Source: Candidatus Woesearchaeota archaeon
GTDB taxonomy: Archaea > Nanobdellota > Nanobdellia > Woesearchaeales > UBA583
DNA length: 64,000 nucleotides
Assembly: GCA_023898345.1 (NCBI GenBank)
Contig: CP060218.1
Span: 120,753 to 184,752 of the forward strand
Direction: 5' to 3'
Shown here: one piece after another, positions 1 to 64,000 of the stretch
How the letters are laid out: each line of letters opens with the position of its first letter
How positions within the stretch are numbered: the stretch's first letter is position 1
The notes under the pieces: generated by a model
Told to the model about the DNA's origin: nothing
The model's input: only the letters and a program-made list of their open reading frames with translations
The model's database searches: none
Translations under genes and position numbers: made by a program

Positions 1-1603
1 GACTTGTTCCACTGTTCGAGCATGAGCGCGATGGTTCCGCTGACGTGTGGCGCTGACATGGACGTTCCACACATAGTGTCATAAGCAAAATCGTAATCAT
101 CAACTCCATCTGAAACTTCTTGAGAATAATCTAAATTATTATAAATATCAATAAATCTATCTGTAATCGTTGAAGTTATTCCTTGACCTAATAAACCATT
201 CCCTCTACAACCTGGGGCAACTATTTCAGGTTTTATTCTTCCGTCGTCTGTTGGTCCCATACTACTGAAAATCGCACTTGAATTATCATCAGAATTAGTA
301 GCTCCAACTGAGACAATGTTTTTTGCAGATGCTTTAGGCAAGACAGTAGAGTAATTTATTAAAAATTCCAACCTTTCATTTCCAACAGCCCAGACAATAG
401 GAATTTTTTTACTTAAATATCCTATCACAATACTATCTAGTAATTCAGAAGTTAAAGTATAGTCACCATAATAAGATGAATTTGAAATAATGGCGCCCCA
501 AGAATTTGAAGCAACTCTTGCATTATAGGTATTAATTCCCTCATAATAATCTTCTTCAATATCTCCTGATTGATTGTAACCCGCAGGGTCATCTAATTCG
601 TATGAAACTAAACTAGCTTTAATTGCGATCCCTTTATAATTACTATTATTACTCCCATTTCCAATTAATATTCCTGCAACATGAGTTGCATGGTCCCCAA
701 CAAAATCAATTAGCTCTGGATGTTCATATCTTCCTATTAAGTCTATATGTTCATCGTAAAATGCAACATCATCTTCAGGGATTTCTAATTCAAATTGTAA
801 TCAACATTAATGACTTTTCTTGAATTTGCTAATTTATCCTCTGCAGGAGAACTTATGGTTTCAATTCTTTTAACCTCATCAATGTTTGATAAATCATCAA
901 TTTTATTTTCTGGAATTGAAATTGTTAAAGAGTTTATACTTTTAATTTTATTCAAAGACTCTCCCCCCATATTTTCAACTAAAGTTTCAGCTTTTTCAAA
1001 ACTAACTCCCATATGAAATTGAACCATTAGATAAACATTACCTTTGTCATCTTTTGCCCAATCTCCAATTTTATCTTCTCTAATATACTTAGATTGTTTA
1101 AATTCAGGTTTGACTTCATCAATACTTCTAACTAAATACTCGTCATTAAAGTTATTAGAATTTAGTTTCACATCTCCATCATCGTTAGTTGTGAAAATAT
1201 TATCTAAATCTTGACTGATTGAAACATACCAAGTGTCTGATGATATGTAACTTAACAATTCGATCCCTTCGTTTTTTAATTCTTTAATTTCTTCCTTAGA
1301 AGGATTTTTATTGAATTGTAAAATAGAGTATATTTTTTCATTGCTATCTAACTTCTTTGTCTTAGTTTTAATCTTAGAATTTATTTCTGAATTTGGTTTG
1401 TACTTTATATCTACAAACTTTACTTCTTTTGACTCTTTATTTTTATATGGAGAAACATCTATAGTTATGTTTTCTGAATTGTTAATAACTTCTACATTAT
1501 AGTTAACAGTTGTATTTGTTTCATTTAATGAGTTATTAAATGCAAATATACTTCCTATACAGGTTAAGAAAATTAAGAATAGAATTTCACTTATATTCTC
1601 CAT
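1..1603 (-). pseudogene. S8 subtilisin-like serine protease, paralog 1 (apparently frameshifted; 3' end runs off the window start)
   Basis: ORF 785..1603 gives a signal peptide plus propeptide-like N-terminus (YSILQFNKNPSKEEIKELKNEGIELL). My own translation of the minus strand from ~797 to 1 in another frame stays open. It reads LEIPEDDVAFYDEHIDL...GDHATHVAGILIGNGS...SNSWGA...GRIKPEIVAPGC...CGTSMSAPHVSGTIALMLEQWNK (subtilase Asp/His/Asn/Ser boxes). The frame change lies near 785-797. Confidence 0.6.
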
Positions 1604-1804
1604 TTACTTTTTTTGAATTAGAACTGAGAGTTAAAAATTTATAATTCAATTAGAGTAATAAATCTATTTTAGTAGGTTTTTTCCATAAATTCAAACTCAA
1701 GTTTAAGAGTTAATTAAAATCTTGGTAATGTAAGAAAATTGGTTAAAATATAAATTTGGTCTCCGAGATAAGTATAGAAAAATGTTATCTTAAAATATTT
1801 CAAA

Positions 1805-2134
1805 ATGAATTTATGGACAGAGCCAGGTAAACAAAATGTTTATATATATAATACTTGTAAATCTAGTATGAATCTTAAATTAAATCTAAAACCAAACAAA
1901 AAAAAGATACTTTATTCCTTATTGGGTTTAATTCTTCTTAGTCTTTTTTCTTATATGATAATAACTTATCTAAACAATCATTTCTTTAATCTTGGAGTTT
2001 GTACTGCTTCATATCCTGCTCGGTGTTCAAATAGTCCACTAAGTTTTTCGGGAGGATTAATAATTTCAATATTAATAACTATTGTTTATTACTTAACCCA
2101 ATCTTACTTTGATTATAAAAAATTAAATAATTGA
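1805..2134 (+). CDS. hypothetical small membrane protein
   Basis: ORF-track ORF with two hydrophobic segments; more likely starts at the internal MNLKLNLKPNKKK (1868). No recognisable domain. Confidence 0.3.
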   Translation: MNLWTEPGKQNVYIYNTCKSSMNLKLNLKPNKKKILYSLLGLILLSLFSYMIITYLNNHFFNLGVCTASYPARCSNSPLSFSGGLIISILITIVYYLTQSYFDYKKLNN

Positions 2135-2730
2135 CATCCTCCTCAGTCTAAAGACTCAGACTTTGCCTGATCCCGTCTTTTAGACGGGGCGAGGATTCCA
2201 CGTTAGCTACCTAAACTTATGTTCTTCCACATACTTTTTTGCTTTCTCCAAGGTGATATGTCCAACACTTCCTGAGAATTTTCCTGGACTCCACAAATGT
2301 CCCCTAGGATAAACTATCCGTAAATGGGGCATAAGAATAAACAAACATTTTGAAGTGTAACCTTTCAACTTACTAAGAGCCAAAATAGGGTCCATCTTAA
2401 GTGGGATGGACAAGATGAGATGAATGTGATCCAAATCAACTTCACTGTCAATGTGTTTGAAACCATATCTTTTACATTCTTCCTTTAGAAGAATCCTACA
2501 AAAATTCTTATATTTTTCAGAGATAAAAATTTTGTAGCGGTACTTTGTACACCACTTGACATGGTGTTCGTTCCACCCTACACAACGGCCGTTGCTATAG
2601 TCTTTGTAGTTTCTCATTTTCAAATGTCTCAAAAGAGACAGTCAAAGACTACATAACCACAAAAGAAACTTTTCAGAAAAAGTCGCCATTCATCCTCGGC
2701 CTAAAAGCACGAGGATTTCTGGCTAGCTAA
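2135..2730 (-). mobile_element. IS200/IS605-family insertion sequence (tnpA only), copy type 1
   Basis: About 600 bp unit containing a Y1 transposase gene, flanked by structured ends. Left: catCCTC...cccgtcttttagacgggg (2172-2189)...GAGGatt. Right hairpin: atCCTCGgcctaaaagcaCGAGGat (2692-2716). Both ends share cagtc(t)aaagact and gaggatt.c..g.tagcta. Exact ends not determined. Confidence 0.7.
2207..2617 (-). CDS. tnpA: IS200/IS605-family Y1 (HUH) transposase TnpA
   Basis: HVKWCTKYRYKIF, HUH box DHIHLILS, LKGYTS, LWSPGKFSGSVG...Y are typical TnpA_IS200 motifs. The track ORF starts at a TTG (2632); the first ATG is at 2617. Confidence 0.85.
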   Translation of the reverse strand: MRNYKDYSNGRCVGWNEHHVKWCTKYRYKIFISEKYKNFCRILLKEECKRYGFKHIDSEVDLDHIHLILSIPLKMDPILALSKLKGYTSKCLFILMPHLRIVYPRGHLWSPGKFSGSVGHITLEKAKKYVEEHKFR

Positions 2731-2803
2731 TTTAAGGAAATATTATCAGATGCAAAAGTCTGGATTATGCTAAAAAGAATTACAGACAAGAATATTATTG
2801 CTT

Positions 2804-3097
2804 TCATTTTTCACCCACGCAGGAATTATTTATTGAACACTTATTATTGATACAATTTGAAACTCCACAAGTAACGATTTTGCAAATTCCTTTTTGTTCA
2901 TAATTTGTTTGGTAAACATTGATTGGTTCACAAGTAGCAAATTGGAAACAATCACTATCTTGCTCACAATACTGTTTATCCATCATATATTTCGGATGTG
3001 TAATCCAAGCTGGATGTAGAATTACATATACTACCAATATCATAAGCAAAATACTTCCAACTATGATGCCGATTTTTTTTGAATTTATCTTAACCAT
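2804..3097 (-). CDS. Cys-rich membrane-anchored mini-protein (paralog of 7361..7681)
   Basis: N-terminal TM helix (IGIIVGSILLMILVVYVIL) followed by an ~60 aa domain with 8 Cys (YCEQDSDC...TCEP...CKIVTCGVSNCINNKCSINNSC). Start set at the conserved MVKIN (3097), which has a catataaag TATA-like box ~35 nt upstream. The track ORF extends to 3157. Confidence 0.5.
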   Translation of the reverse strand: MVKINSKKIGIIVGSILLMILVVYVILHPAWITHPKYMMDKQYCEQDSDCFQFATCEPINVYQTNYEQKGICKIVTCGVSNCINNKCSINNSCVGEK

Positions 3098-3745
3098 TTT
3101 TTTGAATATTTTTTTTGAAATTTTTTTCTTTATATGATTTGTGTTGAAAATTTGCAACTTGATTTTTTTTTCAAAACGGAGTTTTTTCTGTATGAAAAAA
3201 TCCTAAAAACCGCTCCCATTCACGTACACTTGCTCGACGTTGTTGAGGTGATCGCTTTCGTTACGCCAAGCTTCTCGTGCTGGTGTGTTCGGGTCGAGTG
3301 TCCAGGGATAAAACGTTTGTCCGGAGGGTGAGAGGAGTTTGAGATCAAGGTCGTTGATGAGGTTGGCTCCGGGAACGTCGTCCCAAGCTAGCGTTACTTT
3401 GAGTGAGCTTTGTGCGCTGATGTTGATTGCGTACACGTCCACGTCAGAGATGTCTGAAATGTTTGCCTCTAGGAATGTTCCGTTGATGATTCTGTCCACA
3501 GCTCCTTTGGCGTTGAGCAGTCCGTACCCGTTCACGTAGTCGGGGCCGTCTATTACTTGGTCACCATTTCCGGTTCTATTTAGGTCTGTCGTCGAGTCTA
3601 GCAAAAGGGCTTTGATTGTCGATGGGAGCGGATCTTCGTCGTAGCCAGACTTGTTCCACTGTTCGAGCATGAGCGCAATGGTTCCACTGACGTGTGGCGC
3701 GGCGAATGAGGTTCCGCAATTAAAACCATATGTATCATTGAGAAT
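3090..3745 (-). repeat. Shared GC-rich subtilase 3' module + downstream promoter segment (copy A)
   Basis: Near-identical at nucleotide level to 7675-8255, except one 48-nt deletion in that copy. Partly identical to 5455-5850 (3480-3622 equals 5603-5745, 143 nt with no mismatch) and to 1-78. Confidence 0.85.
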
Positions 3746-5175
3746 TGTAGAAATCATTCCAATGGAATTATTGTAACAACCAGGTGCGCTACCATTTCAG
3801 GTTTGATTAAACCCCCATTTGTAGGTCCACGACTACTATCGTTAACTATAGACAAATCCTTTTTGTTTACATTCCCGACACTAATAGTATTTTTTCCTGA
3901 TGCCTCGGGTGCAATTGTGTCATAACCATTAGTTGAACAATAGGACAAACCTGCATCATTACCTGCTGCGAATATAATTGGAATTGAAGTATTGTTATCA
4001 AAAACGATCTCATCAAATAATTCTGTCCGGGATGAGTAGTCTCCTAACTTGTAGCATAGTAAGAAGTTATTAACCAAAGATCTCCAAGAGTTTGATGCAA
4101 GAGAAACACCATTATTAATTGCACTTTTATAATTATTCGAAATGTCTACATTCAGGAAAACAAAATTGTACTCGTATGAAATCACCTCGGAGTTGGGTGC
4201 AACTCCGGAATAGTTTTCTGTAACGCTTCCATTTCCGATAATAATTCCAGTTACGAAAGTTGGATGGTTTGAGAATGAAGAGAATGAATTGTTGACAGAG
4301 AATCTATCTCTAAAATGATAAAAAGGACTTGTCTCTTCATAAACCAATACCTTAATACCATCATCTTTTAGTTCATAGGGCGAGCTAATTAATGAGGATG
4401 CTCTAATTATGTCTTTACTGTTATCAAGTGATTTAGTAATATTAACACTAGTTTCTTCTATTTTTTTAATTTGATCTATACTTGCTAAATCTGAAAGGAC
4501 TTTTACTGGAAATTCAGTTAATAAACCATTAGTCTCATAAAATGAACCTACTACCGCCCTTCCATTTTCTCTAACTAATTTTTTTGCTTCCATTATTTCA
4601 ATATCATCTTGAAAGGGTATATTTGCCTTTATTATTTGATTGGTATTTGACTTGTTGTTGTCTATGTAGGTTCTTTTGAGATGATTAGTTAGTTTAAAAT
4701 TATTTTTAACTACGTTTTTTATCAAATATTGATTATCAATATTTTCAGATCTTAATTTTAAGTATCCATCGACAACTTCAAAGATCTCATTAAATTCTCT
4801 TGAAAATTTTGCGTAGTAGGTATTACTTCCCAGAAATTCAATAATCTCTAAACCTTCAATTTTCAGGCTTTCAATTTCAGAGGATGATGGGTTTTTGTTA
4901 AATCTTACTATGGCATAATCTGAAGGTGAAATATTATTGAACTTTTTTGAAGTAAACTTCTCAAATTTAACTTCATTGCCAGTTACTTTGATATCCTTTA
5001 AATTGTTATTTTGATAAAAACTACTATTTTCTTGAACCTTTTTTTCAGATGTGTTATTAATTTCAAATCTGCTGACATTCTCTAAATTCGATTCATTTGA
5101 CAAAGAAGTGTTAAATGCAAAAACTATATTTATAGCCATGAAAAGCAAAACTAAAAATTGATATTGTCTATTCAT
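3203..5175 (-). pseudogene. S8 subtilisin-like serine protease, paralog 2 (frameshifted near 3781-3790)
   Basis: ORF 3754..5175 ends ...GGLIKPEMVAHLVVTIIPLE*. Shifting frame at gtagcgCAcctggttgt restores ...VAPGCYNNSIGMISTILNDTYGFNCGTSFAAPHVSG, which is ORF 3203..3757. The His box is degenerate (NHPTFVTG instead of HxTHVAG). Confidence 0.65.
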
Positions 5176-5286
5176 AGACTTTCTTTAACGCTTGACTTCT
5201 AAACACTTTATTTGTCTCAATAAAATGATTTCATCCTAAATTAAGAAAATAAAAATTTAAAATTAAATATCAACATATTTTTCAGT

Positions 5287-5415
5287 ATGGAGATAAAAAA
5301 TTTATTTCATAAATGGTGGTTCTGGTTAATAATTATTACGATTTTGATTGTGATTTTCTGGATATATTTTTCTACAAGGATTACTTCAGGTCCTGAACCC
5401 ATTCCTTTTTACTAG
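5287..5415 (+). CDS. possible 42-aa single-TM micro-protein
   Basis: Own translation: MEIKNLFHKWWFWLIIITILIVIFWIYFSTRITSGPEPIPFY*. It lies in the spacer between two subtilase genes and is below the ORF-track length cut-off. No other support. Confidence 0.2.
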   Translation: MEIKNLFHKWWFWLIIITILIVIFWIYFSTRITSGPEPIPFY

Positions 5416-5448
5416 AGACAACTAAAATTGTATCAGGGGAAAAGTACT

Positions 5449-7368
5449 TTATTGCAGACCAGGGTCATAGACTTGTTCCATCTCCGATGAACTCAGAGAT
5501 CTGTCCCAAGCAAGAGTGACTTTGAGGTGGCTTTCGTTTGTGATGTTGATTGCGTACACGTCAGTGTCTTCTATGTCGGTGATGTTCGCTTCGAGAAAGA
5601 GGCCGTTGATGATTCTGTCCACAGCTCCTTTGGCGTTGAGCAGTCCGTACCCGTTCACGTAGTCGGGGCCGTCTATTACTTGGTCACCATTTCCGGTTCT
5701 ATTTAGGTCTGTCGTCGAGTCTAGCAAAAGGGCTTTGATTGTCGAGGGGAGCGGGTCTTCGTCGTGGCCGGACTTGTTCCACTGTTCGAGCATGAGCGCG
5801 ATGGTTCCACTGACGTGTGGCGCTGCCATGGAGGTTCCACACTTGAATGCATAAGAATTGTTTGCGCTCGTTGCATTTGCACACCCTGAGGCTACTAATT
5901 CAGGTTTTATTCTTCCATCATCTACTGGGCCAAAACTGCTTGTTGGGAAAATACTTTTATCAAAATCAAGTGAACCAACAGCTAGAATATTCTTTGCAGC
6001 TTTTGGAGTATTGATAGTGTGGTAGGGATAAGCTAAATTATAAATTCCACAAGGATTATTGCTATATTCCTCGCGTTCATTCCCTGCTGAAAACACAATG
6101 GGGACGGAACCATAAGAGAAATTTTCACCTGAAACTACTTCGTCTAAAAAGGAGGCTACTAACTCATAGTCTCCGTACCTTCGACATAAGCTCTCGTTAT
6201 CGCTTGAACTGTCCAACTTGTCTTTTATAAGAAATCCCCAAGAATTACTAATGAGCTTAGATGCTTTTGTATCAATCCCAACTACATAATCTAAAACAAT
6301 GTCGGCAGTTAAATTGTACGTACTATTCTCTAATACATCTGCCCAAATAGTTGCTTCTGGAGCAACTCCAATTTGTGAGCTTAAGGAACCATTTCCAACT
6401 AATATTCCAGCAACATGGGTTGCGTGGTCTGTAATGTAACTGGTGTTGCTTACTGTCCAAGAAACTCGGCCACCTAAATCAGGATGATTTTTATCGGGAA
6501 TTCCGGTCTCATACTGAAAAATTTTTATTCCATTCCCATTTAGGTTATAGGGAGAAGTTTGCAAAGGTAAAATCATAGATAGATTTTTTGATGTAATTAA
6601 ATTTTCACTCTGTGGGAAAGGATAATTCTCTTGAACGAATGCAATTCCCGAGATTTCTAGAAGTTGAGAGATATTTTCTAAAGGGATTGAAAGAATTAAC
6701 CAGTTAACAATATCAACTTGAGAATAAATGGAACTGCCAAGAGTTTCGAGTTCTGATATCAAAGATTGTTTTACATCTGAGTAGTATTTTACAATGAGAA
6801 TAACATTACCATTTTTATCTAGATTGTAAGCTTCAAAAGTTCTTTCCAAAACATTTTTTGTTGTCTTCAAGTCTTTATTAATTTCAGAGACTGCGCGTAC
6901 TTTTGTAGTTTTGAGAACGTCGTTGAGAAGAGGATTATACTCTAAATTACTATAGTTTGTTGTGCTTGATTCTAAAAACAAAGAGGATGAGGATGGCAAA
7001 AGAGAAACGATGTAAGCATTCCCCCCAACATATTCGAGAGGTCTTATCCCCCGAGATTCTAATACATTGAGTTCTTCCTTTTCAAGTGGACTATAGAACT
7101 GAAGTAAAAAATATTCAGTAGATGAAAGATGTTTTAATTTAGATTCTACTTTAGAACTTAGACCTTCTTCTAGAACAGTATTTAATCTAAGGGTCAAATT
7201 TTTTGAACCTAAATCCTTTGGGAAAAAAAGAGAGCGAGAAAGAGTTTCGGAATTATTTAGATTTTGATTTTCCTCAGTAAGAACTGAAGTATTTAGAGCA
7301 GTCACGCTTGTTACACTGAACAGAAAAACAAAGAAAGAGGGAAAAAATAAGGCGTTTTTTCTATTCAT
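5449..7368 (-). CDS. S8 subtilisin-like serine protease, paralog 3 (only uninterrupted copy; C-terminal domain shortened)
   Basis: Signal peptide MNRKNALFFPSFFVFLFSVTSVTA. Motifs DHATHVAGILVGNGS, SNSWGF, GRIKPELVASGC, CGTSMAAPHVSG. After ...VTLAWD it lacks the ~45 codons present in copies at 3203 and 7788 and ends RSLSSSEMEQVYDPGLQ. Start set at 7368 (the ATG overlaps the upstream gene stop as ATGAATAG). Confidence 0.8.
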   Translation of the reverse strand: MNRKNALFFPSFFVFLFSVTSVTALNTSVLTEENQNLNNSETLSRSLFFPKDLGSKNLTLRLNTVLEEGLSSKVESKLKHLSSTEYFLLQFYSPLEKEELNVLESRGIRPLEYVGGNAYIVSLLPSSSSLFLESSTTNYSNLEYNPLLNDVLKTTKVRAVSEINKDLKTTKNVLERTFEAYNLDKNGNVILIVKYYSDVKQSLISELETLGSSIYSQVDIVNWLILSIPLENISQLLEISGIAFVQENYPFPQSENLITSKNLSMILPLQTSPYNLNGNGIKIFQYETGIPDKNHPDLGGRVSWTVSNTSYITDHATHVAGILVGNGSLSSQIGVAPEATIWADVLENSTYNLTADIVLDYVVGIDTKASKLISNSWGFLIKDKLDSSSDNESLCRRYGDYELVASFLDEVVSGENFSYGSVPIVFSAGNEREEYSNNPCGIYNLAYPYHTINTPKAAKNILAVGSLDFDKSIFPTSSFGPVDDGRIKPELVASGCANATSANNSYAFKCGTSMAAPHVSGTIALMLEQWNKSGHDEDPLPSTIKALLLDSTTDLNRTGNGDQVIDGPDYVNGYGLLNAKGAVDRIINGLFLEANITDIEDTDVYAINITNESHLKVTLAWDRSLSSSEMEQVYDPGLQ

Positions 7369-7681
7369 CTGCAGCTTCCCCCCTAGTAAGAAAACAAGTA
7401 TTTGTTTTCTCATTACAAGTAGAATAAAACTCGATACTACATTTACTGAGATTCCTTTTTTCTGGTAAATAATACTTATTTACTACTTTACATTCGTTTG
7501 TTCTTCCACAATCATCCCCTTTTTCGCAGTACAAAGGGTCGTTCAAATACCTCACATCAATGCCCATGTAATACGCTTTGATATTATTCTGATACATAAA
7601 ACCAAGGGCAATGAGGCACAGCACAATAACTATGCTCCCAACAAGAATCTTTTGTTTCTCACCTATGTTTATCCTAACCAT
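7361..7681 (-). CDS. Cys-rich membrane-anchored mini-protein, translationally coupled to subtilase 5449..7368
   Basis: MVRINIGEKQKILVGSIVIVLCLIALGF (TM helix), then YCEKGDDCGRTNECK...KCSIEFYSTCNEKTNTC (6 Cys). It shares the YCE.x.DC pattern and the MV(K/R)IN start with 2804..3097. Its stop overlaps the subtilase ATG by 8 nt. Confidence 0.5.
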   Translation of the reverse strand: MVRINIGEKQKILVGSIVIVLCLIALGFMYQNNIKAYYMGIDVRYLNDPLYCEKGDDCGRTNECKVVNKYYLPEKRNLSKCSIEFYSTCNEKTNTCFLTRGEAADE

Positions 7682-8255
7682 TTTTTTGAATATTCTTTTT
7701 GAAATTTTTTTCTTTATATGATTTGTCTTGAAAATTTTCACCTTTTTTTGTTTTTTCAAAGCGTAGTTTTTTCTGTATGAAATATCTCTACAATTCGCTC
7801 CCATTCACGTACACTTGCTCGACGTTGTTGAGGTGGTCGCTTTCATTACGCCAAGCTTCTCGTGCGGGTGTGTTCGGGTCGAGTGTCCAGGGATAAAATG
7901 TTTGTCCTGTCGGCGAGAGGAGTTTGAGATCAAGGTCGTTGATGAGGTTGGCTCCGGGAACGTCGTACCAAGCTAGCGTTACTTTGAGCGAGCTTTGTGC
8001 GCTGATGTTGATTGCGTACACGTCCACGTTAGAGATGTCTGAAATGTTTGCTTCTAGGAATGTTCCGTTGATGATTCGGTCCACAGCTCCTTTGGCGTTG
8101 AGCAGTCCGTACCCGTTCACGTAGTCGGGGCCGTCGATTACTTGGTCACCATTTCCGGTTCTATTTAGGTCTTCGTCGTAGCCGGACAGGTTCCACTGTT
8201 CGAGCATGAGCGCGATGGTTCCGCTGACGTGTGGCGCTGACATGGACGTGCCACA
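7675..8255 (-). repeat. Shared GC-rich subtilase 3' module + downstream promoter segment (copy C)
   Basis: See 3090-3745. Its 5'-most part (8186-8255) also matches window positions 1-78. Confidence 0.85.
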
Positions 8256-8264
8256 ATAAACCAC
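7788..8264 (-). pseudogene. Subtilase 3' fragment (Ser box to C-terminus only; no Asp/His region)
   Basis: MVYCGTSMSAPHVSGTIALMLEQWN... The homology starts exactly at the Ser box and abuts the unrelated gene at 8272. It carries an in-frame 48-nt deletion (DPLPSTIKALLLDSTT missing) relative to 3203..3757. Confidence 0.65.
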
Positions 8265-8271
8265 TGAATCT

Positions 8272-9213
8272 TTACTTCAAATGTAAATCAATCAGAGAGA
8301 CAACAACATCTTCAAGTTGTCCTAGGAGATCTTTGAAGAGTTGGGTAAGAACAAGATAGAGATTTAGGTTTTCTCCAAATTGGTCTCGACTTGCTTCAAA
8401 TTCTCGAAGGAGTGATTGTTTTTTGTCTTGTGCTAGTTTTAGATTAACATTTAGTTCTATGCCTGTGTGAAGAAGGTTTGTTACAAACTTATAATATTCG
8501 CAAAGTTGTTGTAGAAGAGAATCAAGGATGATGTGTTCTTTATTTGTTTCTTCTTTGAGATAACGTGCAGTTCTTTTGAGAATATCTCCAATATTTTCAA
8601 AGGCGGAAACTATGCGCCAATAGTAAATTTCGTTTTTAATTTCTTCGTGTCTTTCTTGAAGTTCTAGGTTATAATTTATTGCTTTGTAACAGAGAAAAGT
8701 GAGTTTGTTAATGTGTGCGTCGAATTGGGTAACAATTTGATAACGGCTGTTTTTTTCTTCGGGTGAGCGTAGTTTGTCAAAAACTTTTTTCTCCATTTCA
8801 ATAATTTCAAAAAGAAGTGATCTCAAATTTAATTCTCTAAGGTGTGTGAGATCTCTGAGGATAATTTTTTCATTGGATAATTCTACAATTTCAAGAGAGC
8901 TAAGTTTTGACATATATACTTTTATTTCATTAAGTCGTTCTAGGAGGTCTTCTCCTACGATGCTAATTTCTTTGTAATTTTTTAGGTAAAAAGAGATTAA
9001 TTCTCGGTTGAAGATTTTTAGGGATTTTCCGTCAAGTTCGACGACAGCTTTTTTTTCTTCGTGGCGGTCACGAAGGTTTACCATTAGGGAGTCTCCTCGT
9101 TCTGAGAGAAAAACTTGGGAGCCTTTGTCGAGCTTGTGTTTCTTAACCCATTCGTTTGGCAAGGTAACAACGTATGAAGAATTTCCAAATTTGATGATTT
9201 TTCTAGGATCCAT
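8272..9213 (-). CDS. AbrB/SpoVT-type DNA-binding domain + PhoU-like domain protein (phosphate-uptake-regulator-like)
   Basis: N-terminal IIKFGNSSYVVTLPNEWVKKHKL (AbrB/MazE-type swapped-hairpin motif), followed by a helical PhoU-like repeat region. Start set at MDPRK (9213), which has an AT-rich TATA-like stretch ~25 nt upstream. Confidence 0.7.
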   Translation of the reverse strand: MDPRKIIKFGNSSYVVTLPNEWVKKHKLDKGSQVFLSERGDSLMVNLRDRHEEKKAVVELDGKSLKIFNRELISFYLKNYKEISIVGEDLLERLNEIKVYMSKLSSLEIVELSNEKIILRDLTHLRELNLRSLLFEIIEMEKKVFDKLRSPEEKNSRYQIVTQFDAHINKLTFLCYKAINYNLELQERHEEIKNEIYYWRIVSAFENIGDILKRTARYLKEETNKEHIILDSLLQQLCEYYKFVTNLLHTGIELNVNLKLAQDKKQSLLREFEASRDQFGENLNLYLVLTQLFKDLLGQLEDVVVSLIDLHLK

Positions 9214-9382
9214 GAGAAATAATATTACTATATATTTATAATATTTCGTGAAAAAAAGTTTCGCCAAATCCTAAGATTTGCTCTTTGGAACCATTCTTAG
9301 CAGTTTCAGAAATTGCAAATTTCATGTTTTGAAGAAAATCTTCCTCTCTTCTTCACTCTGAATGACATAGATATTTGGCTAT

Positions 9383-9405
9383 AAGTTGTTACAAGTTGTT
9401 ACAAG
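9383..9405. promoter_or_regulatory. tandem 10-mer aagttgttac x2.3 in a divergent promoter region
   Basis: aagttgttacaagttgttacaag lies between the divergent genes 8272..9213 and 9485..10519. Candidate operator; function unknown. Confidence 0.3.
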
Positions 9406-9484
9406 AATGCTTTGGCAAACATAACGTAGTGACAAATCAAAACTTATAAATAAAAACATCTTTCCGGTAATAATTTTTCATAAA

Positions 9485-10519
9485 ATGATTTTAACTGAAA
9501 GCTTAACTGCTCTTGTGAAAGAAGAATTTAGTGTTTTAGCTGCTTCTTATCAAAAGTATGTTTTTACAAGGGAAAGACTTTTGAGACCTCTTGCAGAAGA
9601 TCTTAGGGGACTAAGTACATCTTCCGTTGAAGGTTTAGATCATTATGAAGGAGATAATTTTATAATTTTTAAGTCGAAACTTGAAGATTTTGGAGAATTT
9701 GATGAATCTGGGCTTATGCGAAGAAAATATATGGGAGATACTAAAAGAATTCGTGATGCTTACTCTAGAAGTTTTTGGTGTTTTAATGGTTATATGAAAG
9801 AGTTATTTGAAGATTCAAATACATGGTTAAAATCAAGAGAAACTGGTTTAGAATTAGGAATTAAAAAAGAAATCCAAGAGGAGATTGGCTGTTTAAGGAC
9901 AAATCTTAGACTTGCTGAATATGCATTTTTTAATAGGATGTCTCTAACTTTTGGAGATGATTTCAAAGCTGCATACTTATTTTGGGGAGGCTCATATCTT
10001 CATCAAAGAAGTATCATTTTAAATGAAAATGGTGACTTTTGTGATGATACTTCTCAAAGAGGTCATTGGGATTATGTTGACCAGGGGTTTTCATCTTCTT
10101 CTCTACCTAAAGAAAAAAATATTACTAGAAAACTTAAAGAAAAATGTAGAATTGTTAACCCAGAATTTTTAACTAAGGGTACTTTCATTCCTGATTTTAC
10201 TAATATAAAACATTATGAAGAACTTTTGAGACATGCAAAAAGTACGAGAGTTATTTCTTGGAGAATTCCAAGTGAATTATCTAACAAAACATTAAAGCAG
10301 GTTCCTAGAGAAATACTTCTTGGTTCTTATGATTGGATTCATTATGATAGAGACTTTACGACAAATTTTTCTGCACAGGGGGTTGTCTTTGATCTGTTAA
10401 AACCCAAGGGAATAATTTCTTGTAAGAATGGGTGGCATAGTGGATATCAAAATGATGAAAGGTTTGAAACTCTATATTATAATGAAGAAGGAGACTATGC
10501 ATTATTTAGGAAAGTCTGA
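9485..10519 (+). CDS. hypothetical protein
   Basis: 344-aa ORF with ATG start and ttataaata ~35 nt upstream. No domain recognised. Confidence 0.5.
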   Translation: MILTESLTALVKEEFSVLAASYQKYVFTRERLLRPLAEDLRGLSTSSVEGLDHYEGDNFIIFKSKLEDFGEFDESGLMRRKYMGDTKRIRDAYSRSFWCFNGYMKELFEDSNTWLKSRETGLELGIKKEIQEEIGCLRTNLRLAEYAFFNRMSLTFGDDFKAAYLFWGGSYLHQRSIILNENGDFCDDTSQRGHWDYVDQGFSSSSLPKEKNITRKLKEKCRIVNPEFLTKGTFIPDFTNIKHYEELLRHAKSTRVISWRIPSELSNKTLKQVPREILLGSYDWIHYDRDFTTNFSAQGVVFDLLKPKGIISCKNGWHSGYQNDERFETLYYNEEGDYALFRKV

Positions 10520-10576
10520 TTTTCACACCTAATGGTTAGTGGTGGATGCTGTCTAAAGGAGACGTCTTTCTAGTAG

Positions 10577-12049
10577 TCAACTTGTCTTTTTACTTCCTTT
10601 TGCAATCGTTTTCGTGAACTCCTGTTTCGACAAATGTTCCTTCTTTGCAAGCCGTAAAAGCATTTTGTCAAACTTCGATCCGTACTGCGCTGCTTTCTTT
10701 TTCCGATACGCATAAGGAAGGTCAAGACCAAGATCAAGAGCATATTCTCGAAGGATAATTTTGCTTTCAGATTTGTCGTCGCGAAGTTTGAAACTGGGGT
10801 CGAGCGGCAAAGCAAAATGGATCAAATCATAATCAAGATAGGGAAGTCGAAGTTCAATTCCTTGCGACATCATAAGAAGGTCGTCTCTGTACAAATCACG
10901 CTCGTGAAGACAAAGCAGACCGTGCAGACATTCCTCATTCACATCCTCAACTTTTTTGTGTCTTCGATATCCTGCAAAAAGTTCTTCAGAGCCCAGTCCA
11001 GAAAAACAGATTCTCACTTTGTCTTTTTTCATTTGACGTGCACAAAAATAAAAGGAAAGAGCAACGGAAACTTTCATATACTCGTCACTTTCAATAATTT
11101 TCATGAGTTCGGGAAGAGCTGCTTGCGTTTCTTTCTCGGACACTTTCACAACCTTCAAAGGGAAACCATATTTTTGCGCAATTTCTTTGGCATAGAGAAA
11201 ATCTTCGGCAACTTCAATATTTCCTCCTTCGGCGTATGCTGTGTAGCAGACAAAAGGAACTTGTAATTCCTGAAGTTTCAGAGCAATCAGTGTGGAATCA
11301 ATACCGCCAGAAAAAAGAAGCCCGACACTTTGTTTGCTTTCACTTTGGCGTCTCACTGCTTGGAGAAAATATTTTGAAAGTTCTTTTTTTGCTTCATCGA
11401 AGGATTTACTTCTTTTTCTTTTTTCTTTGAAGGGACACTTTTGCTCAGAAAATGATAGTTCTTGTGTGCTTAGGGAATATGTTAAGTTTTGTCGAGGGCA
11501 GAGTTCTTTTCCTTTTCCTGAAAGTGCTTTATTTTCTGAGGCAAAGTAAAATTCTCCGTTTTTTTCATGCACATAGTACAAAGGTTTTTCTCCCAAATAA
11601 TCTCTTTGAAGCAAAAGAAGATCTTTGTGCAGGTAGGCAAAAGCGTAAGGGCCGCGAAGTTCAAGAAAAATTTTTTCTCGCAAGGTTTTCTTTTCCTGTG
11701 TCATATCAAGAAGAGCATGAAGAAGTTCTGCATCGTTTTTTGCAGTTATCTTATATTTTTGAGAAAGTTCTTTCCAGTTGTAAATTTCACAGTTCGCGAC
11801 AAAGACGCTTTCTTTTCCAAGAAGTGGTTCAGGAACAAAGCCGACAATGGCGTGCAAGGCATGAGCTAGTGCAAAGTTGCTTTTTTGTCCTTTGTGTTCT
11901 TTTAGTTCTTGAAGACTTTTGCCAAGAAAAACTTTGTCGTTCGTGTACAAACCATAGGCATCTTTTCCTCTGTTTTTCATGTGGGCTAGCATGGCAAGCG
12001 TTTTCTTTGTCGCATCTTCTGTATGAAAGGCTCCACTTATTGAACACAT
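10577..12049 (-). CDS. asnB: asparagine synthase (glutamine-hydrolysing)
   Basis: N-terminal MCSISG (Ntn Cys2 amidotransferase), PP-loop SGGIDSTL, overall AsnB architecture. Confidence 0.9.
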   Translation of the reverse strand: MCSISGAFHTEDATKKTLAMLAHMKNRGKDAYGLYTNDKVFLGKSLQELKEHKGQKSNFALAHALHAIVGFVPEPLLGKESVFVANCEIYNWKELSQKYKITAKNDAELLHALLDMTQEKKTLREKIFLELRGPYAFAYLHKDLLLLQRDYLGEKPLYYVHEKNGEFYFASENKALSGKGKELCPRQNLTYSLSTQELSFSEQKCPFKEKRKRSKSFDEAKKELSKYFLQAVRRQSESKQSVGLLFSGGIDSTLIALKLQELQVPFVCYTAYAEGGNIEVAEDFLYAKEIAQKYGFPLKVVKVSEKETQAALPELMKIIESDEYMKVSVALSFYFCARQMKKDKVRICFSGLGSEELFAGYRRHKKVEDVNEECLHGLLCLHERDLYRDDLLMMSQGIELRLPYLDYDLIHFALPLDPSFKLRDDKSESKIILREYALDLGLDLPYAYRKKKAAQYGSKFDKMLLRLAKKEHLSKQEFTKTIAKGSKKTS

Positions 12050-12050
12050 T

Positions 12051-12308
12051 TTAGTTTTTTCCCTTTCTTTTTTTCAAGGCAAGTCCTAGACTGTATATGC
12101 CAACTCCTGTTAGGAATGCATTGAGAGTCACAAAAAGCCAAGTGTGGTAATAGAGGGCATAGATGAAAAGAGCAAAGGAACCGTACACATTAAGTAGGAC
12201 GAATGTTATGTGGTTTTTCCCTAGTTTGTTAAGAGTTTCTAGGACAACAGATAGTGCAATTGCAATGATTCCAGATATTCCAAAAAGGAGAAGGATTTCT
12301 TCGATCAT
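12051..12308 (-). CDS. small membrane protein (3 TM), hypothetical
   Basis: Hydrophobic 85-aa ORF. Its start overlaps the stop of the upstream gene and its stop abuts the asnB start, so it is probably co-transcribed. Confidence 0.5.
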   Translation of the reverse strand: MIEEILLLFGISGIIAIALSVVLETLNKLGKNHITFVLLNVYGSFALFIYALYYHTWLFVTLNAFLTGVGIYSLGLALKKRKGKN

Positions 12309-12691
12309 TTTTTTGGTCTGCTTTCCTCTGGCATGGCACTAAGATGGGCCAAAGTACATTTTATGTCGAAATAATTTTCTTCTTCACTAAGTTGAGCTTT
12401 GATGAGCATAAGACTCTTAAGATTTTTATTTGTTATTATTGAGAGTATTTTCTCTAATTTTTCTTCTCCTATGACGTCGGATGCTCGAATAAAGCTTTTT
12501 GTAATGAGGTCTAGAATATGTTTTTCAACGGTTCCTTGTTCAAAGTTTCGTGCTTCTCCAATTTCTTGAAGGCTTTTTCCTTGGAGGAATAGTTTAAGGG
12601 TTAGTTCGAGAGTTTCTGAAAGTCTTTTTTTTTTGAATGTCTCTTGAGACCATGTAATCCAGCCAGAATTTTTTAGTTTGAGATTTTTCAT
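12305..12691 (-). CDS. helix-turn-helix domain protein (HTH_40-like), hypothetical
   Basis: LQGKSLQEIGEARNFEQGTVEKHILDL resembles the C-terminal HTH found in helicase-associated HTH_40 domains. Weak by-eye call. Confidence 0.45.
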   Translation of the reverse strand: MKNLKLKNSGWITWSQETFKKKRLSETLELTLKLFLQGKSLQEIGEARNFEQGTVEKHILDLITKSFIRASDVIGEEKLEKILSIITNKNLKSLMLIKAQLSEEENYFDIKCTLAHLSAMPEESRPKK

Positions 12692-12735
12692 GAAAAGGAC
12701 TTGGAGTCTCGATTTAAAAAGCTTCTTCTCTCAGG

Positions 12736-13725
12736 AAGTCAGTTGCATAAATCCTCCCTATCTGTGAGATTTTGCAACCACACAAAACACTGCACTATTC
12801 TAAACACACTTTGAAGTTCATACTTCAAAGATCTACAAGCATCCCCAAACCTTCGTTTAAATGCACTAAAACTACGTTCTACTGCAGTTCTGAGTCCATA
12901 ATCAGAAAAATATCTCCATAAGTCAAAATCAATTTGTTGCAAAGTAAATTCTCTGTATCTCAAAGGTTGAGCCAAAATTTTTGGTTTAGCATTTTTGCGA
13001 ATGGGGATTACTGTTTGAATTTGATTTTTGTAACAAAAATCAAATAATTCTATTGCGTCATAGCCACCATCCCCAAATATTTTTTTTGGAAAAATGCTTA
13101 TTTCCTTTAAATTCCTTAAAGCAATTTTTGCATCTCCTCCCCCTTTTTCAGTGGTGACATCAAAAAAAACAACTTCATGTCTTTCATTAATACCAAAATG
13201 AATTTTGGTAAAACTTCTCCTTGTTTTCCATTTATAGGCCATGTATCCTGACCGTTTTACTTGGCTCATTCCCGTGCTATCAACAATCAAATACTTATAT
13301 CTCTTATTTGTAAAATTGTGTTGTTTAACCTCTGCTTTTTGTACAATTCTACGCCAAAGTGTAGTATAAACAGCAACTCTGGGAAGTTTCAAATAATTGC
13401 TTAAAGCAAGAAGGAAGCCTTCTAACTCACGAAATGTGAGTTGATGAATGAATCTTAGTCTTGAACAAAATTCAATGAAATTTTCGGGATAAATTTCAGG
13501 TCTGCCTTTGCAACCTGTTTGAACAGGTTGCCATTCTTGACTCAACCAAGAATGCAAAACTATAAATCCTTCGTGAACATATTTATTTCTGTTGTGAGCT
13601 TTCATTTAGCGATAAAGTTCTCACAACTTTAGTTCTAAAAGTTAAGATGTCACTGGGCTTCCAGTCGCAGCAACCTTAGAAATCAAGTGGAAATTTAATT
13701 TACAAATGATTTATGCAACTGACTT
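12736..13725 (-). mobile_element. IS5/IS4-like insertion sequence, 990 bp, with 18-bp TIRs and a 9-bp target-site duplication
   Basis: Left TIR aagtcagttgcataaatc (12736-12753). Right end gatttatgcaactgactt (13708-13725) is its perfect reverse complement. Flanked by the direct repeat tctctcagg at 12727-12735 and 13726-13734. Confidence 0.88.
12739..13605 (-). CDS. DDE transposase (IS5/IS4 family, DDE_Tnp_1-like)
   Basis: LIVDSTG..., GDGGYDAIELFDF..., RTAVERSFSAFKRRFG are typical D, D and E region motifs. The stop codon lies inside the left TIR. Confidence 0.85.
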   Translation of the reverse strand: MKAHNRNKYVHEGFIVLHSWLSQEWQPVQTGCKGRPEIYPENFIEFCSRLRFIHQLTFRELEGFLLALSNYLKLPRVAVYTTLWRRIVQKAEVKQHNFTNKRYKYLIVDSTGMSQVKRSGYMAYKWKTRRSFTKIHFGINERHEVVFFDVTTEKGGGDAKIALRNLKEISIFPKKIFGDGGYDAIELFDFCYKNQIQTVIPIRKNAKPKILAQPLRYREFTLQQIDFDLWRYFSDYGLRTAVERSFSAFKRRFGDACRSLKYELQSVFRIVQCFVWLQNLTDREDLCN

Positions 13726-13889
13726 TCTCTCAGGTTTTCTCTAGCTTTGTCGCCGTTGAGGCTAGCATGGCAAAAGCAACTGATTTCCCAATAGGATGAT
13801 CGTTTGGATTTTTTGTCCTGAATCTTGGTAATTCTTGATACCTTTGTGAGCATAGTTTTATAAATTTTGGAAAATTCTTCCTTCCTAAA

Positions 13890-15386
13890 ATGGTAGTTAA
13901 GTCTCAACAGAGGGTAGTCTTTTCAGGAATCCTGGCTTTTTTTGTTGTTTCTGTTCTCTTTTTCTTAGGAACAGTTTCAGCAGTTGATATGGGTTTTTTT
14001 GTGGATAGGGACATTGTAGCTGAGGGCGGAGTTTTGTCTTTTATTCTCAGTTTTGCATTTCCTTATGATGAAGTAAATTTTATGAAGAACATTACTGTGG
14101 AGGCAAGAGATGAGCAAGGTGTGCTTTCTTCTTGTTCTTTTGATATGTATGGAACAATACTTTCTTGTGATGACTCTTTCTCCAATGTAGATGCTAGGGA
14201 TGTTTTTAAGGGAAGCTCTGCAAGTGGTTATGGATATGATTCAGGTTATGGTTACGGCTACAATTTCGGTTATGGTTATGACTTTGGTTATGGCTATGGA
14301 GCTTCACAAGACTGTGAATTAGAGGATGCTCAAGGTTATGGTTACGGCAACAATTTCGGTTATGGTTATAACTTTGGTTATGGGTACAGTGTTGAGGGGT
14401 ATGGTTATGCTTCTTCTAGGTGTTCTCAGTCTCCTTCTTTTACAAAAACATTTGAGGTTTCCTTTGATTGGAAAGCTCCAGAGGTAGACGGCAATAAGAC
14501 TGTTCAGTTTTCTTATGTTGCTAGAGATTCAAAAGGTCACAGTTATGATTTAGGGAAAGCTTTAGCAGTAGAGGTTGTTGATGAGGGAGGAAGTCAGGAG
14601 AATGATTCTCAAAGTGCTGAAGCTTCTTTTTCTGTTTTTAGTGCTAGTGTAGAAGGAGGAAATTTTGGAAGTGGTGGTAGTGGTGGTTCTTTTCTCTCTG
14701 AACCTTTGAGACAAAAGTTAGCTTTAATTCTTGGTGTTCCTGTTTATGAAGTTGAGACTATTGATTTAGATAAAAAGGAAGAGGGTAACTTTACAACTCA
14801 GAATCTTTTGGGGGATTCTCTTTTATCTTCAAAGCTTGGAGATTATAATGTCTCTATTTTGGAAGGGCATTATGAAAATATGTATTATGAAGTTGGTTTA
14901 AGTGGTGGAGATGTGCGAGATGTTGTTCTTGTAGAAAAATATCTTTCTTCTTCTGAAGTTGGAAGTGGAACTTTTGTCGAATTTGTCCCTGTTTATTTGG
15001 TAGCTTCAACTTCTGGTATAAAAGGAAATTTTGATGTTCTTAGAAGTTCAGCACCTGTTTTTGCTTTTTCTTCTGTTGATGTTTCAAGTATTGGTGATGA
15101 GAATGTGTATACTTATGGTTTTGAGAAAACAAATTCTTTTTCTCCTGTAGATGCAAAAAGTGTTCTTGTTAGTGAATGGAGTAGTTCTTCTGGATCTGGT
15201 GTTTTAGCAGGTTCTGGAAGTGAGGGGGATCTTGAAGAACCTTTAGTAGTGGAAGCTCCAAGTACTTTTGATTTGGGCGATGCTGTTATTTCCGCGGGAG
15301 TTCCAGGCTTTCTTTTTGCAATTGCTTTTCTGATGGTTCTTCTTGGAACTGTTTTTTTTGCATTTTCAAAAAAAAGTACTCATTAA
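13890..15386 (+). CDS. secreted/anchored surface protein with Gly-Tyr repeat region
   Basis: N-terminal signal/TM (ILAFFVVSVLFFLGTVSA), a GYGYGYNFGYGYDFGYGYG block, Ser/Gly-rich linkers and a C-terminal TM anchor (GFLFAIAFLMVLLGTVFFAF). TATA-like ttttataaat ~28 nt upstream. Confidence 0.65.
   Translation: MVVKSQQRVVFSGILAFFVVSVLFFLGTVSAVDMGFFVDRDIVAEGGVLSFILSFAFPYDEVNFMKNITVEARDEQGVLSSCSFDMYGTILSCDDSFSNVDARDVFKGSSASGYGYDSGYGYGYNFGYGYDFGYGYGASQDCELEDAQGYGYGNNFGYGYNFGYGYSVEGYGYASSRCSQSPSFTKTFEVSFDWKAPEVDGNKTVQFSYVARDSKGHSYDLGKALAVEVVDEGGSQENDSQSAEASFSVFSASVEGGNFGSGGSGGSFLSEPLRQKLALILGVPVYEVETIDLDKKEEGNFTTQNLLGDSLLSSKLGDYNVSILEGHYENMYYEVGLSGGDVRDVVLVEKYLSSSEVGSGTFVEFVPVYLVASTSGIKGNFDVLRSSAPVFAFSSVDVSSIGDENVYTYGFEKTNSFSPVDAKSVLVSEWSSSSGSGVLAGSGSEGDLEEPLVVEAPSTFDLGDAVISAGVPGFLFAIAFLMVLLGTVFFAFSKKSTH
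14226..14408 (+). repeat. in-frame tandem Gly-Tyr(-Asn/Asp-Phe) repeat
   Basis: Two near-identical 57-nt units (14244-14300 and 14334-14390, period 90 nt) encode GYGYGYNFGYGYDFGYGYG and GYGYGNNFGYGYNFGYGYS. Shorter GYGY units flank them. Confidence 0.9.
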
Positions 15387-15453
15387 TTTTAGGGAATTTC
15401 TTCTTCTCCTGTTATGTTCGTCTTATTCTGAACTGATATTTTTTCCACAAATC

Positions 15454-15462
15454 TTTATAAAA
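15454..15462 (+). promoter_or_regulatory. archaeal TATA box of aspS (leaderless arrangement)
   Basis: tttataaaa is centred ~27 nt upstream of the ATG at 15485. The same spacing recurs at several genes in the window. Confidence 0.5.
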
Positions 15463-15484
15463 CTCTTTTATTTCTCCATTTCCT

Positions 15485-17296
15485 ATGGAAAGAACACACA
15501 CATGTGGGGCTTTGAGAATTTCAGATAACAAAAGTTCTGTTCAATTAGTTGGTTGGGCTCAACGTATTCGTGACCACGGAGGAAAAAAATTTATTGACCT
15601 TCGTGATAGGGAAGGAATTACACAGATTGTTTTTGATCCTGAACTTACTCAAGACTTTGTCAAAGTTGAAGAGTTTAGAAGGGAATTTCTTCTTTCAGTA
15701 AAAGGAACTGTTCGTCCAAGGCCTGAGGGGACAGTTAATGAAAAACATGCAACAGGTGAAGTTGAAGTTTTAGTTGCTTCTTTTTCTGTTCTTAGTGAAT
15801 GTGCAGTTTTGCCATTTGATCTTGATGATGAGCATTTTGCTGATGTGAATGAGGAATTGCGTTTAGAGTATCGTTATCTTGATTTGAGGCGTCCGCAAAT
15901 GCAACAGGTCATTATGAGGCGGCACCGTTTTATTCAGACTCTGCGTCGTTATTTGGATGAAAAAGGATTTTTTGAAGTGGAGACGCCAAATCTTACGCGT
16001 TCAACTCCTGAGGGTTCGAGAGATTTTCTTGTTCCTTATAGAAAAAAGAAGGGGGAGTTTTTTGCTTTGCCGCAATCTCCTCAGATGTTTAAGCAACTTT
16101 TGATGGTTGCAGGTTTTGAGAAGTATTTTCAGATAGCTTCTTGTTATAGGGATGAGGATTTGCGAAAGGATAGACAGTATGAACACAAGCAGCTGGATAT
16201 GGAGATTTCTTTTGCTTCACAAGAGGAACTTTTTGTTTTGACTGAAGAAATGATTTCAAAGGCTTTTTCCTCTGTGTATAATATTGAGCTTCAAAAGCCT
16301 TTCTTGCGTCTTCCTTATGCGCAAGCTATGCAGAGATTTGGAAGTGATAAGCCTGACCTGCGTATTGTTGGTATGGAACTTGTTGATGTTAGTTCTCTTG
16401 CTGCAACTTGTGGTTTTTCTGTGTTTAAATCCTCTGTTGAACGTCATGGTGCAGTTAAGGGAATCTGCTTCAAAAATGGACAGGATAAACTTTCTAGGAA
16501 GGATATTGATAAAATCATAGAGCTGGCCCAGAGAGAGTGGGGGGCAAAGGGTCTTGCTTGGATGAAGGTTATGGATGGAAACACAATTGAGAGTTCCATT
16601 ACTAAATTTTTCAAAGAAGAGGAATTGAAAGAATTGATTACGAGTTTTTCAGCGGAAAAAGGAGATCTTCTCTTTTTCGCAGCAGATTCAAAAAAGAAAT
16701 CGGGAGGTATTTTAGATAGTTTGCGACGTTATCTTGCTGAAACTTTTGATATGTATGACAGAAAGGTTAATGGTTTTTGTTTTATTACTGATTTTCCTCT
16801 TTTTGATTGGAATGAAGAGGAGGATTTTCTGACTTTTGAGCATTCTCCTTTTACTATGCCTAAAGATGGTGATGTTGAATATCTTCTTAGTCTTGGTGCA
16901 AAAGATGTGAAGAAGGAAAAGGAAAAGCTTCTTTCTTTGTTGTCTTGTTCTTATGATTTAGTGTATAATGGTGTAGAGATGGGTTCTGGAGCTTTTCGTA
17001 TTTTTAGTCCTCCTCTTCAAAGGAAAATCTTTGAGCTTTTAGGAAAAAGTGATGCTGACATTGATGCAAGTTTTGGCTGGTTCATGAAAGCTTATCGATT
17101 TGGCGCTCCCCCTCATAGGGGATGGGGTCTTGGGATTGACAGGCTTCTGATGTTGGCAGAGGGTAAGGCTTCGATTCGGGATGTTATTCCTTTCCCTAGG
17201 AATAAGCATGGATTTTGTCCTCTCACTCAGTCGCCGGCAGCTGTTGATGAGAAGCAGTTAAAGGATCTTGGTCTAAAACTTATTGCCAAGAAATAA
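15485..17296 (+). CDS. aspS: aspartyl-tRNA synthetase, bacterial-type (long form with insertion domain)
   Basis: 603 aa. Has an N-terminal OB-fold anticodon-binding region, class II motifs (FFALPQSPQ, ...GSGAFRI, GAPPHRGWGLGIDRL) and a ~130-aa insertion between motifs 2 and 3, as in bacterial AspRS. Confidence 0.92.
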   Translation: MERTHTCGALRISDNKSSVQLVGWAQRIRDHGGKKFIDLRDREGITQIVFDPELTQDFVKVEEFRREFLLSVKGTVRPRPEGTVNEKHATGEVEVLVASFSVLSECAVLPFDLDDEHFADVNEELRLEYRYLDLRRPQMQQVIMRRHRFIQTLRRYLDEKGFFEVETPNLTRSTPEGSRDFLVPYRKKKGEFFALPQSPQMFKQLLMVAGFEKYFQIASCYRDEDLRKDRQYEHKQLDMEISFASQEELFVLTEEMISKAFSSVYNIELQKPFLRLPYAQAMQRFGSDKPDLRIVGMELVDVSSLAATCGFSVFKSSVERHGAVKGICFKNGQDKLSRKDIDKIIELAQREWGAKGLAWMKVMDGNTIESSITKFFKEEELKELITSFSAEKGDLLFFAADSKKKSGGILDSLRRYLAETFDMYDRKVNGFCFITDFPLFDWNEEEDFLTFEHSPFTMPKDGDVEYLLSLGAKDVKKEKEKLLSLLSCSYDLVYNGVEMGSGAFRIFSPPLQRKIFELLGKSDADIDASFGWFMKAYRFGAPPHRGWGLGIDRLLMLAEGKASIRDVIPFPRNKHGFCPLTQSPAAVDEKQLKDLGLKLIAKK

Positions 17297-17309
17297 TTTT
17301 TTTCTGTAT

Positions 17310-18428
17310 CTAGAGAAATCTTTCTTTAAGTTTGTTTTTGTTTTTCTCAAGAAAAAACTTAAGAATTGGTAGGTCTTCAATTTTGATTTTCCCAATAAAC
17401 AAATCGTTAATGTCGTTTTCTTCTGCAAATTCTTTTATTTTAAAGTAGCCCTTAAAATAAACATAGTCTTTTGTGTAGCCTCCGTGCTGAGACGTGTCGC
17501 AGAGATTTCTTTTTGCTCTAAGGGAAAGTGTGAAGGCATCGTTTTCTTTAAATTTATATTTTCTTAGTGTATGAAAAAGTTCGTAAAAACTTTGAGTTTG
17601 GGCAAAGTGAGTTGCAAGGACTCTGCCTGCATAAATAAAGAGTTGGGCTTTTGAAAGAACATGATTTAAGTCTTCTGCGTAGACAGCAAGGCCTTCTTCA
17701 GTTTCTAAATAATTGGCAGTTCCTGTCTGAAGGAGTTTTATGCCAAAATTTTTACAGTTCCAGTAACGCATATAGTGCACTCCAATTTCGTGAACTCTAA
17801 GGCGCTCTAAATCGAGTGTGGTAAATGCTTCAAGAGGGTTTATTTTAATTTCTCCCTCTTTAGAATTGATGTTCAATTTGTTTGCTAAAGGTTTGAAAAT
17901 AATTTTAATATCTTCCCCAGTTTTTCGTTTAACTTCCTTTTGGAGTTCTTCGCCAACTTTTTGTGGTGTAATTCTTCGAAAGCGAACTTTTTCTCTTTTG
18001 TATGTTTTGCAGAATTGTTGGGCTTTTTTTACTATTTCTGGAGAGGGGATTCCTTTTGCTTGGATAATGTATTGTGTGGATGAAGTTTCTCCCCAATGCT
18101 GAAATGCTTTTGCAATATAGTAACGTTCAAGACTTTTTTCTTTGAGAAGTTTTTTGAAACCGAAGTGGTCGTTCTTTATGTCAATCTTAAAGCTGCGAAG
18201 TTTCTCGATATCTGCATCTTTGTACAATAGTTTTTCGTAGGTGAATTGGGGGTTGTACACTTCTTTTTTTTCAAGTGCAGCAAAAAATTTCTCTTTTTCT
18301 TCTTTGCTGTTCAAAGGTTTTGGGTAGTTATCGTCGTGACTATCTGGAATAATTTTTGAAAGTTTTTTTTCGATTTCCATTACTTCTTCAAGATAGGCTT
18401 TCATTGTTCTAGCTTTAGATTTATTCAT
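17310..18428 (-). CDS. DUF1704/MATCAP-like putative metallocarboxypeptidase
   Basis: HExxH (VHEIGVH) followed by ETEEGLAVYAE, which resembles the QEGLA motif of the DUF1704 family. By-eye family call. Confidence 0.55.
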   Translation of the reverse strand: MNKSKARTMKAYLEEVMEIEKKLSKIIPDSHDDNYPKPLNSKEEKEKFFAALEKKEVYNPQFTYEKLLYKDADIEKLRSFKIDIKNDHFGFKKLLKEKSLERYYIAKAFQHWGETSSTQYIIQAKGIPSPEIVKKAQQFCKTYKREKVRFRRITPQKVGEELQKEVKRKTGEDIKIIFKPLANKLNINSKEGEIKINPLEAFTTLDLERLRVHEIGVHYMRYWNCKNFGIKLLQTGTANYLETEEGLAVYAEDLNHVLSKAQLFIYAGRVLATHFAQTQSFYELFHTLRKYKFKENDAFTLSLRAKRNLCDTSQHGGYTKDYVYFKGYFKIKEFAEENDINDLFIGKIKIEDLPILKFFLEKNKNKLKERFL

Positions 18429-18468
18429 CGTTTTATAATAATTTTTGTACTACATTTAAGTTTCAAAA

Positions 18469-18600
18469 GTAAATAAAGAAATTGCTAAAATGTCCTTATT
18501 CCAATCGAAGCAGAGCTCCGGAGCATTATGGAAATTTTCAAGAGGCGATTTCATTACTCCCCGCGGGGTGGTTGCAGCAGAGCTGCTGGTATAATGCCCA
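18469..18600 (+). repeat. repeated intergenic element, copy A (with candidate micro-ORF 18490-18594)
   Basis: gtaaataaagaaattgctaaaATGtccttattccaatcgaagcagagctccggagcattatggaaattttcaagagg... aligns with 33017-33105. A partial copy is at 19307-19325 and an inverted, shortened copy at 56630-56684. Confidence 0.6.
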
Positions 18601-18649
18601 GCTAAGGAAACAAAGAGTTAAGAATCATTTTTCATTACCTCCTTGTTTT

Positions 18650-19306
18650 ATGATAGAACAAATGGAAAAAGAAAGCTGGGTGGTTGTTGACTTCTCTAAG
18701 TATCCGAATCTTATTTTTCCTAGGGGTTATGGGACTCTTTTTCTTCCTTCGATTGTAAAATTTGATCCTCATTGGAATTATCATGCTTATGAAGAGGAGC
18801 TAAAAAGGGACCCTCTTTTTTTGTCGCTGGCTCTTGTGCGTGGTGTACGTAGTGAAGATGAACGAGCCGTTTTTCTTGAAGCCGTTCAGAATCAAAACTT
18901 AAGGGAAGATTTTTGTGATCAGGATATTTTTCCTCTTACAAAGGTCAGTAGTCGAACAGGGTTTTTACAGACTAGTTCTTTTCCTTTTTATGGGGCTCTT
19001 TTTCGAGAAGTTTTTTATAGGGAGAGGGAGCTTTCTCTTTCTGACTTTGTGGGGGCTTGTCGTGAAAGGAAACTTTCCTCTCTTTTGATTTCTTTTGGTG
19101 GTTTTCAGGAGGAACTGGAATCAATTTGTAAGAAAAAAAATTCTTATGACTATGATTTTTTGACTCCTTTTCTTAAGTCGAGATTTCTTAGGTCTGGGAA
19201 ATATCTTAGTTCAGGATTTATGTATCAGGGAATAAGAATAAATGATGGGGATCTTTTTTGTTTCTTTGATATTAGGAAAACTGCAAAATTTTTGCGGGTT
19301 GAGTAA
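18650..19306 (+). CDS. hypothetical protein (paralog of 19463..20209)
   Basis: The track ORF begins at a TTG at 18482, inside the repeat element. The first ATG (MIEQMEKESWVVVDF...) is at 18650. No domain recognised. Confidence 0.45.
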   Translation: MIEQMEKESWVVVDFSKYPNLIFPRGYGTLFLPSIVKFDPHWNYHAYEEELKRDPLFLSLALVRGVRSEDERAVFLEAVQNQNLREDFCDQDIFPLTKVSSRTGFLQTSSFPFYGALFREVFYRERELSLSDFVGACRERKLSSLLISFGGFQEELESICKKKNSYDYDFLTPFLKSRFLRSGKYLSSGFMYQGIRINDGDLFCFFDIRKTAKFLRVE

Positions 19307-19462
19307 GTAAAGAAATTGCTCAAAGAGCTTTCTCACTTTGGATGTGGTTTTGTTGCTCTCAGGTCATTTTTAAAATGTGGATTTTTATAACTACTCTTTA
19401 AAGCTTATTTTAAAATTTTTATCTTTGCAAAGTTTTATGAACCTTTGAATTTTTGAGGGCAT

Positions 19463-20209
19463 ATGGAAAATGGTGAAACTGCTTATTATGTAGTTAATGT
19501 TCCGCGAGGTTTAACGTTTGTTTTGCCTCCGACTGAAAAGGGGTCACTTCATGTACCTGTTGTTCGACATGTTCCTTTTTGGTCAGAAACACCAAGCGGA
19601 GTGCGAGATGGAGGAGAATCTTCTTGATTACATGTTGTGGAGCTTCCTCGTGGGACTGAGAGAGAGTTTAAAGCTGACCTTATGGTAAAAAATCCGCGTT
19701 TTCTCCCGTTTGCGAATTATGTTGGTCTTTCTCTTTTATGTCCAAGGAGGGTTGCTGCTTATTTGTTTCCTAAGTTTAACTCTTTAGTTGGTGGAATTGA
19801 ACTTCAGGAGTTCTCTGTACTTGAAGAAGTTCCTTTAGAGGAGCTTTTGCCTTTCTTAGTTGGGGAAGCTCGGTTGTCTTCCTTTCCTAAAGAAGTTTTA
19901 GATAAGCAGTTAAGGTCTAGACTCTTAGAACAAGAAGGTAAGGACAAATCTGTTAGAGAGGGAACTTTGTATTGCAATTTCAACTGCTTAGAACAAGAAG
20001 GTTTGGATAAGTATGTTAGAGGTGGTTTCTTTACTGATAGGAAACTCCATCCTGCTTTTTTCTATTCGGGATTTCTTCTTAGCTCTAATAGGGGAGAAAG
20101 AGTTTATTTGAGTCCATTTGATGTTGACACAAGCCCTGCTCCTATCTCCGTTGCTCCTTCACAGTTTAAGAATTTAAGTTCTGAGTTGTCCCATCTTTTG
20201 GGCTTCTAA
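19463..20209 (+). pseudogene. hypothetical protein interrupted by a single in-frame TGA (19625-19627)
   Basis: ATG at 19463 opens MENGETAYYVVNVPRGLTFVLPP...GGESS, then TGA. The track ORF at 19637 (GTG) continues in the same frame. The N-terminal part resembles the N-terminus of 18650..19306 (WVVVDF..PRGYGTLFLP). Confidence 0.5.
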
Positions 20210-21030
20210 TTTTCTTTTTTCTTAGCAAGTAATTGCTTTTTGTTGTATTCTTCAAGTATTTTTACAAGTTGAGTGGTTTTCTTGAGGTATTTGTTGTATG
20301 TGTTAGCGTTTATGATTTCGGAGTTTTTATGATGTTCGATTTCTTTTGCAAGTCTGTATATTTCTTCGATGTCAGAGGAACACTTTGCGACGTTCTCGTT
20401 CTGGAATGCTTCTCGGAAAATTTCAGGCATTTCTTCGGGGGATGGGGGAGTTATGTCTTTGCTCATGAGGGCAGCGTGACAAATGTCGATGGTGGCGTAA
20501 TACAAATCCATAATGGCTTCTTCTAAGTGCTTTGAACTTTCTTTTAACAGAGTTTTTGCTCTTTCCTGATAGTTGTAAATTGATTCTGGAGTTGGTTTTA
20601 TTTTTCCTATTTCTAAGAGGTATTGTAATGGTTCAATTAGGTCTTTATCGAGAAGTGGAAGTCCGCTTCGTAGAATGTTTGTTAGGAGTGGGTCACCTTT
20701 GCGTGCGAGGTCCCAGAGGTCAGAAAGGTTCATTGTCATAATGTGGAGTTTATTAGAAATGGATCCTGCAAGATTTGTACTTATGACTCTGTATGCTTCG
20801 CGTAGTTCTGCTGTTACAAAAACGCTGACGTTGTCCAGAACAATGAGTAGATCTATGTCAGAGTCTTTGTTTGCTGTGTTCTTGGCGTTTGAACCGAAGA
20901 GAACAATTGAACGAACGAGTTCTCCCATTTCTTTAATAATTTGTTTAGAATATTCTCTTGCAATGTGTAAATTTTCTATGTGGTATTGTTCTTCATTTTT
21001 ACTAAAGCGTGGGCGTTCTAGAATGTCCAT
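20206..21030 (-). CDS. nucleotidyltransferase-domain protein with HEPN-like C-terminal helical domain
   Basis: Minimal NTase motif LFGSNAKNTANKDSDIDLLIVLD. The C-terminal helical half carries RLAKEIEH (Rx6H, HEPN-like). Confidence 0.6.
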   Translation of the reverse strand: MDILERPRFSKNEEQYHIENLHIAREYSKQIIKEMGELVRSIVLFGSNAKNTANKDSDIDLLIVLDNVSVFVTAELREAYRVISTNLAGSISNKLHIMTMNLSDLWDLARKGDPLLTNILRSGLPLLDKDLIEPLQYLLEIGKIKPTPESIYNYQERAKTLLKESSKHLEEAIMDLYYATIDICHAALMSKDITPPSPEEMPEIFREAFQNENVAKCSSDIEEIYRLAKEIEHHKNSEIINANTYNKYLKKTTQLVKILEEYNKKQLLAKKKEN

Positions 21031-21031
21031 T

Positions 21032-21556
21032 TTATGTTAGTGTTTTTGTTTCTAGGAGTTTTGTTTCTACTCGTGTTAGTTCTTCAAGGATGGTGAAGAT
21101 ATGCTTGTTTGTTTCTTTGAGTCTTTTAATTTCTATGTCCTTTTCACCAAGTTGTTCTTTGAGAAGAAAGAGTTCTAGTTCACTGTGTTGAATTTTTTCA
21201 TCTTGGTTCTTTTTTTCTTTATTCTCTTTTTTCTTAGCTTCTTCTAATTCTTTTTCTATTTTGTCTTGTGATTTTTGAATTGCGAGAATTTCTTTTCTTA
21301 GTTTTTCTATTTCTTTTTTTAGTTCGCTTAAATCTTCGGAGAAAAATGAATTTTCTTTTTTGCTTAATTCATCGTGAGCGAATTGGAGTTTGTCTTTAAT
21401 ATCACTTGACAGGGTTGCAACTTTTTCGGAAAGAGTTGTGTGTTGTTTCATGAAGTCATCGTAATTTTCACTTATTTTTCCAGCCAGAAAGTGCATATCG
21501 TGTTTGACTTTTGTGAAACCTTCGCGGATTCTGGCAAATTCTTCGTGGTGTTTCAT
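21032..21556 (-). CDS. coiled-coil protein, hypothetical
   Basis: Lys/Glu-rich heptad-like sequence. Residues ~4-27 (EEFARIREGFTKVKHDMHFLAGKI) resemble the N-terminus of 59724..60071. Its stop is 1 nt from the NTase start. Confidence 0.5.
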   Translation of the reverse strand: MKHHEEFARIREGFTKVKHDMHFLAGKISENYDDFMKQHTTLSEKVATLSSDIKDKLQFAHDELSKKENSFFSEDLSELKKEIEKLRKEILAIQKSQDKIEKELEEAKKKENKEKKNQDEKIQHSELELFLLKEQLGEKDIEIKRLKETNKHIFTILEELTRVETKLLETKTLT

Positions 21557-21623
21557 ATAAAACTTTGAAAAATTTTTCTTTACTTAAAGAAATGGTTTAA
21601 CTGAGAAGTGATTTTTGAAAATA

Positions 21624-22475
21624 CTATGCCTTAAGTTTTTGCATTGCCTCAATTCTACTTTTTGTTGACGGGTGAGTTGAAAAAAGTGATGCAATGGAAG
21701 AGCCTCGAAATGGGTTCACAATAAAGAGACTTTCTGTTGGCGTTGCGCTTGCATGAAAACTATGTGGGTTTCGTGCAGCTGTTTCTAGTTTTTGTAATGC
21801 GCTGATGAGGGGTTCGGGTGTTTTGAGGAGTTTTGTTGCTCCAGCGTCGGCCATGTATTCTCTTTGTCTTGAAATTGCAAGTTGAATAATGGTTGCAATA
21901 ATTGGAGTTAGGATTGCCAGTACTAACACGCCAAACAAACCTCCTACTCCGCCATCTTCGTCGTCACCTCCAAAGCCAAAAATTGCCATCCACTGAAACA
22001 TTTCTGCTATCATTCCAATTGCAGATGCGATTCCAACTGCTAGGGTCTGAATAAGTGTGTCTCTGTGTTTGATATGTGAGAGTTCGTGCGCCATAACACC
22101 TTTGACTTCTTCTTCGCTGAGGAGATGGAGAAGACTTTCTGTTGCAGCAACAGCAGCGTGTTTCGGACTACGACCCGTTGCAAACGCATTTGGTGAGGGT
22201 GCTTGAATGATGTATGTTTTGGGCATGGGAAGCTGTGCTTTGTGCGCGAGTTCATGAACAATTCTGTACAGTTTGTGTTCTTTTCCCACTTCTTTGGCGT
22301 TGTACATACGTAGGACAATTTTGTCGGAAAACCAAAAGGAAGCAAAATTAATTATCATTGCAAGAGCAAAACCAATAATCAATCCTGTTCTACTTCCAAT
22401 AAGGTAACCAAACCCCATGAAGAGTCCGGCGAGTCCTCCTAGTAAAAGTGTAGTTTTTATGCTATTGAGAATCAT
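21624..22475 (-). CDS. htpX: zinc metalloprotease HtpX homolog
   Basis: Four TM segments and HELSHIKHRD (HExxH) in the typical M48 HtpX layout. Confidence 0.88.
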   Translation of the reverse strand: MILNSIKTTLLLGGLAGLFMGFGYLIGSRTGLIIGFALAMIINFASFWFSDKIVLRMYNAKEVGKEHKLYRIVHELAHKAQLPMPKTYIIQAPSPNAFATGRSPKHAAVAATESLLHLLSEEEVKGVMAHELSHIKHRDTLIQTLAVGIASAIGMIAEMFQWMAIFGFGGDDEDGGVGGLFGVLVLAILTPIIATIIQLAISRQREYMADAGATKLLKTPEPLISALQKLETAARNPHSFHASATPTESLFIVNPFRGSSIASLFSTHPSTKSRIEAMQKLKA

Positions 22476-22564
22476 ATTTTTATTAACAATTGTGAATTTT
22501 TAAAGCTTCAGGTTTCTTATTTTCGGGTGTCAAGCTTATAAGAAAAAAGGTATTTCCTAAAACT

Positions 22565-23107
22565 ATGAGTTTATGTGAGGAGAATAGGGAATTTCTTCTT
22601 AACCCTTTGGTGGCTTTAGGGTATTGGCAGCAAGATGCAGATTCCTTTTTGAGGAATACTAGTGGGGGCCCCAACCGGCAAGTTCTTTGTGTTAAAGGAA
22701 CTGAAGCAGTTCTTTTGCATGAGTCTTTAGTGAAGAATAGGGGACCGGCAACTCAGATTTACCTTACAGCTTTAGTTAAAGTTGGTGGGCTTTTAGAGTA
22801 TGTACAGAGAGAAAGAAACTCTGTGGAGAAATTTTTAGATTGTGTTCGTCATGATGAAGCAGCTTTGCCGTACATGTGGCTTAGAAATGAGAGGGCAAGA
22901 GGAACATTGGCAGCTTATCTTACAAATACTACCGCTTCAGATCTTAGGTCAGATTTCTATGCTTTGTTTGGAACTGTTTGGGAAGTAATTTCTGGAAAAG
23001 GTGGCTTTTTCCAAAGAAGAACAAACCATTACTCTCTTTTTGTCTTTCCCCATCGCGACTCAAGAGAAGCTCTTCTTTTTTTAGGAGAAAAAAAGGTATA
23101 TTTTTAG
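22565..23107 (+). CDS. hypothetical protein
   Basis: 180-aa ORF; no domain recognised. Confidence 0.4.
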   Translation: MSLCEENREFLLNPLVALGYWQQDADSFLRNTSGGPNRQVLCVKGTEAVLLHESLVKNRGPATQIYLTALVKVGGLLEYVQRERNSVEKFLDCVRHDEAALPYMWLRNERARGTLAAYLTNTTASDLRSDFYALFGTVWEVISGKGGFFQRRTNHYSLFVFPHRDSREALLFLGEKKVYF

Positions 23108-23159
23108 GGATTTTTTTCTCGTTATCTTTATAATTTTGGGAGTATTCTTAGCTTTTGTA

Positions 23160-23684
23160 ATGGATTGTCTTCTTCCAAAAAAAAATGAACTACTTCCAGT
23201 AGAAAATGCTCTTTTTCAATTAGGGTTGTCTGATGACTCCAGAACATATCTTGTTACTTCTCTTGAGAGGATGTATAGTGGAGGTCTAAAAAGAGAGACT
23301 CGTTTTTTGGGGAGTACGGCTTTGAATTTTCTTGAACCAATTTATGTCCAAGGGAATGTCGAGTTTCCAGAATATGCTTTTACTGCTTTAATGACTGGAG
23401 ACGCTGTTCTTTCTTTTCTTGACTTTCCACTTAACTTTGTGGCTAAACTTGGCTCATTAGACTCTCCTTTTACATGTATTGCACAAAACCAAAAGGGATT
23501 ACGAGAAATGCTGACTCGAAATGATACATATGACTTGTCTCAACTTGCTCTGTACGGATATAGGGGGAAAAATCTGAATGGAGATGGAAAAGGGAACATT
23601 GGAGAAGGGTGTATCATTCAACCCTTCTTTGTTTTTCCACAAAAAGAGGTTGGCACTTATCAACTACTGCTAAAAAAAGAATAA
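23160..23684 (+). CDS. hypothetical protein
   Basis: The track ORF starts at a TTG at 23136. The ATG at 23160 sits ~30 nt downstream of ctttataat. No domain recognised. Confidence 0.4.
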   Translation: MDCLLPKKNELLPVENALFQLGLSDDSRTYLVTSLERMYSGGLKRETRFLGSTALNFLEPIYVQGNVEFPEYAFTALMTGDAVLSFLDFPLNFVAKLGSLDSPFTCIAQNQKGLREMLTRNDTYDLSQLALYGYRGKNLNGDGKGNIGEGCIIQPFFVFPQKEVGTYQLLLKKE

Positions 23685-23694
23685 TTCTTATTTT

Positions 23695-25026
23695 TTAACT
23701 TAAATTTTCAATAAATTTTTTTATTTCATTGAACTTCTTATCGTACAGTTCTTGAGTTTCAGCTTCAAAGTTCAGACGTAAAATGTTTTCTGTGTTTGAG
23801 GAGCGAATATTTGCCCACCACTTCTCGCCAATGAGTGTGATGCCGTCAATCTCTTCAAGTTTGGCGTCCTTGTATGCTTGCTTGAGACTCTCCAAAGCTT
23901 TTTCTTTGTCGTCGACGTGAAAGTTTGTTTCCGGACTTTTGACGTATGTCATGTATTTGTCTACTAATTCTGAAAATGTTTTCTCTTCTTTACTTAGCAT
24001 GTTCAAGACTTCGATAAGTGCTTTGATTGCACTGTCATAGAGAAAGTCTTCACCAAAGCGAAAGTAAAAGTGCCCTGAAAGTTCGACAGCAAAGTCTGCT
24101 TCTTTTTGTCGCATGGTTTTCTTGATGTAGGAATGTCCGACGCGTGTCTTTGTAGCTTCACCGCCAAAGGAAGAAACAATCTCTTCGATTTTTTTTGTAG
24201 AACGCAAATCATAACAGAAATGTCTTTGGCCTTGTTCTGCATAGTATTCAATAAGAAGCGCTCCGACAGAGTCAGCGGGAATGAAACGACCTTTTTCGTC
24301 AACAAAGCCACATCTGTCGGCGTCTCCATCTGTTGCAATTCCTATGTCGGCTTTTGTTTCAAGAACTTTTTTCTTGAGGTCTTCAAGAGTTTCTTCCTTC
24401 AAAGGGTTTGCTTCATGGTTTGGAAATCTTCCATCAAGTTCGCAGTACAAAGGAGTAAATTCGACGTTTTCAGCATTGTGAAGTAACGTTGGGATGTCAT
24501 GTCCTCCCATCCCATTTCCGGCGTCAAGAACTACTTTGAGTGTTTTTTTACAGTCAAGCATGGGGCGTAAGTGTGAAAGGTATCGTTCATCATAATCTTC
24601 TTTGCGATATTCTCCTTCTTTTTCGGCAACTTTCTCTTCAAAGTTATGAACAGCATTTTTGATTTGTTCAATGCCATCTTCCCAAGCGACAGGGTAAGCA
24701 TTATGCCTGCAAATCTTAATTCCGTTGTCGTCCTTTGGGTTGTGCGATGCTGTAATAATAAGTCCTGTGTCAGCGTCAAAGTCATGACTTGCATGGTACA
24801 ATTTTGGAGTTGGACTAAGACCAATATCAATAACATCTATTCCAGCTTTTCTCATTCCTTCAATAATACTTTTCGTAAGACTCTCTGAGCTTTCTCGCAT
24901 GTCGTAGCCAATCACAGCTTTTTTAGTCCCAAGAATATGAAGTGAATTCCCGATTTTGTAATATAGGTCTTCATTCACCTGTTCAGGGTAGCGGCCTCGT
25001 ATGTCGTATGCTTTGAATACTGTCAT
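23695..25026 (-). CDS. phosphomannomutase/phosphoglucomutase (alpha-D-phosphohexomutase family)
   Basis: FKAYDIRG, active-site loop TASHNPKDDNGIK, metal loop DGDADR. Start set at MTVFKAYDIRG (25026); the longer track ORF overlaps the upstream gene. Confidence 0.9.
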   Translation of the reverse strand: MTVFKAYDIRGRYPEQVNEDLYYKIGNSLHILGTKKAVIGYDMRESSESLTKSIIEGMRKAGIDVIDIGLSPTPKLYHASHDFDADTGLIITASHNPKDDNGIKICRHNAYPVAWEDGIEQIKNAVHNFEEKVAEKEGEYRKEDYDERYLSHLRPMLDCKKTLKVVLDAGNGMGGHDIPTLLHNAENVEFTPLYCELDGRFPNHEANPLKEETLEDLKKKVLETKADIGIATDGDADRCGFVDEKGRFIPADSVGALLIEYYAEQGQRHFCYDLRSTKKIEEIVSSFGGEATKTRVGHSYIKKTMRQKEADFAVELSGHFYFRFGEDFLYDSAIKALIEVLNMLSKEEKTFSELVDKYMTYVKSPETNFHVDDKEKALESLKQAYKDAKLEEIDGITLIGEKWWANIRSSNTENILRLNFEAETQELYDKKFNEIKKFIENLS

Positions 25027-25084
25027 GAAAGGAGAAATATTTTTTTCTTGATAAAGTTTTAGGCTTTCTTTGCTTTGTCTTTCT

Positions 25085-25951
25085 TTAACTTTCAAGAATG
25101 TTTCCGACGACAAAGCTTCCAAGTTGTGTTGTTTGGATTTGTACTTGCTTGTTTCCTGTATCAATAAAACTTGGTTCAAGTTCTTCCCAATCTCCGTATT
25201 GGTTTTGTTTCAGAACTTTTAAGGAGTTTGGATCTGGAATATTTTCAAAGTATGGTAGTTTTAGTGTAATTGGGGAACTAAATTTTGTTTCAGAAAGAGA
25301 GAGTACAAGTGCTGGTCCAGCTACTCGGATTGTTTCTTCTTCTGGGCTTTTTACTTCATAGACTTTTATTTCTTCGTTTGTTAGTTGTGGATAAAGAATA
25401 GAAGTTTCTGTGGGAATGTGAAGTGAAAAACTTTGGAATACAAATTCTTCTTCTTCTCGGCCGGCCTCTTTTGGAATGCTATATTTTCCCCACTCTTTTG
25501 CTCCAATCAGGGCTGCTCCTTGTCCTGCAGGATTGTTGCTTTTGTCTTTGCATGAGATTTCTATTCTTTCAAGGGCATTTTTTCTGATGAGGCAGGTATA
25601 TGAAGAGCTTTGGTTGTACTGAAAGATAATTGATTCTACACTTTCTATTTCACAATCAAATCTTTGGCAATAGACAAGTTCTACTTCTTCTTTTTTTTTT
25701 GAGTAAAGGCAAAGATTATTGTCTCCAATATTTGAGATAAGGAAATCTCCAAGGAGTTCTTTTGATTGTAAAGTGAAGCTTCTTGAACTTAGTATTGCTT
25801 TGCAGGACTGTTCTGCGTGTTCAGAGAGCGATGTGAAAAATGCGTTTTGGTCTCGTTTTCCTATATCTGAATTGAAAACTGAAAGAATTTGGAGGAGGAT
25901 GATGACTCCAAAGACAACTCCTACGATTCCAAAGAATGTTCTTCCGATCAT
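25085..25951 (-). CDS. membrane-anchored hypothetical protein
   Basis: N-terminal TM (FFGIVGVVFGVIILLQIL), otherwise no recognised domain. Its ATG overlaps the tpiA stop (4-nt overlap). Confidence 0.5.
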   Translation of the reverse strand: MIGRTFFGIVGVVFGVIILLQILSVFNSDIGKRDQNAFFTSLSEHAEQSCKAILSSRSFTLQSKELLGDFLISNIGDNNLCLYSKKKEEVELVYCQRFDCEIESVESIIFQYNQSSSYTCLIRKNALERIEISCKDKSNNPAGQGAALIGAKEWGKYSIPKEAGREEEEFVFQSFSLHIPTETSILYPQLTNEEIKVYEVKSPEEETIRVAGPALVLSLSETKFSSPITLKLPYFENIPDPNSLKVLKQNQYGDWEELEPSFIDTGNKQVQIQTTQLGSFVVGNILES

Positions 25952-26616
25952 TTTTCATAAAATCCAGTTATGAGGTCTTGCAAAAGTTCTTTTGGATTTT
26001 CTGCTTTGACTACGCCTGATGCTAATAAAATTCCTTTTGCTCCTAATTTCTTGGCTACTTCTATATCTTTTTTTGTTTTAATTCCTGCTCCTACTATCAA
26101 TGAGTTCTCTTTTCCTGCAATAGAAACGCTTTTGGTAATGAGTTCGGGTTGTGCAGTTGAAACGGAAATGTCTCCTCCTATGAGTTCTGGTGGTTCGATT
26201 GCAAGAAATGTTGGTTTGTATGTTCCAAATTCTTTCAGTTCTTTTGTATCTTTTGCGCATAAGCAAATTTCAAGATTTTCTTCTTTTGCTTTTTCAAGTG
26301 TTATTTTAATGAGTTTTTTATCAATGCGGTGTTCACTATGGTTGAGAAGGCTTCCTTTACTTCCAAGTTTCTTGAGAAATTCTGCAGGCATTGATCCCGT
26401 GCTTTGTCCGCAGTCTGTTGGGTCGAGGTGTTGTGCAAAAATGAAGTCATAATCTTTGGCGAGTATGGCGAGGTGACTTGTTGGTGGGCATAGGATGAGA
26501 CGGACATTATGTTTGTCGGCGCTTTTCTTAAGTTCTGCCATAGCTTTAGCAATGGAAAAAATTTTACTTGGCAGAAGTTGTGAATAGGTTTTCAGATTAA
26601 CTAGTAAGAAGAACAT
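25948..26616 (-). CDS. tpiA: triosephosphate isomerase (short archaeal type)
   Basis: NLKTY, LNHSEHR, AIEPPELIGG, VGAGI motifs. About 222 aa from MFFLLVNLKTY (26616). Confidence 0.85.
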   Translation of the reverse strand: MFFLLVNLKTYSQLLPSKIFSIAKAMAELKKSADKHNVRLILCPPTSHLAILAKDYDFIFAQHLDPTDCGQSTGSMPAEFLKKLGSKGSLLNHSEHRIDKKLIKITLEKAKEENLEICLCAKDTKELKEFGTYKPTFLAIEPPELIGGDISVSTAQPELITKSVSIAGKENSLIVGAGIKTKKDIEVAKKLGAKGILLASGVVKAENPKELLQDLITGFYEK

Positions 26617-26708
26617 TGTTTTTATGTTTTGTTTTTCTTTGACAACTTTTTTAATCATTGGAAAAAGACGACTAATGTATAAATATTCCTTAATTTACAC
26701 TCTAGACT

Positions 26709-27068
26709 ATGAATCCTTCCAAAATTTTCAATTTACAAGGAGGAAAGTCTGTAAAAGACTTGAAAGGACTAGCTAAGGAATTGGCTAGGATGCCACTTGA
26801 TGTGTACGAACATCATGTAAAACCTACGAAAAATGATTTTGCAAACTGGATTCGTCATTCTCTTTCCCATGATGAACTTGCGGCTTCTATTGATGGGCAG
26901 ATTACGCGAATTGAAATGGAACTTCAGATTCTAAGGCACCTTGTACATGAGAAAGATAGGCCTAAGAAAGCAAGCGTTAAGAAGAAAGTTGCAAAAAAGG
27001 TTGTGAAGAAGGTAGTAAAAAAAGCAGCTAAGAAGGTGAGCAACAAAGTCTCTGCAGTTTCTGCATAA
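26709..27068 (+). CDS. hypothetical protein with Lys-rich (KKVxKK) C-terminal tail
   Basis: 119 aa. The C-terminus KKASVKKKVAKKVVKKVVKKAAKKVSNK is histone-H1-tail-like low complexity. TATA-like tgtataaat ~25 nt upstream. Confidence 0.5.
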   Translation: MNPSKIFNLQGGKSVKDLKGLAKELARMPLDVYEHHVKPTKNDFANWIRHSLSHDELAASIDGQITRIEMELQILRHLVHEKDRPKKASVKKKVAKKVVKKVVKKAAKKVSNKVSAVSA

Positions 27069-27127
27069 TTTTTATCTTATCTTTATTTTATGTGTTTTAG
27101 AAACGACAGGTAATAGAGAAAAAGAAC

Positions 27128-27376
27128 TTATTCAAAATAACTATTTGTAATTCCAAAATTCGCAATAATCTTAATATTTCCTTCACTATGATCGTAAATA
27201 GGGAATTTCTCCATAAATATGGTGGCAACAAGTGAGGGATTTTCCTTTAGGTGAGAAAGAATCCTTTCTTCAGATTTAGGAATTCCTAAAAGATAAGCAG
27301 TGTGAGATCCCTTTCTACTATCGACCGTTCTATCTACAAAATCAAGATAAAAAAAAAGTATGGTTTGGAAATCCTC
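27128..27376 (-). pseudogene. start-less ORF remnant next to the IS200-like element
   Basis: Own translation: EDFQTILFFYLDFVDRTVDSRKGSHTAYLLGIPKSEERILSHLKENPSLVATIFMEKFPIYDHSEGNIKIIANFGITNSYFE*. It is open for 82 codons but has no plausible start. It contains an A9 run (27349-27357). Confidence 0.3.
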
Positions 27377-27429
27377 TCAAAGATTCAACACAAAGGATGC
27401 CCCCTTCAAAATTTTCAATTACTAAGAAT

Positions 27430-28315
27430 CAAGAAGGCTCCCTTAATGGGAGTCAGTTGTAAGCTCTCAAACTTCTTCAAAGAATGTGTCTAAAGATTTT
27501 TGTTTGTTTATCTCCATTCTTTTTGCAATCTTATATTTTTCTGCATAGCAAGCATACTCCTTCCATTGGTTTCTGATGTACCCAAAAACTGTTAGTGAAC
27601 TTACATTTCCAATGCTACTTCCAAAGTAGCTTCTACTGAAAAGCTCTTTTTTGAGAGCTTTTCTTAAAATGGGAAACATTTGTACAATCCAGTCTTCAAG
27701 TCTTTGCCGTGTCATCTGAATAAATCTTCTCGGGTCTGTCAAATTATCCAAACTTACGAACATGTGGATGTGTTCTGGCATAACTTCGCATGCGAATACT
27801 TCCCAACCATTTTCCTTTACAATTTCAGGTAGGTAATACGCAATAAGTTCGCGTACTTCTTTGAAGAGCACTTTGCATCTTCCTTTTGTTACGAAAACTA
27901 TGTGGCAGTTTATGAGAAACTTTGCTCTTCGCGAAGTTTTATATCTCTCTAATTTTTCTTCAATATTCTTGCAATACTTTTCTGGATTGAAATGTGTTGC
28001 AGGATCAATGTCTAAAGCCCTTTTTTCAAGGAATCTCACAAGTTTCCAATCTACATTTTTCATGTGGTTTTTGTGTTTTCTTTGTTTCATTTTAGTTTCG
28101 CTTGGGACTTGACTTTCGCCAAGTCCTGAGCTTAAAAGGGCTTTAGAGTAAAGACAACAATATTTCTTTAGCGTAGCGACTCTTGAAAAGAGGAAAGAAT
28201 TATGTTTGATTTACGTCCCTTTATTTCCGAACGAAGTGAGAGTAACTAAATTTCGTTTTAAAAAACAGAATTTGTTGAGACAAAGAGGCTCCCTAAACGG
28301 GAGTTTCTGTTTTTT
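27430..28315 (-). mobile_element. IS200/IS605-family insertion sequence (tnpA only), copy type 2
   Basis: The Y1 transposase gene is flanked by same-orientation hairpins GGCTCCCttaatGGGAGTC (27436-27454) and GGCTCCCtaaacGGGAGTT (28287-28305). The latter is enclosed by AAAAACAGAA/TTCTGTTTTT. A further hairpin GGACTTG...CAAGTCC is at 28105-28126. Exact ends not determined. Confidence 0.7.
27467..28090 (-). CDS. tnpA: IS200/IS605-family Y1 (HUH) transposase TnpA, long form
   Basis: HIVFVTKGR, HUH box EHIHMFVS and a C-terminal Tyr region (GYIRNQW). It has an N-terminal ~55-aa extension relative to 2207..2617. Confidence 0.78.
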   Translation of the reverse strand: MKQRKHKNHMKNVDWKLVRFLEKRALDIDPATHFNPEKYCKNIEEKLERYKTSRRAKFLINCHIVFVTKGRCKVLFKEVRELIAYYLPEIVKENGWEVFACEVMPEHIHMFVSLDNLTDPRRFIQMTRQRLEDWIVQMFPILRKALKKELFSRSYFGSSIGNVSSLTVFGYIRNQWKEYACYAEKYKIAKRMEINKQKSLDTFFEEV

Positions 28316-28323
28316 TAGAAATT

Positions 28324-28623
28324 TCAGAAAATCAAAGATTTTTCACTAAAATCTGGCTGGCCTGCAATTCTTTCCCATTGGTGTCCAGAAGAAAAACATC
28401 CATAAATACCATGCAGAAAATAAGGGGAGTTTATTATCTTTGAAACTATTTCTTTGCTTGATGAGTTGCTACTTTTATGTTGCTTCTGTTTTGCTTCTTC
28501 TTCAAGTTTCTCAAGTGTGGAAAAAATAAATAGTAGGACTTCTTTGTTCCAATCGAAGTTCGCAGTAAATTTCTGCATTCTTTCTAACATTTGGTCTTCA
28601 ATATCGAAGGATATTTTAGCCAT
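28324..28623 (-). CDS. hypothetical protein (possibly the 5' part of a gene split by the IS)
   Basis: 99-aa ORF ending 9 nt from the IS-proximal inverted repeat. No domain recognised. Confidence 0.3.
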   Translation of the reverse strand: MAKISFDIEDQMLERMQKFTANFDWNKEVLLFIFSTLEKLEEEAKQKQHKSSNSSSKEIVSKIINSPYFLHGIYGCFSSGHQWERIAGQPDFSEKSLIF

Positions 28624-28707
28624 AAAGCAAGACTGAGAATTCAGGTTTATATATTTTTTTACCTCTTATTTCTAGAAATGGTCTAGTAAAAGTTAAATTA
28701 AAAAGAA

Positions 28708-28995
28708 TTATTTGCTATTTTCTTGCTCTTCGTCCTCGTCAGAGCCACTGCCGCCAAAGTCAACATCCTGTATAATAATAATGTCTCCAAAAGCTTTGAA
28801 AAACTTTTGAGGAATGATAACGCCCTTGGCGTCTTTAACCTTACTTGAAAGGAGAGAACCTGGAGTTGCTTTTATTTTCCAGCTTTTAATTCTGTTTTCT
28901 TCAATAAGTGCTTCTTCTACTTCTCCGAAGAAATAGCCGGAGTCTGTAAAAACTTTCATCTCGTAGACATCCGAAATTCTTTTGAATCTAGCCAT
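28708..28995 (-). CDS. PRC-barrel domain protein
   Basis: ISDVYEMKVFTDSGYFFGEVEEALIEENRIKSWKI fits the PRC-barrel pattern (V.t..G..lGeV.d..id...g.i). Acidic C-terminal tail. Confidence 0.65.
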   Translation of the reverse strand: MARFKRISDVYEMKVFTDSGYFFGEVEEALIEENRIKSWKIKATPGSLLSSKVKDAKGVIIPQKFFKAFGDIIIIQDVDFGGSGSDEDEEQENSK

Positions 28996-29116
28996 GGTTT
29001 TCTATGATTTCTTTTAGTTTATAAATTTTTTGACTGTCTTTTTCTTTCTCTCAAAGACTTTTTAGTAACTGAGATTGGTAGCGAGTAGAGAAGAGTAAGT
29101 TATTATGGGGTATGTT

Positions 29117-29659
29117 TTAGGGTTTTGCTTTGTCTTCACGCGTAATCCAGTACAGAACACCGCCGATAAGGAGGATGACAACAATTGTCCAGAGAGTCTC
29201 AGATCCGTCAAAAGCATCGAATTGCTCTTGGAGCCAAGTATATATGCCTGTGAACCAGAGAAAAATTCCGAGGAGGGCAAGGAAAGCAAGGCCTGCTGTT
29301 ACCCAGCCAACGATTGTTAATTTTCCGTTGTCCATAAACATTTTGTTCCAGTCTTCGCCAAAGATAAAGCCTAGGGTCATAAGCATAACAAGGAGGAAAA
29401 CAAAAATAAGTACGCTAATTGTTATGAAATTTTGAATGTAGCGAACGGTTTGGAGAGATGCTATGACAAAGAGTCCAAAAACAAATGCAACTATTGCATT
29501 TACATTGCTCTGGCGTTTTTCGTCGCTTCCGTCTTTGAAAGTAAATATTTTTGATTTTTCTAGAATTGCATACATGATTGCATAAATGAGAAGAAATGGT
29601 AAAACGACGTCGAAAAAGCCCCATTCAACGAGATTGTCTATAATCGCTCGTAAGTCCAT
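29117..29659 (-). CDS. polytopic membrane protein (about 5 TM), hypothetical
   Basis: A hydrophobic 180-aa ORF between the two PRC-barrel genes, on the same strand. Confidence 0.55.
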   Translation of the reverse strand: MDLRAIIDNLVEWGFFDVVLPFLLIYAIMYAILEKSKIFTFKDGSDEKRQSNVNAIVAFVFGLFVIASLQTVRYIQNFITISVLIFVFLLVMLMTLGFIFGEDWNKMFMDNGKLTIVGWVTAGLAFLALLGIFLWFTGIYTWLQEQFDAFDGSETLWTIVVILLIGGVLYWITREDKAKP

Positions 29660-29741
29660 ACGTTTTTTTCCAGTTTGTCTTTTTTAAATTTATGTAACTC
29701 ATTTCCATACAAAAAAGAAAAAAATTGTTTCTCAAAAAAAT

Positions 29742-30008
29742 TTAAAGGATGTCTTCTTCAGAAATAACTACAAAATCTCCGATTGCAATAACACTGTGGT
29801 ATGGGACAAGGTGGTCTCCGTTTGTGTCTTTTTCGAGGCTTACGTCCTTAACGTACTTTGTGGGGTTGATGATTGTAAAATCAATGATTTCTCCAGTTTT
29901 TGTATCAAAAACTAGGTCTCCGACTTCTCCAAATTTCTTTCCACTTTTACTTACAACAACTTTTTCGAGGAGTTTCTTTGAAAGGATTTTTTCTTTAGCT
30001 TCTGCCAT
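29742..30008 (-). CDS. PRC-barrel domain protein
   Basis: LLEKVVVSKSGKKFGEVGDLVFDTKTGEIIDFTI is a textbook PRC-barrel core motif. Confidence 0.68.
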   Translation of the reverse strand: MAEAKEKILSKKLLEKVVVSKSGKKFGEVGDLVFDTKTGEIIDFTIINPTKYVKDVSLEKDTNGDHLVPYHSVIAIGDFVVISEEDIL

Positions 30009-30491
30009 AACAGGAGAGTTATCTTTTTTACCTTTATATATCTTTGCTCTTCCTACGCTTTGCTTATGGAGTACTTTTTTTAACTTTAGGAAGAAAACTC
30101 GTAAAACTGGATTTGAGATAACTTTACGTAAATAGTTGGTTTTCCAATTTATTCATAGAAAAAAAATGTCAATGGTGCTAGGTAGACAGCCTTGTGGAAA
30201 TTGAAAGCGAGTTGTCCAACACTTGAACCAATCTCAAGGATTTTATTATCTTTCAACTCTAAATCCTGAATCTTGAACTTAACGATTTTTGATTGTTGAT
30301 GTCTAAGCTTTAAACTTTTAGTTTTGAGCTCTGAATGTACCAAATCCCTTGGTGAATTTCAATGTTTCTACATTAAAACTAAGGAGTCGAACCCTAAGTT
30401 GTGATCAATATTCAGTTGATCTTAATGTTCTCAATTGAGAACGAAGAGACAACAATTTACAATTTTCGTCTATCTAGCACCTAAGTAATTT

Positions 30492-31112
30492 TTATACATT
30501 TATTTTGGTAATTGTGTTTGCTTCTGATAACTTGAAATCTACTTCTTCTTCAAATTTTGTGATTTTCTCCTCAAGTTTTTCTATGGCCTTTGCAACCTTG
30601 ATGGGGTCAACTATTTTATATTCATTTTGTTCCAAATAGGGTTTTGAGATTGCTTCAACATCCTTATCAGAACTTTTACTTTCTTTTCCAAAATTTGCTT
30701 CTAGAAGCTTGTCAAGTTTTTCCTTAACTTTTTCGTTGTTTGTTTCAAGGTTTTCTTTAACTCTATTAAACTGATACTTCAGCTTTCCTAAAAGTAGTTT
30801 TTCATACTTTATACTATTTTTTCTCTCAATTGCTTGGGCAAGAGTCATGTTTTCTCCGGCAACAGTCAATGTTGATTTTGCGTTAGCATCAACGATTGCA
30901 GTTTTAAGTTTATTTCTAAGGTCTATGAGATCATTTACTTTCTGATATGCACTTTTTGCCTCTTGTTCAAACTCTTTATTTGAAGCAAAACCAACAACTG
31001 CTTTTTTGCCGTGTGTAAGTTCAACAAAGTATGCTTCTTCAATTGATTTTTCAATTCTTTTATCAAGTGTCTTTAATTTTGCTAGTGCTTGTGTAAGTGT
31101 AATTTCCTCCAT
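30492..31112 (-). CDS. coiled-coil protein, hypothetical
   Basis: Start set at MEEITLTQALAKLKTLDKRIE (31112), with ttatatattt ~25 nt upstream. It is vaguely reminiscent of DIP1984/septicolysin-like helical proteins, but that is not a supported call. Confidence 0.5.
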   Translation of the reverse strand: MEEITLTQALAKLKTLDKRIEKSIEEAYFVELTHGKKAVVGFASNKEFEQEAKSAYQKVNDLIDLRNKLKTAIVDANAKSTLTVAGENMTLAQAIERKNSIKYEKLLLGKLKYQFNRVKENLETNNEKVKEKLDKLLEANFGKESKSSDKDVEAISKPYLEQNEYKIVDPIKVAKAIEKLEEKITKFEEEVDFKLSEANTITKINV

Positions 31113-31428
31113 AAAAAAGGTTTTTCTCAAAAATATATAAATGTTTGTCAATTATTTTTCATATTTTCAGAGAAATTTTGTAGATTTATTAAAAAATTTT
31201 TCAGTTATTGGGAAAAAGATCTATTTTTTCGATGTTTACAACTATAGGTTTAGAGTCTTACATTTTATCTTTTATCGGACCTCAAATTATGATTTTTTCT
31301 TGGAAGTATTTTCTTTCAATGCTATCTGGGGGTTCACACCAACAAAATACTCCTTCTCACTCTTTTCCTCTGTCTCTTCTTATCCTTCTCTACGGTGTCC
31401 TTATAAATTCAGAATGAATCTTTACTGT

Positions 31429-32496
31429 ATGGCTGCTTTTTCAATTCCACTTCCTGAAAGTTCAGAATCTCTTTTTTCCCGAGTCTTTGAAGCAATGGAG
31501 GCACAGGCCCTTAAGGAAAAGGAGGATATTTCTGAGCGTTTTTCTAAGTCGGCTTCAACACAGAAGAAAACAAAGGAGGATGTGATGCTTGAAAAGCGAA
31601 AAGATCTTGAACTTTCCAAAATTCGTTATCTCAATGTTGGTATTAATAAGCGACTGCGCAAAATTGTAGCTTCTTTTCCTAAACTACGAAAAATTCATCC
31701 TTTGTACATTGACCTTCTTGATACAACTTCGTATACCGCGCAGGGTCTGTCTGATGCTCTGGAAATTGTAAGGCTCATAGGAGATAGGATTGATGAGCTA
31801 ACGACGCAGTTTGAACATAGATTAAAGTATGCTAAGTCTTCGCAGACTGTTGGTTATCTCATTAAGAAATATTTTGGGAGAGTACATGCAGTTTTTGAAA
31901 GAGATTCTGAGGCTTTTTCTCTTCTTCGAGAGGCTGCTGTCTATTTGAATTCTCTTGCAAAATATGAGGATATGTTCACTGTTTCTATAGCCGGGTTTCC
32001 AAATGTTGGGAAGTCAACTTTGATGAAACATATCTCACACAGTGATGTTGAGATTCAACCTTATCCTTTTACGACAAAGGGACTTATGTTTGCTTATCTT
32101 GGAACTGGTAATCTTCGAAGTGTGCAACTTGTTGATACGCCTGGACTTTTAGGTAGGGAGCTTTCAAATGAGATTGAACTTAAGGCTCAAGTTATTATTA
32201 CTTCCTATTCTTCTTTGCTTGTTTTTGTTATTGATTGCACTTTGGCTTGTGGTTACGATACGGCTCAGCAAAAAGAACTTCTCGAACAAGTTCTTGATTT
32301 GAAGAAAGAAACTTATCTGTATTTTAGCAAAACAGATTTGTACAATGCTGATGCTTCAAAGCGAAGGAAACTTTTTGAAAAAGAGTTTTCTTCTTGTACT
32401 GTTTTTGACAATGGTGAAGATTTGAAAGACGCTTTGCTGAAACGACAGATGAAAGAATCAAAAAGTTTTGATATCCGAAATATTCAGAGAATTTAA
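31429..32496 (+). CDS. NOG1-family GTP-binding protein
   Basis: G1 GFPNVGKSTLMK, G3 DTPGLL and G4 SKTD, after an N-terminal helical NOG1-type domain. The cttataaatt box centred ~24 nt upstream favours the ATG at 31429 over 31414 or the track start 31141. Confidence 0.8.
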   Translation: MAAFSIPLPESSESLFSRVFEAMEAQALKEKEDISERFSKSASTQKKTKEDVMLEKRKDLELSKIRYLNVGINKRLRKIVASFPKLRKIHPLYIDLLDTTSYTAQGLSDALEIVRLIGDRIDELTTQFEHRLKYAKSSQTVGYLIKKYFGRVHAVFERDSEAFSLLREAAVYLNSLAKYEDMFTVSIAGFPNVGKSTLMKHISHSDVEIQPYPFTTKGLMFAYLGTGNLRSVQLVDTPGLLGRELSNEIELKAQVIITSYSSLLVFVIDCTLACGYDTAQQKELLEQVLDLKKETYLYFSKTDLYNADASKRRKLFEKEFSSCTVFDNGEDLKDALLKRQMKESKSFDIRNIQRI

Positions 32497-32927
32497 GTTT
32501 TGAGGTGTGAAAATTGTTCTGGTCCTCTGTATGGTTTTTCAATGTTTTTTATTCTTTGTAATGCAATTTTTGCAGACTCGGAAATGAGTTTTACTTTGCT
32601 TTGTTTTTGTTCTTCTAGAAAGGGGATATCTTCTTCGTTGGCAATTGTTCCTAGTGCGAGTATGGCTTCATGTTTGACGATTCCTGAGGGGTCAGAAATG
32701 ATTGCTTTTCGAAGATTTTCGCGGTGTTCATATGCTGCTGTTTCTCCTAAGACAAATGCAGCTTCATGTCGTACAATTTCACAGGGATCGTTTTCTAAAG
32801 TTTTGATGATTGCTTCGAGGCTTTCTTTGTCGCCGATGTTCATTAATTGAAACAGTGCTTGGATTCTTTCTTCTTGGAGTGAGTTTTTATTTTGGAGGAG
32901 TGTAATAAACTTTTTTTTTAGGTTCAT
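32493..32927 (-). CDS. HEAT (PBS-lyase-type) repeat protein
   Basis: Repeated VRHEAAFVLGE / VKHEAILALGTI units. Confidence 0.6.
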   Translation of the reverse strand: MNLKKKFITLLQNKNSLQEERIQALFQLMNIGDKESLEAIIKTLENDPCEIVRHEAAFVLGETAAYEHRENLRKAIISDPSGIVKHEAILALGTIANEEDIPFLEEQKQSKVKLISESAKIALQRIKNIEKPYRGPEQFSHLKT

Positions 32928-33016
32928 TTTTTTCTTTGTTTAAGATCTTTTATCAATGTTTTGTTCTCATGGAAAAGTCAAGATGTGGGACTCTGTCTAT
33001 TCATTCAAATTGAAAA

Positions 33017-33105
33017 GTAAAGAAATCGCTAAAATGTGTCTATTCCAATCGGAGCCGAGCTCCGGGGCCTTACAGCAATTTTCAAGATGAAATTTCTAAC
33101 TCCTG
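33017..33105 (+). repeat. repeated intergenic element, copy B (with candidate micro-ORF 33034-33090)
   Basis: gtaaagaaatcgctaaaATGtgtctattccaatcggagccgagctccggggccttacagcaattttcaagatga aligns with copy A at 18469. Confidence 0.6.
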
Positions 33106-33191
33106 GCTGGGCTTGGGCAATCTTTTATTATTAGTTTTAAGGATGCCTCAAAAGCTTGCCTTGGAGATAGTCTTTTTTGGCAATTTCTCTT

Positions 33192-34022
33192 TTATTTTGC
33201 AAGTTCGACAGAATCTTCACAAAGCCGTAGAAGTTTATCTTTTTCCATTTTCATAAGAATCTCTTGTAAATCCTCTCTTTGAGGAAGAAGTTTGTAAAGC
33301 TTCTCTTTTTTTTCACTTTTATTTTCAAGTAAGTGTTTGAGAATAATCGAGCGAATTTGTCTTGTTGAACCTTCAAACTTACTTTGTTTTGTTAGAGGTG
33401 AAATTCCACTTTTTCGTGCAGTTAATTCAAGGGCTGCGTAGTCCATAACTGCGTTGTGCCATATTCTACTTCTTCCTTTTGGTATGAGTTCTTTTGCATA
33501 GTATTCTAGCTCTGGCGTTTTTGTGTCGATAGGAAGGGCAAGTTTTGAGAGGAGGATTCTGCGGATATTTGTGTCAATGACGGGAACCTCTTGATTGTAT
33601 GCAAATGCTAAGATTGCTCTTGCTGTGTAGGGTCCAATTCCTGAAAGTTTGAGGAGCTCTTCTTCTTTTGGGATTTCTTTTTCAGTGAAAAAAATTGGAT
33701 TTGTTTTTTGTTTTTCGAGGATTTCTTTGCAGCATGTCTGTAGACGCAGTACTCTGTTGTTGTAACCAAGTCCTTGCCAAAGGCGAAGAAGTTTGTCTTT
33801 TGGGCAGAAAGCAAGATTTGGAAGTTTAGGGAATTCTTTTAGGAATATATTATAGTAGGTTTGTACTCTGGTTGTTTGAGTTTGTTGGAGCATAACTTCA
33901 CTTAGGAGGATGTGGTAGGGATTTGTCGTCTGCCGCCATGCAAACTCTCTTTTGTTTTTTTCATAAAATGCAAGTATTTCTTCTTGGATCTCTTTTTTTT
34001 TGTTTTTACTGACTTCTCTCAT
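33192..34022 (-). CDS. HhH-GPD DNA glycosylase (MutY/EndoIII-like), no Fe-S cluster motif seen
   Basis: FAWRQTTNPYHILLSEVMLQQTQ, HhH LSGIGPYTARAILAFAY, VIDTNIRRIL. The region where MutY/Nth carry CX6CX2CX5C has no Cys (AALELTARKSGISPL). Confidence 0.78.
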   Translation of the reverse strand: MREVSKNKKKEIQEEILAFYEKNKREFAWRQTTNPYHILLSEVMLQQTQTTRVQTYYNIFLKEFPKLPNLAFCPKDKLLRLWQGLGYNNRVLRLQTCCKEILEKQKTNPIFFTEKEIPKEEELLKLSGIGPYTARAILAFAYNQEVPVIDTNIRRILLSKLALPIDTKTPELEYYAKELIPKGRSRIWHNAVMDYAALELTARKSGISPLTKQSKFEGSTRQIRSIILKHLLENKSEKKEKLYKLLPQREDLQEILMKMEKDKLLRLCEDSVELAK

Positions 34023-34122
34023 TTTTATGTTTCTTTTTTCCTTTTCAAAAATACTCTCTTCTTTCTTTGATAATCTCTCGAAGTCTTTTCCTTGTTTATT
34101 TGTTATTCATTCTCTCTTAGTA

Positions 34123-36666
34123 ATGATAAAATCTCATAAACAAACTTTCTCTTTATTTTTTATGTTTCGCAAACTGAGTTGTCTTTTCTCTCTTGTCATT
34201 CTTTTTTCTTGTTTTACTCTGGTTTTTTCAGATGATACTCTGGAGATAAGTTCGCCAGGATATTTTGGTGAGCAAACAAATGAGTTTAGTAGTATTCATT
34301 ATCTTGATAATGAGTTTCTTTCTTTCAACTTTTGTTCTCTGGACAATGTTACTGACTTAAATTTTTCTCTTGTTTGTCCTTCTTCTTATTTTGAAACGCT
34401 GAGTTTTGTTAAGGATTTTTCTTATGTTGGTTCTGGTGCTTGTTATTATAGTAACTTTGATTTAAGGAATAGGCCTTGTGATGACTTTACTCTGAAGATT
34501 GAGTATTCAGCAAATGCAATTGAAAAGCAGTTTGAGAGAACTTTTGAAAGGGAAAAGGAATCGAAACTTTTGAACTATGTGCTTTCTAAAGATTATTCTT
34601 CTTTATCTTCTTTGGATGCTAGTTATTATCTTATTGTTCTTGGTGATCTTGAGGGTGTTGATAGTGCTGATTCTAGTAGGGTTTATGAAAAGCTTAAAGA
34701 GGACCGAAATAACAATGATAAATGTTGGCCTAGTTCTAGTTGTAGTATTCATGAAACGAGTTCTATCCTTAGTAATTTGGATTTTGCTGGCTATGATTTG
34801 ACTACTCGGCTTCTTGATGATGGAAAAACGTATGTTGAAAAAAATATTATTGACAATGAAAATACTGAACTTGATTTTACTATTGAATTAGATCATGACT
34901 TTGACTCTGATGAAGAAATTGAGTGTGTTTTGACGATTGATGATGATGCGGAGGACGACTATACTTTTGATGAAGATAGTTCTGTTAAAGTCACTGATAG
35001 TGCTGCAAAAAGTGTGGAGTTTGAATGTAATGCAAGTATTGACAGTATAGATTTTAAACTTGAGAATCTTGAGGGAAATGTTCAAGTTGAGGAAACATAT
35101 GACGATGTTAGTTCTTTTACGTATACCTTAGAAGAATTTGCTTGTATTGGTAGGGGGAGTACTTGTGATTATGATGATACTATCCAGTCGATGACTATTT
35201 ATAGTTCTGCACTTGATGATGCTTCGCTTTTCGATTCTTATCTTACTAGTATGTTTGACGTTGATGGTGAACAGATTAGGGTGGATGCTGGAGATGATAT
35301 TAGGGATACTGGAAAGTATTTGTATTACAAGAATGATGAGGATCTTGCTAATTTTCTAAAATTTGAGCAAAATAATGATGGGTCTTGGGGAAGTGGGACG
35401 AGTACTCAAAGAATTGAAAAAACTGCGTGGGCTATTTTAGGGCTTCAGGAATATTCTTCTAGTAGTGAGTATGTTGGTGATGGAAAAAAATGGATTTACT
35501 TTAATGAGCCTACAGGGGGATGGGGATCCTTGAAGAATAATGCTTTGGCGTATCTAGCAATTAAGGAGCAAATCAAACCTTATTTAATAATTGATACTTT
35601 TATGGATGTTGGAAGTGAGAGGGAAATTACTCTTCAAAATCCGACGATTCATAATCTTAAAAAAGTTCAGTTTGAAGTTAGTGAGTCTGTACGGCCTTTT
35701 GTCTCGTATGTTCAGGATTTGGGGGATCTTGATGGAGAGAGTAGTGTTACGATGAATCTTTCTGTAAATGATAATGTATATGGGACGGTCACAGGAGATT
35801 TGTTGGTGAAGGGTTATGATGGAAAGAATCAACCGCTTGAATTATTGAGGATGCCTTTTAACATTATGGGGGAGGCTCCTTTTTCTTTTTTGACTTCTGT
35901 TGTAAAAATTATTCCTGAGGTTCCAAGTGTAAGACTGAGGACTAGTTCTCCTCTTAGTTCAAGTGCTGAAATTTCTTGTTCTTATGTCAATCCTTTTACT
36001 GGCGCTCAAGAGCAAGTTGTTCTTTCTGGAAATGAAAGTACTGTTCTGTTGGATAATCCTCAGGCTTTGGGCGGCTCTTTTAATATGAGTTTTGTTTGTG
36101 AGTATAATGCTAATCGTTTTACTGTTGATCATTCTTTTGAAGTGATTTCTATTCCTGAATCCTTTTCTGTCAGTGGGTTGGAGGGTGGAATCTATGCTTT
36201 AAGTTCTTGGGAGAATTTTTCTTTGCCTGTCGTAAGTGAGGCCCAAGAGGCTCAAACTCTTACATTTTCAATTGAGGGAAGTATGGATGGGAATATTTTT
36301 CCAAGTGAGGAGACAAAGATTCTGGCGGCTGATGATACTAGGGATGTTTTTTTTGGTGTAGATGGTTCTCCTGAGTTTCTTCTTGCTCTTGGAAATGAGA
36401 CAAATGTTGGTTATTTGGTAATAAGCTCTTCTACTGGCTACGAAAAAAAGATTCCCGTTGTTCTTGCTTTTGATTCTGTACCTGTAGCAAAAAGTGGTCT
36501 CTCTTTTTGGGTGTGGTTTCTTATTATTCTTTTTTGTGCCGGACTTATTGCTTTGTTTGTTGTTCGTTATATTCGTTTACAAAAGGAACAAGAAGCAAAT
36601 CCTCAGGAAGAGGAAGGGGGGATTTATTTTGATGAAATGGATTTTGAAAATTATGGGAAAAAATAG
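34123..36666 (+). CDS. large surface protein with prenyltransferase/terpene-cyclase-like repeats and a C-terminal TM anchor
   Basis: Signal/TM (LSCLFSLVILFSCFTLVFS), NNDGSWGSGTSTQRIEKTAWAILGL and GGWGSLKNNALAYLAI (alpha-alpha-toroid repeat motifs), C-terminal FWVWFLIILFCAGLIALFVV. Start set at 34123; 34162 is also possible. Confidence 0.62.
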   Translation: MIKSHKQTFSLFFMFRKLSCLFSLVILFSCFTLVFSDDTLEISSPGYFGEQTNEFSSIHYLDNEFLSFNFCSLDNVTDLNFSLVCPSSYFETLSFVKDFSYVGSGACYYSNFDLRNRPCDDFTLKIEYSANAIEKQFERTFEREKESKLLNYVLSKDYSSLSSLDASYYLIVLGDLEGVDSADSSRVYEKLKEDRNNNDKCWPSSSCSIHETSSILSNLDFAGYDLTTRLLDDGKTYVEKNIIDNENTELDFTIELDHDFDSDEEIECVLTIDDDAEDDYTFDEDSSVKVTDSAAKSVEFECNASIDSIDFKLENLEGNVQVEETYDDVSSFTYTLEEFACIGRGSTCDYDDTIQSMTIYSSALDDASLFDSYLTSMFDVDGEQIRVDAGDDIRDTGKYLYYKNDEDLANFLKFEQNNDGSWGSGTSTQRIEKTAWAILGLQEYSSSSEYVGDGKKWIYFNEPTGGWGSLKNNALAYLAIKEQIKPYLIIDTFMDVGSEREITLQNPTIHNLKKVQFEVSESVRPFVSYVQDLGDLDGESSVTMNLSVNDNVYGTVTGDLLVKGYDGKNQPLELLRMPFNIMGEAPFSFLTSVVKIIPEVPSVRLRTSSPLSSSAEISCSYVNPFTGAQEQVVLSGNESTVLLDNPQALGGSFNMSFVCEYNANRFTVDHSFEVISIPESFSVSGLEGGIYALSSWENFSLPVVSEAQEAQTLTFSIEGSMDGNIFPSEETKILAADDTRDVFFGVDGSPEFLLALGNETNVGYLVISSSTGYEKKIPVVLAFDSVPVAKSGLSFWVWFLIILFCAGLIALFVVRYIRLQKEQEANPQEEEGGIYFDEMDFENYGKK

Positions 36667-36692
36667 GGCATTTTTAGGGTAGTCTGAATAAA

Positions 36693-36702
36693 TTTTATAA
36701 AG
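36693..36702 (+). promoter_or_regulatory. archaeal TATA box of pepA
   Basis: ttttataaag centred ~25 nt upstream of the ATG at 36723. Confidence 0.5.
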
Positions 36703-36722
36703 TTCTTTTTTGTTCTTTTCCT

Positions 36723-38162
36723 ATGGAGTGGGTTGTTTGGTCAGGTGATTATAAGGGGTGTATTCTTCTTCCTTGCTATGTAAAAGACAAAGAAATACAA
36801 TTCTTTGCGCATGCTTTTCCTCTTGATAAAGAAACAGAGATTTTGAATTTTGCTAAGGCTTTATATTTTAAAGCAGAACAAGAGGAGTTGTGTTCTTTTT
36901 TGTATGAGGGAAAATTTTTTCTTTTGGCTGGGCTTAAGGAGTTATATTCGAGTGAGGATGTGCGCAGAGTTTATAGTTGTGCTTTTGCTTTTCTTAAGAA
37001 GAAAAAAATTTTAGAATTTTCTCTTTTTGTTCCAAGTGAAGGGAAGGAAACTGTGCGGGCAATTGTTGATGGAATGGAATTATCTGATTATTCTTTTCAG
37101 AAATACCGTAAAGCTGAAGCAGAAGATTCGGAGCACATTTTGTCTTGTTTTCTTCATGTCTCTTCACAACTTACGTCTGATCTTGCTGTTTGGACTTTGA
37201 TTGCGCGTCAGACAAAGTATGCTAGAGATCTTATTAATGCTAATGCTAGTGAGCTTTATCCAGAAGTTCTTGTTGGTGAGCTTTCTTCTTTTTGTGAAAA
37301 GGAAAACTTAGAGTATGAGGTTTTGGATGAAAAAGAACTCGAAAAAGAAAGAATGAATCTTCTTCTTGCTGTTGGTTCTGGTTCGGTGCATCCTCCTAGA
37401 CTTGCTCTTGCTTCTTATAGGGGAAATCCTGATTCTGATGAATATGTTGCTTTGGTTGGAAAGGGGATTACCTTTGACACTGGTGGAGTTAATCTTAAAC
37501 CTACGGGCTATGTTGAAGCAATGAAGTGTGATATGGCTGGCGCTGCTGTTGCTTTGAGTGTTTTTCAAGCTGCGGTTAAACTTACTTTTAGATGTAATCT
37601 TGTTCTGGTTTTATCTTCTGCTGAAAATGCTCTTTCTGGTTCCTCGTATCTTCCGGGGGATGTTCTTCGGGCTCGTAGTGGTTTGGGAGTTGAAATTCTG
37701 AACACTGACGCTGAGGGTCGCCTTGTTCTCGCTGATGCTTTTGATTATGTTCAGGAAAAGTGGAAGGTAAAAATTTTGGTTGATCTTGCAACTTTGACGG
37801 GCGCTTGTCTTGTAGCTTTAGGGCCAAAACTTATTGCTCTTCTTGGAAATGATGTGGCTTTGAAGAAAGCTTTATTTGATGCAGGTGAAACGGTGTATGA
37901 ACAGACTTGGGAATTGCCTATTTATGAGGAGCACCAAGAAGCCATCAAAGGAACATTTGGAAATATTAAAAATCAGGGGGGGAAATATGGGGGTGTAAGT
38001 ACGGCTGCTGCTTTCTTGCAAGCTTTTGTGAGGGACGGGGTTTCGTGGGCTCATCTTGATATTGCTGGTGCTGCGTATTCTGAAAAGGCAGAGAACTATT
38101 GGCCACAAGCTGGGACAGGTCGTGGTGTTCGCTTACTTTTGGAGTGGCTCAAGGATGTTTGA
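36723..38162 (+). CDS. pepA: leucyl aminopeptidase (M17)
   Basis: GKGITFDTGG, NTDAEGRLVLAD signature, typical length (479 aa). Confidence 0.9.
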   Translation: MEWVVWSGDYKGCILLPCYVKDKEIQFFAHAFPLDKETEILNFAKALYFKAEQEELCSFLYEGKFFLLAGLKELYSSEDVRRVYSCAFAFLKKKKILEFSLFVPSEGKETVRAIVDGMELSDYSFQKYRKAEAEDSEHILSCFLHVSSQLTSDLAVWTLIARQTKYARDLINANASELYPEVLVGELSSFCEKENLEYEVLDEKELEKERMNLLLAVGSGSVHPPRLALASYRGNPDSDEYVALVGKGITFDTGGVNLKPTGYVEAMKCDMAGAAVALSVFQAAVKLTFRCNLVLVLSSAENALSGSSYLPGDVLRARSGLGVEILNTDAEGRLVLADAFDYVQEKWKVKILVDLATLTGACLVALGPKLIALLGNDVALKKALFDAGETVYEQTWELPIYEEHQEAIKGTFGNIKNQGGKYGGVSTAAAFLQAFVRDGVSWAHLDIAGAAYSEKAENYWPQAGTGRGVRLLLEWLKDV

Positions 38163-39426
38163 TTTTTTTAAAAAAGAGGGAGTAGAAGCTAGATTTTCAA
38201 CTGTCTATTCTCGGTTGCAAACTGATCTTATTAGTTTTGTTTGTGAATATACAGATCTTCTTTCTCAAAAGGTAGATTGTCTTCGCACTTGCTCTTCTGA
38301 GGATCCTGAAGAAAGAAAGCTTCTTTTGGAAGCTTTTCAGGAACATCTTTCTTTTTTGTTAGATTATGTGGATGGGGATGAAGGTAAGGCCTTGAAAAAA
38401 TTGTCAGCTTTTTTTTCTACTAAGACTCTAAAAAAAATCTCTCTTGGTTTGGACAAGAAACTTGCTTTTCTTCTTCCTCTCATTCTGGATTCATTTTTAC
38501 GCAATGCTGACACCATTGTTAATGAGGTGTATAGACCTTTTCTTAGGAATAATACTTTTGAATTAAAAGAGAACCTTTCTGTTCACGATTTTATTTTTAT
38601 CCTTATTCGGGAGATCGAGATTTTAAGCTCTTTTTCTTCTTCTCTTCTTTCTTTGAAAAGAAAGGCACTTTTAGATAAGGAGACGTTTTTCTTTCAGGAA
38701 GACTATCTTTTTGCAAGTAAGCTTTATGACTCCGTTTTTGATTTTGTAAAAATGTACTCAAATATTCTTCCTATTCTTCATGATACTTCTCGACCTGGGT
38801 CTTTTTCTTCCTTGGTTTTTAAAAAACAAGAATTGGTGTTAAGGGGTCTTTTTTCCCCTTCTTATTTTAGGGACTATCATGTGAAACTTTATGGTATTGA
38901 TGAAAATCATGAAAAGTTTCTTTTAGTTTTTTTGAATTTTTATGGGAGAGAGTTTTTTGAAGCTTTTAAGAAACCTGTTGAAGTTTTCTTTTTTCTAAAT
39001 GATTTCTGTTTATATTATGAAGGAAAAAATATTTATGGCGGTCTTCAAGGTGATGGAGAAATTTCTTTTCATCTTTCTCCTGATGCAATAACTGGGGAAT
39101 CTTTTTTGCTCGTCTTTGCTCATGAACTTGCTCATTTTTTGACTTCTTTTTATGGTGCTTCTTTTTTTTCTTCTTGGGAGTGTATTGGTGAAGCTTATTT
39201 TGCTTCGCCTATTGGTGGTTCTCATTATGCTAAAATAAATCTGCGCGAAGACATTGCTGTTTTGAATGAGGCCTTGGTTTGTGCATTGTACAAGGAGAAG
39301 TCGTCGGCTCTTTTGACAACTCTGTCTTCTCTTACTCCTGTAGTTGGTACGAGGGATCAACTTACTCATAAGGCCAAGCTTCTTTTTGATTGGGGTTTTT
39401 TTCCAAGTTGGGTGAAGTGGGAGTAG
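38155..39426 (+). CDS. hypothetical protein with HExxH motif
   Basis: Start at MFDFFKKEG (38155) overlaps the pepA stop by 8 nt. FAHELAHFL is the only recognisable motif. Confidence 0.45.
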   Translation: MFDFFKKEGVEARFSTVYSRLQTDLISFVCEYTDLLSQKVDCLRTCSSEDPEERKLLLEAFQEHLSFLLDYVDGDEGKALKKLSAFFSTKTLKKISLGLDKKLAFLLPLILDSFLRNADTIVNEVYRPFLRNNTFELKENLSVHDFIFILIREIEILSSFSSSLLSLKRKALLDKETFFFQEDYLFASKLYDSVFDFVKMYSNILPILHDTSRPGSFSSLVFKKQELVLRGLFSPSYFRDYHVKLYGIDENHEKFLLVFLNFYGREFFEAFKKPVEVFFFLNDFCLYYEGKNIYGGLQGDGEISFHLSPDAITGESFLLVFAHELAHFLTSFYGASFFSSWECIGEAYFASPIGGSHYAKINLREDIAVLNEALVCALYKEKSSALLTTLSSLTPVVGTRDQLTHKAKLLFDWGFFPSWVKWE

Positions 39427-39483
39427 GAGTATGTTTTCTCTTTTGGGGAATAGCACTCAATTTTTTCTTTGGCGAACACACAG

Positions 39484-39492
39484 ATATATAAG
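39484..39492 (+). promoter_or_regulatory. archaeal TATA box of the SulP gene
   Basis: atatataag centred ~29 nt upstream of the ATG at 39517. Confidence 0.45.
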
Positions 39493-39516
39493 AGGATCTG
39501 AGTTTTTCCCCTCTGG

Positions 39517-41169
39517 ATGAACATTTTACCTTATCTAAAGAGAGACTTTGTGCCAGATCTAAAGGCTGGATTTATTACTGCAATTGTTGCACTTCCGCTT
39601 GCAATTGCTTTTGCGATAGCTTCGGGGGTAGATTCGTATATGGGAATTTATACGGCTATTATTGCTGGAGTTTTAGGTTCTTTATTTGGTGGATCTAAGT
39701 TTTCCATTACGGGTCCGACGGGAGCAATGACAGTTATTATTCTTTCAACTGTTCATTCTTTTGGGTTAGAGGGTTTGCTTTTGGCAGGTTTTTTAGCTGG
39801 TGTTATGCAAATTATTTTTGGGACTGTTCGTCTTGGCATGATTGTTAAGTTTATTCCTTTGCCTATCATTTCTGGTTTCACTGCGGGAATTGGTGTTATT
39901 ATTTTTGTCGGGCAAATTGCAAATTTTTTAGGGATAAAGGTTCCTGCTCAAGAACATATTTGGAATACTCTTTTAGAGATTTTCAAGCATCTCTCTCAGG
40001 TTAATCTTATTGCTGTTGGTATTAGTATTTTTACTATTTTGTTGCTTATTTTTCTTCCTAAACTTTTTTCAAGGGTTTCTTTTTTAGAGCGTATTCCTGC
40101 TTCGTTTTTTGCTCTTGTTGCGTGTGTTTCTTTTGTTTACTTTTTTACTCCTTCTTCTTTACCTGTTGTTGGTGTTATTCCTACGGAACTTCCTTCTTTT
40201 CATTTTTTTAATATAAATTTTGAGTTGTTTAAATCTGTTTTACCTGCTGCTTTTACGATTGCACTTTTAGGATCTATTGAGGCTTTACTTTGTGCTGTTG
40301 TTGCTGATGGTATGACGAACACGAAACATAATAGTAATAAGGAACTTGTATCTCAGGGTATTGCAAATACTGTTCTTCCTTTTTTTGGGGTTATTCCTGC
40401 AACTGCTGCGATTGCGCGTACGGCAGTGAATATCCGGGAAGGGGCAAAAACAAAATGGGCTGGTGTTTACCACGCTTTGTTTCTTTTCTTGATTGTAGTG
40501 TTATTTGCTTCTCTTGGAACTTATTTGCCTATGTCTTTTTTAGCAGGTGTTTTGATGTTTGTTTCTTTCAAGATGATTAATTTTAAGGAATTCAAAACTA
40601 TTGCAAATATTAGTAAGGCAGATACTCTTGTTTTGTATTTGACATTTTTTCTTACTATTTTCACGAACTTAGTTTTCGCTGTTCAAGTTGGTATGTTTGC
40701 AGCTATTTTCCTTATTTTTATGCGGCTTACTCAGATGATTGAAATTGCTCCTCATGTAAATCTTGAAGAGTATGATGCTGAGGATAAATTAGAAAAGGCT
40801 ATTCCTTCTGTTTTGAAAGAAAAAATTGCTGTTTATACGATTAATGGGCCTTTCTTTTTTGGTGCGATGAACGTTTTTGATAATAAGGTTTCGGAACAGC
40901 TTCCTTTGGAAAAGGAGTTTATTATTTTGAGAATGAAGCATGTTTCCTTTGTCGATAGTACTGGAGTTGAAAGACTTAAGACTTTTATTCATAAAAGAAA
41001 AAAGCAGGGAAAGGAGGTATTTTTAACTTCTGTTAATAAGGAGGTTGAAAAGAAGTTGTTTGCAGATAGGGAATTTAGAGAGATGGTGAAAAAAGAAGAA
41101 CTCTTCGCAAAAACCTCGTCTGCTCTTCATCATATTGAAGCTTTAGATCATCTCAAAACCTTGGGGTAA
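39517..41169 (+). CDS. SulP-family anion (sulfate/bicarbonate) permease with C-terminal STAS domain
   Basis: AGFITAIVALPLAIAFAIASG, multiple TM segments and the C-terminal STAS pattern (ILRMKHVSFVDSTGVERL). Confidence 0.9.
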   Translation: MNILPYLKRDFVPDLKAGFITAIVALPLAIAFAIASGVDSYMGIYTAIIAGVLGSLFGGSKFSITGPTGAMTVIILSTVHSFGLEGLLLAGFLAGVMQIIFGTVRLGMIVKFIPLPIISGFTAGIGVIIFVGQIANFLGIKVPAQEHIWNTLLEIFKHLSQVNLIAVGISIFTILLLIFLPKLFSRVSFLERIPASFFALVACVSFVYFFTPSSLPVVGVIPTELPSFHFFNINFELFKSVLPAAFTIALLGSIEALLCAVVADGMTNTKHNSNKELVSQGIANTVLPFFGVIPATAAIARTAVNIREGAKTKWAGVYHALFLFLIVVLFASLGTYLPMSFLAGVLMFVSFKMINFKEFKTIANISKADTLVLYLTFFLTIFTNLVFAVQVGMFAAIFLIFMRLTQMIEIAPHVNLEEYDAEDKLEKAIPSVLKEKIAVYTINGPFFFGAMNVFDNKVSEQLPLEKEFIILRMKHVSFVDSTGVERLKTFIHKRKKQGKEVFLTSVNKEVEKKLFADREFREMVKKEELFAKTSSALHHIEALDHLKTLG

Positions 41170-41188
41170 GTGGAAGCTAAGGGAAACG

Positions 41189-41217
41189 TTTTTTTTTTTT
41201 TTTTTTTTTTTTTTTTT
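41189..41217 (+). terminator. 29-nt poly(T) tract; probable oligo-T terminator of the SulP gene
   Basis: An uninterrupted T29 starts 20 nt after the SulP stop and ends 1 nt before the stop of the convergent gene 41219..41566. Confidence 0.5.
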
Positions 41218-41218
41218 C

Positions 41219-41566
41219 TTAACTAAGATTTCCGAGTACTTGTCCAATAGTGTAGGACAAAGCGTAGCCTGCAACCATGGCGACTCCGCCTGTACCTGTA
41301 CCTGCTCCTTGAGCGATCCCCATATAGATTTTATCTTCAAGTTTTTTAGGTCCACCAAGGAAAGGGTGCATTTTTAGTATCTCTTCTCTAACAACGTTTA
41401 TTCCATTAAGAACTCCGAGAAGGGGAAGAACAAAGTAACTTATTTCTGGAATGTTTTCTAGGGGGCATCCTTTGGTTGTTGTATAGCCATCGACGAATCC
41501 AATACCAAGACCTAAGCCCATTGTTCCTAAAAAAAGATAGTCTGACAAACTTCTTTTCTCTTCCAT
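41219..41566 (-). CDS. small Gly-rich membrane protein, hypothetical
   Basis: GLGLGIGF and GAGTGTGGVAMVAGYAL glycine-zipper-like segments. Confidence 0.45.
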   Translation of the reverse strand: MEEKRSLSDYLFLGTMGLGLGIGFVDGYTTTKGCPLENIPEISYFVLPLLGVLNGINVVREEILKMHPFLGGPKKLEDKIYMGIAQGAGTGTGGVAMVAGYALSYTIGQVLGNLS

Positions 41567-41570
41567 TTGT

Positions 41571-41867
41571 CTAACTATAACTTTTAACCATAAGAATTCT
41601 TTGTTTTATTTCTTTGTCAGACATTTCACTTAATACTTCGCGGATTTCAGCAAAGATGTTGAGAAAAAGTTCTTTGCTGAGGAAGTTCTCATCGTGCTCG
41701 TGTTTTTCAACAAAGTTGAGTAGTTCTCTTTTTTTTTCTTTATCTTGAAGATAATTTTCAAGAAGCTCTGCAAATTGTTCTTGTTTTTCTTTGAATTCTG
41801 TCATACTTGCTTTTTTGTCGTGGCGTTTAAAAATATTTGTTGTTTGTCTCAGGGGTTTCTTCTTCAA
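41571..41867 (-). CDS. hypothetical protein
   Basis: 98-aa helical, charged ORF directly upstream of 41219..41566. May start at the internal MTEFKEK. Confidence 0.4.
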   Translation of the reverse strand: MKKKPLRQTTNIFKRHDKKASMTEFKEKQEQFAELLENYLQDKEKKRELLNFVEKHEHDENFLSKELFLNIFAEIREVLSEMSDKEIKQRILMVKSYS

Positions 41868-41968
41868 GGGGGAGAGTAAAGATTTGGCGGACTTTGGTTA
41901 CGAACTATTTTGGAATTGGCCTTATTCTTAGAAATTTTTATAAAAAGAAGTGATAAAACTAAGGAATC

Positions 41969-42286
41969 ATGGTAGATTTTTGTCCTAAATGTGGCGCCCT
42001 CATCATGGGAAAGAAAGGAGAAGAAGTTGCTTGTGCAGCTTGTGGACACAAAACAAAGTCAAAGTCCACAGTTAAAATTGCAGAAAAACTTTCTAAAAAA
42101 GAAGAGAAGGAAATTATTTCTCCTGACGACAAACCGGAGATTCATCCGACGACAGAGGTAGAATGTCCTGCGTGTAAAAATATGGAAGCGTATTATTGGA
42201 CGAAGCAGACTCGTGCAGCTGATGAGCCTGAAACTCAATTTTTTAAGTGTGTTAATTGCAAGCATCAATGGCGTGATTATAGGTAG
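41969..42286 (+). CDS. tfs: transcription factor S (TFIIS-like) / RNAP subunit M family
   Basis: N-terminal Zn ribbon FCPKCGA...CAACGH. C-terminal ribbon CPACKN...TRAADEPETQFFKCVNCKHQWR with the acidic DE loop. Confidence 0.88.
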   Translation: MVDFCPKCGALIMGKKGEEVACAACGHKTKSKSTVKIAEKLSKKEEKEIISPDDKPEIHPTTEVECPACKNMEAYYWTKQTRAADEPETQFFKCVNCKHQWRDYR

Positions 42287-42390
42287 TTTTCTTTCTTTTT
42301 TTCTTCTAGTTTCTTGGTTCTCTTCTTAGTTGTTATTCTAAAGTGCTCAAGAAAAAATATGAAGTTTGAAAAAATGGGGAGAAGTAAACT

Positions 42391-42834
42391 ATGATTGAAG
42401 AGATTCTTAGAAGCAGTGCGTTTGTTCTTTTGGCAGTTATTCTTTATCAGGGTCTAGGCTTTCTCTGGTATGGTCCTCTTTTTGGTGATTTGTGGAGGAA
42501 GGAGGTTTGTATGAAACGCATTTCTTATAGGGAGGAAGAAAAACGAATTTGTGCTTCTGCGCAATCAGCTTATATTGGAGTTGCAATGAATTCGATGGTT
42601 ATGGCTTTTGTTTTGTATAATTTAATTATTGCTCTTCATTTTAGTACTTTCATATATGCTGTTCTGCTTGGTCTTGGCATTGGTGCGGGATTTATTATTC
42701 CTTCGACGCTGACAACTTTTCTTTTTGAAGGGCGAGGTATTGAAAAGAAATCTTTTGCACTTTATATTATTGATAATGCGTATCCTCTTCTTGGTCTTAT
42801 GCTTATGGGGGCGGTTTTTTCTTTTGCTGTTTAG
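42391..42834 (+). CDS. DUF1761-like membrane protein
   Basis: GFLWYGPLFGDLW near the N-terminus plus 4 TM segments resembles DUF1761. By-eye call. Confidence 0.5.
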   Translation: MIEEILRSSAFVLLAVILYQGLGFLWYGPLFGDLWRKEVCMKRISYREEEKRICASAQSAYIGVAMNSMVMAFVLYNLIIALHFSTFIYAVLLGLGIGAGFIIPSTLTTFLFEGRGIEKKSFALYIIDNAYPLLGLMLMGAVFSFAV

Positions 42835-42854
42835 CCAAAGCTATGGGAGAGATT

Positions 42855-43454
42855 CTACTTATAGTAGAGATAGAGTTGGACTCTCATGTCGCTGTCTGCA
42901 GTTGCCCATGCGGCAGGATAGGAAGGGGTTTTTTTGTACCCTAATTTACGATAATTGTCCTTTGTTAATGTGATTCCTTTTACTGAGATTTCATCGAAGT
43001 TTGAGATTGTAAGGTTTCCTAGTGAATGTGTTAAGTAGTCTGGCATTGTGAAGGTGAGTTCGTAGGGTATGTTTCCAATGATTGCATTCTCGCCTGTGAA
43101 TAGAGTGTCTAGGCTTGCTTTTGAAACTGCTTTAGCATGTGTACAGGAAGAGACTGTTCCTTCTTTGCATACTAACTCTGGGTCAGAACTTGAAGAACTG
43201 GACATGGCAATGCAATAATTAATGAGGTCTTTTAGGGATTCGTCGTCACGTTCGACAACACAGCCTGTACTGACGGTGAGCATTGTGTTTAATGTTGACT
43301 GGGCTAAAATTTTATATTCTTTTTCAGTTTGTAAGTTTTCTTGGGTTTGTGGGGAAACTAGTTTGATTTGTGTGTAAATGATTATTCCTAAAACAATAAT
43401 GACAAAGAGAAGTGCAATACCAAAAATTTCTCCTTGGCCTCTTTTTTTAGACAT
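42855..43454 (-). CDS. putative archaeal type IV pilin-like protein (class III signal peptide)
   Basis: MSKKRGQGEIFGIALLFVIIVLGIIIY: a positively charged leader, Gly, then a hydrophobic helix. Confidence 0.5.
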   Translation of the reverse strand: MSKKRGQGEIFGIALLFVIIVLGIIIYTQIKLVSPQTQENLQTEKEYKILAQSTLNTMLTVSTGCVVERDDESLKDLINYCIAMSSSSSSDPELVCKEGTVSSCTHAKAVSKASLDTLFTGENAIIGNIPYELTFTMPDYLTHSLGNLTISNFDEISVKGITLTKDNYRKLGYKKTPSYPAAWATADSDMRVQLYLYYK

Positions 43455-43512
43455 AGAGGTTTGTTAAAAGTAAATGTTTATAAATGTGTTTGATGCCGCC
43501 AAATTTAGGATA

Positions 43513-45459
43513 ATGTTGCGAAGCTTTTTTTTCCTTTTTACATTGGTATTTTTTAGCTCTGCTGTCTTTTGTGCAGACTCGGTTAATTCTCAAGAATATC
43601 TTAAGCTGAAGATTGAAAATTCTCTTTCTTTTGGAGTTAATATGGAGGCTGACAGTACTATTTCTCTTTTTCAGGTTCGTTCAAATATTTTTCCTCAAAC
43701 ATATAATGACTCACAGTATCTTAATGATTTTCAGACTTCATATAATGGCTATAAGGTTATTAATGAGAGTTCAAATTTCTACCTTCTTTATTCTTTTGAA
43801 AAGGAGGATCTTCGTGAAAATAATTTGATTCAGAATGATTTTATTTTAGAGAGTACTGTTAGTAGACCAAAAATAAGGACTAAGGTTCTTTATCCGGTTT
43901 CTTTTGTTTCTGAAGAGAATAGGGAATATTTAGGATTCAAGGAGTTTATTGATGTTAATGAGGATATTCGCAGACAGGCTTCGCTTCTTGCAGATGGGGA
44001 AGACGATCTTTTTGTTTTAACAAGTAAGGTTGCAAAATGGATTCGTGAGGATATTAATTATAATTTAAGTACTGCACTTGAAAATCCGAATCAAACTTCA
44101 ACTCAGGTTTTCAAATCTAAGTCGGGTGTTTGTCGGGAAATTACGAATCTTTTTCTTTCTATGATGCGTAGTCTTGGTGTTCCGGCAAGAGTTGTTACTG
44201 GTTATGCTTATACTGATTCTGAGGAAATTGTTACTTATGTTGGTTCTCATTGGGGAGGCCATGCTTGGGCAGAGGTTTTTATTGGTGATGAGTGGGTTCC
44301 TTTTGATTTAACGTACAATCAGTATGGATATGTTGATGCAACTCATATTATTCTTGATAAGTCGGCGTATCTTAGAACAAGTTCTGCTTCTATTAATGCT
44401 AGTGGTTATGGTTTTTCTCTTAAGCCTCAGAGTCTTCATAATGATATTGATACTATTGAAATTTTGGAGAAGCGAGAACAATTGTATGACAGTGGGTATA
44501 AGACAACTATTTTTGCAACACAAAGTTTGGGGTTTGACAGTTATGGGTATGTAAAGCTTACCGTTAAAAATATGGATGCTTTTTACAAGCTTCTTTTTAT
44601 CCGTCTCTCGAAGGTTAAGGATGTTGAATTACTTGACTCAGCTGAAAAGATGGTTATTTTTCTTCCTAATGAAGAGAAGGATTTATATTTTCGTTTTAAG
44701 ATTCCTTCTGATCTTGATGAACATTATATTTATACGTATCCTTTTGCGGTCTACAATGAATTTTTTGAGGAAAAAATTGATGTTACTGTGAGTCCTGAGT
44801 TTCTTAGGATGAAGGAGATTGCTCTTCCTGAGATAAAGAATGAAACGAAGTCTTTTAGTGACAAGTCTTTGGAATTTTCTTGTGAGTACTATTATGGTTT
44901 TGAAAATAATACTCTTGTATGTAGTGTACGAAATACGAATAATTTTGAAATTCCTTCTTTTCTTTTTTGTACTGCTGATAAGTCAGATTGTACAAACACG
45001 GACCTTAAAATAAATGAGGTGAAAACTCTTTCTTTGCGTTCTAAACAAGATAATGAAACTCTTATTTATGAGTATAAGACACCTCAGAAAGGTAAACAAA
45101 GTGGAAGTTTTGAGGTTCTCTTGAAAGAACCAACTCTTTCTCTTTCACAAAAGGAGGAGAATGGATTTTATCTTGTGGAGTATGATATTGATAATTATGT
45201 TGATGGACTTATGGTCTCTGTTTTTCATAATGGTGTCTTTGTTGAGAGTTCTTCTCTTCGTGCAAATTCTTTTTCTTTTCCTTTAGTAGATGGGAATAAT
45301 ACTATTAGTCTTGTTATGGAACATAGTGGCTCTACGATTTTTGAAATGCAAAATGTAACATATTATCACAAAGAGGAAATTGAGCAGGAAACAAACAAAA
45401 CTTTGTCCTTCTGGGAGAGCATTGTTCTTTTCTTTAAAAGTTTTTTTTCTTGGATTTGA
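43513..45459 (+). CDS. transglutaminase-like (papain-fold Cys-His-Asp) secreted protein
   Basis: SGVCREITNLFLSMMRSLGVPARVVTGY...HAWAEVFIGDEWVPFDLT is the transglutaminase core motif. Signal peptide MLRSFFFLFTLVFFSSAVFCADS from the ATG at 43513. Confidence 0.75.
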   Translation: MLRSFFFLFTLVFFSSAVFCADSVNSQEYLKLKIENSLSFGVNMEADSTISLFQVRSNIFPQTYNDSQYLNDFQTSYNGYKVINESSNFYLLYSFEKEDLRENNLIQNDFILESTVSRPKIRTKVLYPVSFVSEENREYLGFKEFIDVNEDIRRQASLLADGEDDLFVLTSKVAKWIREDINYNLSTALENPNQTSTQVFKSKSGVCREITNLFLSMMRSLGVPARVVTGYAYTDSEEIVTYVGSHWGGHAWAEVFIGDEWVPFDLTYNQYGYVDATHIILDKSAYLRTSSASINASGYGFSLKPQSLHNDIDTIEILEKREQLYDSGYKTTIFATQSLGFDSYGYVKLTVKNMDAFYKLLFIRLSKVKDVELLDSAEKMVIFLPNEEKDLYFRFKIPSDLDEHYIYTYPFAVYNEFFEEKIDVTVSPEFLRMKEIALPEIKNETKSFSDKSLEFSCEYYYGFENNTLVCSVRNTNNFEIPSFLFCTADKSDCTNTDLKINEVKTLSLRSKQDNETLIYEYKTPQKGKQSGSFEVLLKEPTLSLSQKEENGFYLVEYDIDNYVDGLMVSVFHNGVFVESSSLRANSFSFPLVDGNNTISLVMEHSGSTIFEMQNVTYYHKEEIEQETNKTLSFWESIVLFFKSFFSWI

Positions 45460-45466
45460 AGTCTTT

Positions 45467-46501
45467 TTACTTATCTCGTTCTTTAATAAAGTCAAGGAAA
45501 TTTTTTAGGAAGGAGTTAGTTTCTTTGCTTAGTGAACTTTTTTCTAGGGTTGCTTGTGCTTCATTATAGTATTTTTGAATGAGATTCTCGCAGTACTGTT
45601 TTGCACCTGTTTTCACAAAGAGGCTTTGTAACTCAAGGCAGTCAGTTTGTGAGAGTTCTTCTTTTTCAAAAATTTCCTGAACGCACTTTGATTGAGAAAG
45701 GGCATAGTGCAAGAGAAGAGTTCTCTTTTTTTCGTAAAGATCGCCAAACAAAGTTTTTCCAACTTTTTCTTTTCCAAAAATATCTAAAAGGTCGTCTTGT
45801 ATCTGAAACAGAAGTCCTAGGGAGTAAGAAAATTTTTCTAAGCTTTGAAGTGTGTTCTCGTCAGCATCTGCAAGAAGGGCTCCTAGTTTCAAGGGTAAGA
45901 AGAAAGAATACGCTGCTGTTTTGCGATAGTATATTTCTAGGATTTCTTTTTCTGAGTTTTCTTTTTCAAATTGAAGGTTATATTCAATCCCTTGGCCAAA
46001 GCATGTTTTTGTTGTTATTTCATTTACTAAGGAAGAAAGTTTTTTACTAAGCTTGGTTTGGGTGTCTAAGGAGAAAAGAACTTCTAAAGAATATGATAGG
46101 GCAATGTCTCCAATAAGCAGAGCCAAATGTTCGCCAATACGCGATGCACGTGGAGAATTGTTGTGTTTCTTTTCAAACACTTTATGAACTGTTGGTTTTC
46201 CTCTTCTAAGGGCTGCTGAGTCCATGATGTCGTCATGAATTAAAAAATGGGCGTGAAGAAGTTCTAGAGAAAGAGAAAGGTTAAGGGCTAGTTCTTTGTT
46301 TTGTCCGCCAAGGCAATTGTAGCACATCGAACAAAGAACGCCGCGTACTCGTTTTCCTCCTGCTAAAACAAATGTACAGAGTTCATTATGGAGTTCTTTC
46401 TCTGAGGAATACATTAATGTTTTTTCTTTTTGTATAAGAAACTTTTCGAGTCTTTTATCGAGTTCTTTTTTTTTCTGAGAATAGTTTTCCTTAAAATTCA
46501 T
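45467..46501 (-). CDS. idsA: polyprenyl (geranylgeranyl) diphosphate synthase
   Basis: FARM LIHDDIMD and SARM FQIQDDLLD. Confidence 0.88.
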   Translation of the reverse strand: MNFKENYSQKKKELDKRLEKFLIQKEKTLMYSSEKELHNELCTFVLAGGKRVRGVLCSMCYNCLGGQNKELALNLSLSLELLHAHFLIHDDIMDSAALRRGKPTVHKVFEKKHNNSPRASRIGEHLALLIGDIALSYSLEVLFSLDTQTKLSKKLSSLVNEITTKTCFGQGIEYNLQFEKENSEKEILEIYYRKTAAYSFFLPLKLGALLADADENTLQSLEKFSYSLGLLFQIQDDLLDIFGKEKVGKTLFGDLYEKKRTLLLHYALSQSKCVQEIFEKEELSQTDCLELQSLFVKTGAKQYCENLIQKYYNEAQATLEKSSLSKETNSFLKNFLDFIKERDK

Positions 46502-46547
46502 AAAAAGAAAAAATCAACTTCTTATATAAAGATAAAGGTTAAAATTT

Positions 46548-46970
46548 TTACTCAAAATAATTTTGAGGAGCGTCTTGGCTTGTTTGTGAAAGTCTCATAT
46601 TTTCGAGTCTGAGGACGCGTGTATTTTCGTTGTTTTTGTTCACGTAGGCGTCAGATACTAAAACTCTGCCGTTGTTTATCAGGTAAATATTTCCATCTTC
46701 TGTAAAAACAACTGTTTGTTCTTCTTGAGTAATGTCAACTGTTGTTCTTGGTATTGCCATTATGGTTGTTGTTCCGGAATTTCTTTTTTCAAGCTCACTA
46801 TTCAAAACTTTGACTTCTTTATCTGAGGAAGCTGTATTTTCCGATTTTGTTGAGTCTTTGTATCCTGTATTTCTCATTTGTTGTTCTTCTTGATATGAGA
46901 CAAGATAGACCATCCCCAGAAGAACGAGGATGAGGAGTACTAGTAGAGTCACAATTGAAGTTCGTGCCAT
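46548..46970 (-). CDS. membrane-anchored hypothetical protein
   Basis: N-terminal TM (IVTLLVLLILVLLGMVYLV); no domain recognised. Confidence 0.45.
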   Translation of the reverse strand: MARTSIVTLLVLLILVLLGMVYLVSYQEEQQMRNTGYKDSTKSENTASSDKEVKVLNSELEKRNSGTTTIMAIPRTTVDITQEEQTVVFTEDGNIYLINNGRVLVSDAYVNKNNENTRVLRLENMRLSQTSQDAPQNYFE

Positions 46971-47064
46971 GTTAGAGTCAGGGCAGAATGGGGCTTATAA
47001 ATTTTTGTGTTTGTCGTACCTGTCGAGTAAGGTAATTTGGACTTTTTAGGAATTCGCATCTTTT

Positions 47065-47988
47065 TCACTCTTGAAAATATTTCAAGACTTCTTCTTTATA
47101 TTTTTGAATAAAAAGAATTTCTCCTTCGTGACTAAATTGCAAATCTTTTTTCTTTTCAGAGAGGGTTTGTGTTGCTTTGTCATATTCCCAAATTTTATGA
47201 TTTTTGAACAAGAGATTTTCAAGGGATATTCTTTCTTTTTCTAACATTTCGTCTAGTGAAAATTCAATCAAGGCTGAGACTTCGCCTTCTTTTTTTTCTT
47301 TTTCTAGTTTTTTGCAATGTTTGAGGAAGGCTTCTAGAATTTCTTTTTTGTTAGTAGGGAGTTTTTTAAAATAAAGGAGTCTGATGCATCCACATTCTTT
47401 TTCTTCATTAAATCCGAGACATTTTATCTTTTCAAATTCTTTTAAGGTGTAGCCTACTTCTTCTGAGCTTTCATCTTCGAGGCATGCAAAAAATGGATTT
47501 TTTTTACTGAGGTGCTTTTCTTCAAGGCCGCCACCTGCAAGTTGGAGGAGAACTTTTCCAGTGCCTACTGTTTTTCCTCCTCTGAGCTGTGAGAGGAAAA
47601 TAATTTTTCCATCTTCTTCTCTTTTGTATGCAATTAGGATGGCAACTTGGATGATATTTGGAGAAATTTTTGTAAGGTTTTCTGTACTTATTTTGTTGCT
47701 GAGTTCAATGGTTGCAAGTCTGTATGAGTATCTTATAGGCATAATTTCTATATTGACGGCATTTTCATTCATTTCTCCTATAAAACATGTACTCATCCCA
47801 TCAAAGAATGGGGTATTTTGTTCTCTTGCTTCTTCTTCTGTTTTTGGTAATTTAGAAAATGCTTCTTCTCTTATTTTGCAGAGTTTCGGATCGAGTTTAT
47901 ATTTCCCGAGAGAATCTTTATTTCTTTCTTCTTTTCTTATTTTTATTTTCCAGTTTTTTTCTTCTGGGGCTAAAAGAGCTGTTTCCAT
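47065..47988 (-). CDS. hypothetical protein (weak Nudix-box-like segment)
   Basis: GGGLEEKHLSKKNPFFACLEDESSEEVGY loosely resembles GX5EX7REUXEEXGU. Not a confident call. Confidence 0.4.
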   Translation of the reverse strand: METALLAPEEKNWKIKIRKEERNKDSLGKYKLDPKLCKIREEAFSKLPKTEEEAREQNTPFFDGMSTCFIGEMNENAVNIEIMPIRYSYRLATIELSNKISTENLTKISPNIIQVAILIAYKREEDGKIIFLSQLRGGKTVGTGKVLLQLAGGGLEEKHLSKKNPFFACLEDESSEEVGYTLKEFEKIKCLGFNEEKECGCIRLLYFKKLPTNKKEILEAFLKHCKKLEKEKKEGEVSALIEFSLDEMLEKERISLENLLFKNHKIWEYDKATQTLSEKKKDLQFSHEGEILFIQKYKEEVLKYFQE

Positions 47989-48094
47989 TATTGTTTCTTT
48001 GTTCGCATTATATTATAAAGTCTTCTTTTTCAGGTGTTTGTGTATTTGTTTTATTTTTCCCCTTAAACATATAAACAAAGCTTTGTTAGTAAAA

Positions 48095-49465
48095 ATGATG
48101 GTTGTACAGCGTCAACGTAGGAGGGAAGAAATGGAACTTCTTATGCCTGCAGGCTCACTCGAAAAGGCAAAGTATGCTATAGCATTTGGAGCTGATGCTT
48201 TGTACTGTGGAATTCCTATGTTTACTTTACGTGGAAAGTCAAGTATGAGTATGAATGATTTGCGAGAACTTATGCCTTATGCAAGAGAGCGTAATGTTAA
48301 AGTTTATTTTGCCGTGAATATTTTTCCTCATTCTTTCAAATATGAACAATTTCTTAAAGATATGAAAATTATGGTTGAAGAACTGAGGCCTGATGCTTTT
48401 ATTATGGCAGATCCTGGGCTTATTGATTTAACTCAGGAACATTTTCCCCAAGCTGAGATTCATCTGTCTGTGCAGGCAAATAATGTAAACTGGATGAGTG
48501 TACGTTTTTGGCAGAGGCGAGGTTTGACGCGAGTTGTGCTTGCAAGGGAGCTTACTCTTCCTGAGGTTCAACTTATTCACAAAATGGTGCCGGAAATGGA
48601 ACTTGAATTTTTCATTCATGGTTCAAACTGCATGGCTTACTCTGGGCGCTGCCTGCTTTCAAATTATATGAATTACAGAGATTCAAACCAAGGGGTGTGT
48701 AATAATGCTTGTCGTTTCAAGTATAAGGCTTACAAGTCTGACAATCCTGAGTACATAGAGCCTTTACAGAGCGCAGCGTACAAAGAAGTAGAAAAAGGAA
48801 CGTATTTTGTAGAAGAACAATTACGAAAGGGGGAACTTTATGAAGTGCAGGAGGACGAAACTGGAACGTATATTTTTAATTCAAAAGATAATTGTATGGC
48901 AGAGCACATAGAAAAATTGTATGATGCTGGAGTGTGTTCGTTCAAAGTGGAGGGGCGAACAAAGTCTGTGTACTATGCTGGTATTGTCGCACGAACATAC
49001 AGAAAAATTTTTGATCAGATTCTCAATGGGGGAGAACCTGATATTGACTGGGCTATTCATGAATTAAACACAACATCAAATAGGGGTTTCATACCCGGAT
49101 TTTTAGAGGGCAATCCAAAAGAAAATTCAATAGATTATGAAAAGAAAACTTCACATCAAACACATCTTTTTGCGGGGATTGTAAGAAAGGTTCATTCTAG
49201 TAGTGACAAAGAATCCCTCATTGAAATCGAACCTCGCTCAAAGTTTGAACGTGGCGATGAACTTGAATTTGTCATGCCTTTTCCGAGGGAAATTGAGAAC
49301 TGGAAGGTTGATGCTTTGTACAAGTCTGTAACAGACGGAGAAAATAAAGAATTAGAAAGTGTTTCAGGAGGACTCGAACACAATGTTCTTCTCAAAGTTC
49401 CTTTCAAAGTAGAAGATGAATTTTGTTTGATTCGTCGCAAGCTCAAAGATGGCGAACAGACCTGA
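48095..49465 (+). CDS. peptidase U32 family protein
   Basis: ELLMPAGSLEKAKYAIAFGADALYCG and the U32 signature EFFIHGSNCMAYSGRCLLS. catataaac is centred ~24 nt upstream of the ATG at 48095. The track ORF start (47561) is an antisense run-on. Confidence 0.85.
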   Translation: MMVVQRQRRREEMELLMPAGSLEKAKYAIAFGADALYCGIPMFTLRGKSSMSMNDLRELMPYARERNVKVYFAVNIFPHSFKYEQFLKDMKIMVEELRPDAFIMADPGLIDLTQEHFPQAEIHLSVQANNVNWMSVRFWQRRGLTRVVLARELTLPEVQLIHKMVPEMELEFFIHGSNCMAYSGRCLLSNYMNYRDSNQGVCNNACRFKYKAYKSDNPEYIEPLQSAAYKEVEKGTYFVEEQLRKGELYEVQEDETGTYIFNSKDNCMAEHIEKLYDAGVCSFKVEGRTKSVYYAGIVARTYRKIFDQILNGGEPDIDWAIHELNTTSNRGFIPGFLEGNPKENSIDYEKKTSHQTHLFAGIVRKVHSSSDKESLIEIEPRSKFERGDELEFVMPFPREIENWKVDALYKSVTDGENKELESVSGGLEHNVLLKVPFKVEDEFCLIRRKLKDGEQT

Positions 49466-49479
49466 AGCTGATTTTTTTA

Positions 49480-50196
49480 TTATTCTCTTTTAGCTTTAAA
49501 ACAATATTGTTCATAACTTACTTCCTTCGACAAAATGGGGTACACATATTCCCCTTCACTTCTTGTCAAAGAAAAATCCTTTAGAGACTTCTTTTTTTTC
49601 ATCGTTCCTAGACAAAAATAAGAGTCTGGAAAACAGACTTTTCTTTTTCTTTCCTGAATAAGTTCGAGATTAGCAAAGAATGAAAGAAGTACATTTTCTC
49701 CTCTTTTTATGGCATGTTTCATTCCACTTGCAACAGAAATTTCAAGGGACACAGCAGAGTTAAATTGGAAAATCAAAGAAAATCTAGCATTTGGAATAAA
49801 AACTCTTTTCTTAATAAAAAATAAATCTAAAAAACCTGTTTTTTTCAATTCCTGATTTACATAAATTAAAAACGGAGCAGTCTTTGACGTTGTGGAATGC
49901 AAATCAATAACATAGTCAAATTTTTCTAATTCCCTTTTGATAATCTTTGTAAGATTTCCTTCACAAGACTTTGAATCCTTAGAAAAAGCTCTATTCAAGT
50001 CCTCATCAATAAAACGTTTTTTCTGAGTAAAAGCTTGAGGATGAACAAGATAAAAAGAAATTTCTCCTTTCAAGAGATGCAGTTTTTTCAATCTTCTAAA
50101 CACATTCAATGAATAACTTTCATCTCCATGAACACACGCCAAAATGGCAATCTTTGGACCAGATAATCCTGAGTCAATAGTTCGCAGTAATTTCAT
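49480..50196 (-). CDS. succinylglutamate desuccinylase/aspartoacylase (AstE/AspA) family protein
   Basis: GPKIAILACVHGDE...DLNRAF...VIDLHST pattern. The first ATG is at 50196; the track start at 50202 is a TTG. Confidence 0.68.
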   Translation of the reverse strand: MKLLRTIDSGLSGPKIAILACVHGDESYSLNVFRRLKKLHLLKGEISFYLVHPQAFTQKKRFIDEDLNRAFSKDSKSCEGNLTKIIKRELEKFDYVIDLHSTTSKTAPFLIYVNQELKKTGFLDLFFIKKRVFIPNARFSLIFQFNSAVSLEISVASGMKHAIKRGENVLLSFFANLELIQERKRKVCFPDSYFCLGTMKKKKSLKDFSLTRSEGEYVYPILSKEVSYEQYCFKAKRE

Positions 50197-50372
50197 TTTC
50201 AAAGTTTAACTTAAAAAATTTGGAAGCAAAGGAATCGAACCTTCAAATTCCCATCATGAAGAAAAGTAAAACAAAAAAATTATTGACGCCAAGAAAAAAA
50301 GAAAGAAAAAAGAGAAAAAGAATCCATAAGAACTTTCTTTTTCTTTTTTCTTATAAGTTTTCTCATTTTACA

Positions 50373-50391
50373 CAATGACGAGACAAAGCTT
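50373..50391 (+). repeat. 19-bp direct repeat, left copy (caatgacgagacaaagctt)
   Basis: Exact match to 56799-56817. The two copies bracket the AT-rich islet. Confidence 0.9.
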
Positions 50392-50510
50392 CTAACAGTG
50401 AAGTTAAGCTAAAGTATTTCTTTACATTAAATAAAATTCTTAAAAATAAACTTCTAGGTTGATTATTGAACTAAGCTAAAACATAAATAAAAATCATAAT
50501 TATTTCATTC

Positions 50511-51701
50511 ATGCTAAAAAAAATAAAAGGAGAAACAATTAACTATATTTTTGAAAAAATTGAAAAAGATAATGAAATTACCTATTTGATTAATTTACTT
50601 ATAAACGGAACAAAAATAAATGAATTCTTTGAAATGCAGGAACACAACTGCTGTATTGATGCACCTGTTTTATATCATTCTTACAAATACTTTGAGAATA
50701 AGAAGAATGGTTCTTTTAATGGGAGATTTTTTATTTTAGTTTGTGGTTGTGGAGACGCAGGGTGTGGGGGTTATTATAAGGGAGTCCTTATTTCAAAGAA
50801 CGATAAAGAAATAATGCTAAAGTTTGATGAAGATTGGCAAAAAGAACAAATAATCCTGAAACTCTCTCAAAATGAATTTAATAAAGTTAACTTGCAATTT
50901 TATGACTTTGTTAAAAATCTTCCTAAGAGTTCACAAAGCATAAATATTTCATGTTTGGGAAGTCCAAACTCCTGTTTGAACTGGATGAATAATGAGTTTA
51001 GGTGGCAACCACAAGAAAAGATAGAGAACTTCTATGAAAATAAAAGGGAAAAACTTATTGAAAAAATAAAAATAATCTTAAGAGAGTCTGAGAAAGAAGG
51101 AATTATCAGTCCAACTGAAGAAATCCTAACTTGGTATAACGAGGACGAGGGGATGGAATCTGAGGAATATTTTTCTAAAATTGCAAAATTTTTAGCAAAG
51201 CGTACAATTATGCAGAAATCAAAGTTATTAGTTGTAAAGTACAAAAAGGATGAATGTAAAGATATAAAGTGGAATTATGAGACTTTTTTACAGAACTTTT
51301 TGAATTCTTTAAGAAGAATTGATGTCCGTGTCAAAAAGATAACTCTTAACGAGAAAGAATTTGAAGATATTCTATTAAAAAAAGGGAGTGAGAAGGATGA
51401 ACTTCTTAAAAAATATTATACAAAGAATGAAAATAATTCATTACATGATGCTCTAGAAAGAAAGGATTTGAAGCTATCTGTTGAATGTTATGATAAAAAG
51501 TATGAATGTATAATAAGGAATAACTTTAACTATGTGGATATTAAACCTATCCTAAAAATATGTAATAGTATTTTAAGTGATTATGGTAATAATTCTAAAT
51601 TCGTTAAGTTAGAAGCTGAGAAAGAAGTTTTTATATTTTTGTTGAGACCAAATCAATTAACTGCTATACAAAAAATTTGGAATAATTCTAAGTCAAAATA
51701 A
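50511..51701 (+). CDS. hypothetical protein (islet orphan)
   Basis: 396-aa, Lys/Asn/Ile-rich. The only notable motif is ILVCGCGDAGCGG. Confidence 0.45.
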   Translation: MLKKIKGETINYIFEKIEKDNEITYLINLLINGTKINEFFEMQEHNCCIDAPVLYHSYKYFENKKNGSFNGRFFILVCGCGDAGCGGYYKGVLISKNDKEIMLKFDEDWQKEQIILKLSQNEFNKVNLQFYDFVKNLPKSSQSINISCLGSPNSCLNWMNNEFRWQPQEKIENFYENKREKLIEKIKIILRESEKEGIISPTEEILTWYNEDEGMESEEYFSKIAKFLAKRTIMQKSKLLVVKYKKDECKDIKWNYETFLQNFLNSLRRIDVRVKKITLNEKEFEDILLKKGSEKDELLKKYYTKNENNSLHDALERKDLKLSVECYDKKYECIIRNNFNYVDIKPILKICNSILSDYGNNSKFVKLEAEKEVFIFLLRPNQLTAIQKIWNNSKSK

Positions 51702-51924
51702 ATCTGTTACGTATGTTCATCTCCTTCAGTGAGGTTTTGGGATTGTGGGGGTAGAAGAATATTAAATTTTCGTTTGAAAAAATTCTTGGCTGTCTTTAGA
51801 CCGAGAATGAATTGGGTAGATAATTTGTACAGAAATTTTGGCGTATTCATTTGAAACTTTGTAGAATCCTCTTCTTTTAAGAATGGGGAGTCTGGATTTT
51901 CCAAAATTTCAGTCAATTGGATGC

Positions 51925-52482
51925 TTAGGGTTTCTGAGTAATATATTTTTCAAAGTTATTTTGTTCAATCATGTTTTTTAGCTTCTTTTTCAAATTTCTA
52001 TAATATGTATTTCCCTTCTCACCTTCTTTGATGTCTTTGCAGATTTGATTTATTATATTGTTTATTTCATTAATAAAAATTGAATAGAATGCATCTCTAT
52101 CTATGTTAAATATGAAGGTTGTTTGCTCTAGGGTTTTATTATCTTCAATCTTAGTGTCTCTCTTAGTTCTAATGGATACTTTCTTCTCAGGTATATTTTC
52201 AAATAGAATTCCTTGAGAACCACATCCGAAATAGTATTTTGATATATTCTTGTCTAACATACTATCGATTATATCAGTAATGCATGTATTGTAAGGAAAA
52301 TCTTCTATCATATATTTATCAAAAAAATAGTATATACTATATCCAGACTCATATCTTGATTCTTCTCTAAGTTTTTTTGGTTCCAGAAGTTCAACTTTTT
52401 TATTTATTTGGTTGGCAACTTGAGTATAAATTTTCATATCAAATTTTTTTACGTCAAATACTTCTTCAATTTGTTTTATCAT
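51925..52482 (-). CDS. hypothetical protein (islet orphan)
   Basis: 185-aa ORF; no domain recognised. Confidence 0.45.
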   Translation of the reverse strand: MIKQIEEVFDVKKFDMKIYTQVANQINKKVELLEPKKLREESRYESGYSIYYFFDKYMIEDFPYNTCITDIIDSMLDKNISKYYFGCGSQGILFENIPEKKVSIRTKRDTKIEDNKTLEQTTFIFNIDRDAFYSIFINEINNIINQICKDIKEGEKGNTYYRNLKKKLKNMIEQNNFEKYITQKP

Positions 52483-52594
52483 CTGTATTTGGGAATCTTA
52501 ATTATAATTATAATTTCTACTTATAAGAATTAATTAGATTTCTTAAAACTATGTTAGGGTTTATATATAAATAGATTTAAAACCAACTTATTAT

Positions 52595-53740
52595 ATGGTT
52601 AGAAAATCAATACCAATAATGATATTTATATTAATGATTTTTAGTATAAATAGTTCTTTTGCATTAGATACAATTGGACCTAATATTCAAATTGTAAAAA
52701 ATGAAATAACTCCTGAACCAGTTGAACCAGGAAATGACATTACATTAAAAGTAATGATAACTAATTCAGGTGATGAGTTAGCAGAAAATATTAATATTAA
52801 TCCTCAAATAACTTCTCCTTTCTATTTTAAGAAAAGTGATTTCAATAAACAAGATTTTGCAATTTGTGGTGGTTGTTCTTATGATGCTACATATTATTTA
52901 TCAGTTAACTCTGATACTATTAGTGGAACCTATCCCTTGATATTTAATATAGAATATGAAGATGGACTAACAAAAGAAGAAACAATACTTATAAAAGTAA
53001 TTGGAGTTCCAGATATTGTAATTGATTATAATAAAGAAGAAATACAATATCCTGATGAGAATTTTGAAATAAAATTATCTATTGATAATATTGGAACAGG
53101 AAATGCAAGAAATATTAAACTTAATTCATTATCAGAAGATTTTTTACTTATTGGAACCCAAACAAAAGTTATCAATGAGATAAATGCTGACAACCAAAAA
53201 GAGATTAAATTAACTTTTCAATCAAATTCAAATCTTAATTCAGGATTATATAAAATACCATTTGAAATAACATATTTAGATGAGTTAGGTAATGAATTAA
53301 CAAAAGAATATTCTGTATCAATTAACATAAAAGATACTTCATCACTTGTTTTACAAAACTTAAAAGTTGAAAATTATCAAACTAATATTTTTGATGAAAT
53401 TATAATTACCGGAATTGTAGAAAATAATGGAGAAGGAAAAGCAGAAAATGTATATGCTTATATTGAAACTAATTTAGAGGGTTATGATAAATCTTTTATT
53501 GGTTCATTAAAAGCAGATGAAGATAGTCCAATACAATTCAAATTAAAATCAACATCAAGTGGTGATTTTCCTATAAAACTTATAATTACTTATGAAGATG
53601 ACAAAGGAGTTCATACATTAGAAGAAACTTTTGAAGTTAAAGTTACAAAACCTACAAGTAGATTATATACTATAATTGGAATTGTATTGTTGTTTGGAGT
53701 ATTTATTATAGCAAGACATTATATGAAAAGAAAAAAATGA
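52595..53740 (+). CDS. CARDB/COG1361-like surface protein with signal peptide and C-terminal TM anchor
   Basis: Repeated NxG(D/E)xxAxN beta-sandwich motifs (ITNSGDELAENININ; DNIGTGNARNIKLN; ENNGEGKAENVYAY), typical of the COG1361 proteins that precede MacB-like ABC genes in archaea. Confidence 0.62.
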   Translation: MVRKSIPIMIFILMIFSINSSFALDTIGPNIQIVKNEITPEPVEPGNDITLKVMITNSGDELAENININPQITSPFYFKKSDFNKQDFAICGGCSYDATYYLSVNSDTISGTYPLIFNIEYEDGLTKEETILIKVIGVPDIVIDYNKEEIQYPDENFEIKLSIDNIGTGNARNIKLNSLSEDFLLIGTQTKVINEINADNQKEIKLTFQSNSNLNSGLYKIPFEITYLDELGNELTKEYSVSINIKDTSSLVLQNLKVENYQTNIFDEIIITGIVENNGEGKAENVYAYIETNLEGYDKSFIGSLKADEDSPIQFKLKSTSSGDFPIKLIITYEDDKGVHTLEETFEVKVTKPTSRLYTIIGIVLLFGVFIIARHYMKRKK

Positions 53741-54945
53741 AAAAAATTGACTTACACTCATTAAAAACTACATTTTTCCTTGCTTGGAAAAATATTGTTG
53801 CAAGTAAAAAGACATTAGTTGTAATTATACTTGTATTATCATTGAGTTTTTTGAGTATTACATTTTTTTCAGCAATTATTGATGGTTTAGGTTATGCCTT
53901 TGAAGATAAATCAATAAATACAATTACAGGACATTTAACTATTGAACCAAATGATGATGAAACATATATTGAAAACCCTGATGAAATAATAAAAAAAATA
54001 AGAAGACTTGATGGAGTGTATGCAAGTTCAAGAATAGAAAAAGGAGTATCTGTTACTGATATGGATACAATTGTTAGTGGTCAAGCACTTTTTGTAGATA
54101 TAAATGATGAAGATAAAGTATCAATTTTTTCAGAAAATATTATTGAAGGGATAAGACTTACTAAAAATGTTGAAGATGAGATTATTATTGGTTCAGATTT
54201 AGTTAAGAAATATGCATCAGAAGATGATAATAAAAAACGATTAGATGTAAATGTTGGAGATAAAATAACTCTGCAATTTAACAATGGAGTTTCAAAAGAA
54301 TATAAAATAAGAGGAATATATAGAACTAATTCTGCTTTTAGTGATGGGTATATTTTAATGAATAAACAAGAATATGAAAAAGTATTTAATGAAAATTCAA
54401 ATATAGCATCATCTATATTAGTTAAATTACCCCAAAGAGGATTAGAAGAAGAATATAAATACAAATTAGTAGAACTTGGTATTAATGAACAAATAAATTC
54501 TTGGGAAACTAAAATTGGTAAAATTAGACAATTTACATCATCTCTTGAAATTACTAATAAGATAACTGGTGCAATAGGTCTTATTACTACATTTGCTACA
54601 ATTTATATTATTATTTTCATTAATGTAATGACAAAAAGAAAACAAATAGGGATTTTAAAAGCAGTTGGAATTAAAAAAAATATTATACTTGGTTCATATA
54701 TAATTCAATCATTAGTTTATGCAGTATTAGGTGTTTTAGTTGGAATTATAATTATTAAAATTTTAATGTTGTATTTTGCATCAAATCCTTTGAAGATGCC
54801 AATTGGTGATGTTTACCCATTAATTGATTTAAATAAATTACTTGTAGCATCAGCATCAATTATAGTTGCATCACTTATGGCTGGATATTTTCCTTCAAAG
54901 AAAGCAACAGAAGATAATATTTTAGATGCAATATTTGGTGGTTAA
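53737..54945 (+). CDS. ABC transporter permease (FtsX/MacB-like)
   Basis: N-terminal TM, a large extracytoplasmic domain and a C-terminal FtsX-type 3-TM bundle (RKQIGILKAVGIKK). 4-nt overlap with the upstream gene. Confidence 0.85.
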   Translation: MKKIDLHSLKTTFFLAWKNIVASKKTLVVIILVLSLSFLSITFFSAIIDGLGYAFEDKSINTITGHLTIEPNDDETYIENPDEIIKKIRRLDGVYASSRIEKGVSVTDMDTIVSGQALFVDINDEDKVSIFSENIIEGIRLTKNVEDEIIIGSDLVKKYASEDDNKKRLDVNVGDKITLQFNNGVSKEYKIRGIYRTNSAFSDGYILMNKQEYEKVFNENSNIASSILVKLPQRGLEEEYKYKLVELGINEQINSWETKIGKIRQFTSSLEITNKITGAIGLITTFATIYIIIFINVMTKRKQIGILKAVGIKKNIILGSYIIQSLVYAVLGVLVGIIIIKILMLYFASNPLKMPIGDVYPLIDLNKLLVASASIIVASLMAGYFPSKKATEDNILDAIFGG

Positions 54946-54947
54946 AA

Positions 54948-55655
54948 ATGAAAAATAATAATATTATAATTAAAGCAAATAATCTTGAAAGAGTATATGA
55001 TAATGGTAAAATTAAAACTATTGCTCTAAAAGATGTAAGTTTAGAAATTAATGAAGGTGAATTTGTAGCAATTATGGGACCAAGTGGAAGTGGGAAATCA
55101 ACAATTTTACACCAATTAGGATTACTTGATAATCCAACAAATGGTAAATTGATAATTGATAATGATAATGTATTAGAATTAAATGAAGAACAAAGAACAA
55201 GATTTAGATTAGAGAAATTAGGTTATGTGTTTCAATCATATAATTTAATTCCTGAACTTACAACAATTGAAAATGTATATGTTACTGCAATGGCACTTGG
55301 TGTTTCAAAAGAAGAATATATTAAAAATGCAATGGAAGTTTTGAAAAATGTTGGTCTTGAAAATAGAGAATATCATCTACCTTCTGAATTATCAGGTGGT
55401 CAGCAACAAAGAGTTAGTATTGCAAGAGCATTAGTAAATAAACCTAAAATATTATTCGCTGATGAACCAACAGCAAATCTTGATAGGGATAGTTCAGATA
55501 ATATTGTAAATTTATTTAGAAAATTAAACAAAGACTTTGGTCAAACAATTGTTATGGTAACTCACGAACTTGAAGAAGGTGAAAAAGCAGATAGGATTAT
55601 TTGGGTCAAAGATGGATTATTAGATAAAGATAGAATTAAAAAGAATAAACATTAG
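54948..55655 (+). CDS. ABC transporter ATP-binding protein (MacB/LolD-like)
   Basis: Walker A GPSGSGKST, Q-loop, signature LSGGQQQRVSIARAL, Walker B ILFADEPT, H-loop VTHE. Confidence 0.93.
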   Translation: MKNNNIIIKANNLERVYDNGKIKTIALKDVSLEINEGEFVAIMGPSGSGKSTILHQLGLLDNPTNGKLIIDNDNVLELNEEQRTRFRLEKLGYVFQSYNLIPELTTIENVYVTAMALGVSKEEYIKNAMEVLKNVGLENREYHLPSELSGGQQQRVSIARALVNKPKILFADEPTANLDRDSSDNIVNLFRKLNKDFGQTIVMVTHELEEGEKADRIIWVKDGLLDKDRIKKNKH

Positions 55656-55667
55656 AGTATATTAAAG

Positions 55668-56279
55668 ATGAGTAATTTAAAGTATATTAAACTTCAAGTT
55701 GAAATACCTAAAAGTATTTGGATATATAAGATTAGTAAAGAGTTCCCAGAAGAAATTATTACTTTAAATTACTCTAACCCATTATCTGAAACAAGAAGAC
55801 AAGTATTTTTATCAACAATTTCAAAGAAAAGTATCAAAGAAATTTATTTTAAACTTAATAAAGAAAAACAAATAAAAGATTTAGAAATGTTTGGAGATAA
55901 TATAAAATTAATTTTCCAACTTAATTTTTTACAAAAGATTATACATCAAAAACTAACTATAATATTTCCAGTTACTATTCACGATGGTTATGCTACAATA
56001 GAAATCTTTGCTGATGAAAGTCAAATAAAATTATTTGAAAAAGTATTTGGAAAGATTAAGATATTAAAAATCTCTGATGAAATTAATAAAAAGGAAAACT
56101 TAACATTAAAACAAAAAGAAATTTTAGAAACTGCTTATATGCTCGGGTTTTTTTCATATCCAAGAAAAATTTCATTAACACAGCTTGCAAAACATCTTAA
56201 AATATCAAAAGCAACCTTATCAGAAAATTTAAGAGTTGCTGAAAATAAAATTATCTCTAATTTATTTTTAGAAAAATAG
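55668..56279 (+). CDS. HTH_10 (Bat-type) DNA-binding protein
   Basis: C-terminal LTLKQKEILETAYMLGFFSYPRKISLTQLAKHLKISKATLSENLRVAENKII matches the archaeal HTH_10 pattern. Confidence 0.7.
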   Translation: MSNLKYIKLQVEIPKSIWIYKISKEFPEEIITLNYSNPLSETRRQVFLSTISKKSIKEIYFKLNKEKQIKDLEMFGDNIKLIFQLNFLQKIIHQKLTIIFPVTIHDGYATIEIFADESQIKLFEKVFGKIKILKISDEINKKENLTLKQKEILETAYMLGFFSYPRKISLTQLAKHLKISKATLSENLRVAENKIISNLFLEK

Positions 56280-56629
56280 TTTTTTCTGCAAAACTACTAA
56301 GGCTCAAGCTAAGGTTATTTGGGATTTTTGCCCCAGTTTATAAATAACAGAGCTAAAATATATAAATTAATTGTTATTGACCATTAGTATTACTATAAAA
56401 GCACTTTGCTTTAATAGGCAAAAATTAGGGGGAATTTAATTTAATGAGTTAATCATTAATTATTATTTAATTATTGTGGATTTCAAAAAATTAGCGATAC
56501 CAAAATTTATTTACTAACTTTTGGCATCTGAGGATGTTTTTCTAAACACTCTTTGAAAATTTTGAAGGTTTTTCTATAATTCTCTATAAAATTTTTACCT
56601 CTAAAATTCTTATTTCTTTAACTAAGTAT

Positions 56630-56684
56630 TATACTACTGTGCTCTGCTCCGCTTGGGACATGCATGTTTAAGTGCTTTATTTAC
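56630..56684 (-). repeat. repeated intergenic element, copy C (inverted, shortened)
   Basis: The reverse complement gtaaataaagcacttaaacatgcATGtcccaagcggagcagagcacag aligns with copies A and B, with a 6-nt gap after the ATGTCC. Confidence 0.45.
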
Positions 56685-56798
56685 ATTCCGAATGAATACA
56701 CATAGGTGGCCATTCCCTCAGCTACGAAGAAGGAGAAGGATTTTCAACATTAGAGTACTTACCTCTAAAGTCTTCTCTTACGGAGATTTATGGGGGGT

Positions 56799-56817
56799 CA
56801 ATGACGAGACAAAGCTT
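56799..56817 (+). repeat. 19-bp direct repeat, right copy (caatgacgagacaaagctt)
   Basis: Exact match to 50373-50391. It overlaps the first bases of the cysS TATA box. Confidence 0.9.
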
Positions 56818-56823
56818 ATAAAG
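56815..56823 (+). promoter_or_regulatory. archaeal TATA box of cysS
   Basis: cttataaag centred ~25 nt upstream of the ATG at 56844. Confidence 0.5.
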
Positions 56824-56843
56824 ACTCTCTCTTTGCAAGAATT

Positions 56844-58280
56844 ATGTTAAAATCCATTTATTTTTACAACACCAAGACTCGCAAGAAAGAGGAGTTCAAA
56901 GAGAAAGAAACGGGCATTGTAAAAATATACACGTGTGGTCCGACTGTGTACTCGACGCAGCATATAGGAAACATGCGCGCGGCCATAACGGCAGATATTC
57001 TTCATAGAACTCTTGAATATTTTAAGTACACTGTAATAGATGTCATCAACATTACAGACGTCGGCCATCTCACTGACGATGATCATGATGCTGGTGAAGA
57101 TAAGATGCTCAAAGCTGCAAGGAAAGAAAAGAAAGGCCCTTATGAGATTGCACGTTACTATGAAGAAAAATACATTGCAGATACAAAAAAACTTCATATC
57201 AAAGGACCAAAGTATAGGCCTAGAGCAACAGAGCATATTAAGGAGCAGATTGAAATGATAAAGCTTCTTGAGGAAAGGGGACATACGTATAGGACATCAG
57301 ACGGGCTTTATTTTGATACTTCAACATTCAAGGAGTACGGTGCGCTTTCAGGACAAAAACAGGAGGATAAAAAAGCAGGTGCAAGGGTAAAGCTTGATAG
57401 TGAAAAGAGGAATCCTTCTGATTTTGCACTTTGGAAGTTTCTTACGGGAGAAAATGAACACCACATTATGAAATGGGACTCTCCTTGGGGAATAGGTTTT
57501 CCGGGCTGGCATATAGAATGTTCTGCTATGTCGCATAAATATTTGGGCTCGGAGTTTGACATTCACATGGGTGGAATTGAGCATATTCCTGTTCATCATG
57601 AAAACGAGATAGCTCAAAATGTTTGTTCTGGTGCTATTTCTGGAATCTCTTTTTGGATGCACTACCAACATATGATGATTGACAAAAATAAAATGTCAAA
57701 ATCTTTGGGTAATGTGTACTCGCTTGAAGACTTGGAAAAAAAAAGTTATTCTCCTTTGGCTTTACGGGAATTGTGTTTACGAACTCATTACCGCAAAACT
57801 ATGAACTTTACGTTTGACGCACTTGATGCTGCTCAAACAAATGTCAAAAAGCTTAATGAATTCAAAAAGAGAATTGAGGAGATCAAGGTCACAGAAAATG
57901 CAGATGAAACAGTGAGGAAACTTTTCAATACCTATCTTGACAAATTTGAGCAGGCCATGAAAGATGATTTGAACACGGCGCTTGCTCTGGCGGCAGTTGA
58001 TGAGTTCATAACTGAAATAAACCGAAAAAGAATTTTTTCAGAGCAAGATAAAGAAACTGTTCTAGAATTTTTACGGCGAACGGATAAAGTTTTGGCTTTA
58101 CTTGAGGAAGAAGAAAGAATTCCTTCTGAGGTAGAAAAATTAGCAAGGGAGCGGGAAGTGGCAAGAGAAAAAAAAGAGTTTGGAGAAGCTGATAAACTGC
58201 GAGATGAAATTAAGGGTAGGGGCTATGATGTAAAAGATGATAAGAGCTCAAAACTTGGTTATCGTCTTACTAAAATATGA
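56844..58280 (+). CDS. cysS: cysteinyl-tRNA synthetase
   Basis: HIGN (HIGH) motif, KMSKS and the Zn-binding Cys/His pattern (CGPT...WHIEC). Confidence 0.93.
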   Translation: MLKSIYFYNTKTRKKEEFKEKETGIVKIYTCGPTVYSTQHIGNMRAAITADILHRTLEYFKYTVIDVINITDVGHLTDDDHDAGEDKMLKAARKEKKGPYEIARYYEEKYIADTKKLHIKGPKYRPRATEHIKEQIEMIKLLEERGHTYRTSDGLYFDTSTFKEYGALSGQKQEDKKAGARVKLDSEKRNPSDFALWKFLTGENEHHIMKWDSPWGIGFPGWHIECSAMSHKYLGSEFDIHMGGIEHIPVHHENEIAQNVCSGAISGISFWMHYQHMMIDKNKMSKSLGNVYSLEDLEKKSYSPLALRELCLRTHYRKTMNFTFDALDAAQTNVKKLNEFKKRIEEIKVTENADETVRKLFNTYLDKFEQAMKDDLNTALALAAVDEFITEINRKRIFSEQDKETVLEFLRRTDKVLALLEEEERIPSEVEKLAREREVAREKKEFGEADKLRDEIKGRGYDVKDDKSSKLGYRLTKI

Positions 58281-59341
58281 ATTCCATTCTTATTGCAGAG
58301 GTAGAAGAACTTTTTCTGGAAGAGGCACAAAAGGAAGTTGAAGAACTTACAAAATGTGTTGTAATGCCAAGATCGAAAACAGTTCTTGCAATAGAAACGA
58401 GCAAAGAGGAAAAAACTGTTTCTGCTTTGTACTATTATTCTGGTCTTCTCAAAACATTGGAGTTGGAACTTTTTTTTGCGGAAAAAAAGAACTTTGAACT
58501 TTCGAGTGATTTTTTTCCTTTTTTTGAAAAAAAAACTTTTAGGGTTGAGGCAAAAACTGAGGGAAAGAAGGAGTTAGAAATGGAGTTGGGTGAAAAAATC
58601 TTGGACATTTTGCCAAGTCTGACAGTTGATTTAAGGAATGCTCAAATAACTTTTTTTGCAAGAGAGGTTGGAAACAAGCTTCTTGTTTCTCTTGATCTTA
58701 CACAGTTTTTTCTTACTCAAAGACCATACAAAATTCATCATAATCAAAACTCTTTAAGTGCTGATTTTGCAAACTATCTTCTTAGAAAAATGGGTAGGCA
58801 GAACAGAAGAAAGGCAAGTTTCATTGATCCTAGTGCTAATCTTGCAGATTTGATTCTTGAATTAGTTCTTAGGGAGGAAAAGTTTGCAAAGCATCTTCAC
58901 AATGTTTCTTCTCTTCCTTATACAAAAATTTTAAAGAAAAAACTTTTGCCGCCTGAAAAAGTAAAAGGTTCTCAGAATACTTATTTTGCTATTGTTCAGC
59001 ACAACAAGCATTTTAAAGAGCTCAAAGAAAATATTGCAACGCTTCCTTTTAAAATCAGGGTTTCTCAGTATGAAGCTGATTGGCTCGATGTGAAATTCAA
59101 GAAAAATGAACTTGATTATGTTCTTTCTGCTCTTCCGATTTTTAAGGATAAGGAGGAATGGGAAAAATTTATTGATCAATTTCTTTATCAAACTGAGTTT
59201 GTTTGTAAGCATTCTATAACTCTTCTTTCTCCGCAAGCTCTTTCAAAGAAGGTGAGGCAAAAATATCGTTTGAAAACTCAATTTGAAGAAGAAATAAAAA
59301 GGGGAGAGAAAAAATATATTCTTTATTGCTTAGAAAAATGA
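58277..59341 (+). CDS. THUMP-domain protein related to N2-G/UPF0020 RNA methylases, with degenerate SAM and catalytic motifs
   Basis: FRVEAKTEG...VDLRNAQITFFAREVGNKLLVSLDLT...RPYKI...LSADFANYLL fits THUMP plus the start of the methylase. The expected DPxCGSGT is DPSANLAD and the expected NPPY is ALPIF. Confidence 0.45.
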   Translation: MNSILIAEVEELFLEEAQKEVEELTKCVVMPRSKTVLAIETSKEEKTVSALYYYSGLLKTLELELFFAEKKNFELSSDFFPFFEKKTFRVEAKTEGKKELEMELGEKILDILPSLTVDLRNAQITFFAREVGNKLLVSLDLTQFFLTQRPYKIHHNQNSLSADFANYLLRKMGRQNRRKASFIDPSANLADLILELVLREEKFAKHLHNVSSLPYTKILKKKLLPPEKVKGSQNTYFAIVQHNKHFKELKENIATLPFKIRVSQYEADWLDVKFKKNELDYVLSALPIFKDKEEWEKFIDQFLYQTEFVCKHSITLLSPQALSKKVRQKYRLKTQFEEEIKRGEKKYILYCLEK

Positions 59342-59727
59342 CTTATGTTATTTATACTGATGGGGCTTCAAAGGGAAATCCGGGACTGGCTGGCGCAGGA
59401 ATCTTTCTTCAGAATAAGGATGGTGAAGAGGAAATTTCAAAATTTTTAGGAAGAAAAACAAATAATGAAGCGGAATATTTGGCGGTTCTTTTTGCACTTG
59501 AACATCTTAGGGGGAGTTCTGAGGCTCTTCATTTTTATTCTGATTCTCAGCTTTTGGTGCGACAACTTAATGGGCAATATAAGGTGAAGGCTCCAACTAT
59601 TCTTCCCCTTTTTGAAGGGATAAAAACATTAATGAAAGGGAAAGATGTTACTTTTACTTGGATTCCTAGGGAGAAGAATACTAGAGCTGATTTTTTAGCA
59701 AATAAAGCAATTGAAAGAAGAATTTAA
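59326..59727 (+). CDS. rnhA: ribonuclease HI
   Basis: YTDGASKGNPGLAGAG, NNEAEYLAV, DSQLLVRQLNGQYKVK, ...NTRADFLAN (DEDD residues). Confidence 0.85.
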   Translation: MLRKMTYVIYTDGASKGNPGLAGAGIFLQNKDGEEEISKFLGRKTNNEAEYLAVLFALEHLRGSSEALHFYSDSQLLVRQLNGQYKVKAPTILPLFEGIKTLMKGKDVTFTWIPREKNTRADFLANKAIERRI

Positions 59728-60071
59728 TTGTCTCTTACGCAAGCACAAGACTGGAAACCTTTTGTTAGGGCATCGTGAATTGACTGAAAATGTTCAATAT
59801 TTTCGTTGGAGATTTTTTTTGCGTAGGGGCAACTGGACAAATGAAATTTGAGGGAGAGGCTATTTCCAACTATTTCTTCTTCTTTTGTTGTCTCTTTTCC
59901 TTCTATGTTAGCAAGTTTGGACTTGAGCATTTCAATTTCTTCGCTTAGTTCTCGAAATTTTCGATCTGTGTTTTGTTCTGTTGTGAACATGGATTCAGAG
60001 AGAAAAACAACGTCTTTCTTGACTTTTCTGAATGCTTCTTTTATTTTTACTACTTCTTCGTAAAGTTCCAT
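59724..60071 (-). CDS. small protein with C-terminal Ada-like metal-binding motif
   Basis: FHLSSCPYAKKISNENIEHFQSIHDALTKGFQSCACV resembles the Ada_Zn_binding pattern (YH..sC....i...N...F.s..eA...Gy.pC..C). The N-terminus resembles that of 21032..21556. Confidence 0.5.
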   Translation of the reverse strand: MELYEEVVKIKEAFRKVKKDVVFLSESMFTTEQNTDRKFRELSEEIEMLKSKLANIEGKETTKEEEIVGNSLSLKFHLSSCPYAKKISNENIEHFQSIHDALTKGFQSCACVRDN

Positions 60072-60165
60072 ATGGGAATAAGTTTAAGCGTATTTATAAA
60101 AGTGTCGTTTGTTGTCACTAGTAGTAATTACAAACTTGCTTAAATTAAACTTCTAGAAAATTGCT

Positions 60166-60762
60166 GTGGTAGAAGAAGAAAAAGACGAGAAGAAGGCAGC
60201 TCAAGGTATTGGAACTTTGATAATTTTTATTGCATTAATCCTTGTAGCAGCAGTTGCCGCAGGTGTTCTTATTCAAACGGCTAGTACTTTGCAGTCAAAA
60301 TCTCTGGATGTTGGCAGACAAACCCAGGAAAAAGTTTCTACAGATCTTGAAGTTGTTCAGGTGTATGCAGCAGATGGCAGAGATGGTTACTTTAATGGAT
60401 CAATAGATAATTTTTCTGTAGTTGTTCGGCTCAGCTCTGGAAGTTCGGCAATTAAGCTTTCTGATACTCTTCTTCGTCTTGACACACCAATCTCGACACA
60501 ACCTATGACATACATTCTGGGGGGGGGTGCCTCTGAGACTCAGTACGGCGTCACTTATTTGATAAATAGTTCACAGCATAAGGATGGATATATTTCGCAG
60601 GGTGATTCTGCTGAGCTTACTTTCACGGTTATGAATGGAACTGATATTCCTGAAAGCTCGACTTTGACTATTAGGGTTCTTACAAAAAATGGGGCTATTC
60701 GTCCTGTGCAGATTACAACTCCGTCGGCAATGGTTGAGTATTATATCTCTCTTTATCCTTAA
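60166..60762 (+). CDS. archaellin/archaeal flagellin-like protein (class III signal peptide)
   Basis: AAQGIGTLIIFIALILVAAVAAGVLIQTASTLQSKSLDVGRQ matches the conserved archaellin N-terminus. The track start is a GTG. No other fla/arl genes are in the window. Confidence 0.7.
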   Translation: MVEEEKDEKKAAQGIGTLIIFIALILVAAVAAGVLIQTASTLQSKSLDVGRQTQEKVSTDLEVVQVYAADGRDGYFNGSIDNFSVVVRLSSGSSAIKLSDTLLRLDTPISTQPMTYILGGGASETQYGVTYLINSSQHKDGYISQGDSAELTFTVMNGTDIPESSTLTIRVLTKNGAIRPVQITTPSAMVEYYISLYP

Positions 60763-60792
60763 TTCTTTTCTTTCTTGACATTTCCCAGAGCC

Positions 60793-60801
60793 TTTATAAA
60801 G
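60793..60801 (+). promoter_or_regulatory. archaeal TATA box of the aRF1 gene
   Basis: tttataaag centred ~25 nt upstream of the ATG at 60822. Confidence 0.5.
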
Positions 60802-60821
60802 AGACTAAAATTCATTCATAT

Positions 60822-61925
60822 ATGGGAATAGACTTAACTCAGAGATTAAAACTGAGAAAATTCATCAAAAATCTTCTGCAGTACAGAGGCCGACACACAG
60901 AGTTAGTTTCTGTGTACATACCAGCGGGTTACGACATAACAAAGATAGTGAATAACCTTCAAGATGAACAAGGAACGGCAACAAACATTAAAGACGCCAA
61001 AACCTCAAAGTCCGTCATCTCAGCTCTTGAGAGAATGATTCGAAGTCTCAAAACTTTCTCAGATACTCCAAAAAATGGGCTTGCAATCTTTTCAGGAAAT
61101 GTTTCTGATAAGGATAATGTAGATAATTTTCAAGTCTTTTGGATAGAACCTCCAGAACCTCTCAATCTCAAACTTTACAGATGTGATCAAAAATTTATTA
61201 TCTATCCTCTTGATGAGATGGATGCCAATGAAACCACTTATGGACTCATAGCAATCGACAAAGGAGAAGCAACTGTTGGCCTGCTTATCGGTTCTTCCAT
61301 AAAAACCCTCAAAAATCTTCACTCGAATGTTCCGGGAAAGTTCAAAGCAGGAGGACAGTCGGCACAGCGTTTTGCAAGAATCAGAGAAGGAGCAGCAGTT
61401 GAATTCTATAAAAGAGTTGCTGATGTTATGATTCAAGAATTTACCTTCATGACAGAGCTTAAAGGACTTATTGTAGGTGGTCCTGGAACGACAAAGAACA
61501 ACTTTGTAGACGGAACTTACATGAACGAAGACTTGAAAAAAAAAATAAAAGGAATAAAAGATATCACTTATACAAATTCTTTTGGTCTTAAAGAACTCGT
61601 GGACAAATCAGAGGATGTGCTTAGCGACGACGAAATAATGACTGAGAGACGTATTCTTCAACGCTTTCTAGAAACGCTGGGAAAAGATACGACAAAAATC
61701 GTGTACGGAGTGAAGAATACAACTATGGCATTAGAAATGGGAGCGGTTGAAGATCTCATTATTATTGATTCAGAAGTTGAAGAAGAACAACTTGAGAAAA
61801 TGTGTGAACTGCAAGAACAGAGTCGTTCAAATTTGCATTTAGTTACAGACAGGACACCTGAAGGAGTACAATTCAAAGCACTTGGTGGAATAGGAGCAAT
61901 CCTTCGTTATCCTATTAGCACATAA
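60822..61925 (+). CDS. prf1: peptide chain release factor aRF1
   Basis: NIKD/NIKS-type motif (TATNIKDAKT), GGQ motif (KAGGQSAQRFARIRE), eRF1 three-domain order. Confidence 0.92.
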   Translation: MGIDLTQRLKLRKFIKNLLQYRGRHTELVSVYIPAGYDITKIVNNLQDEQGTATNIKDAKTSKSVISALERMIRSLKTFSDTPKNGLAIFSGNVSDKDNVDNFQVFWIEPPEPLNLKLYRCDQKFIIYPLDEMDANETTYGLIAIDKGEATVGLLIGSSIKTLKNLHSNVPGKFKAGGQSAQRFARIREGAAVEFYKRVADVMIQEFTFMTELKGLIVGGPGTTKNNFVDGTYMNEDLKKKIKGIKDITYTNSFGLKELVDKSEDVLSDDEIMTERRILQRFLETLGKDTTKIVYGVKNTTMALEMGAVEDLIIIDSEVEEEQLEKMCELQEQSRSNLHLVTDRTPEGVQFKALGGIGAILRYPIST

Positions 61926-61979
61926 ATTCTTTTTTTTTTTTAATAACAACAATTTGAAGAAATTCTGAAAAAAATCTTC

Positions 61980-63947
61980 CTAAATAAGGAAAAGACTTAC
62001 AACAATTAAGAGAACCACAATTCCAATACCAACAAGCAAAAGCTTTGTCGTGTTATCAAAGGAATACTTGGAAAGTGATGAAACAGGATTGTTTTGATCG
62101 TTGCTGCTGCTGTTGTTGTCCGAAACATTTGTTGATGGAATTGGCTTTACTTCAATTCCTGTTCCTGAACTACAATTTAAAATTGTGAGGTCTGTTTCTC
62201 TTGTTTGTAGGGCGGAACCATCTGAAAGGGCAGCTTTTTGGATGACTGTGTATGTACCTGGCGCTAGGTCTGAGATGTCTAGTACTAGATTGCGCTGTTC
62301 TGTGTCGTCAAGGTCCAATTCAAAAAGGTCGCTTTCAGCACTAATTGATGTTCCTCTAATTGCAGCTGTAATTCTGGCGTCCTCATCGTAGCGTCCGAAG
62401 TTTGTTATTCTCATGAAAGCGTATACTTTGTCGTCACACTTGATTGTTATTGGGCTTACAGAGTAAGAATTTACTTTCAACATTTTACTTGGTCTTTGAA
62501 TGGAGATGTCTTCTAGCTCTGTAATCTCGTCGTCTCCATAATCAAGTCGAATTTCAAGTGTGTGAGTTCCGTCGGAAGCATCTTGAGGAATGTCGAAGCG
62601 AAGTGTGATTGTTTCGTCATCATTTACATCTAAAAGGAATGTTGAACTGCTTTCGTACACGTCACTGTTCGCGGAGTCAATATCGTAGATTGTTCCAGAA
62701 ACACTTACATCTCTGAAAATTTTAGATCCTTGATTGTGTACTGTGACATTAACTTCGAGATTACTGTCGGGTTCAATGTTGTCGTCGAAAGTTATTTTCT
62801 CAATATACACGTCTCCTACAACTTTTACTTCAACGCGAAGTGAATCTAGTTCTTCATCTGTCGAATCGAGGACTCGTAATTTTCCATAGTAACTTCCCGT
62901 TTTTTGGTCATCGGGAATTGAAACTTTAATTTCAACAACGTCGTCATCGTCACCTCCTAGGTCAAGGGAAGAAGGGCTAAAGGAAAATGCTGCTTTTGAG
63001 ATCGTATCAGAACTACTTTCTCCTTCGAGGTCATCTTCAAATTCAAAATGCAAATCTCTTACTTCAATGTTTCCGGTGTTTTGAATTTCAAATTCATAGT
63101 TATCATCAACGTATTCTCCTTCTTCGCCGATAATTGTAAGAAGGCCATTTCTGACGTCGTATTTGTTCTGGTCAAATTCTATTTGTAAATCTCCTCCTGT
63201 TACTTCAACAAGGAAAGTCCACTCGAAGTTACCTTGATCACTGCGTACTCGAAAAATTCCTTCGTATGTATCAATTTCTACATCATCAGGAATATTAACT
63301 TTAATTTCAACACTTCGAGAACGTCCGGGGTCTAATTCGTCAAATTCATCGGGGTCAAAACTTATTTTGCTTTCTCGAATTTCGTCACCAGTATCAATTC
63401 CTTCTAGATCGTTAACGATTTCAAATTTGAGGTTTGTTAATGTAATATTTCCAGTATTTTCAAAACGAAAACGATCAGTTGTTCTTTCGTCAAGATCTCC
63501 TTCAACAAGCATTTCATCAGCATTTACAAGTGTGAGGCTGATGTCGCTCTGTGCTGTGATTGCAGCTGTAAGTGTAAAATTTAGTTTTTGGGTTGAATTA
63601 TCCTGATTGGTGATAAGGATACTGCCAGTGTAATTTCCTGCTTTGGCATCTGTTTCGAAGCTGTAGGAAATAGAACGGGACTCGGATGCTTTTAGCTCTG
63701 TTACTGTGCTTTGATTGAGAGAAACAGAAATACTGTCGGCAGCTCTAACTAAATTTGAGGCTGTTAAGGTTAAAGAAATATTTTCATCTCCTGTGTTTGT
63801 TATGGTGAAACTTCCTTCGCCTGTTGTTCCTTCAATGAGGGAAAGAACTGCTCCGGAGGGGTCTACAGAAAAATTTTGTGTAGCATAAGCAGCGCCAAAG
63901 CTTGTGAAAAGCAGGGCAAGGGTTAGTAGTGTGGTAATGAGTTTCAT
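61980..63947 (-). CDS. large acidic surface (S-layer-candidate) protein with repeated beta-sandwich domains
   Basis: Signal peptide (LTLALLFTSFGAAYA), a C-terminal TM anchor and internal repeats (FRFENTGNITLTNLKFEIVNDLEG...VEIKVNIPDD versus YEFEIQNTGNIEVRDLHFEFEDDLEG...VEIKVSIPDD). Confidence 0.65.
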   Translation of the reverse strand: MKLITTLLTLALLFTSFGAAYATQNFSVDPSGAVLSLIEGTTGEGSFTITNTGDENISLTLTASNLVRAADSISVSLNQSTVTELKASESRSISYSFETDAKAGNYTGSILITNQDNSTQKLNFTLTAAITAQSDISLTLVNADEMLVEGDLDERTTDRFRFENTGNITLTNLKFEIVNDLEGIDTGDEIRESKISFDPDEFDELDPGRSRSVEIKVNIPDDVEIDTYEGIFRVRSDQGNFEWTFLVEVTGGDLQIEFDQNKYDVRNGLLTIIGEEGEYVDDNYEFEIQNTGNIEVRDLHFEFEDDLEGESSSDTISKAAFSFSPSSLDLGGDDDDVVEIKVSIPDDQKTGSYYGKLRVLDSTDEELDSLRVEVKVVGDVYIEKITFDDNIEPDSNLEVNVTVHNQGSKIFRDVSVSGTIYDIDSANSDVYESSSTFLLDVNDDETITLRFDIPQDASDGTHTLEIRLDYGDDEITELEDISIQRPSKMLKVNSYSVSPITIKCDDKVYAFMRITNFGRYDEDARITAAIRGTSISAESDLFELDLDDTEQRNLVLDISDLAPGTYTVIQKAALSDGSALQTRETDLTILNCSSGTGIEVKPIPSTNVSDNNSSSNDQNNPVSSLSKYSFDNTTKLLLVGIGIVVLLIVVSLFLI

Positions 63948-64000
63948 TTTTACAGAGGCTAAAATATGATACTACTTAATAATAACTAATTTATAAACGT

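Follow-up and report, generated by a model that had tools for sequence, protein, structure and literature searches.

A GC-rich 3′ segment shared by tandem subtilase genes with divergent AT-rich 5′ halves in a DPANN-type archaeal genome

Concerted evolution of tandem paralogs is known from the duplicated tuf genes and the mycobacterial PE_PGRS gene pairs. Recombination between lineages has produced mosaic genes, such as the mosaic pbp genes, and is also seen as HFIR in naturally transformable bacteria. Mouse Fxy carries an intragenic GC step at the pseudoautosomal boundary, and there are other known gene families that are GC-rich and undergo conversion. Diversity-generating retroelements (DGRs) are common in DPANN archaea. 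Conversion between gene pairs has been studied in mammals (PMC2720389). The array described here is a clear case of mosaic gene evolution, although not one that is new in kind.

The window, i.e., the whole 64-kb stretch of DNA analysed, has a GC content of 34.9%, below the value of about 40% that the first-pass annotation had estimated for its core, and comes from an AT-rich archaeal chromosome of the DPANN/Nanoarchaeota-like type. It contains four tandem protease genes, g1 to g4, partly decayed and all on the minus strand, that have a GC-rich 3′ segment (the module) in common (Table 1). Its tandem, operon-like units each pair a small Cys-rich gene with a subtilase gene downstream. The stand-alone copy g4 starts 16 nt after the stop codon of the upstream gene.

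Table 1. Features of the subtilase array and its flanks
Feature	Coordinates	Strand	Remarks
g1, GC-rich module start	1..71	-	TGYGGMACSTC motif start at 71, GC change point at 73; remainder is beyond the left edge of the window, visible in L004
g1, AT-rich 5′ part	72..1603	-	Propeptide-like N-terminus and catalytic core
IS200-like Y1 transposase gene	2207..2632	-	Pfam PF01797, E=1.3e-23; between s2 and g1
s2, small membrane-anchored Cys-rich gene	2804..3157	-	5′ part within the repeat unit
AT-rich spacer within the repeat unit	3158..3202	-	3163-3462 and 7748-8047 are 93% identical
g2, GC-rich module	3203..3718	-	172 codons, from the Ser box to the truncation point inside the beta-jelly-roll domain
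g2, AT-rich 5′ half	3719..5175	-	Frameshift at ~3787
g3, short divergent tail	5449..5502	-	Delimited by alignments; jelly-roll core absent, GC lower, GC3 0.39
g3, GC-rich module	5503..5841	-	From the Ser box to ...VTLAWD; 3′ third is variant B
g3, AT-rich 5′ half	5842..7368	-	Pfam PF00082, E=1.2e-33
s4, small Cys-rich gene	7361..7804	-	Directly upstream of g3; 5′ part within the repeat unit
g4, stand-alone module copy without a 5′ half	7788..8255	-	Change point 8255 coincides with the motif start
AbrB/MazE-domain gene	8272..9267	-	Pfam PF04014; upstream flank of the array, outside the repeat

The first-pass annotation had placed a step in GC content at the codons of the catalytic-Ser (CGTS) box, and the step is indeed there. 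In 100-nt windows, GC is ~0.22 to 0.43 in the 5′ parts and 0.47 to 0.60 in 3203-3750, 5450-5900, 7800-8260, and 1-100. Two-segment likelihood puts the 5′ change points at 3718, 8255, and ~73, where the TGY codon for the Cys of this box has its first base, with motif starts at 3718, 8255, and 71; in g3, the change point is at 5893 and the motif start at 5841. The 3′ change points, 3210 and 7796, are at stop codons. GC3 is 0.60 to 0.65 in the modules (0.65 in g3; GC1 to GC3 of the g2 module are 0.56, 0.41, and 0.60) and 0.16 to 0.26 in the 5′ halves (0.16 to 0.20 in g1, 0.25 in g2, and 0.26 in g3), with a background of 0.27 ± 0.085 in 39 long ORFs of the window. No stretch of comparable GC3 was found in any real gene of the window. 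The step is exceptional: GC3 of the module-equivalent region minus that of the 170 codons upstream is 0.002 ± 0.054 in 73 distant homologs, with a maximum of 0.18, as against +0.35 to +0.46 in the window copies.

The Ser box also marks a sharp step in similarity, with codon-aligned nucleotide identity among the paralogs rising from 0.42-0.65 to 0.85-1.00. The 143-nt perfect match between 3480-3622 (g2) and 5603-5745 (g3) listed in the first-pass annotation was reproduced exactly and cannot be extended by one base on either side. The two modules differ at 41 positions in 342 nt, and none of 100,000 permutations reached such a run (p<1e-5), which is thus longer than expected from the number of differences. 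A second listed match, 1-78 with 8186-8255, was recovered over slightly shorter limits (6-71 and 8190-8255, 98.5% identity). The description of the modules as near-identical overstated their similarity: the copies, 75 to 98% identical, are mosaics of variant patches that recur in differing combinations across g1, g2, g3, g4, and the contigs L001, L002, and L007, with a 30-nt variant patch in L001. Specifically, nucleotide identity is 85% for g2/g4, with a 48-nt gap, 88% for g2/g3, and 75% for g3/g4; the g3 module matches 3380-3730 at 88%, and its sharing reaches only down to 5503.

The strong divergence of the 5′ halves in protein sequence, also claimed at the outset, is borne out: the 5′ cores are 38 to 44% identical to each other, and every one of them has nearer relatives elsewhere, with identities of up to 55% (69% at the N-terminus, as between g1 and P0098). 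The modules are 90 to 98% identical to each other and 67 to 80% identical to all others. Accordingly, this tract is closer between paralogs than between orthologs, and the trees of tract and flank are discordant. The 5′ tree joins g3 to P0099/P0100 (bootstrap 100) and g1 to P0098/P0094/P0101/P0097 (bootstrap 94); in the module tree, g1+g2 (bootstrap 100) and g1+g2+g3 (84) form one clade. The coincident GC and identity steps, the incongruent trees, and the 143-nt run indicate concerted replacement by ectopic recombination or gene conversion. The initial proposal of recombination, gene conversion, or a spreading foreign module, rather than ordinary divergence after duplication, is therefore supported by the steps, the trees, and the recurring junctions.

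The homology between copies runs past the stop codon into AT-rich DNA, where 3084-3202 matches 7668-7787. The repeat unit, comprising the module, the AT-rich spacer, and the start of the small Cys-rich gene, is thus larger than the GC-rich block. The spacer and small-gene start are 86 to 98% identical between copies (86% for 3084-3187, the 5′ part of s2, with 7668-7771), yet their GC content is 19 to 30% and their GC3 0.25 to 0.34; that of s2 is 0.25. Homologs of s2 are s4, s1 (in contig L004), and the gene upstream of the subtilase in L094. The unit is of single origin, since the truncation point and the stop context are identical in all copies, no LamG remnant was found in the window, and the spacer and small-gene start are shared.

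The S8 assignment is supported by Pfam PF00082 matches in g3 (E=1.2e-33), the 5′ part of g2 (5.9e-18), and the g2 module (2.6e-07), which covers the C-terminal end of S8 and has a weak PPC match. The closest known counterparts of the family are KP-43-type subtilases (PDB 1WMD; SubHal, 5FAX), which combine S8 with a C-terminal beta-jelly-roll; the intact relative P0098 aligns to 1WMD over residues 311-700 (E=4.7e-24), including the His box, the Ser box, and the jelly roll. In the intact relatives P0098, P0094, and P0013, the jelly roll is completed and two LamG domains follow. The window copies, unlike KP-43, stop ~25 residues short of a complete jelly roll: they end at ...NNVEQVYVNGS, around residue 405 of 434 in 1WMD, so that the last strands are absent and no copy in the window has the complete domain. 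Family hits in the g2 module all stop at 3212-3221, and most of the jelly roll is missing from g3. The archaeal family also differs from KP-43 in its two added LamG domains and in a Glu at the expected position of the catalytic Asp; this residue (QYE in g2, g3, and the intact relatives) is presumably equivalent to that Asp, judging by eye against the KP-43 motif.

The first-pass annotation had treated 1-1603 and 3203-5175 as single genes; each is broken by a frameshift. In g1, a frameshift or deletion at ~746-800 removes the Asp/Glu-box region; the ORF 785-1603 closes at a stop codon, reading goes on in another frame, and the tblastn alignment of P0098 splits at 746/800. In g2, the ORFs 3754-5175 and 3203-3757 are in different frames, with a tblastn split at 3787, and L002 has the same split. 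Only g3 has an uninterrupted catalytic 5′ part. The Ser box is found in all four copies and the His box in g1 and g3, with a degenerate version (NHPTFVTG) in g2; a complete Asp-His-Ser triad in one uninterrupted frame is absent from every window copy. With its 48-nt in-frame deletion, g4 differs from the g1 module (in L004) at 7 positions, 6 of them nonsynonymous and 1 synonymous. From the loss of the jelly-roll strands and LamG domains and the frameshifts in g1 and g2, we infer that the array consists largely of gene remnants in decay, and its products appear to be non-functional.

Six contigs assembled independently (L001, L002, L004, L007, L092, and L093) show the AT|GC junctions again. L004 is 98.5% identical to window positions 1-1286 and continues with a full module and a small Cys-rich gene. 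The intact relatives P0098 (L089), P0094 (L091), and P0013 (L006) lie in Nanoarchaeota contigs of 26 to 30% GC and have GC3 of 0.10 to 0.19 across the whole gene, with no step. In a related genome (L092), a GC-rich C-terminal LamG fragment (GC3 0.57) lies ~700 nt away from a module fragment, which is what a formerly complete GC-rich homolog would leave behind. L094, a relative in a genome richer in GC, shows a mirror-image step: an AT-rich island of ~1.9 kb, consisting of the small gene and the subtilase 5′ half (GC3 0.13), ends at the Ser box among neighbouring genes with GC3 of 0.37 to 0.49. In L092 and L093, the module is fused to a truncated IS200 tnpA at an 8-nt microhomology, ACATTTCA. 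Illegitimate joins involving the module thus do occur. These two contigs also match across the same module stop codon as the window copies, after which their sequence is unlike that of the window.

The best explanation, to which we assign a probability of about 60%, is that a segment from a higher-GC relative was grafted at the Ser box and then spread among the paralogs by recombination or conversion. The data show that a single GC-rich segment of ~520 bp, which begins at the CGTS active-site codons and breaks off within the C-terminal beta-jelly-roll domain, has taken the place of the native 3′ ends in the deeply diverged g1, g2, and g3, along with the AT-rich spacer behind it and the first part of the adjoining small gene. 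The replacement would have deleted the last jelly-roll strands and the LamG domains. The left limit would be set at the Ser box because the GC-rich segment begins there and leaves no homology further upstream; the right limit probably falls within the paralogous small genes. The bare copy, g4, might be where the segment first landed, or else a copy that served as donor. The copies go on swapping patches by ectopic homologous recombination or gene conversion.

A foreign origin of the segment is favoured by its atypical composition and by its absence, with that of any step, from the orthologs in close, intact relatives. The GC-rich LamG fragment of L092 and the AT-rich island of L094 also speak for it. 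The source would most likely be a homolog from a relative with higher GC content within the same archaeal subfamily, the lineages having crossed over at this conserved motif, the Ser box. Against this reading, the searches turned up no donor: the nearest non-chimeric relatives (71 to 78% amino acid identity) are all AT-rich-coded, the module clade takes no firm place in the family tree, plasmid, phage, and viral collections gave no hits and JGI metagenomes none above 49%, and a GC-rich 5′ half was not seen anywhere. Uninterrupted identity between the module and native AT-rich Ser boxes is at most 8 nt, so the first grafts needed microhomology or illegitimate joining. Module variants have dS of 0.2 to 0.38 and dN/dS of 0.12 to 0.22, and thus diverged under constraint at a GC-rich equilibrium; the AT-rich spacer had apparently been joined to them by then. 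There is no GC-to-AT excess indicative of amelioration, with 27 S>W and 32 W>S changes by majority rule and 10 and 9, respectively, among isolated singletons; these are small samples of approximate polarity.

The balance of these changes, which suggests a GC-rich equilibrium maintained in an AT-rich genome, is among the observations that speak for enrichment in situ, i.e., for a native AT-rich module that became GC-rich through GC-biased conversion or linked selection, as the only part of the paralogs similar enough for frequent gene conversion. On the 5′ side, the GC-rich and the homogenised block coincide; the variants diverged with an AT-rich spacer attached and hence in an AT-rich genome, and the module falls phylogenetically within an AT-rich Nanoarchaeota subfamily. 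Recombination has been found to be associated with GC3 in bacteria and some archaea (PMC4450053). However, GC-biased conversion should enrich the whole converted tract, whereas the equally homogenised spacer and small-gene start (86 to 98%) have stayed at 19 to 30% GC and GC content falls exactly at the stop codon. The AT-rich island of L094 ends at the same motif, and a GC drive cannot make one; the LamG fragment in L092 is GC-rich without being part of the repeated module; and the 73 distant homologs have no systematic 3′ over 5′ GC3 bias. A shift in GC3 from ~0.15-0.3 to 0.63 would also be very large for a prokaryote. We therefore consider enrichment in situ unlikely, and its more specific form, in which recombination-associated GC bias limited to the still-exchangeable segment drove a module that was never imported to GC3 of ~0.63, about as unlikely.

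An assembly or binning artefact, in which GC-rich reads of another organism's subtilase were joined to AT-rich contigs at k-mers of the conserved Ser box, or in which the assembler collapsed a repeat or threaded it wrongly, is quite improbable. Exact repeats in the module reach 143 nt, more than k=141, related assemblies break there (L001 and L007 end in the module), and L004 was binned in a Bdellovibrionales MAG. Moreover, the halves are paired differently among assemblies: in L002, the 5′ half of g2 is joined to the tail of g3, and in L007, that of g3 carries a type-A tail. Yet AT-rich DNA of the same lineage flanks every module on both sides and in frame, four times in the window and again in the six contigs, which stem from different samples and assemblers. 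L004 has the same junction between stop codon and shared spacer, and a chimera would require two precise switches per locus. The repeat order and the pairing of 5′ halves with modules are given here as assembled, and the differences in pairing may be genuine polymorphism or arise where the assembler changed paths in the 143-nt repeat.

A functional cassette system of the pilS/pilE type, with the bare copies (g4 and the L092 fragment) as silent donors that vary a surface-exposed C-terminal part, is very improbable. Stand-alone copies without a 5′ half but with an open frame do exist (g4, the L092 fragment, and L003), and the mosaics between strains and the variant patch in L001 would fit such a system. 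Nevertheless, change in the module is purifying rather than diversifying, the recipient genes carry frameshifts or truncations, no copy has a complete jelly-roll domain, and constraint on g4 is relaxed; no fully intact expression locus was found alongside the variable copies. A DGR or other templated retrohoming with g4 as the template repeat would account for a repeat at the 3′ end of target genes and for one non-coding-like copy but can practically be dismissed, as g4 mismatches to the other copies affect all four bases and are not adenine-specific, the unit is ~520 bp plus a spacer, and no reverse transcriptase domain was detected among the 50 window ORFs scanned against Pfam.

As a natural marker of intragenic recombination in DPANN-type archaea, the array is unusually clean: its composition step dates the exchanged block and delimits it to the codon. 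The mirror-image graft at the same motif in L094 suggests that lineages differing in GC content have repeatedly crossed over at the Ser box. The balanced W/S pattern in an AT-rich genome is a small unexplained signal that could be used to test for GC-biased conversion in archaea. On the practical side, the repeat breaks short-read assemblies and has caused one contig (L004) to be misplaced in a bacterial MAG, and the truncated, frameshifted remnants get annotated as "S8 family serine peptidase."

Like mouse Fxy, the array shows an abrupt intragenic rise in GC3 that coincides with a changed recombination regime, and enrichment in situ, if true, would make it an archaeal counterpart of that step and a very strong gBGC-like case in a prokaryote. 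Unlike in Fxy, the equally homogenised neighbouring spacer remains AT-rich, a relative carries a mirror-image AT-rich island, and no W>S bias could be demonstrated. The array resembles mosaic pbp genes and HFIR in having a foreign block in a resident gene, a crossover at a conserved motif, and a step within the reading frame; it differs from them in its archaeal host, the lack of an identified donor, the spread among paralogs, and the apparent loss of function of the products. With gene conversion among tandem paralogs it shares a bounded tract with sharp ends that is closer between paralogs than between orthologs, mosaic variants, long exact runs, and discordant segment trees. In contrast to those systems, the tract here is compositionally alien (GC3 of 0.63, compared to 0.27 for the genome), starts at the same codon in every copy, truncates a domain, and links 5′ halves that are only 38 to 44% identical in protein sequence.

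The subtilase (peptidase S8) loci g1 to g3 are mosaics that join AT-rich 5' halves to a common GC-rich module of ~520 bp, beginning at the codons of the CGTS active-site motif (Ser box); g4 is a 3' fragment consisting of the module without a 5' half. The window has a GC content of 34.9% and encodes the archaeal housekeeping proteins aRF1, NOG1-type GTPase, AspRS, and CysRS; in databases, the subtilase loci have their nearest relatives in metagenome-assembled genomes (MAGs) labeled as Nanoarchaeota. The related contig L004 matches window positions 1 to 1286 with 98.5% identity and beyond this stretch contains the g1 module in full, followed by another small Cys-rich gene, the third of its type. 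In another contig, L094, a homolog of the small Cys-rich gene lies directly upstream of the subtilase gene, so the array is built of successive units, each a small gene plus a subtilase gene. Scanning the whole window for Rfam families and tRNAs gave no matches, and protein look-ups returned no exact record for the g3 product.

Features of the subtilase array and its neighbors (window coordinates)
Feature	Position	Strand
AbrB-domain gene	8272-9267	minus
g4, bare 3' subtilase fragment	7788-8255	minus
s4, small Cys-rich membrane gene	7361-7804	minus
g3, subtilase	5449-7368	minus
g2, subtilase	3203-5175	minus
s2, second small Cys-rich gene	2804-3157	minus
tnpA, IS200-like	2207-2632	minus
g1, subtilase	1603 to past window start	minus

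The GC step inside the reading frame, reported in the first-pass annotation from hand counts, is borne out by two-segment analysis. Change points fall at positions 3718, 8255, and 73, at the base where the Cys codon of the CGTS box starts (motif positions 3718, 8255, and 71); in g3, the change point lies upstream of the motif by ~50 nt. On the 3' side, the change points (3210 and 7796) are located at stop codons. The GC content at the third position of codons (GC3) is 0.60 to 0.65 in the modules, 0.16 to 0.26 in the 5' halves; for the other open reading frames (ORFs) of the window, it is 0.27 ± 0.085. GC1 is likewise higher in the modules (0.56 versus 0.33 to 0.45). The GC3 contrast is +0.35 to +0.46 in the window subtilases; in a control set of 73 distant homologs that share this architecture, it is 0.002 ± 0.054, with a maximum of 0.18.

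Codon-guided alignment of g1, g2, and g3 shows that nucleotide identity also steps at the Ser box, from 0.42 to 0.65 upstream (0.62 to 0.75 in one window over a conserved motif) to 0.85 to 1.00 from the box on, as had been proposed. The 143-nt exact match between module copies was found again; such a run amid 41 differences has a permutation P value of <1e-5. The modules had been described as near-identical, but they are not uniformly so: the copies mix at least three GC-rich variants in mosaic fashion, with a 30-nt variant patch in contig L001. The repeat unit exceeds the GC-rich block: homology among g1, g2, and g4 runs through the AT-rich spacer and on into the next small gene, covering approximately its first 40 codons. 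The repeat thus bridges consecutive small-gene-plus-subtilase units, from the end of one into the beginning of the following one.

Phylogenies of the two parts are incongruent. Among g1, g2, and g3, the 5' cores share 38 to 44% identity, and each has closer relatives elsewhere: g3 groups with the homologous proteins P0099 and P0100 (bootstrap, 100) and g1 with P0098, P0094, P0101, and P0097 (bootstrap, 94), the N-terminal part of g1 being 69% identical to P0098. The modules form one clade, with g1 and g2 joined at 100 and g1, g2, and g3 at 84. Together with the sharp steps and the 143-nt run, this supports the earlier reading of recombination or gene conversion of a shared cassette, not ordinary divergence.

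As for the source of the GC richness, several observations speak against a recent import of a simple kind. None of the collections searched yielded a donor: word-indexed protein searches and an exhaustive search of representatives returned nothing closer than the AT-rich relatives, genome contigs yielded just L004 and one distant Woesearchaeota match, the best match among metagenome contigs was 49%, and there was none among viral contigs or, by blastn, in plasmids and phages. The module variants show dS values of 0.2 to 0.38 and dN/dS values of 0.12 to 0.22. Inferred GC-to-AT and AT-to-GC changes are balanced, giving no sign of amelioration, and module and native AT-rich Ser boxes share at most 8 nt of uninterrupted identity, so the first joins must have used microhomology. 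Other observations favor import over a GC drive acting in situ. A GC drive cannot produce the arrangement in L094, the mirror image of the window, where an AT-rich island of ~1.9 kb (positions ~9520 to 11500; GC, 0.20 to 0.29; GC3, 0.13 to 0.19) ends at the Ser box. This island contains the small Cys-rich gene and the 5' half of the subtilase P0099; the other genes of that contig have GC3 values of 0.37 to 0.49. Nor does such a drive fit the spacer and small-gene start, which are homogenized like the module yet are still AT-rich. Intact relatives on contigs with 26 to 30% GC have GC3 values of 0.10 to 0.19 throughout, with no step. In L092, which comes from an 839-kb contig of a related genome, a module fragment lies ~700 nt from a stand-alone 167-aa LamG-domain ORF (positions 10950 to 11453) with a GC3 of 0.57 in a locus of 36.6% GC. 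Its end resembles the C terminus of the family (...GISYE), and it probably derives, like the module fragment, from one GC-rich homolog; the two fragments suggest that this homolog was once complete. The AT-rich stand-alone fragment L003 (77% protein identity) was considered as an ameliorated module copy; the tree gives it no clear placement. The mosaic was probably seeded by inter-lineage transfer.

Three other explanations were rejected. Stronger conservation of the 3' part is seen family-wide (61 to 80% amino acid identity in the module region versus 31 to 62% in the 5' part) but cannot account for the long runs of synonymous-site identity, the incongruent trees, or the codon usage. An integrative element displacing the native 3' ends was rejected, as tblastn with five intact relatives detected no displaced AT-rich 3' fragment in the window. 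A diversity-generating retroelement or retrohoming is dismissed on the mismatch spectrum and the absence of a reverse transcriptase domain from the 50 window ORFs scanned against Pfam.

Contigs from other samples and other assemblers repeat the junctions: that of g1 in L004 and L001, that of g2 in L002, that of g3 in L007, and the stop-codon junction in L004, L092, and L093. AT-rich DNA flanks every module on both sides, making a chimeric assembly unlikely. The pairing of 5' half and module variant is not constant between assemblies. L002 (ERZ27309389) combines the g2 5' half with a g3-type tail and the g3 downstream spacer, and L007 (GCA_020430405.1) combines the g3 5' half with a type-A tail, reflecting either a genuine polymorphism, due to unequal crossover or conversion, or an assembler that switched paths within the 143-nt repeat. 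L004 (JAGRAE010000267.1; 2.6 kb, 1.6x coverage) carries the archaeal g1 locus in a "Bdellovibrionales bacterium" MAG and is probably misbinned.

From these data we infer a stepwise model. Part of a GC-rich homolog, reaching from the Ser box to the middle of the jelly roll, would have been joined to an AT-rich spacer upstream of a small gene, perhaps at the position of g4, whose left end matches the chimeric junctions to the base. Ectopic recombination, with its left anchor within the block's first codons and its right anchor in the paralogous small genes, would then have copied the block into neighboring paralogs, deleting their native 3' ends. Patchy conversion among the copies would continue, as reflected in the between-strain differences (L001, L002, and L007), and the loci would now be decaying.

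The intact family members P0098 (1,136 aa), P0094, and P0013 combine the S8 domain with a full jelly-roll domain and a pair of LamG domains; among solved structures, that of the KP-43 protease (1WMD) is closest. All window copies stop at the same point, ...NNVEQVYVNGS, ~25 residues before the end of the jelly roll, and no remnant of LamG was detected in the window by tblastn with the five intact relatives. The g1 frame is disrupted at ~746 to 800 by a frameshift or deletion, shared with L004; g2 has a frameshift at ~3787, shared with L002; in g3, most of the jelly roll is missing; and g4 has lost 48 nt in frame and shows nonsynonymous and synonymous differences from g1 at a ratio of 6:1. The deletion in g4 (window 8160 to 8170 versus L004 1495 to 1545) is bordered by imperfect direct repeats, CGACGA(C)AGACC, a pattern as expected from replication slippage.

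Compared by eye with the KP-43 motif IVAVADTG, the archaeal subfamily (P0094 to P0101) has a conserved Glu (ILQYE, IFQYETG, and similar) at the position of the catalytic Asp, as do g3 (FQYETG, ~6480 to 6500) and g2 (VYEE); the more distant homologs P0014 and P0019 keep Asp. The subfamily may thus have a variant Glu-His-Ser triad.

Joins at microhomology that involve the module are documented by L092 and L093, where an 8-nt microhomology, ACATTTCA, links it to a truncated IS200 tnpA. The fusion, which places the first ~34 codons of a second IS200-like tnpA (PF01797; in the window at 27467 to 28090, minus strand, and 27988 to 28349) onto mid-module (L092, 9660 to 10021; L093, 1 to 111), is a deletion or rearrangement scar. 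A DDE transposase (PF01609) is encoded in the window at 12739 to 13605. A GC-rich (0.50 to 0.57) repeat of ~137 nt, with ~85% identity between copies, is found at window 18474 to 18609 and 33017 to 33111, partially at 56641 to 56684, and at 69 to 207 of L004, inside g1 at the spot equivalent to window ~1284. It follows ...AAAG in 3/3 cases, has no Rfam match, and resembles a mobile element of MITE or IS200/IS605 derivation. Elsewhere in the window, a minus-strand ORF of this archaeal chromosome (17310 to 18428) matches the microtubule-associated tyrosine carboxypeptidase family MATCAP (PF08014; E = 3.5e-38), and a low-GC island (~50000 to 56300; 24 to 30% versus 35%) encodes a CARDB-domain surface protein, an FtsX/ABC transporter pair, and an HTH_10 regulator.

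The compositional equilibrium of the module is the single point that could lift this case above the known kind. Mosaic paralogs formed by recombination or gene conversion are a known kind of event, of which the subtilase array is an unusually sharp example.

Follow-up and report, generated by a model that had tools for sequence, protein, structure and literature searches.

The closest described counterparts of the locus analysed here include the cryptic integrated elements (CIEs) of Thaumarchaeota, whose att sites have a median length of 17 bp (range 8-26 bp), whose targets are intergenic in 15 of 68 elements, and whose sizes extend down to 2.6 kb (Krupovic et al. 2019; PMC6563490). A 19-bp intergenic att site therefore lies within the known range for mesophilic archaea (PMC6563490). 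Elements carrying SSV-type ('suicidal', Phage_integr_3) integrases often become trapped in the chromosome, and when they integrate, their integrase gene is cut into int(N) and int(C) portions that abut the att copies (PMC7253208, PMC8371274). In bacteria, mobility by host functions has been proposed for the H47 island of E. coli (Azpiroz et al. 2011; Azpiroz & Lavina 2017; PMC3191183, PMC5426353).

The locus, a 6.4-kb islet lodged between two housekeeping genes in a 64-kb stretch of Woesearchaeota DNA (the window), resembles each of these in part. Like the CIEs of mesophilic archaea, it has short flanking direct repeats, mobility-unrelated cargo and a distinct composition (PMC6563490). CIEs, however, are defined by an integrase and the islet has none; it is also composite, with a host-like right arm. 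Its link to SSV-type elements is its operon, which on another contig, L107, directly adjoins a gene of this integrase family. Unlike those elements, whose att sites are usually in tRNA genes, the islet lies in an intergenic promoter region, and no int fragments are detectable from 50392 onward or up to 56798. As in H47, the islet is small, flanked by direct repeats and devoid of an encoded site-specific recombinase (PMC3191183, PMC5426353), but H47 is bacterial, its repeats are longer, imperfect and made up of several segments of identity, and its excision and integration have been shown experimentally, whereas the islet is known from sequence and looks fixed. Its operon resembles archaeal MacB/LolCDE-type operons, with an FtsX-type permease about 55% identical to those of Methanococcoides, Methanolobus, Ca. 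Ainarchaeum and Woesearchaeota; unlike them, the islet copy was imported recently and stands in surroundings of foreign composition.

The islet is bracketed by two exact + strand copies of the 19-mer CAATGACGAGACAAAGCTT, one at 50373-50391 and the other at 56799-56817. These are the only two occurrences in the window, as a sequence-only reading of this DNA had described, and no third copy was found there even when three mismatches were allowed. The match can be extended to 23 nt with one mismatch, as CAATGACGAGACAAAGCTT[C/A]TAA. The left copy, the putative attL core, is followed by CTAACAG rather than a TATA box. The 3' end of the right copy, the putative attR core, abuts or overlaps the TATA-like TTATAAAG of cysS, 27 nt upstream of the ATG, which agrees with the earlier remark that this repeat runs into the cysS TATA box. 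The same reading had predicted that removing 50392-56817 would leave a normal divergent promoter region, and the deletion does leave 215 nt, with the cysS TATA intact, between the AstE/AspA-like gene on the left (49480-50196, - strand; Pfam AstE_AspA_cat) and cysS on the right (cysteine--tRNA ligase; 56844-58280, + strand; Pfam tRNA-synt_1e).

At 19 nt or more, the remaining exact direct repeats of the window come from a family of subtilase paralogues at 1-8.2 kb, from a poly-T tract and from a single 20-mer that recurs after 90 nt (14260/14350). In windows simulated with a third-order Markov model, some exact direct repeat of at least 19 nt, mostly of low complexity, occurred in 29 of 300, and one of comparable complexity in four (1.3%). 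The earlier chance estimate of about 0.01 is thus right for a complex 19-mer. Both copies lie within about 170 nt of the edges of the compositional anomaly, and the estimated probability of a chance origin for such a pair is therefore negligible, at about 1e-6. A repeat common among genomes would have undone the sequence-only interpretation, and the 19-mer is no such repeat: in 596 Gb of GTDB genomes there are five unrelated matches, against about four expected by chance (an estimate), and in IMG/VR a single unrelated one. The 19-bp repeat around the islet is real, and it is probably an old integration scar.

GC content inside the bracketed segment is 22-28%, against about 35-37% in the core, and tetranucleotide distance peaks at 0.45-0.53, against a window median of about 0.19. 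The 19-mer pair encloses the sole strong compositional (tetranucleotide and GC3) anomaly of the window. The claim that it brackets exactly the low-GC segment is confirmed for the low GC inside and refined at the edges: the extreme deviation (GC3 0.08-0.13) is limited to 52595-56279, and the drop in GC begins at about 49.5 kb, already across the AstE-like gene (31% GC). Codon usage, one of the measurements proposed earlier, separates the operon from two ORFans to its left, whose GC3 of 0.24-0.25 is host-like (host genes range from 0.17 to 0.63, typically about 0.3) and whose low GC sits in codon positions 1 and 2. This suggests that the ORFans have a history different from the operon's. The bracketed segment is composite rather than a single homogeneous insert, and comprises in order the two ORFans (50511-52482), the 3.8-kb operon (about 52500-56285), a 345-nt AT-rich spacer and about 170 nt of host-like DNA. 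With at least two compositionally distinct modules and a host-like right arm, the suspicion of an event more complex than a single insertion was well founded.

The first ORFan, orf396 (50511-51701, + strand; 396 aa, GC3 0.25), contains a small CxCGDxGCxG domain matching phrog_8242 (function unknown), the match being confined to the N-terminal part at approximately residues 19-137. Profile and sequence searches, including Pfam and NCBIfam, gave no recombinase, replication or defence match for it. The second ORFan (51925-52482, - strand; 185 aa, GC3 0.24) has no detectable family. The profile searches suggested earlier for these two orphans therefore returned no recombinase or replication-protein family in either. 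To the right of the operon, the AT-rich non-coding spacer (56286-56631) has no ORF of at least 23 aa, no Rfam match and no homology to the other operon loci compared. It is followed by copy C (56632-56706, + strand), a degenerate copy, with host-like GC, of a host upstream element whose copies A and B lie at 18440-18589 and 32971-33120, both on the - strand. Copy C was found independently, by a profile of the other two copies (E=1.9e-5), in accordance with the earlier statement that the final ~170 nt before the right border have a core-like composition and hold this element. Spacer and copy C stretch together leave a gene-free gap of 564 nt to the left of cysS, against a median gap of 54 nt, and this gap is possibly a deletion scar.

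The compositionally extreme core of the islet (52500-56285, + strand; GC3 0.08-0.13) is delimited by DNA homology to other contigs and consists of a promoter and four genes. The promoter region (52546-52574, + strand) holds an AAACTATGTTAGG motif followed by a TATA-like TTTATATATAAATA, invariant in all five aligned contexts; AAACTATGTTAGG is unique within the window and is a candidate operator. The first gene (52595-53740, + strand) encodes a 381-aa CARDB-domain protein (Pfam CARDB, E=2.7e-13) that to the eye has a signal-like hydrophobic N-terminal stretch and a hydrophobic C-terminal anchor. Then come genes for a 402-aa FtsX/MacB/LolC-type ABC permease (53737-54945, + strand; Pfam FtsX at residues 278-394, NCBIfam lolCE) and a 235-aa LolD/MacB-like ABC ATPase (54948-55655, + strand; Pfam ABC_tran, NCBIfam LolD). 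lolCE and LolD are the top NCBIfam matches for the pair, yet fall under the curated equivalog cut-offs; by their domain matches, the FtsX-family permease and cognate ABC ATPase of a MacB/LolCDE-type exporter operon are present. The last gene (55668-56279, + strand) encodes a 203-aa HTH_10 regulator with a bacterio-opsin-activator-type HTH (Pfam HTH_10, E=7e-18). Wherever the surroundings of a close permease copy were inspected, a CARDB protein and an HTH_10 regulator occur with it. The operon is self-contained and probably self-regulated.

Copies of the operon 76-92% identical at the DNA level occur in five unrelated contexts, on Nanoarchaeota contigs of 23-28% GC: L111 (92%), L110 (87/83%), L117 (83-87%), L109 (80.6%) and L107 (76.6%). 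These contexts include positions after UvrB, after a type I R-M/OLD cluster, and after small ORFs that trail copper-ATPase, BolA and glutaredoxin genes. The genes flanking the operon in L111 have the same GC3 as the operon (0.08-0.13). Relatives of the permease are graded, at 94, 91, 88, 86, 84, 76 and 65% identity, and are followed by Methanosarcinales and DPANN sequences at about 55%. CysS, on the other hand, forms a single cluster of conspecific copies at least 90% identical, with the next relative at 64% and nothing between. By these comparisons the operon is clearly horizontally shared, and is a loan from much more AT-rich Nanoarchaeota relatives. Operon GC3 and the shared copies support, for the operon, the earlier view of the segment as foreign or accessory DNA. 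On contigs that cover the end in question, DNA homology sets in at 52500-52545 on the left and stops at 56277-56285 on the right. These limits of the shared unit, at about 52500 and 56285, do not coincide with the 19-mers but fall short of the repeats by 2.1 kb and 0.5 kb, and the 19-mer is absent from the other operon-bearing loci. Because the shared unit is only 3.8 kb long and ends inside the repeats, a single 6.4-kb element is something we infer. In L107, 108 nt past the operon, lies a gene for a 462-aa protein matching Phage_integr_3, the archaeal SSV-type integrase (28.4 bits, against a curated cut-off of 27), and beyond it a block of mobile-element-like genes at 16-23% GC. An integrase directly adjoins the operon once, in L107; most contexts have none adjacent.

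No integrase, recombinase or transposase was detected in any ORF of the segment by Pfam, PHROGs, NCBIfam, PADLOC and PDB sequence searches. A tblastn search with the L107 integrase likewise gave no similarity to the segment, and no integrase fragment in or beside it. The absence noted at first sight is supported. An SSV-type provirus or plasmid with a partitioned integrase was rejected, there being no int(C) inward from attL and no int(N) into attR; the frame across the left 19-mer stops after six codons, and a 65-aa ORF across the right copy has no family match. A transposon, IS or casposon was rejected as well: there are no terminal inverted repeats, no transposase and no Cas1. When the inner ends are aligned in inverted orientation, the score is at best 20 (null mean 21.8); the operon ends score 25-27, without separate calibration. 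Moreover, 19 bp exceeds typical target-site duplications. An element using host Xer/dif (IMEX) was rejected for want of dif-like inverted arms around a short spacer, as judged by dyad symmetry; attL, attR and the reconstructed attB and attP show no dyad symmetry above shuffled controls. Of the features of a tyrosine-recombinase-type element, the locus has flanking direct repeats and, for the operon, foreign origin, but not the integrase gene. It does have the combination of flanking direct repeats and no recombinase gene that characterises an H47-like recombinase-less island.

The exact AstE-like protein is encoded on nine conspecific contigs, and, apart from the stub of L002, the islet is present on each conspecific contig extending to the repeat junctions. 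As the islet is otherwise universal among these contigs and the species lacks close relatives, neither an empty site nor a circular junction nor AstE-cysS adjacency was found in the conspecific contigs and data searched; the right-junction 25-mer is absent from JGI metagenomes. To the right of 56806-56810, L002 (SRR1171179) matches the window at 99.99% identity; leftward of this point it is unrelated, which places its breakpoint within the right 19-mer. The junction sequence of L002, TCACAGCAGAGCCAAAGCTT, resembles the 19-bp core at 14-15 of 20 positions (counted by eye); the left half of the element differs there, and cysS is unchanged. At just 55 nt, the stub could be an artefact of assembly. 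A second contig, L114, stops at 56808 and comes from SRR1171181, numerically adjacent to the run of L002; its end could instead be an effect of a neighbouring poly-G length variant.

We propose, at about even confidence, that the segment is a decayed or trans-mobilised cryptic integrated element that entered by site-specific recombination at the 19-bp core. The host is a DPANN archaeon of about 36% GC, with nearest relatives named Nanoarchaeota by NCBI. The element would have entered the divergent AstE-cysS promoter region by Campbell-type recombination, with the core abutting the cysS TATA duplicated as attL and attR and the cysS promoter left intact. Its payload would be the operon, with promoter/operator, CARDB surface protein, MacB/LolC-type permease, ABC ATPase and HTH_10 regulator, which circulates among much more AT-rich Nanoarchaeota (23-28% GC). 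The recombinase may later have been lost, possibly leaving the 564-nt gene-free stretch as a scar, or may have acted in trans, and the islet would now be immobile and fixed in the sampled population. The 19-mer would then be the crossover site, both ORFans and the operon would have arrived on one element, and the integrase would presumably have been lost. The att-type or target-duplication origin suggested by the sequence-only reading is putative; it gains from the L002 breakpoint inside the right copy and the integrase beside the operon in L107, but the operon ends lie off the repeats. Counting against the integrated-element reading are the lack of an integrase and of an empty site, the absence of the 19-mer at other operon loci, the host-like GC3 of the two ORFans, the host-like ~170 nt inside the right repeat with its copy of a host-resident element, and reconstructed att sites with no dyad symmetry beyond chance.

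Foreign DNA, circular or linear, that shared some 19 bp with the cysS promoter region could instead have been inserted by host recombination (short-homology or RecA/RadA-independent), creating the flanking repeat without any dedicated recombinase, as proposed for H47. We consider this unlikely. It accommodates the missing recombinase, the 19-mer without dyad symmetry and the many operon contexts, mostly without an adjoining integrase, and has a precedent in a small direct-repeat-flanked island that is recombinase-less yet mobile (PMC3191183, PMC5426353); it requires, however, that donor and target happened to agree exactly over 19 bp. The 19-mer is missing from all other operon-bearing loci, and the operon adjoins an integrase in L107. 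Rather improbable is a separate reading in which the core containing CAAAGCTT at the cysS promoter is an integration hot spot used repeatedly in this DPANN lineage. An SSV-family integrase would act on it in trans, and the islet and the L002 sequence would be alternating occupants. If true, the integrase would be carried by other elements or pass between co-resident Nanoarchaeota, and integrase-less cargo islets would still be mobilisable.

Similarly doubtful, and a little more so, is the notion that the operon and, separately, the ORFans entered a variable intergenic region through junctions elsewhere (about 52500 and 56285), the 19-mer pair being a coincidence or an unrelated small duplication. 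The mismatch between the shared-unit ends and the 19-mers, the composite composition, which suggests several events, and the 10% of simulated windows with some repeat of at least 19 nt are in keeping with it. The rarity of complex repeats in the simulations (1.3%), the position of the pair within ~170 nt of both anomaly edges, the clean 215-nt promoter region left by its removal and the L002 breakpoint all argue against it. A cis-regulatory role for the 19-mer, in which selection rather than recombination history keeps an operator or upstream promoter element of orf396 and cysS identical, is very improbable. In its favour, each copy precedes a + strand gene, the right one is contiguous with the cysS BRE/TATA region and identity continues into TT[C/A]TAA. 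Against it, the left copy has no following TATA box and lies 120 nt from the orf396 ATG, nearer to which orf396 has an AT-rich region of its own. Nor is there a third copy in 64 kb at up to three mismatches, and the left half differs in L002 though cysS is unchanged. That the segment is native, its low GC reflecting membrane-protein and Lys/Asn/Ile-rich amino-acid usage rather than horizontal acquisition, we regard as almost certainly wrong. The host-like GC3 of the ORFans, with low GC in codon positions 1 and 2, and the AT-rich AstE-like neighbour (31% GC) fit it, but the operon GC3 is far beyond the host range, and its 76-92% identical copies sit in unrelated contexts, in organisms with a CysS identity of 64% or less. 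For the operon, GC3, graded permease relatives and shared DNA effectively refute a native origin, which could at most apply to the ORFan module.

DPANN archaea live in dependence on other cells and with tiny genomes, and to our knowledge their acquisition of genes is poorly documented. The locus offers a clean, datable example of a whole surface-protein/ABC-transporter operon imported, with its own regulator, by a DPANN archaeon from a Nanoarchaeota lineage far richer in AT; it sits in a promoter region with the essential cysS undisturbed and is fixed in all sampled populations. Its occurrence in at least five other contexts, one beside an SSV-family integrase, points to a small accessory gene pool shared among co-occurring DPANN archaea. 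If the 19-bp core turned out to be a working att site used in trans, recombinase-less 'parasitic' islands would extend to archaea. With a borrowed operon core and a repeat that is probably an old integration scar, the locus is otherwise useful but unsurprising, a fairly ordinary genomic islet. A minor feature of the host-side DNA is a 30-nt A-rich/T-rich imperfect palindrome (50293-50364; 73% complementary, 12-nt loop), 9 nt to the left of the left repeat.

The window holds exactly two exact copies of the 19-mer CAATGACGAGACAAAGCTT, one at 50373-50391 and the other at 56799-56817, both on the + strand, as the sequence-only reading had described. Identity between the two copies stretches to 23 nt with one mismatch, and no third copy is present in the 64 kb when up to three mismatches are allowed. 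Apart from this pair, exact direct repeats of at least 19 nt in the 64 kb are limited to segments of subtilase paralogues (1-8.2 kb), a poly-T run and two 20-mers spaced 90 nt from each other. In third-order Markov simulations of the window (n=300), an exact direct repeat of at least 19 nt arose in 29 of 300 cases and one of comparable sequence complexity in only 4 of 300, so the earlier chance estimate of about 0.01 for such a pair is fair. The 19-mer is not a common genomic repeat. It has five matches in the GTDB genomes (596 Gb), where by our estimate about four are expected by chance, and one in IMG/VR, in a phage coding sequence; all are unrelated. The repeat is real and non-random. An imperfect A-rich/T-rich 30-nt palindrome (50293-50364), 73% complementary around a loop of 12 nt, stops 9 nt short of the left copy, and the poly-G tract directly left of the right copy (56793-56798) varies in length, being GGGGGG in the window and GGGG in L116, a contig from SRR23924734. 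An uninterrupted 29-nt poly-T run lies at 41189-41217.

The islet is flanked on the left by the AstE/AspA-like gene (49480-50196, -) and on the right by cysS (56844-58280, +), with archaeal-type flagellin and aRF1 genes among those nearby. GC inside it falls to 22-28%, against ~35-37% outside, and its tetranucleotide distance from the remainder of the window reaches a maximum of 0.45-0.53, where the median is near 0.19. The deviation in k-mer and codon usage that was suspected is thus present, and the description of an AT-rich, foreign-looking islet holds for its four-gene operon, whose GC3 of 0.08-0.13 is far under that of the host (observed range 0.17-0.63, typically ~0.3). The two ORFans differ: their GC3 is host-like (0.24-0.25), and their low GC comes from codon positions 1 and 2. 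The window's first 3 kb are also GC-poor (~29%).

The bracketed segment is composite. Its left part holds orf396 (50511-51701, +), a 396-aa ORFan with only a small N-terminal CxCGDxGCxG domain, which it shares with phrog_8242 and four short, uncharacterised proteins, and orf185 (51925-52482, -), a 185-aa ORFan with no match found. The operon follows at ~52500-56285 and encodes a CARDB-domain protein, an FtsX/MacB-type permease, an ABC ATPase and an HTH_10 regulator. Beyond it lie an AT-rich stretch (56286-56631) in which neither an ORF nor an Rfam match occurs and a right arm (56632-56798), which together form part of a 564-nt gene-free gap (median gap 54 nt). As the sequence-only reading noted, the last ~170 nt inside the right border are host-like in GC and contain copy C of a repeated element. 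Contigs of three independent assemblies (SRR14234113, SRR14234111 and the UBA MAG GCA_002505525.1) break off at 51827-51853, between the ORFans. No repeat of at least 15 nt is found at that spot; the breaks hint at further population heterogeneity, or may reflect a drop in coverage.

The repeated element, ~100-150 nt long, is represented by copy A (18440-18589, -), copy B (32971-33120, -) and the degenerate copy C (56632-56706, +), which is recovered at E=1.9e-5 by a profile made solely from A and B; a weak further copy lies at 28504-28558 (-). Copies A, B and C each stand upstream of a same-strand gene, and the three genes (MATCAP-like, HEAT-repeat and cysS) are unrelated. The 10-bp palindrome GCTCCGGAGC is present in copies A and B. 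The element has no match in Rfam, and its weak alifold energy leaves a structured RNA unsupported; it is possibly an upstream module that binds a regulator.

Relatives of the permease are graded in identity (94, 91, 88, 86, 84, 76 and 65%), followed by proteins of Methanosarcinales and DPANN at ~55%. On contigs from other samples the operon stands in five different contexts. In L109 and L110 it lies downstream of uvrB (DNA identity to the window 80.6% and 87/83%, respectively), in L111 downstream of a type I R-M/OLD-like cluster (92%), and in L107 behind small ORFs that come after genes for a copper-ATPase, BolA and glutaredoxin (76.6%). In L117 (83-87%) the ABC ATPase gene is separated from the HTH_10 gene by an additional 2-hydroxyacid dehydrogenase gene (2507-3517), which shows that the operon is itself being remodelled. 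L117 belongs to the Nanoarchaeota MAG GCA_020430385.1, whose accession is adjacent to that of GCA_020430405.1, a conspecific MAG carrying the islet. On each contig long enough to include the end in question, homology starts at 52500-52545, just upstream of the invariant AAACTATGTT(A/C)GG-TATATATAA promoter region, and ends at 56277-56285, at the HTH_10 stop codon.

Since the operon-bearing contigs of other genomes have 23.5-28% GC, and in L111 the operon and its flanking genes share a GC3 of 0.08-0.13, it is native to much more AT-rich Nanoarchaeota and recently imported into the host of the window. These comparisons identify the enclosed DNA as accessory and its 3.8-kb core as a recent horizontal import. 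The predicted cargo combines a CARDB protein, secreted or anchored, with an ABC exporter resembling MacB/LolCDE and with the HTH_10 regulator, which probably acts on the conserved candidate motif AAACTATGTTAGG beside the TATA box. A role in export or at the cell surface is plausible in an episymbiotic archaeon.

The islet encodes no recombinase. None of its ORFs matches a recombinase, transposase, replication or defence family in Pfam, PHROGs, NCBIfam, PADLOC or PDB, in agreement with the absence of an integrase noted from the sequence. Profile searches with the two ORFans give no recombinase or replication role for either: Pfam, NCBIfam, PADLOC and PDB are empty, and PHROGs returns only the N-terminal domain of unknown function. 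An exhaustive HMMER search with the ORFans gave four weak matches, all to small proteins, and AlphaFold models predicted from their single sequences were too poor to use (pLDDT 35 and 46). No viral relatives were found of the permease or orf396 in IMG/VR, or of orf396 or orf185 in GenBank phages. Reading frames through both 19-mer copies do not resemble the int(C) and int(N) fragments that a split SSV-type integrase would leave, the ends of the islet and of the operon lack the terminal inverted repeats of a transposon or casposon, and the reconstructed junctions (attB, TTTCTCATTTTACACAATGACGAGACAAAGCTTATAAAGACTCTCTC; attP, GATTTATGGGGGGTCAATGACGAGACAAAGCTTCTAACAGTGAAGTT) show no dif-like dyad symmetry above shuffled controls.

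An RNA gene as integration target was likewise rejected, ARAGORN and Rfam being empty in the window and at both junctions; no tRNA gene is detected across the 64 kb. A tRNA-like 3' end does occur at 50222-50262 (-), between the AstE-like gene and the left repeat and ~110 nt from the latter, with a T-arm (GAAGG-TTCGATT-CCTTT), an acceptor-like GCTTCCA and then oligo-T. Neither program calls a tRNA or fragment there, the 5' half is absent nearby, and reading the T-arm-like motif (50231-50241, -) as a tRNA fragment is unsupported. A second T-loop-like sequence, GGTTCGACTCC, lies at 30383-30393 (-).

Elsewhere, the operon does adjoin an integrase. In L107, a 462-aa protein starts 108 nt past the HTH_10 stop, and its C-terminal domain is Pfam Phage_integr_3 (archaeal SSV-type integrase; 28.4 bits, curated cut-off 27). 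A tblastn search of the window with this protein found no match, and no att repeats surround the integrase within the 17.5 kb covered of the 24,143-nt contig. Beyond it, a block of 16-23% GC encodes an AAA_14/DUF4143 ATPase, a VRR_NUC nuclease, a DUF6602 protein and a UvrD/PDDEXK helicase-nuclease; with the integrase these occupy L107:8956-17497, probably an integrated element or defence island of a ~27% GC archaeon.

Sampling of the species comprises one contig of 1.54 Mb, two MAGs at NCBI and numerous Logan contigs. Conspecific contigs were sought with five kinds of query: CysS and its allelic variants, the AstE-like protein, the U32 peptidase and HTH_10. Conspecific CysS copies form one cluster at 90% identity or above, separated by a gap from the nearest outside the species in a 5.8-billion-protein set. 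As those proteins are only 64% identical, and are named by NCBI as from a Nanoarchaeota or Woesearchaeota archaeon, the host is a DPANN archaeon for which no close relatives have been sequenced. In JGI metagenomes, identity to CysS does not exceed 48%, and synteny is lacking. Every conspecific contig reaching either border contains the islet sequence, with virtually no polymorphism inside, except L002; in the populations sampled, the islet is fixed. Neither an empty site nor a circular junction was found in these contigs, which are otherwise collinear with the window. Of the 77 substitutions that distinguish the window from the UBA MAG, 71 fall in a hypervariable segment at 61834-62900, inside the gene for a 655-aa CARDB-like surface protein (61980-63947, -).

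L002, a 36-kb contig from SRR1171179, is 99.99% identical to the window rightwards from 56806-56810, a breakpoint within the right repeat. Its first 55 nt (TTAAGCGTTCATCAATTATGTCTTAGCACATTAGAACAGAGATTCACAGCAGAGC, 38% GC) stand directly before CAAAGCTTATAAAG-cysS, where the window has the right end of the islet, and the junction TCACAGCAGAGCCAAAGCTT is core-like at 14-15 of 20 positions (counted by eye). The stub has no match in the window, any fetched locus or IMG/VR, and searches with it, the 19-mer and a 25-mer in GTDB genomes, JGI metagenomes and IMG/VR returned chance matches or nothing. L114, from the numerically adjacent run SRR1171181, stops at 56808, also within the right repeat; the poly-G length variant beside the repeat could be an alternative cause of this break.

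The islet most likely arose by Campbell-type site-specific integration at the 19-bp core in the AstE-cysS promoter region. Integration would have duplicated the core, giving putative attL and attR and keeping the cysS TATA box, and the integrase would afterwards have been lost or have acted in trans. We favour this mechanism because core length and intergenic target fit known archaeal att sites: those of mesophilic archaeal integrated elements have a median of 17 bp and are intergenic in 15 of 68 cases (PMC6563490), similar to the 19 bp and intergenic target here. It is further favoured by the integrase adjoining the operon in L107, by the L002 breakpoint within the right copy, and by the clean 215-nt promoter region that excision would leave, a remainder computed as the sequence-only reading had anticipated. 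That the pair is an unrelated or chance repeat would be compatible with the simulated repeats of this length; it encloses the compositional anomaly with ~170 nt precision on either side, however, and a chance origin is therefore negligible. The 19-mer might also be a duplicated regulatory element, given the place of its right copy beside the cysS TATA box; its only two copies in the window bracket the anomaly.

Four points count against a simple integration model. The unit common to other genomes is smaller than the bracket, the ORFan module is compositionally of different history, the arm inside the right repeat is host-like with a host-resident element, and an empty site was sought and not found among the contigs and relatives searched. 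A native origin would suit the host-like GC3 of the two ORFans and applies to them only, the operon being far below the host range. Short-homology insertion without a recombinase, of the kind proposed for the H47 island of E. coli (PMC3191183, PMC5426353), would agree with the lack of a recombinase gene in the islet; the L107 integrase speaks for Campbell-type integration instead. A more novel reading, in which the cysS promoter is an integration hot spot served in trans and held by different elements in turn, is rather unlikely. Integrase-less islets with short flanking direct repeats and decayed integrated elements are already well known; what is new here is that one occurs in a DPANN archaeon, with a cargo that is well defined and shared horizontally.

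Two further loci of the same archaeon deserve mention. Subtilase (Peptidase_S8) paralogues or fragments, all on the - strand (3203-3757, 3754-5175, 5449-7413 and 7788-8243), share exact repeats of up to 143 nt (for example 3480/5603, 6/8190 and 3494/8079) with 50-53% GC in a 36% GC genome. Just past the window's right end, Cpn10 and Cpn60_TCP1-family genes are adjacent at 10580-12540 of the contig L001; if of GroES/GroEL type, as we read them, the pair may be another horizontally acquired module.
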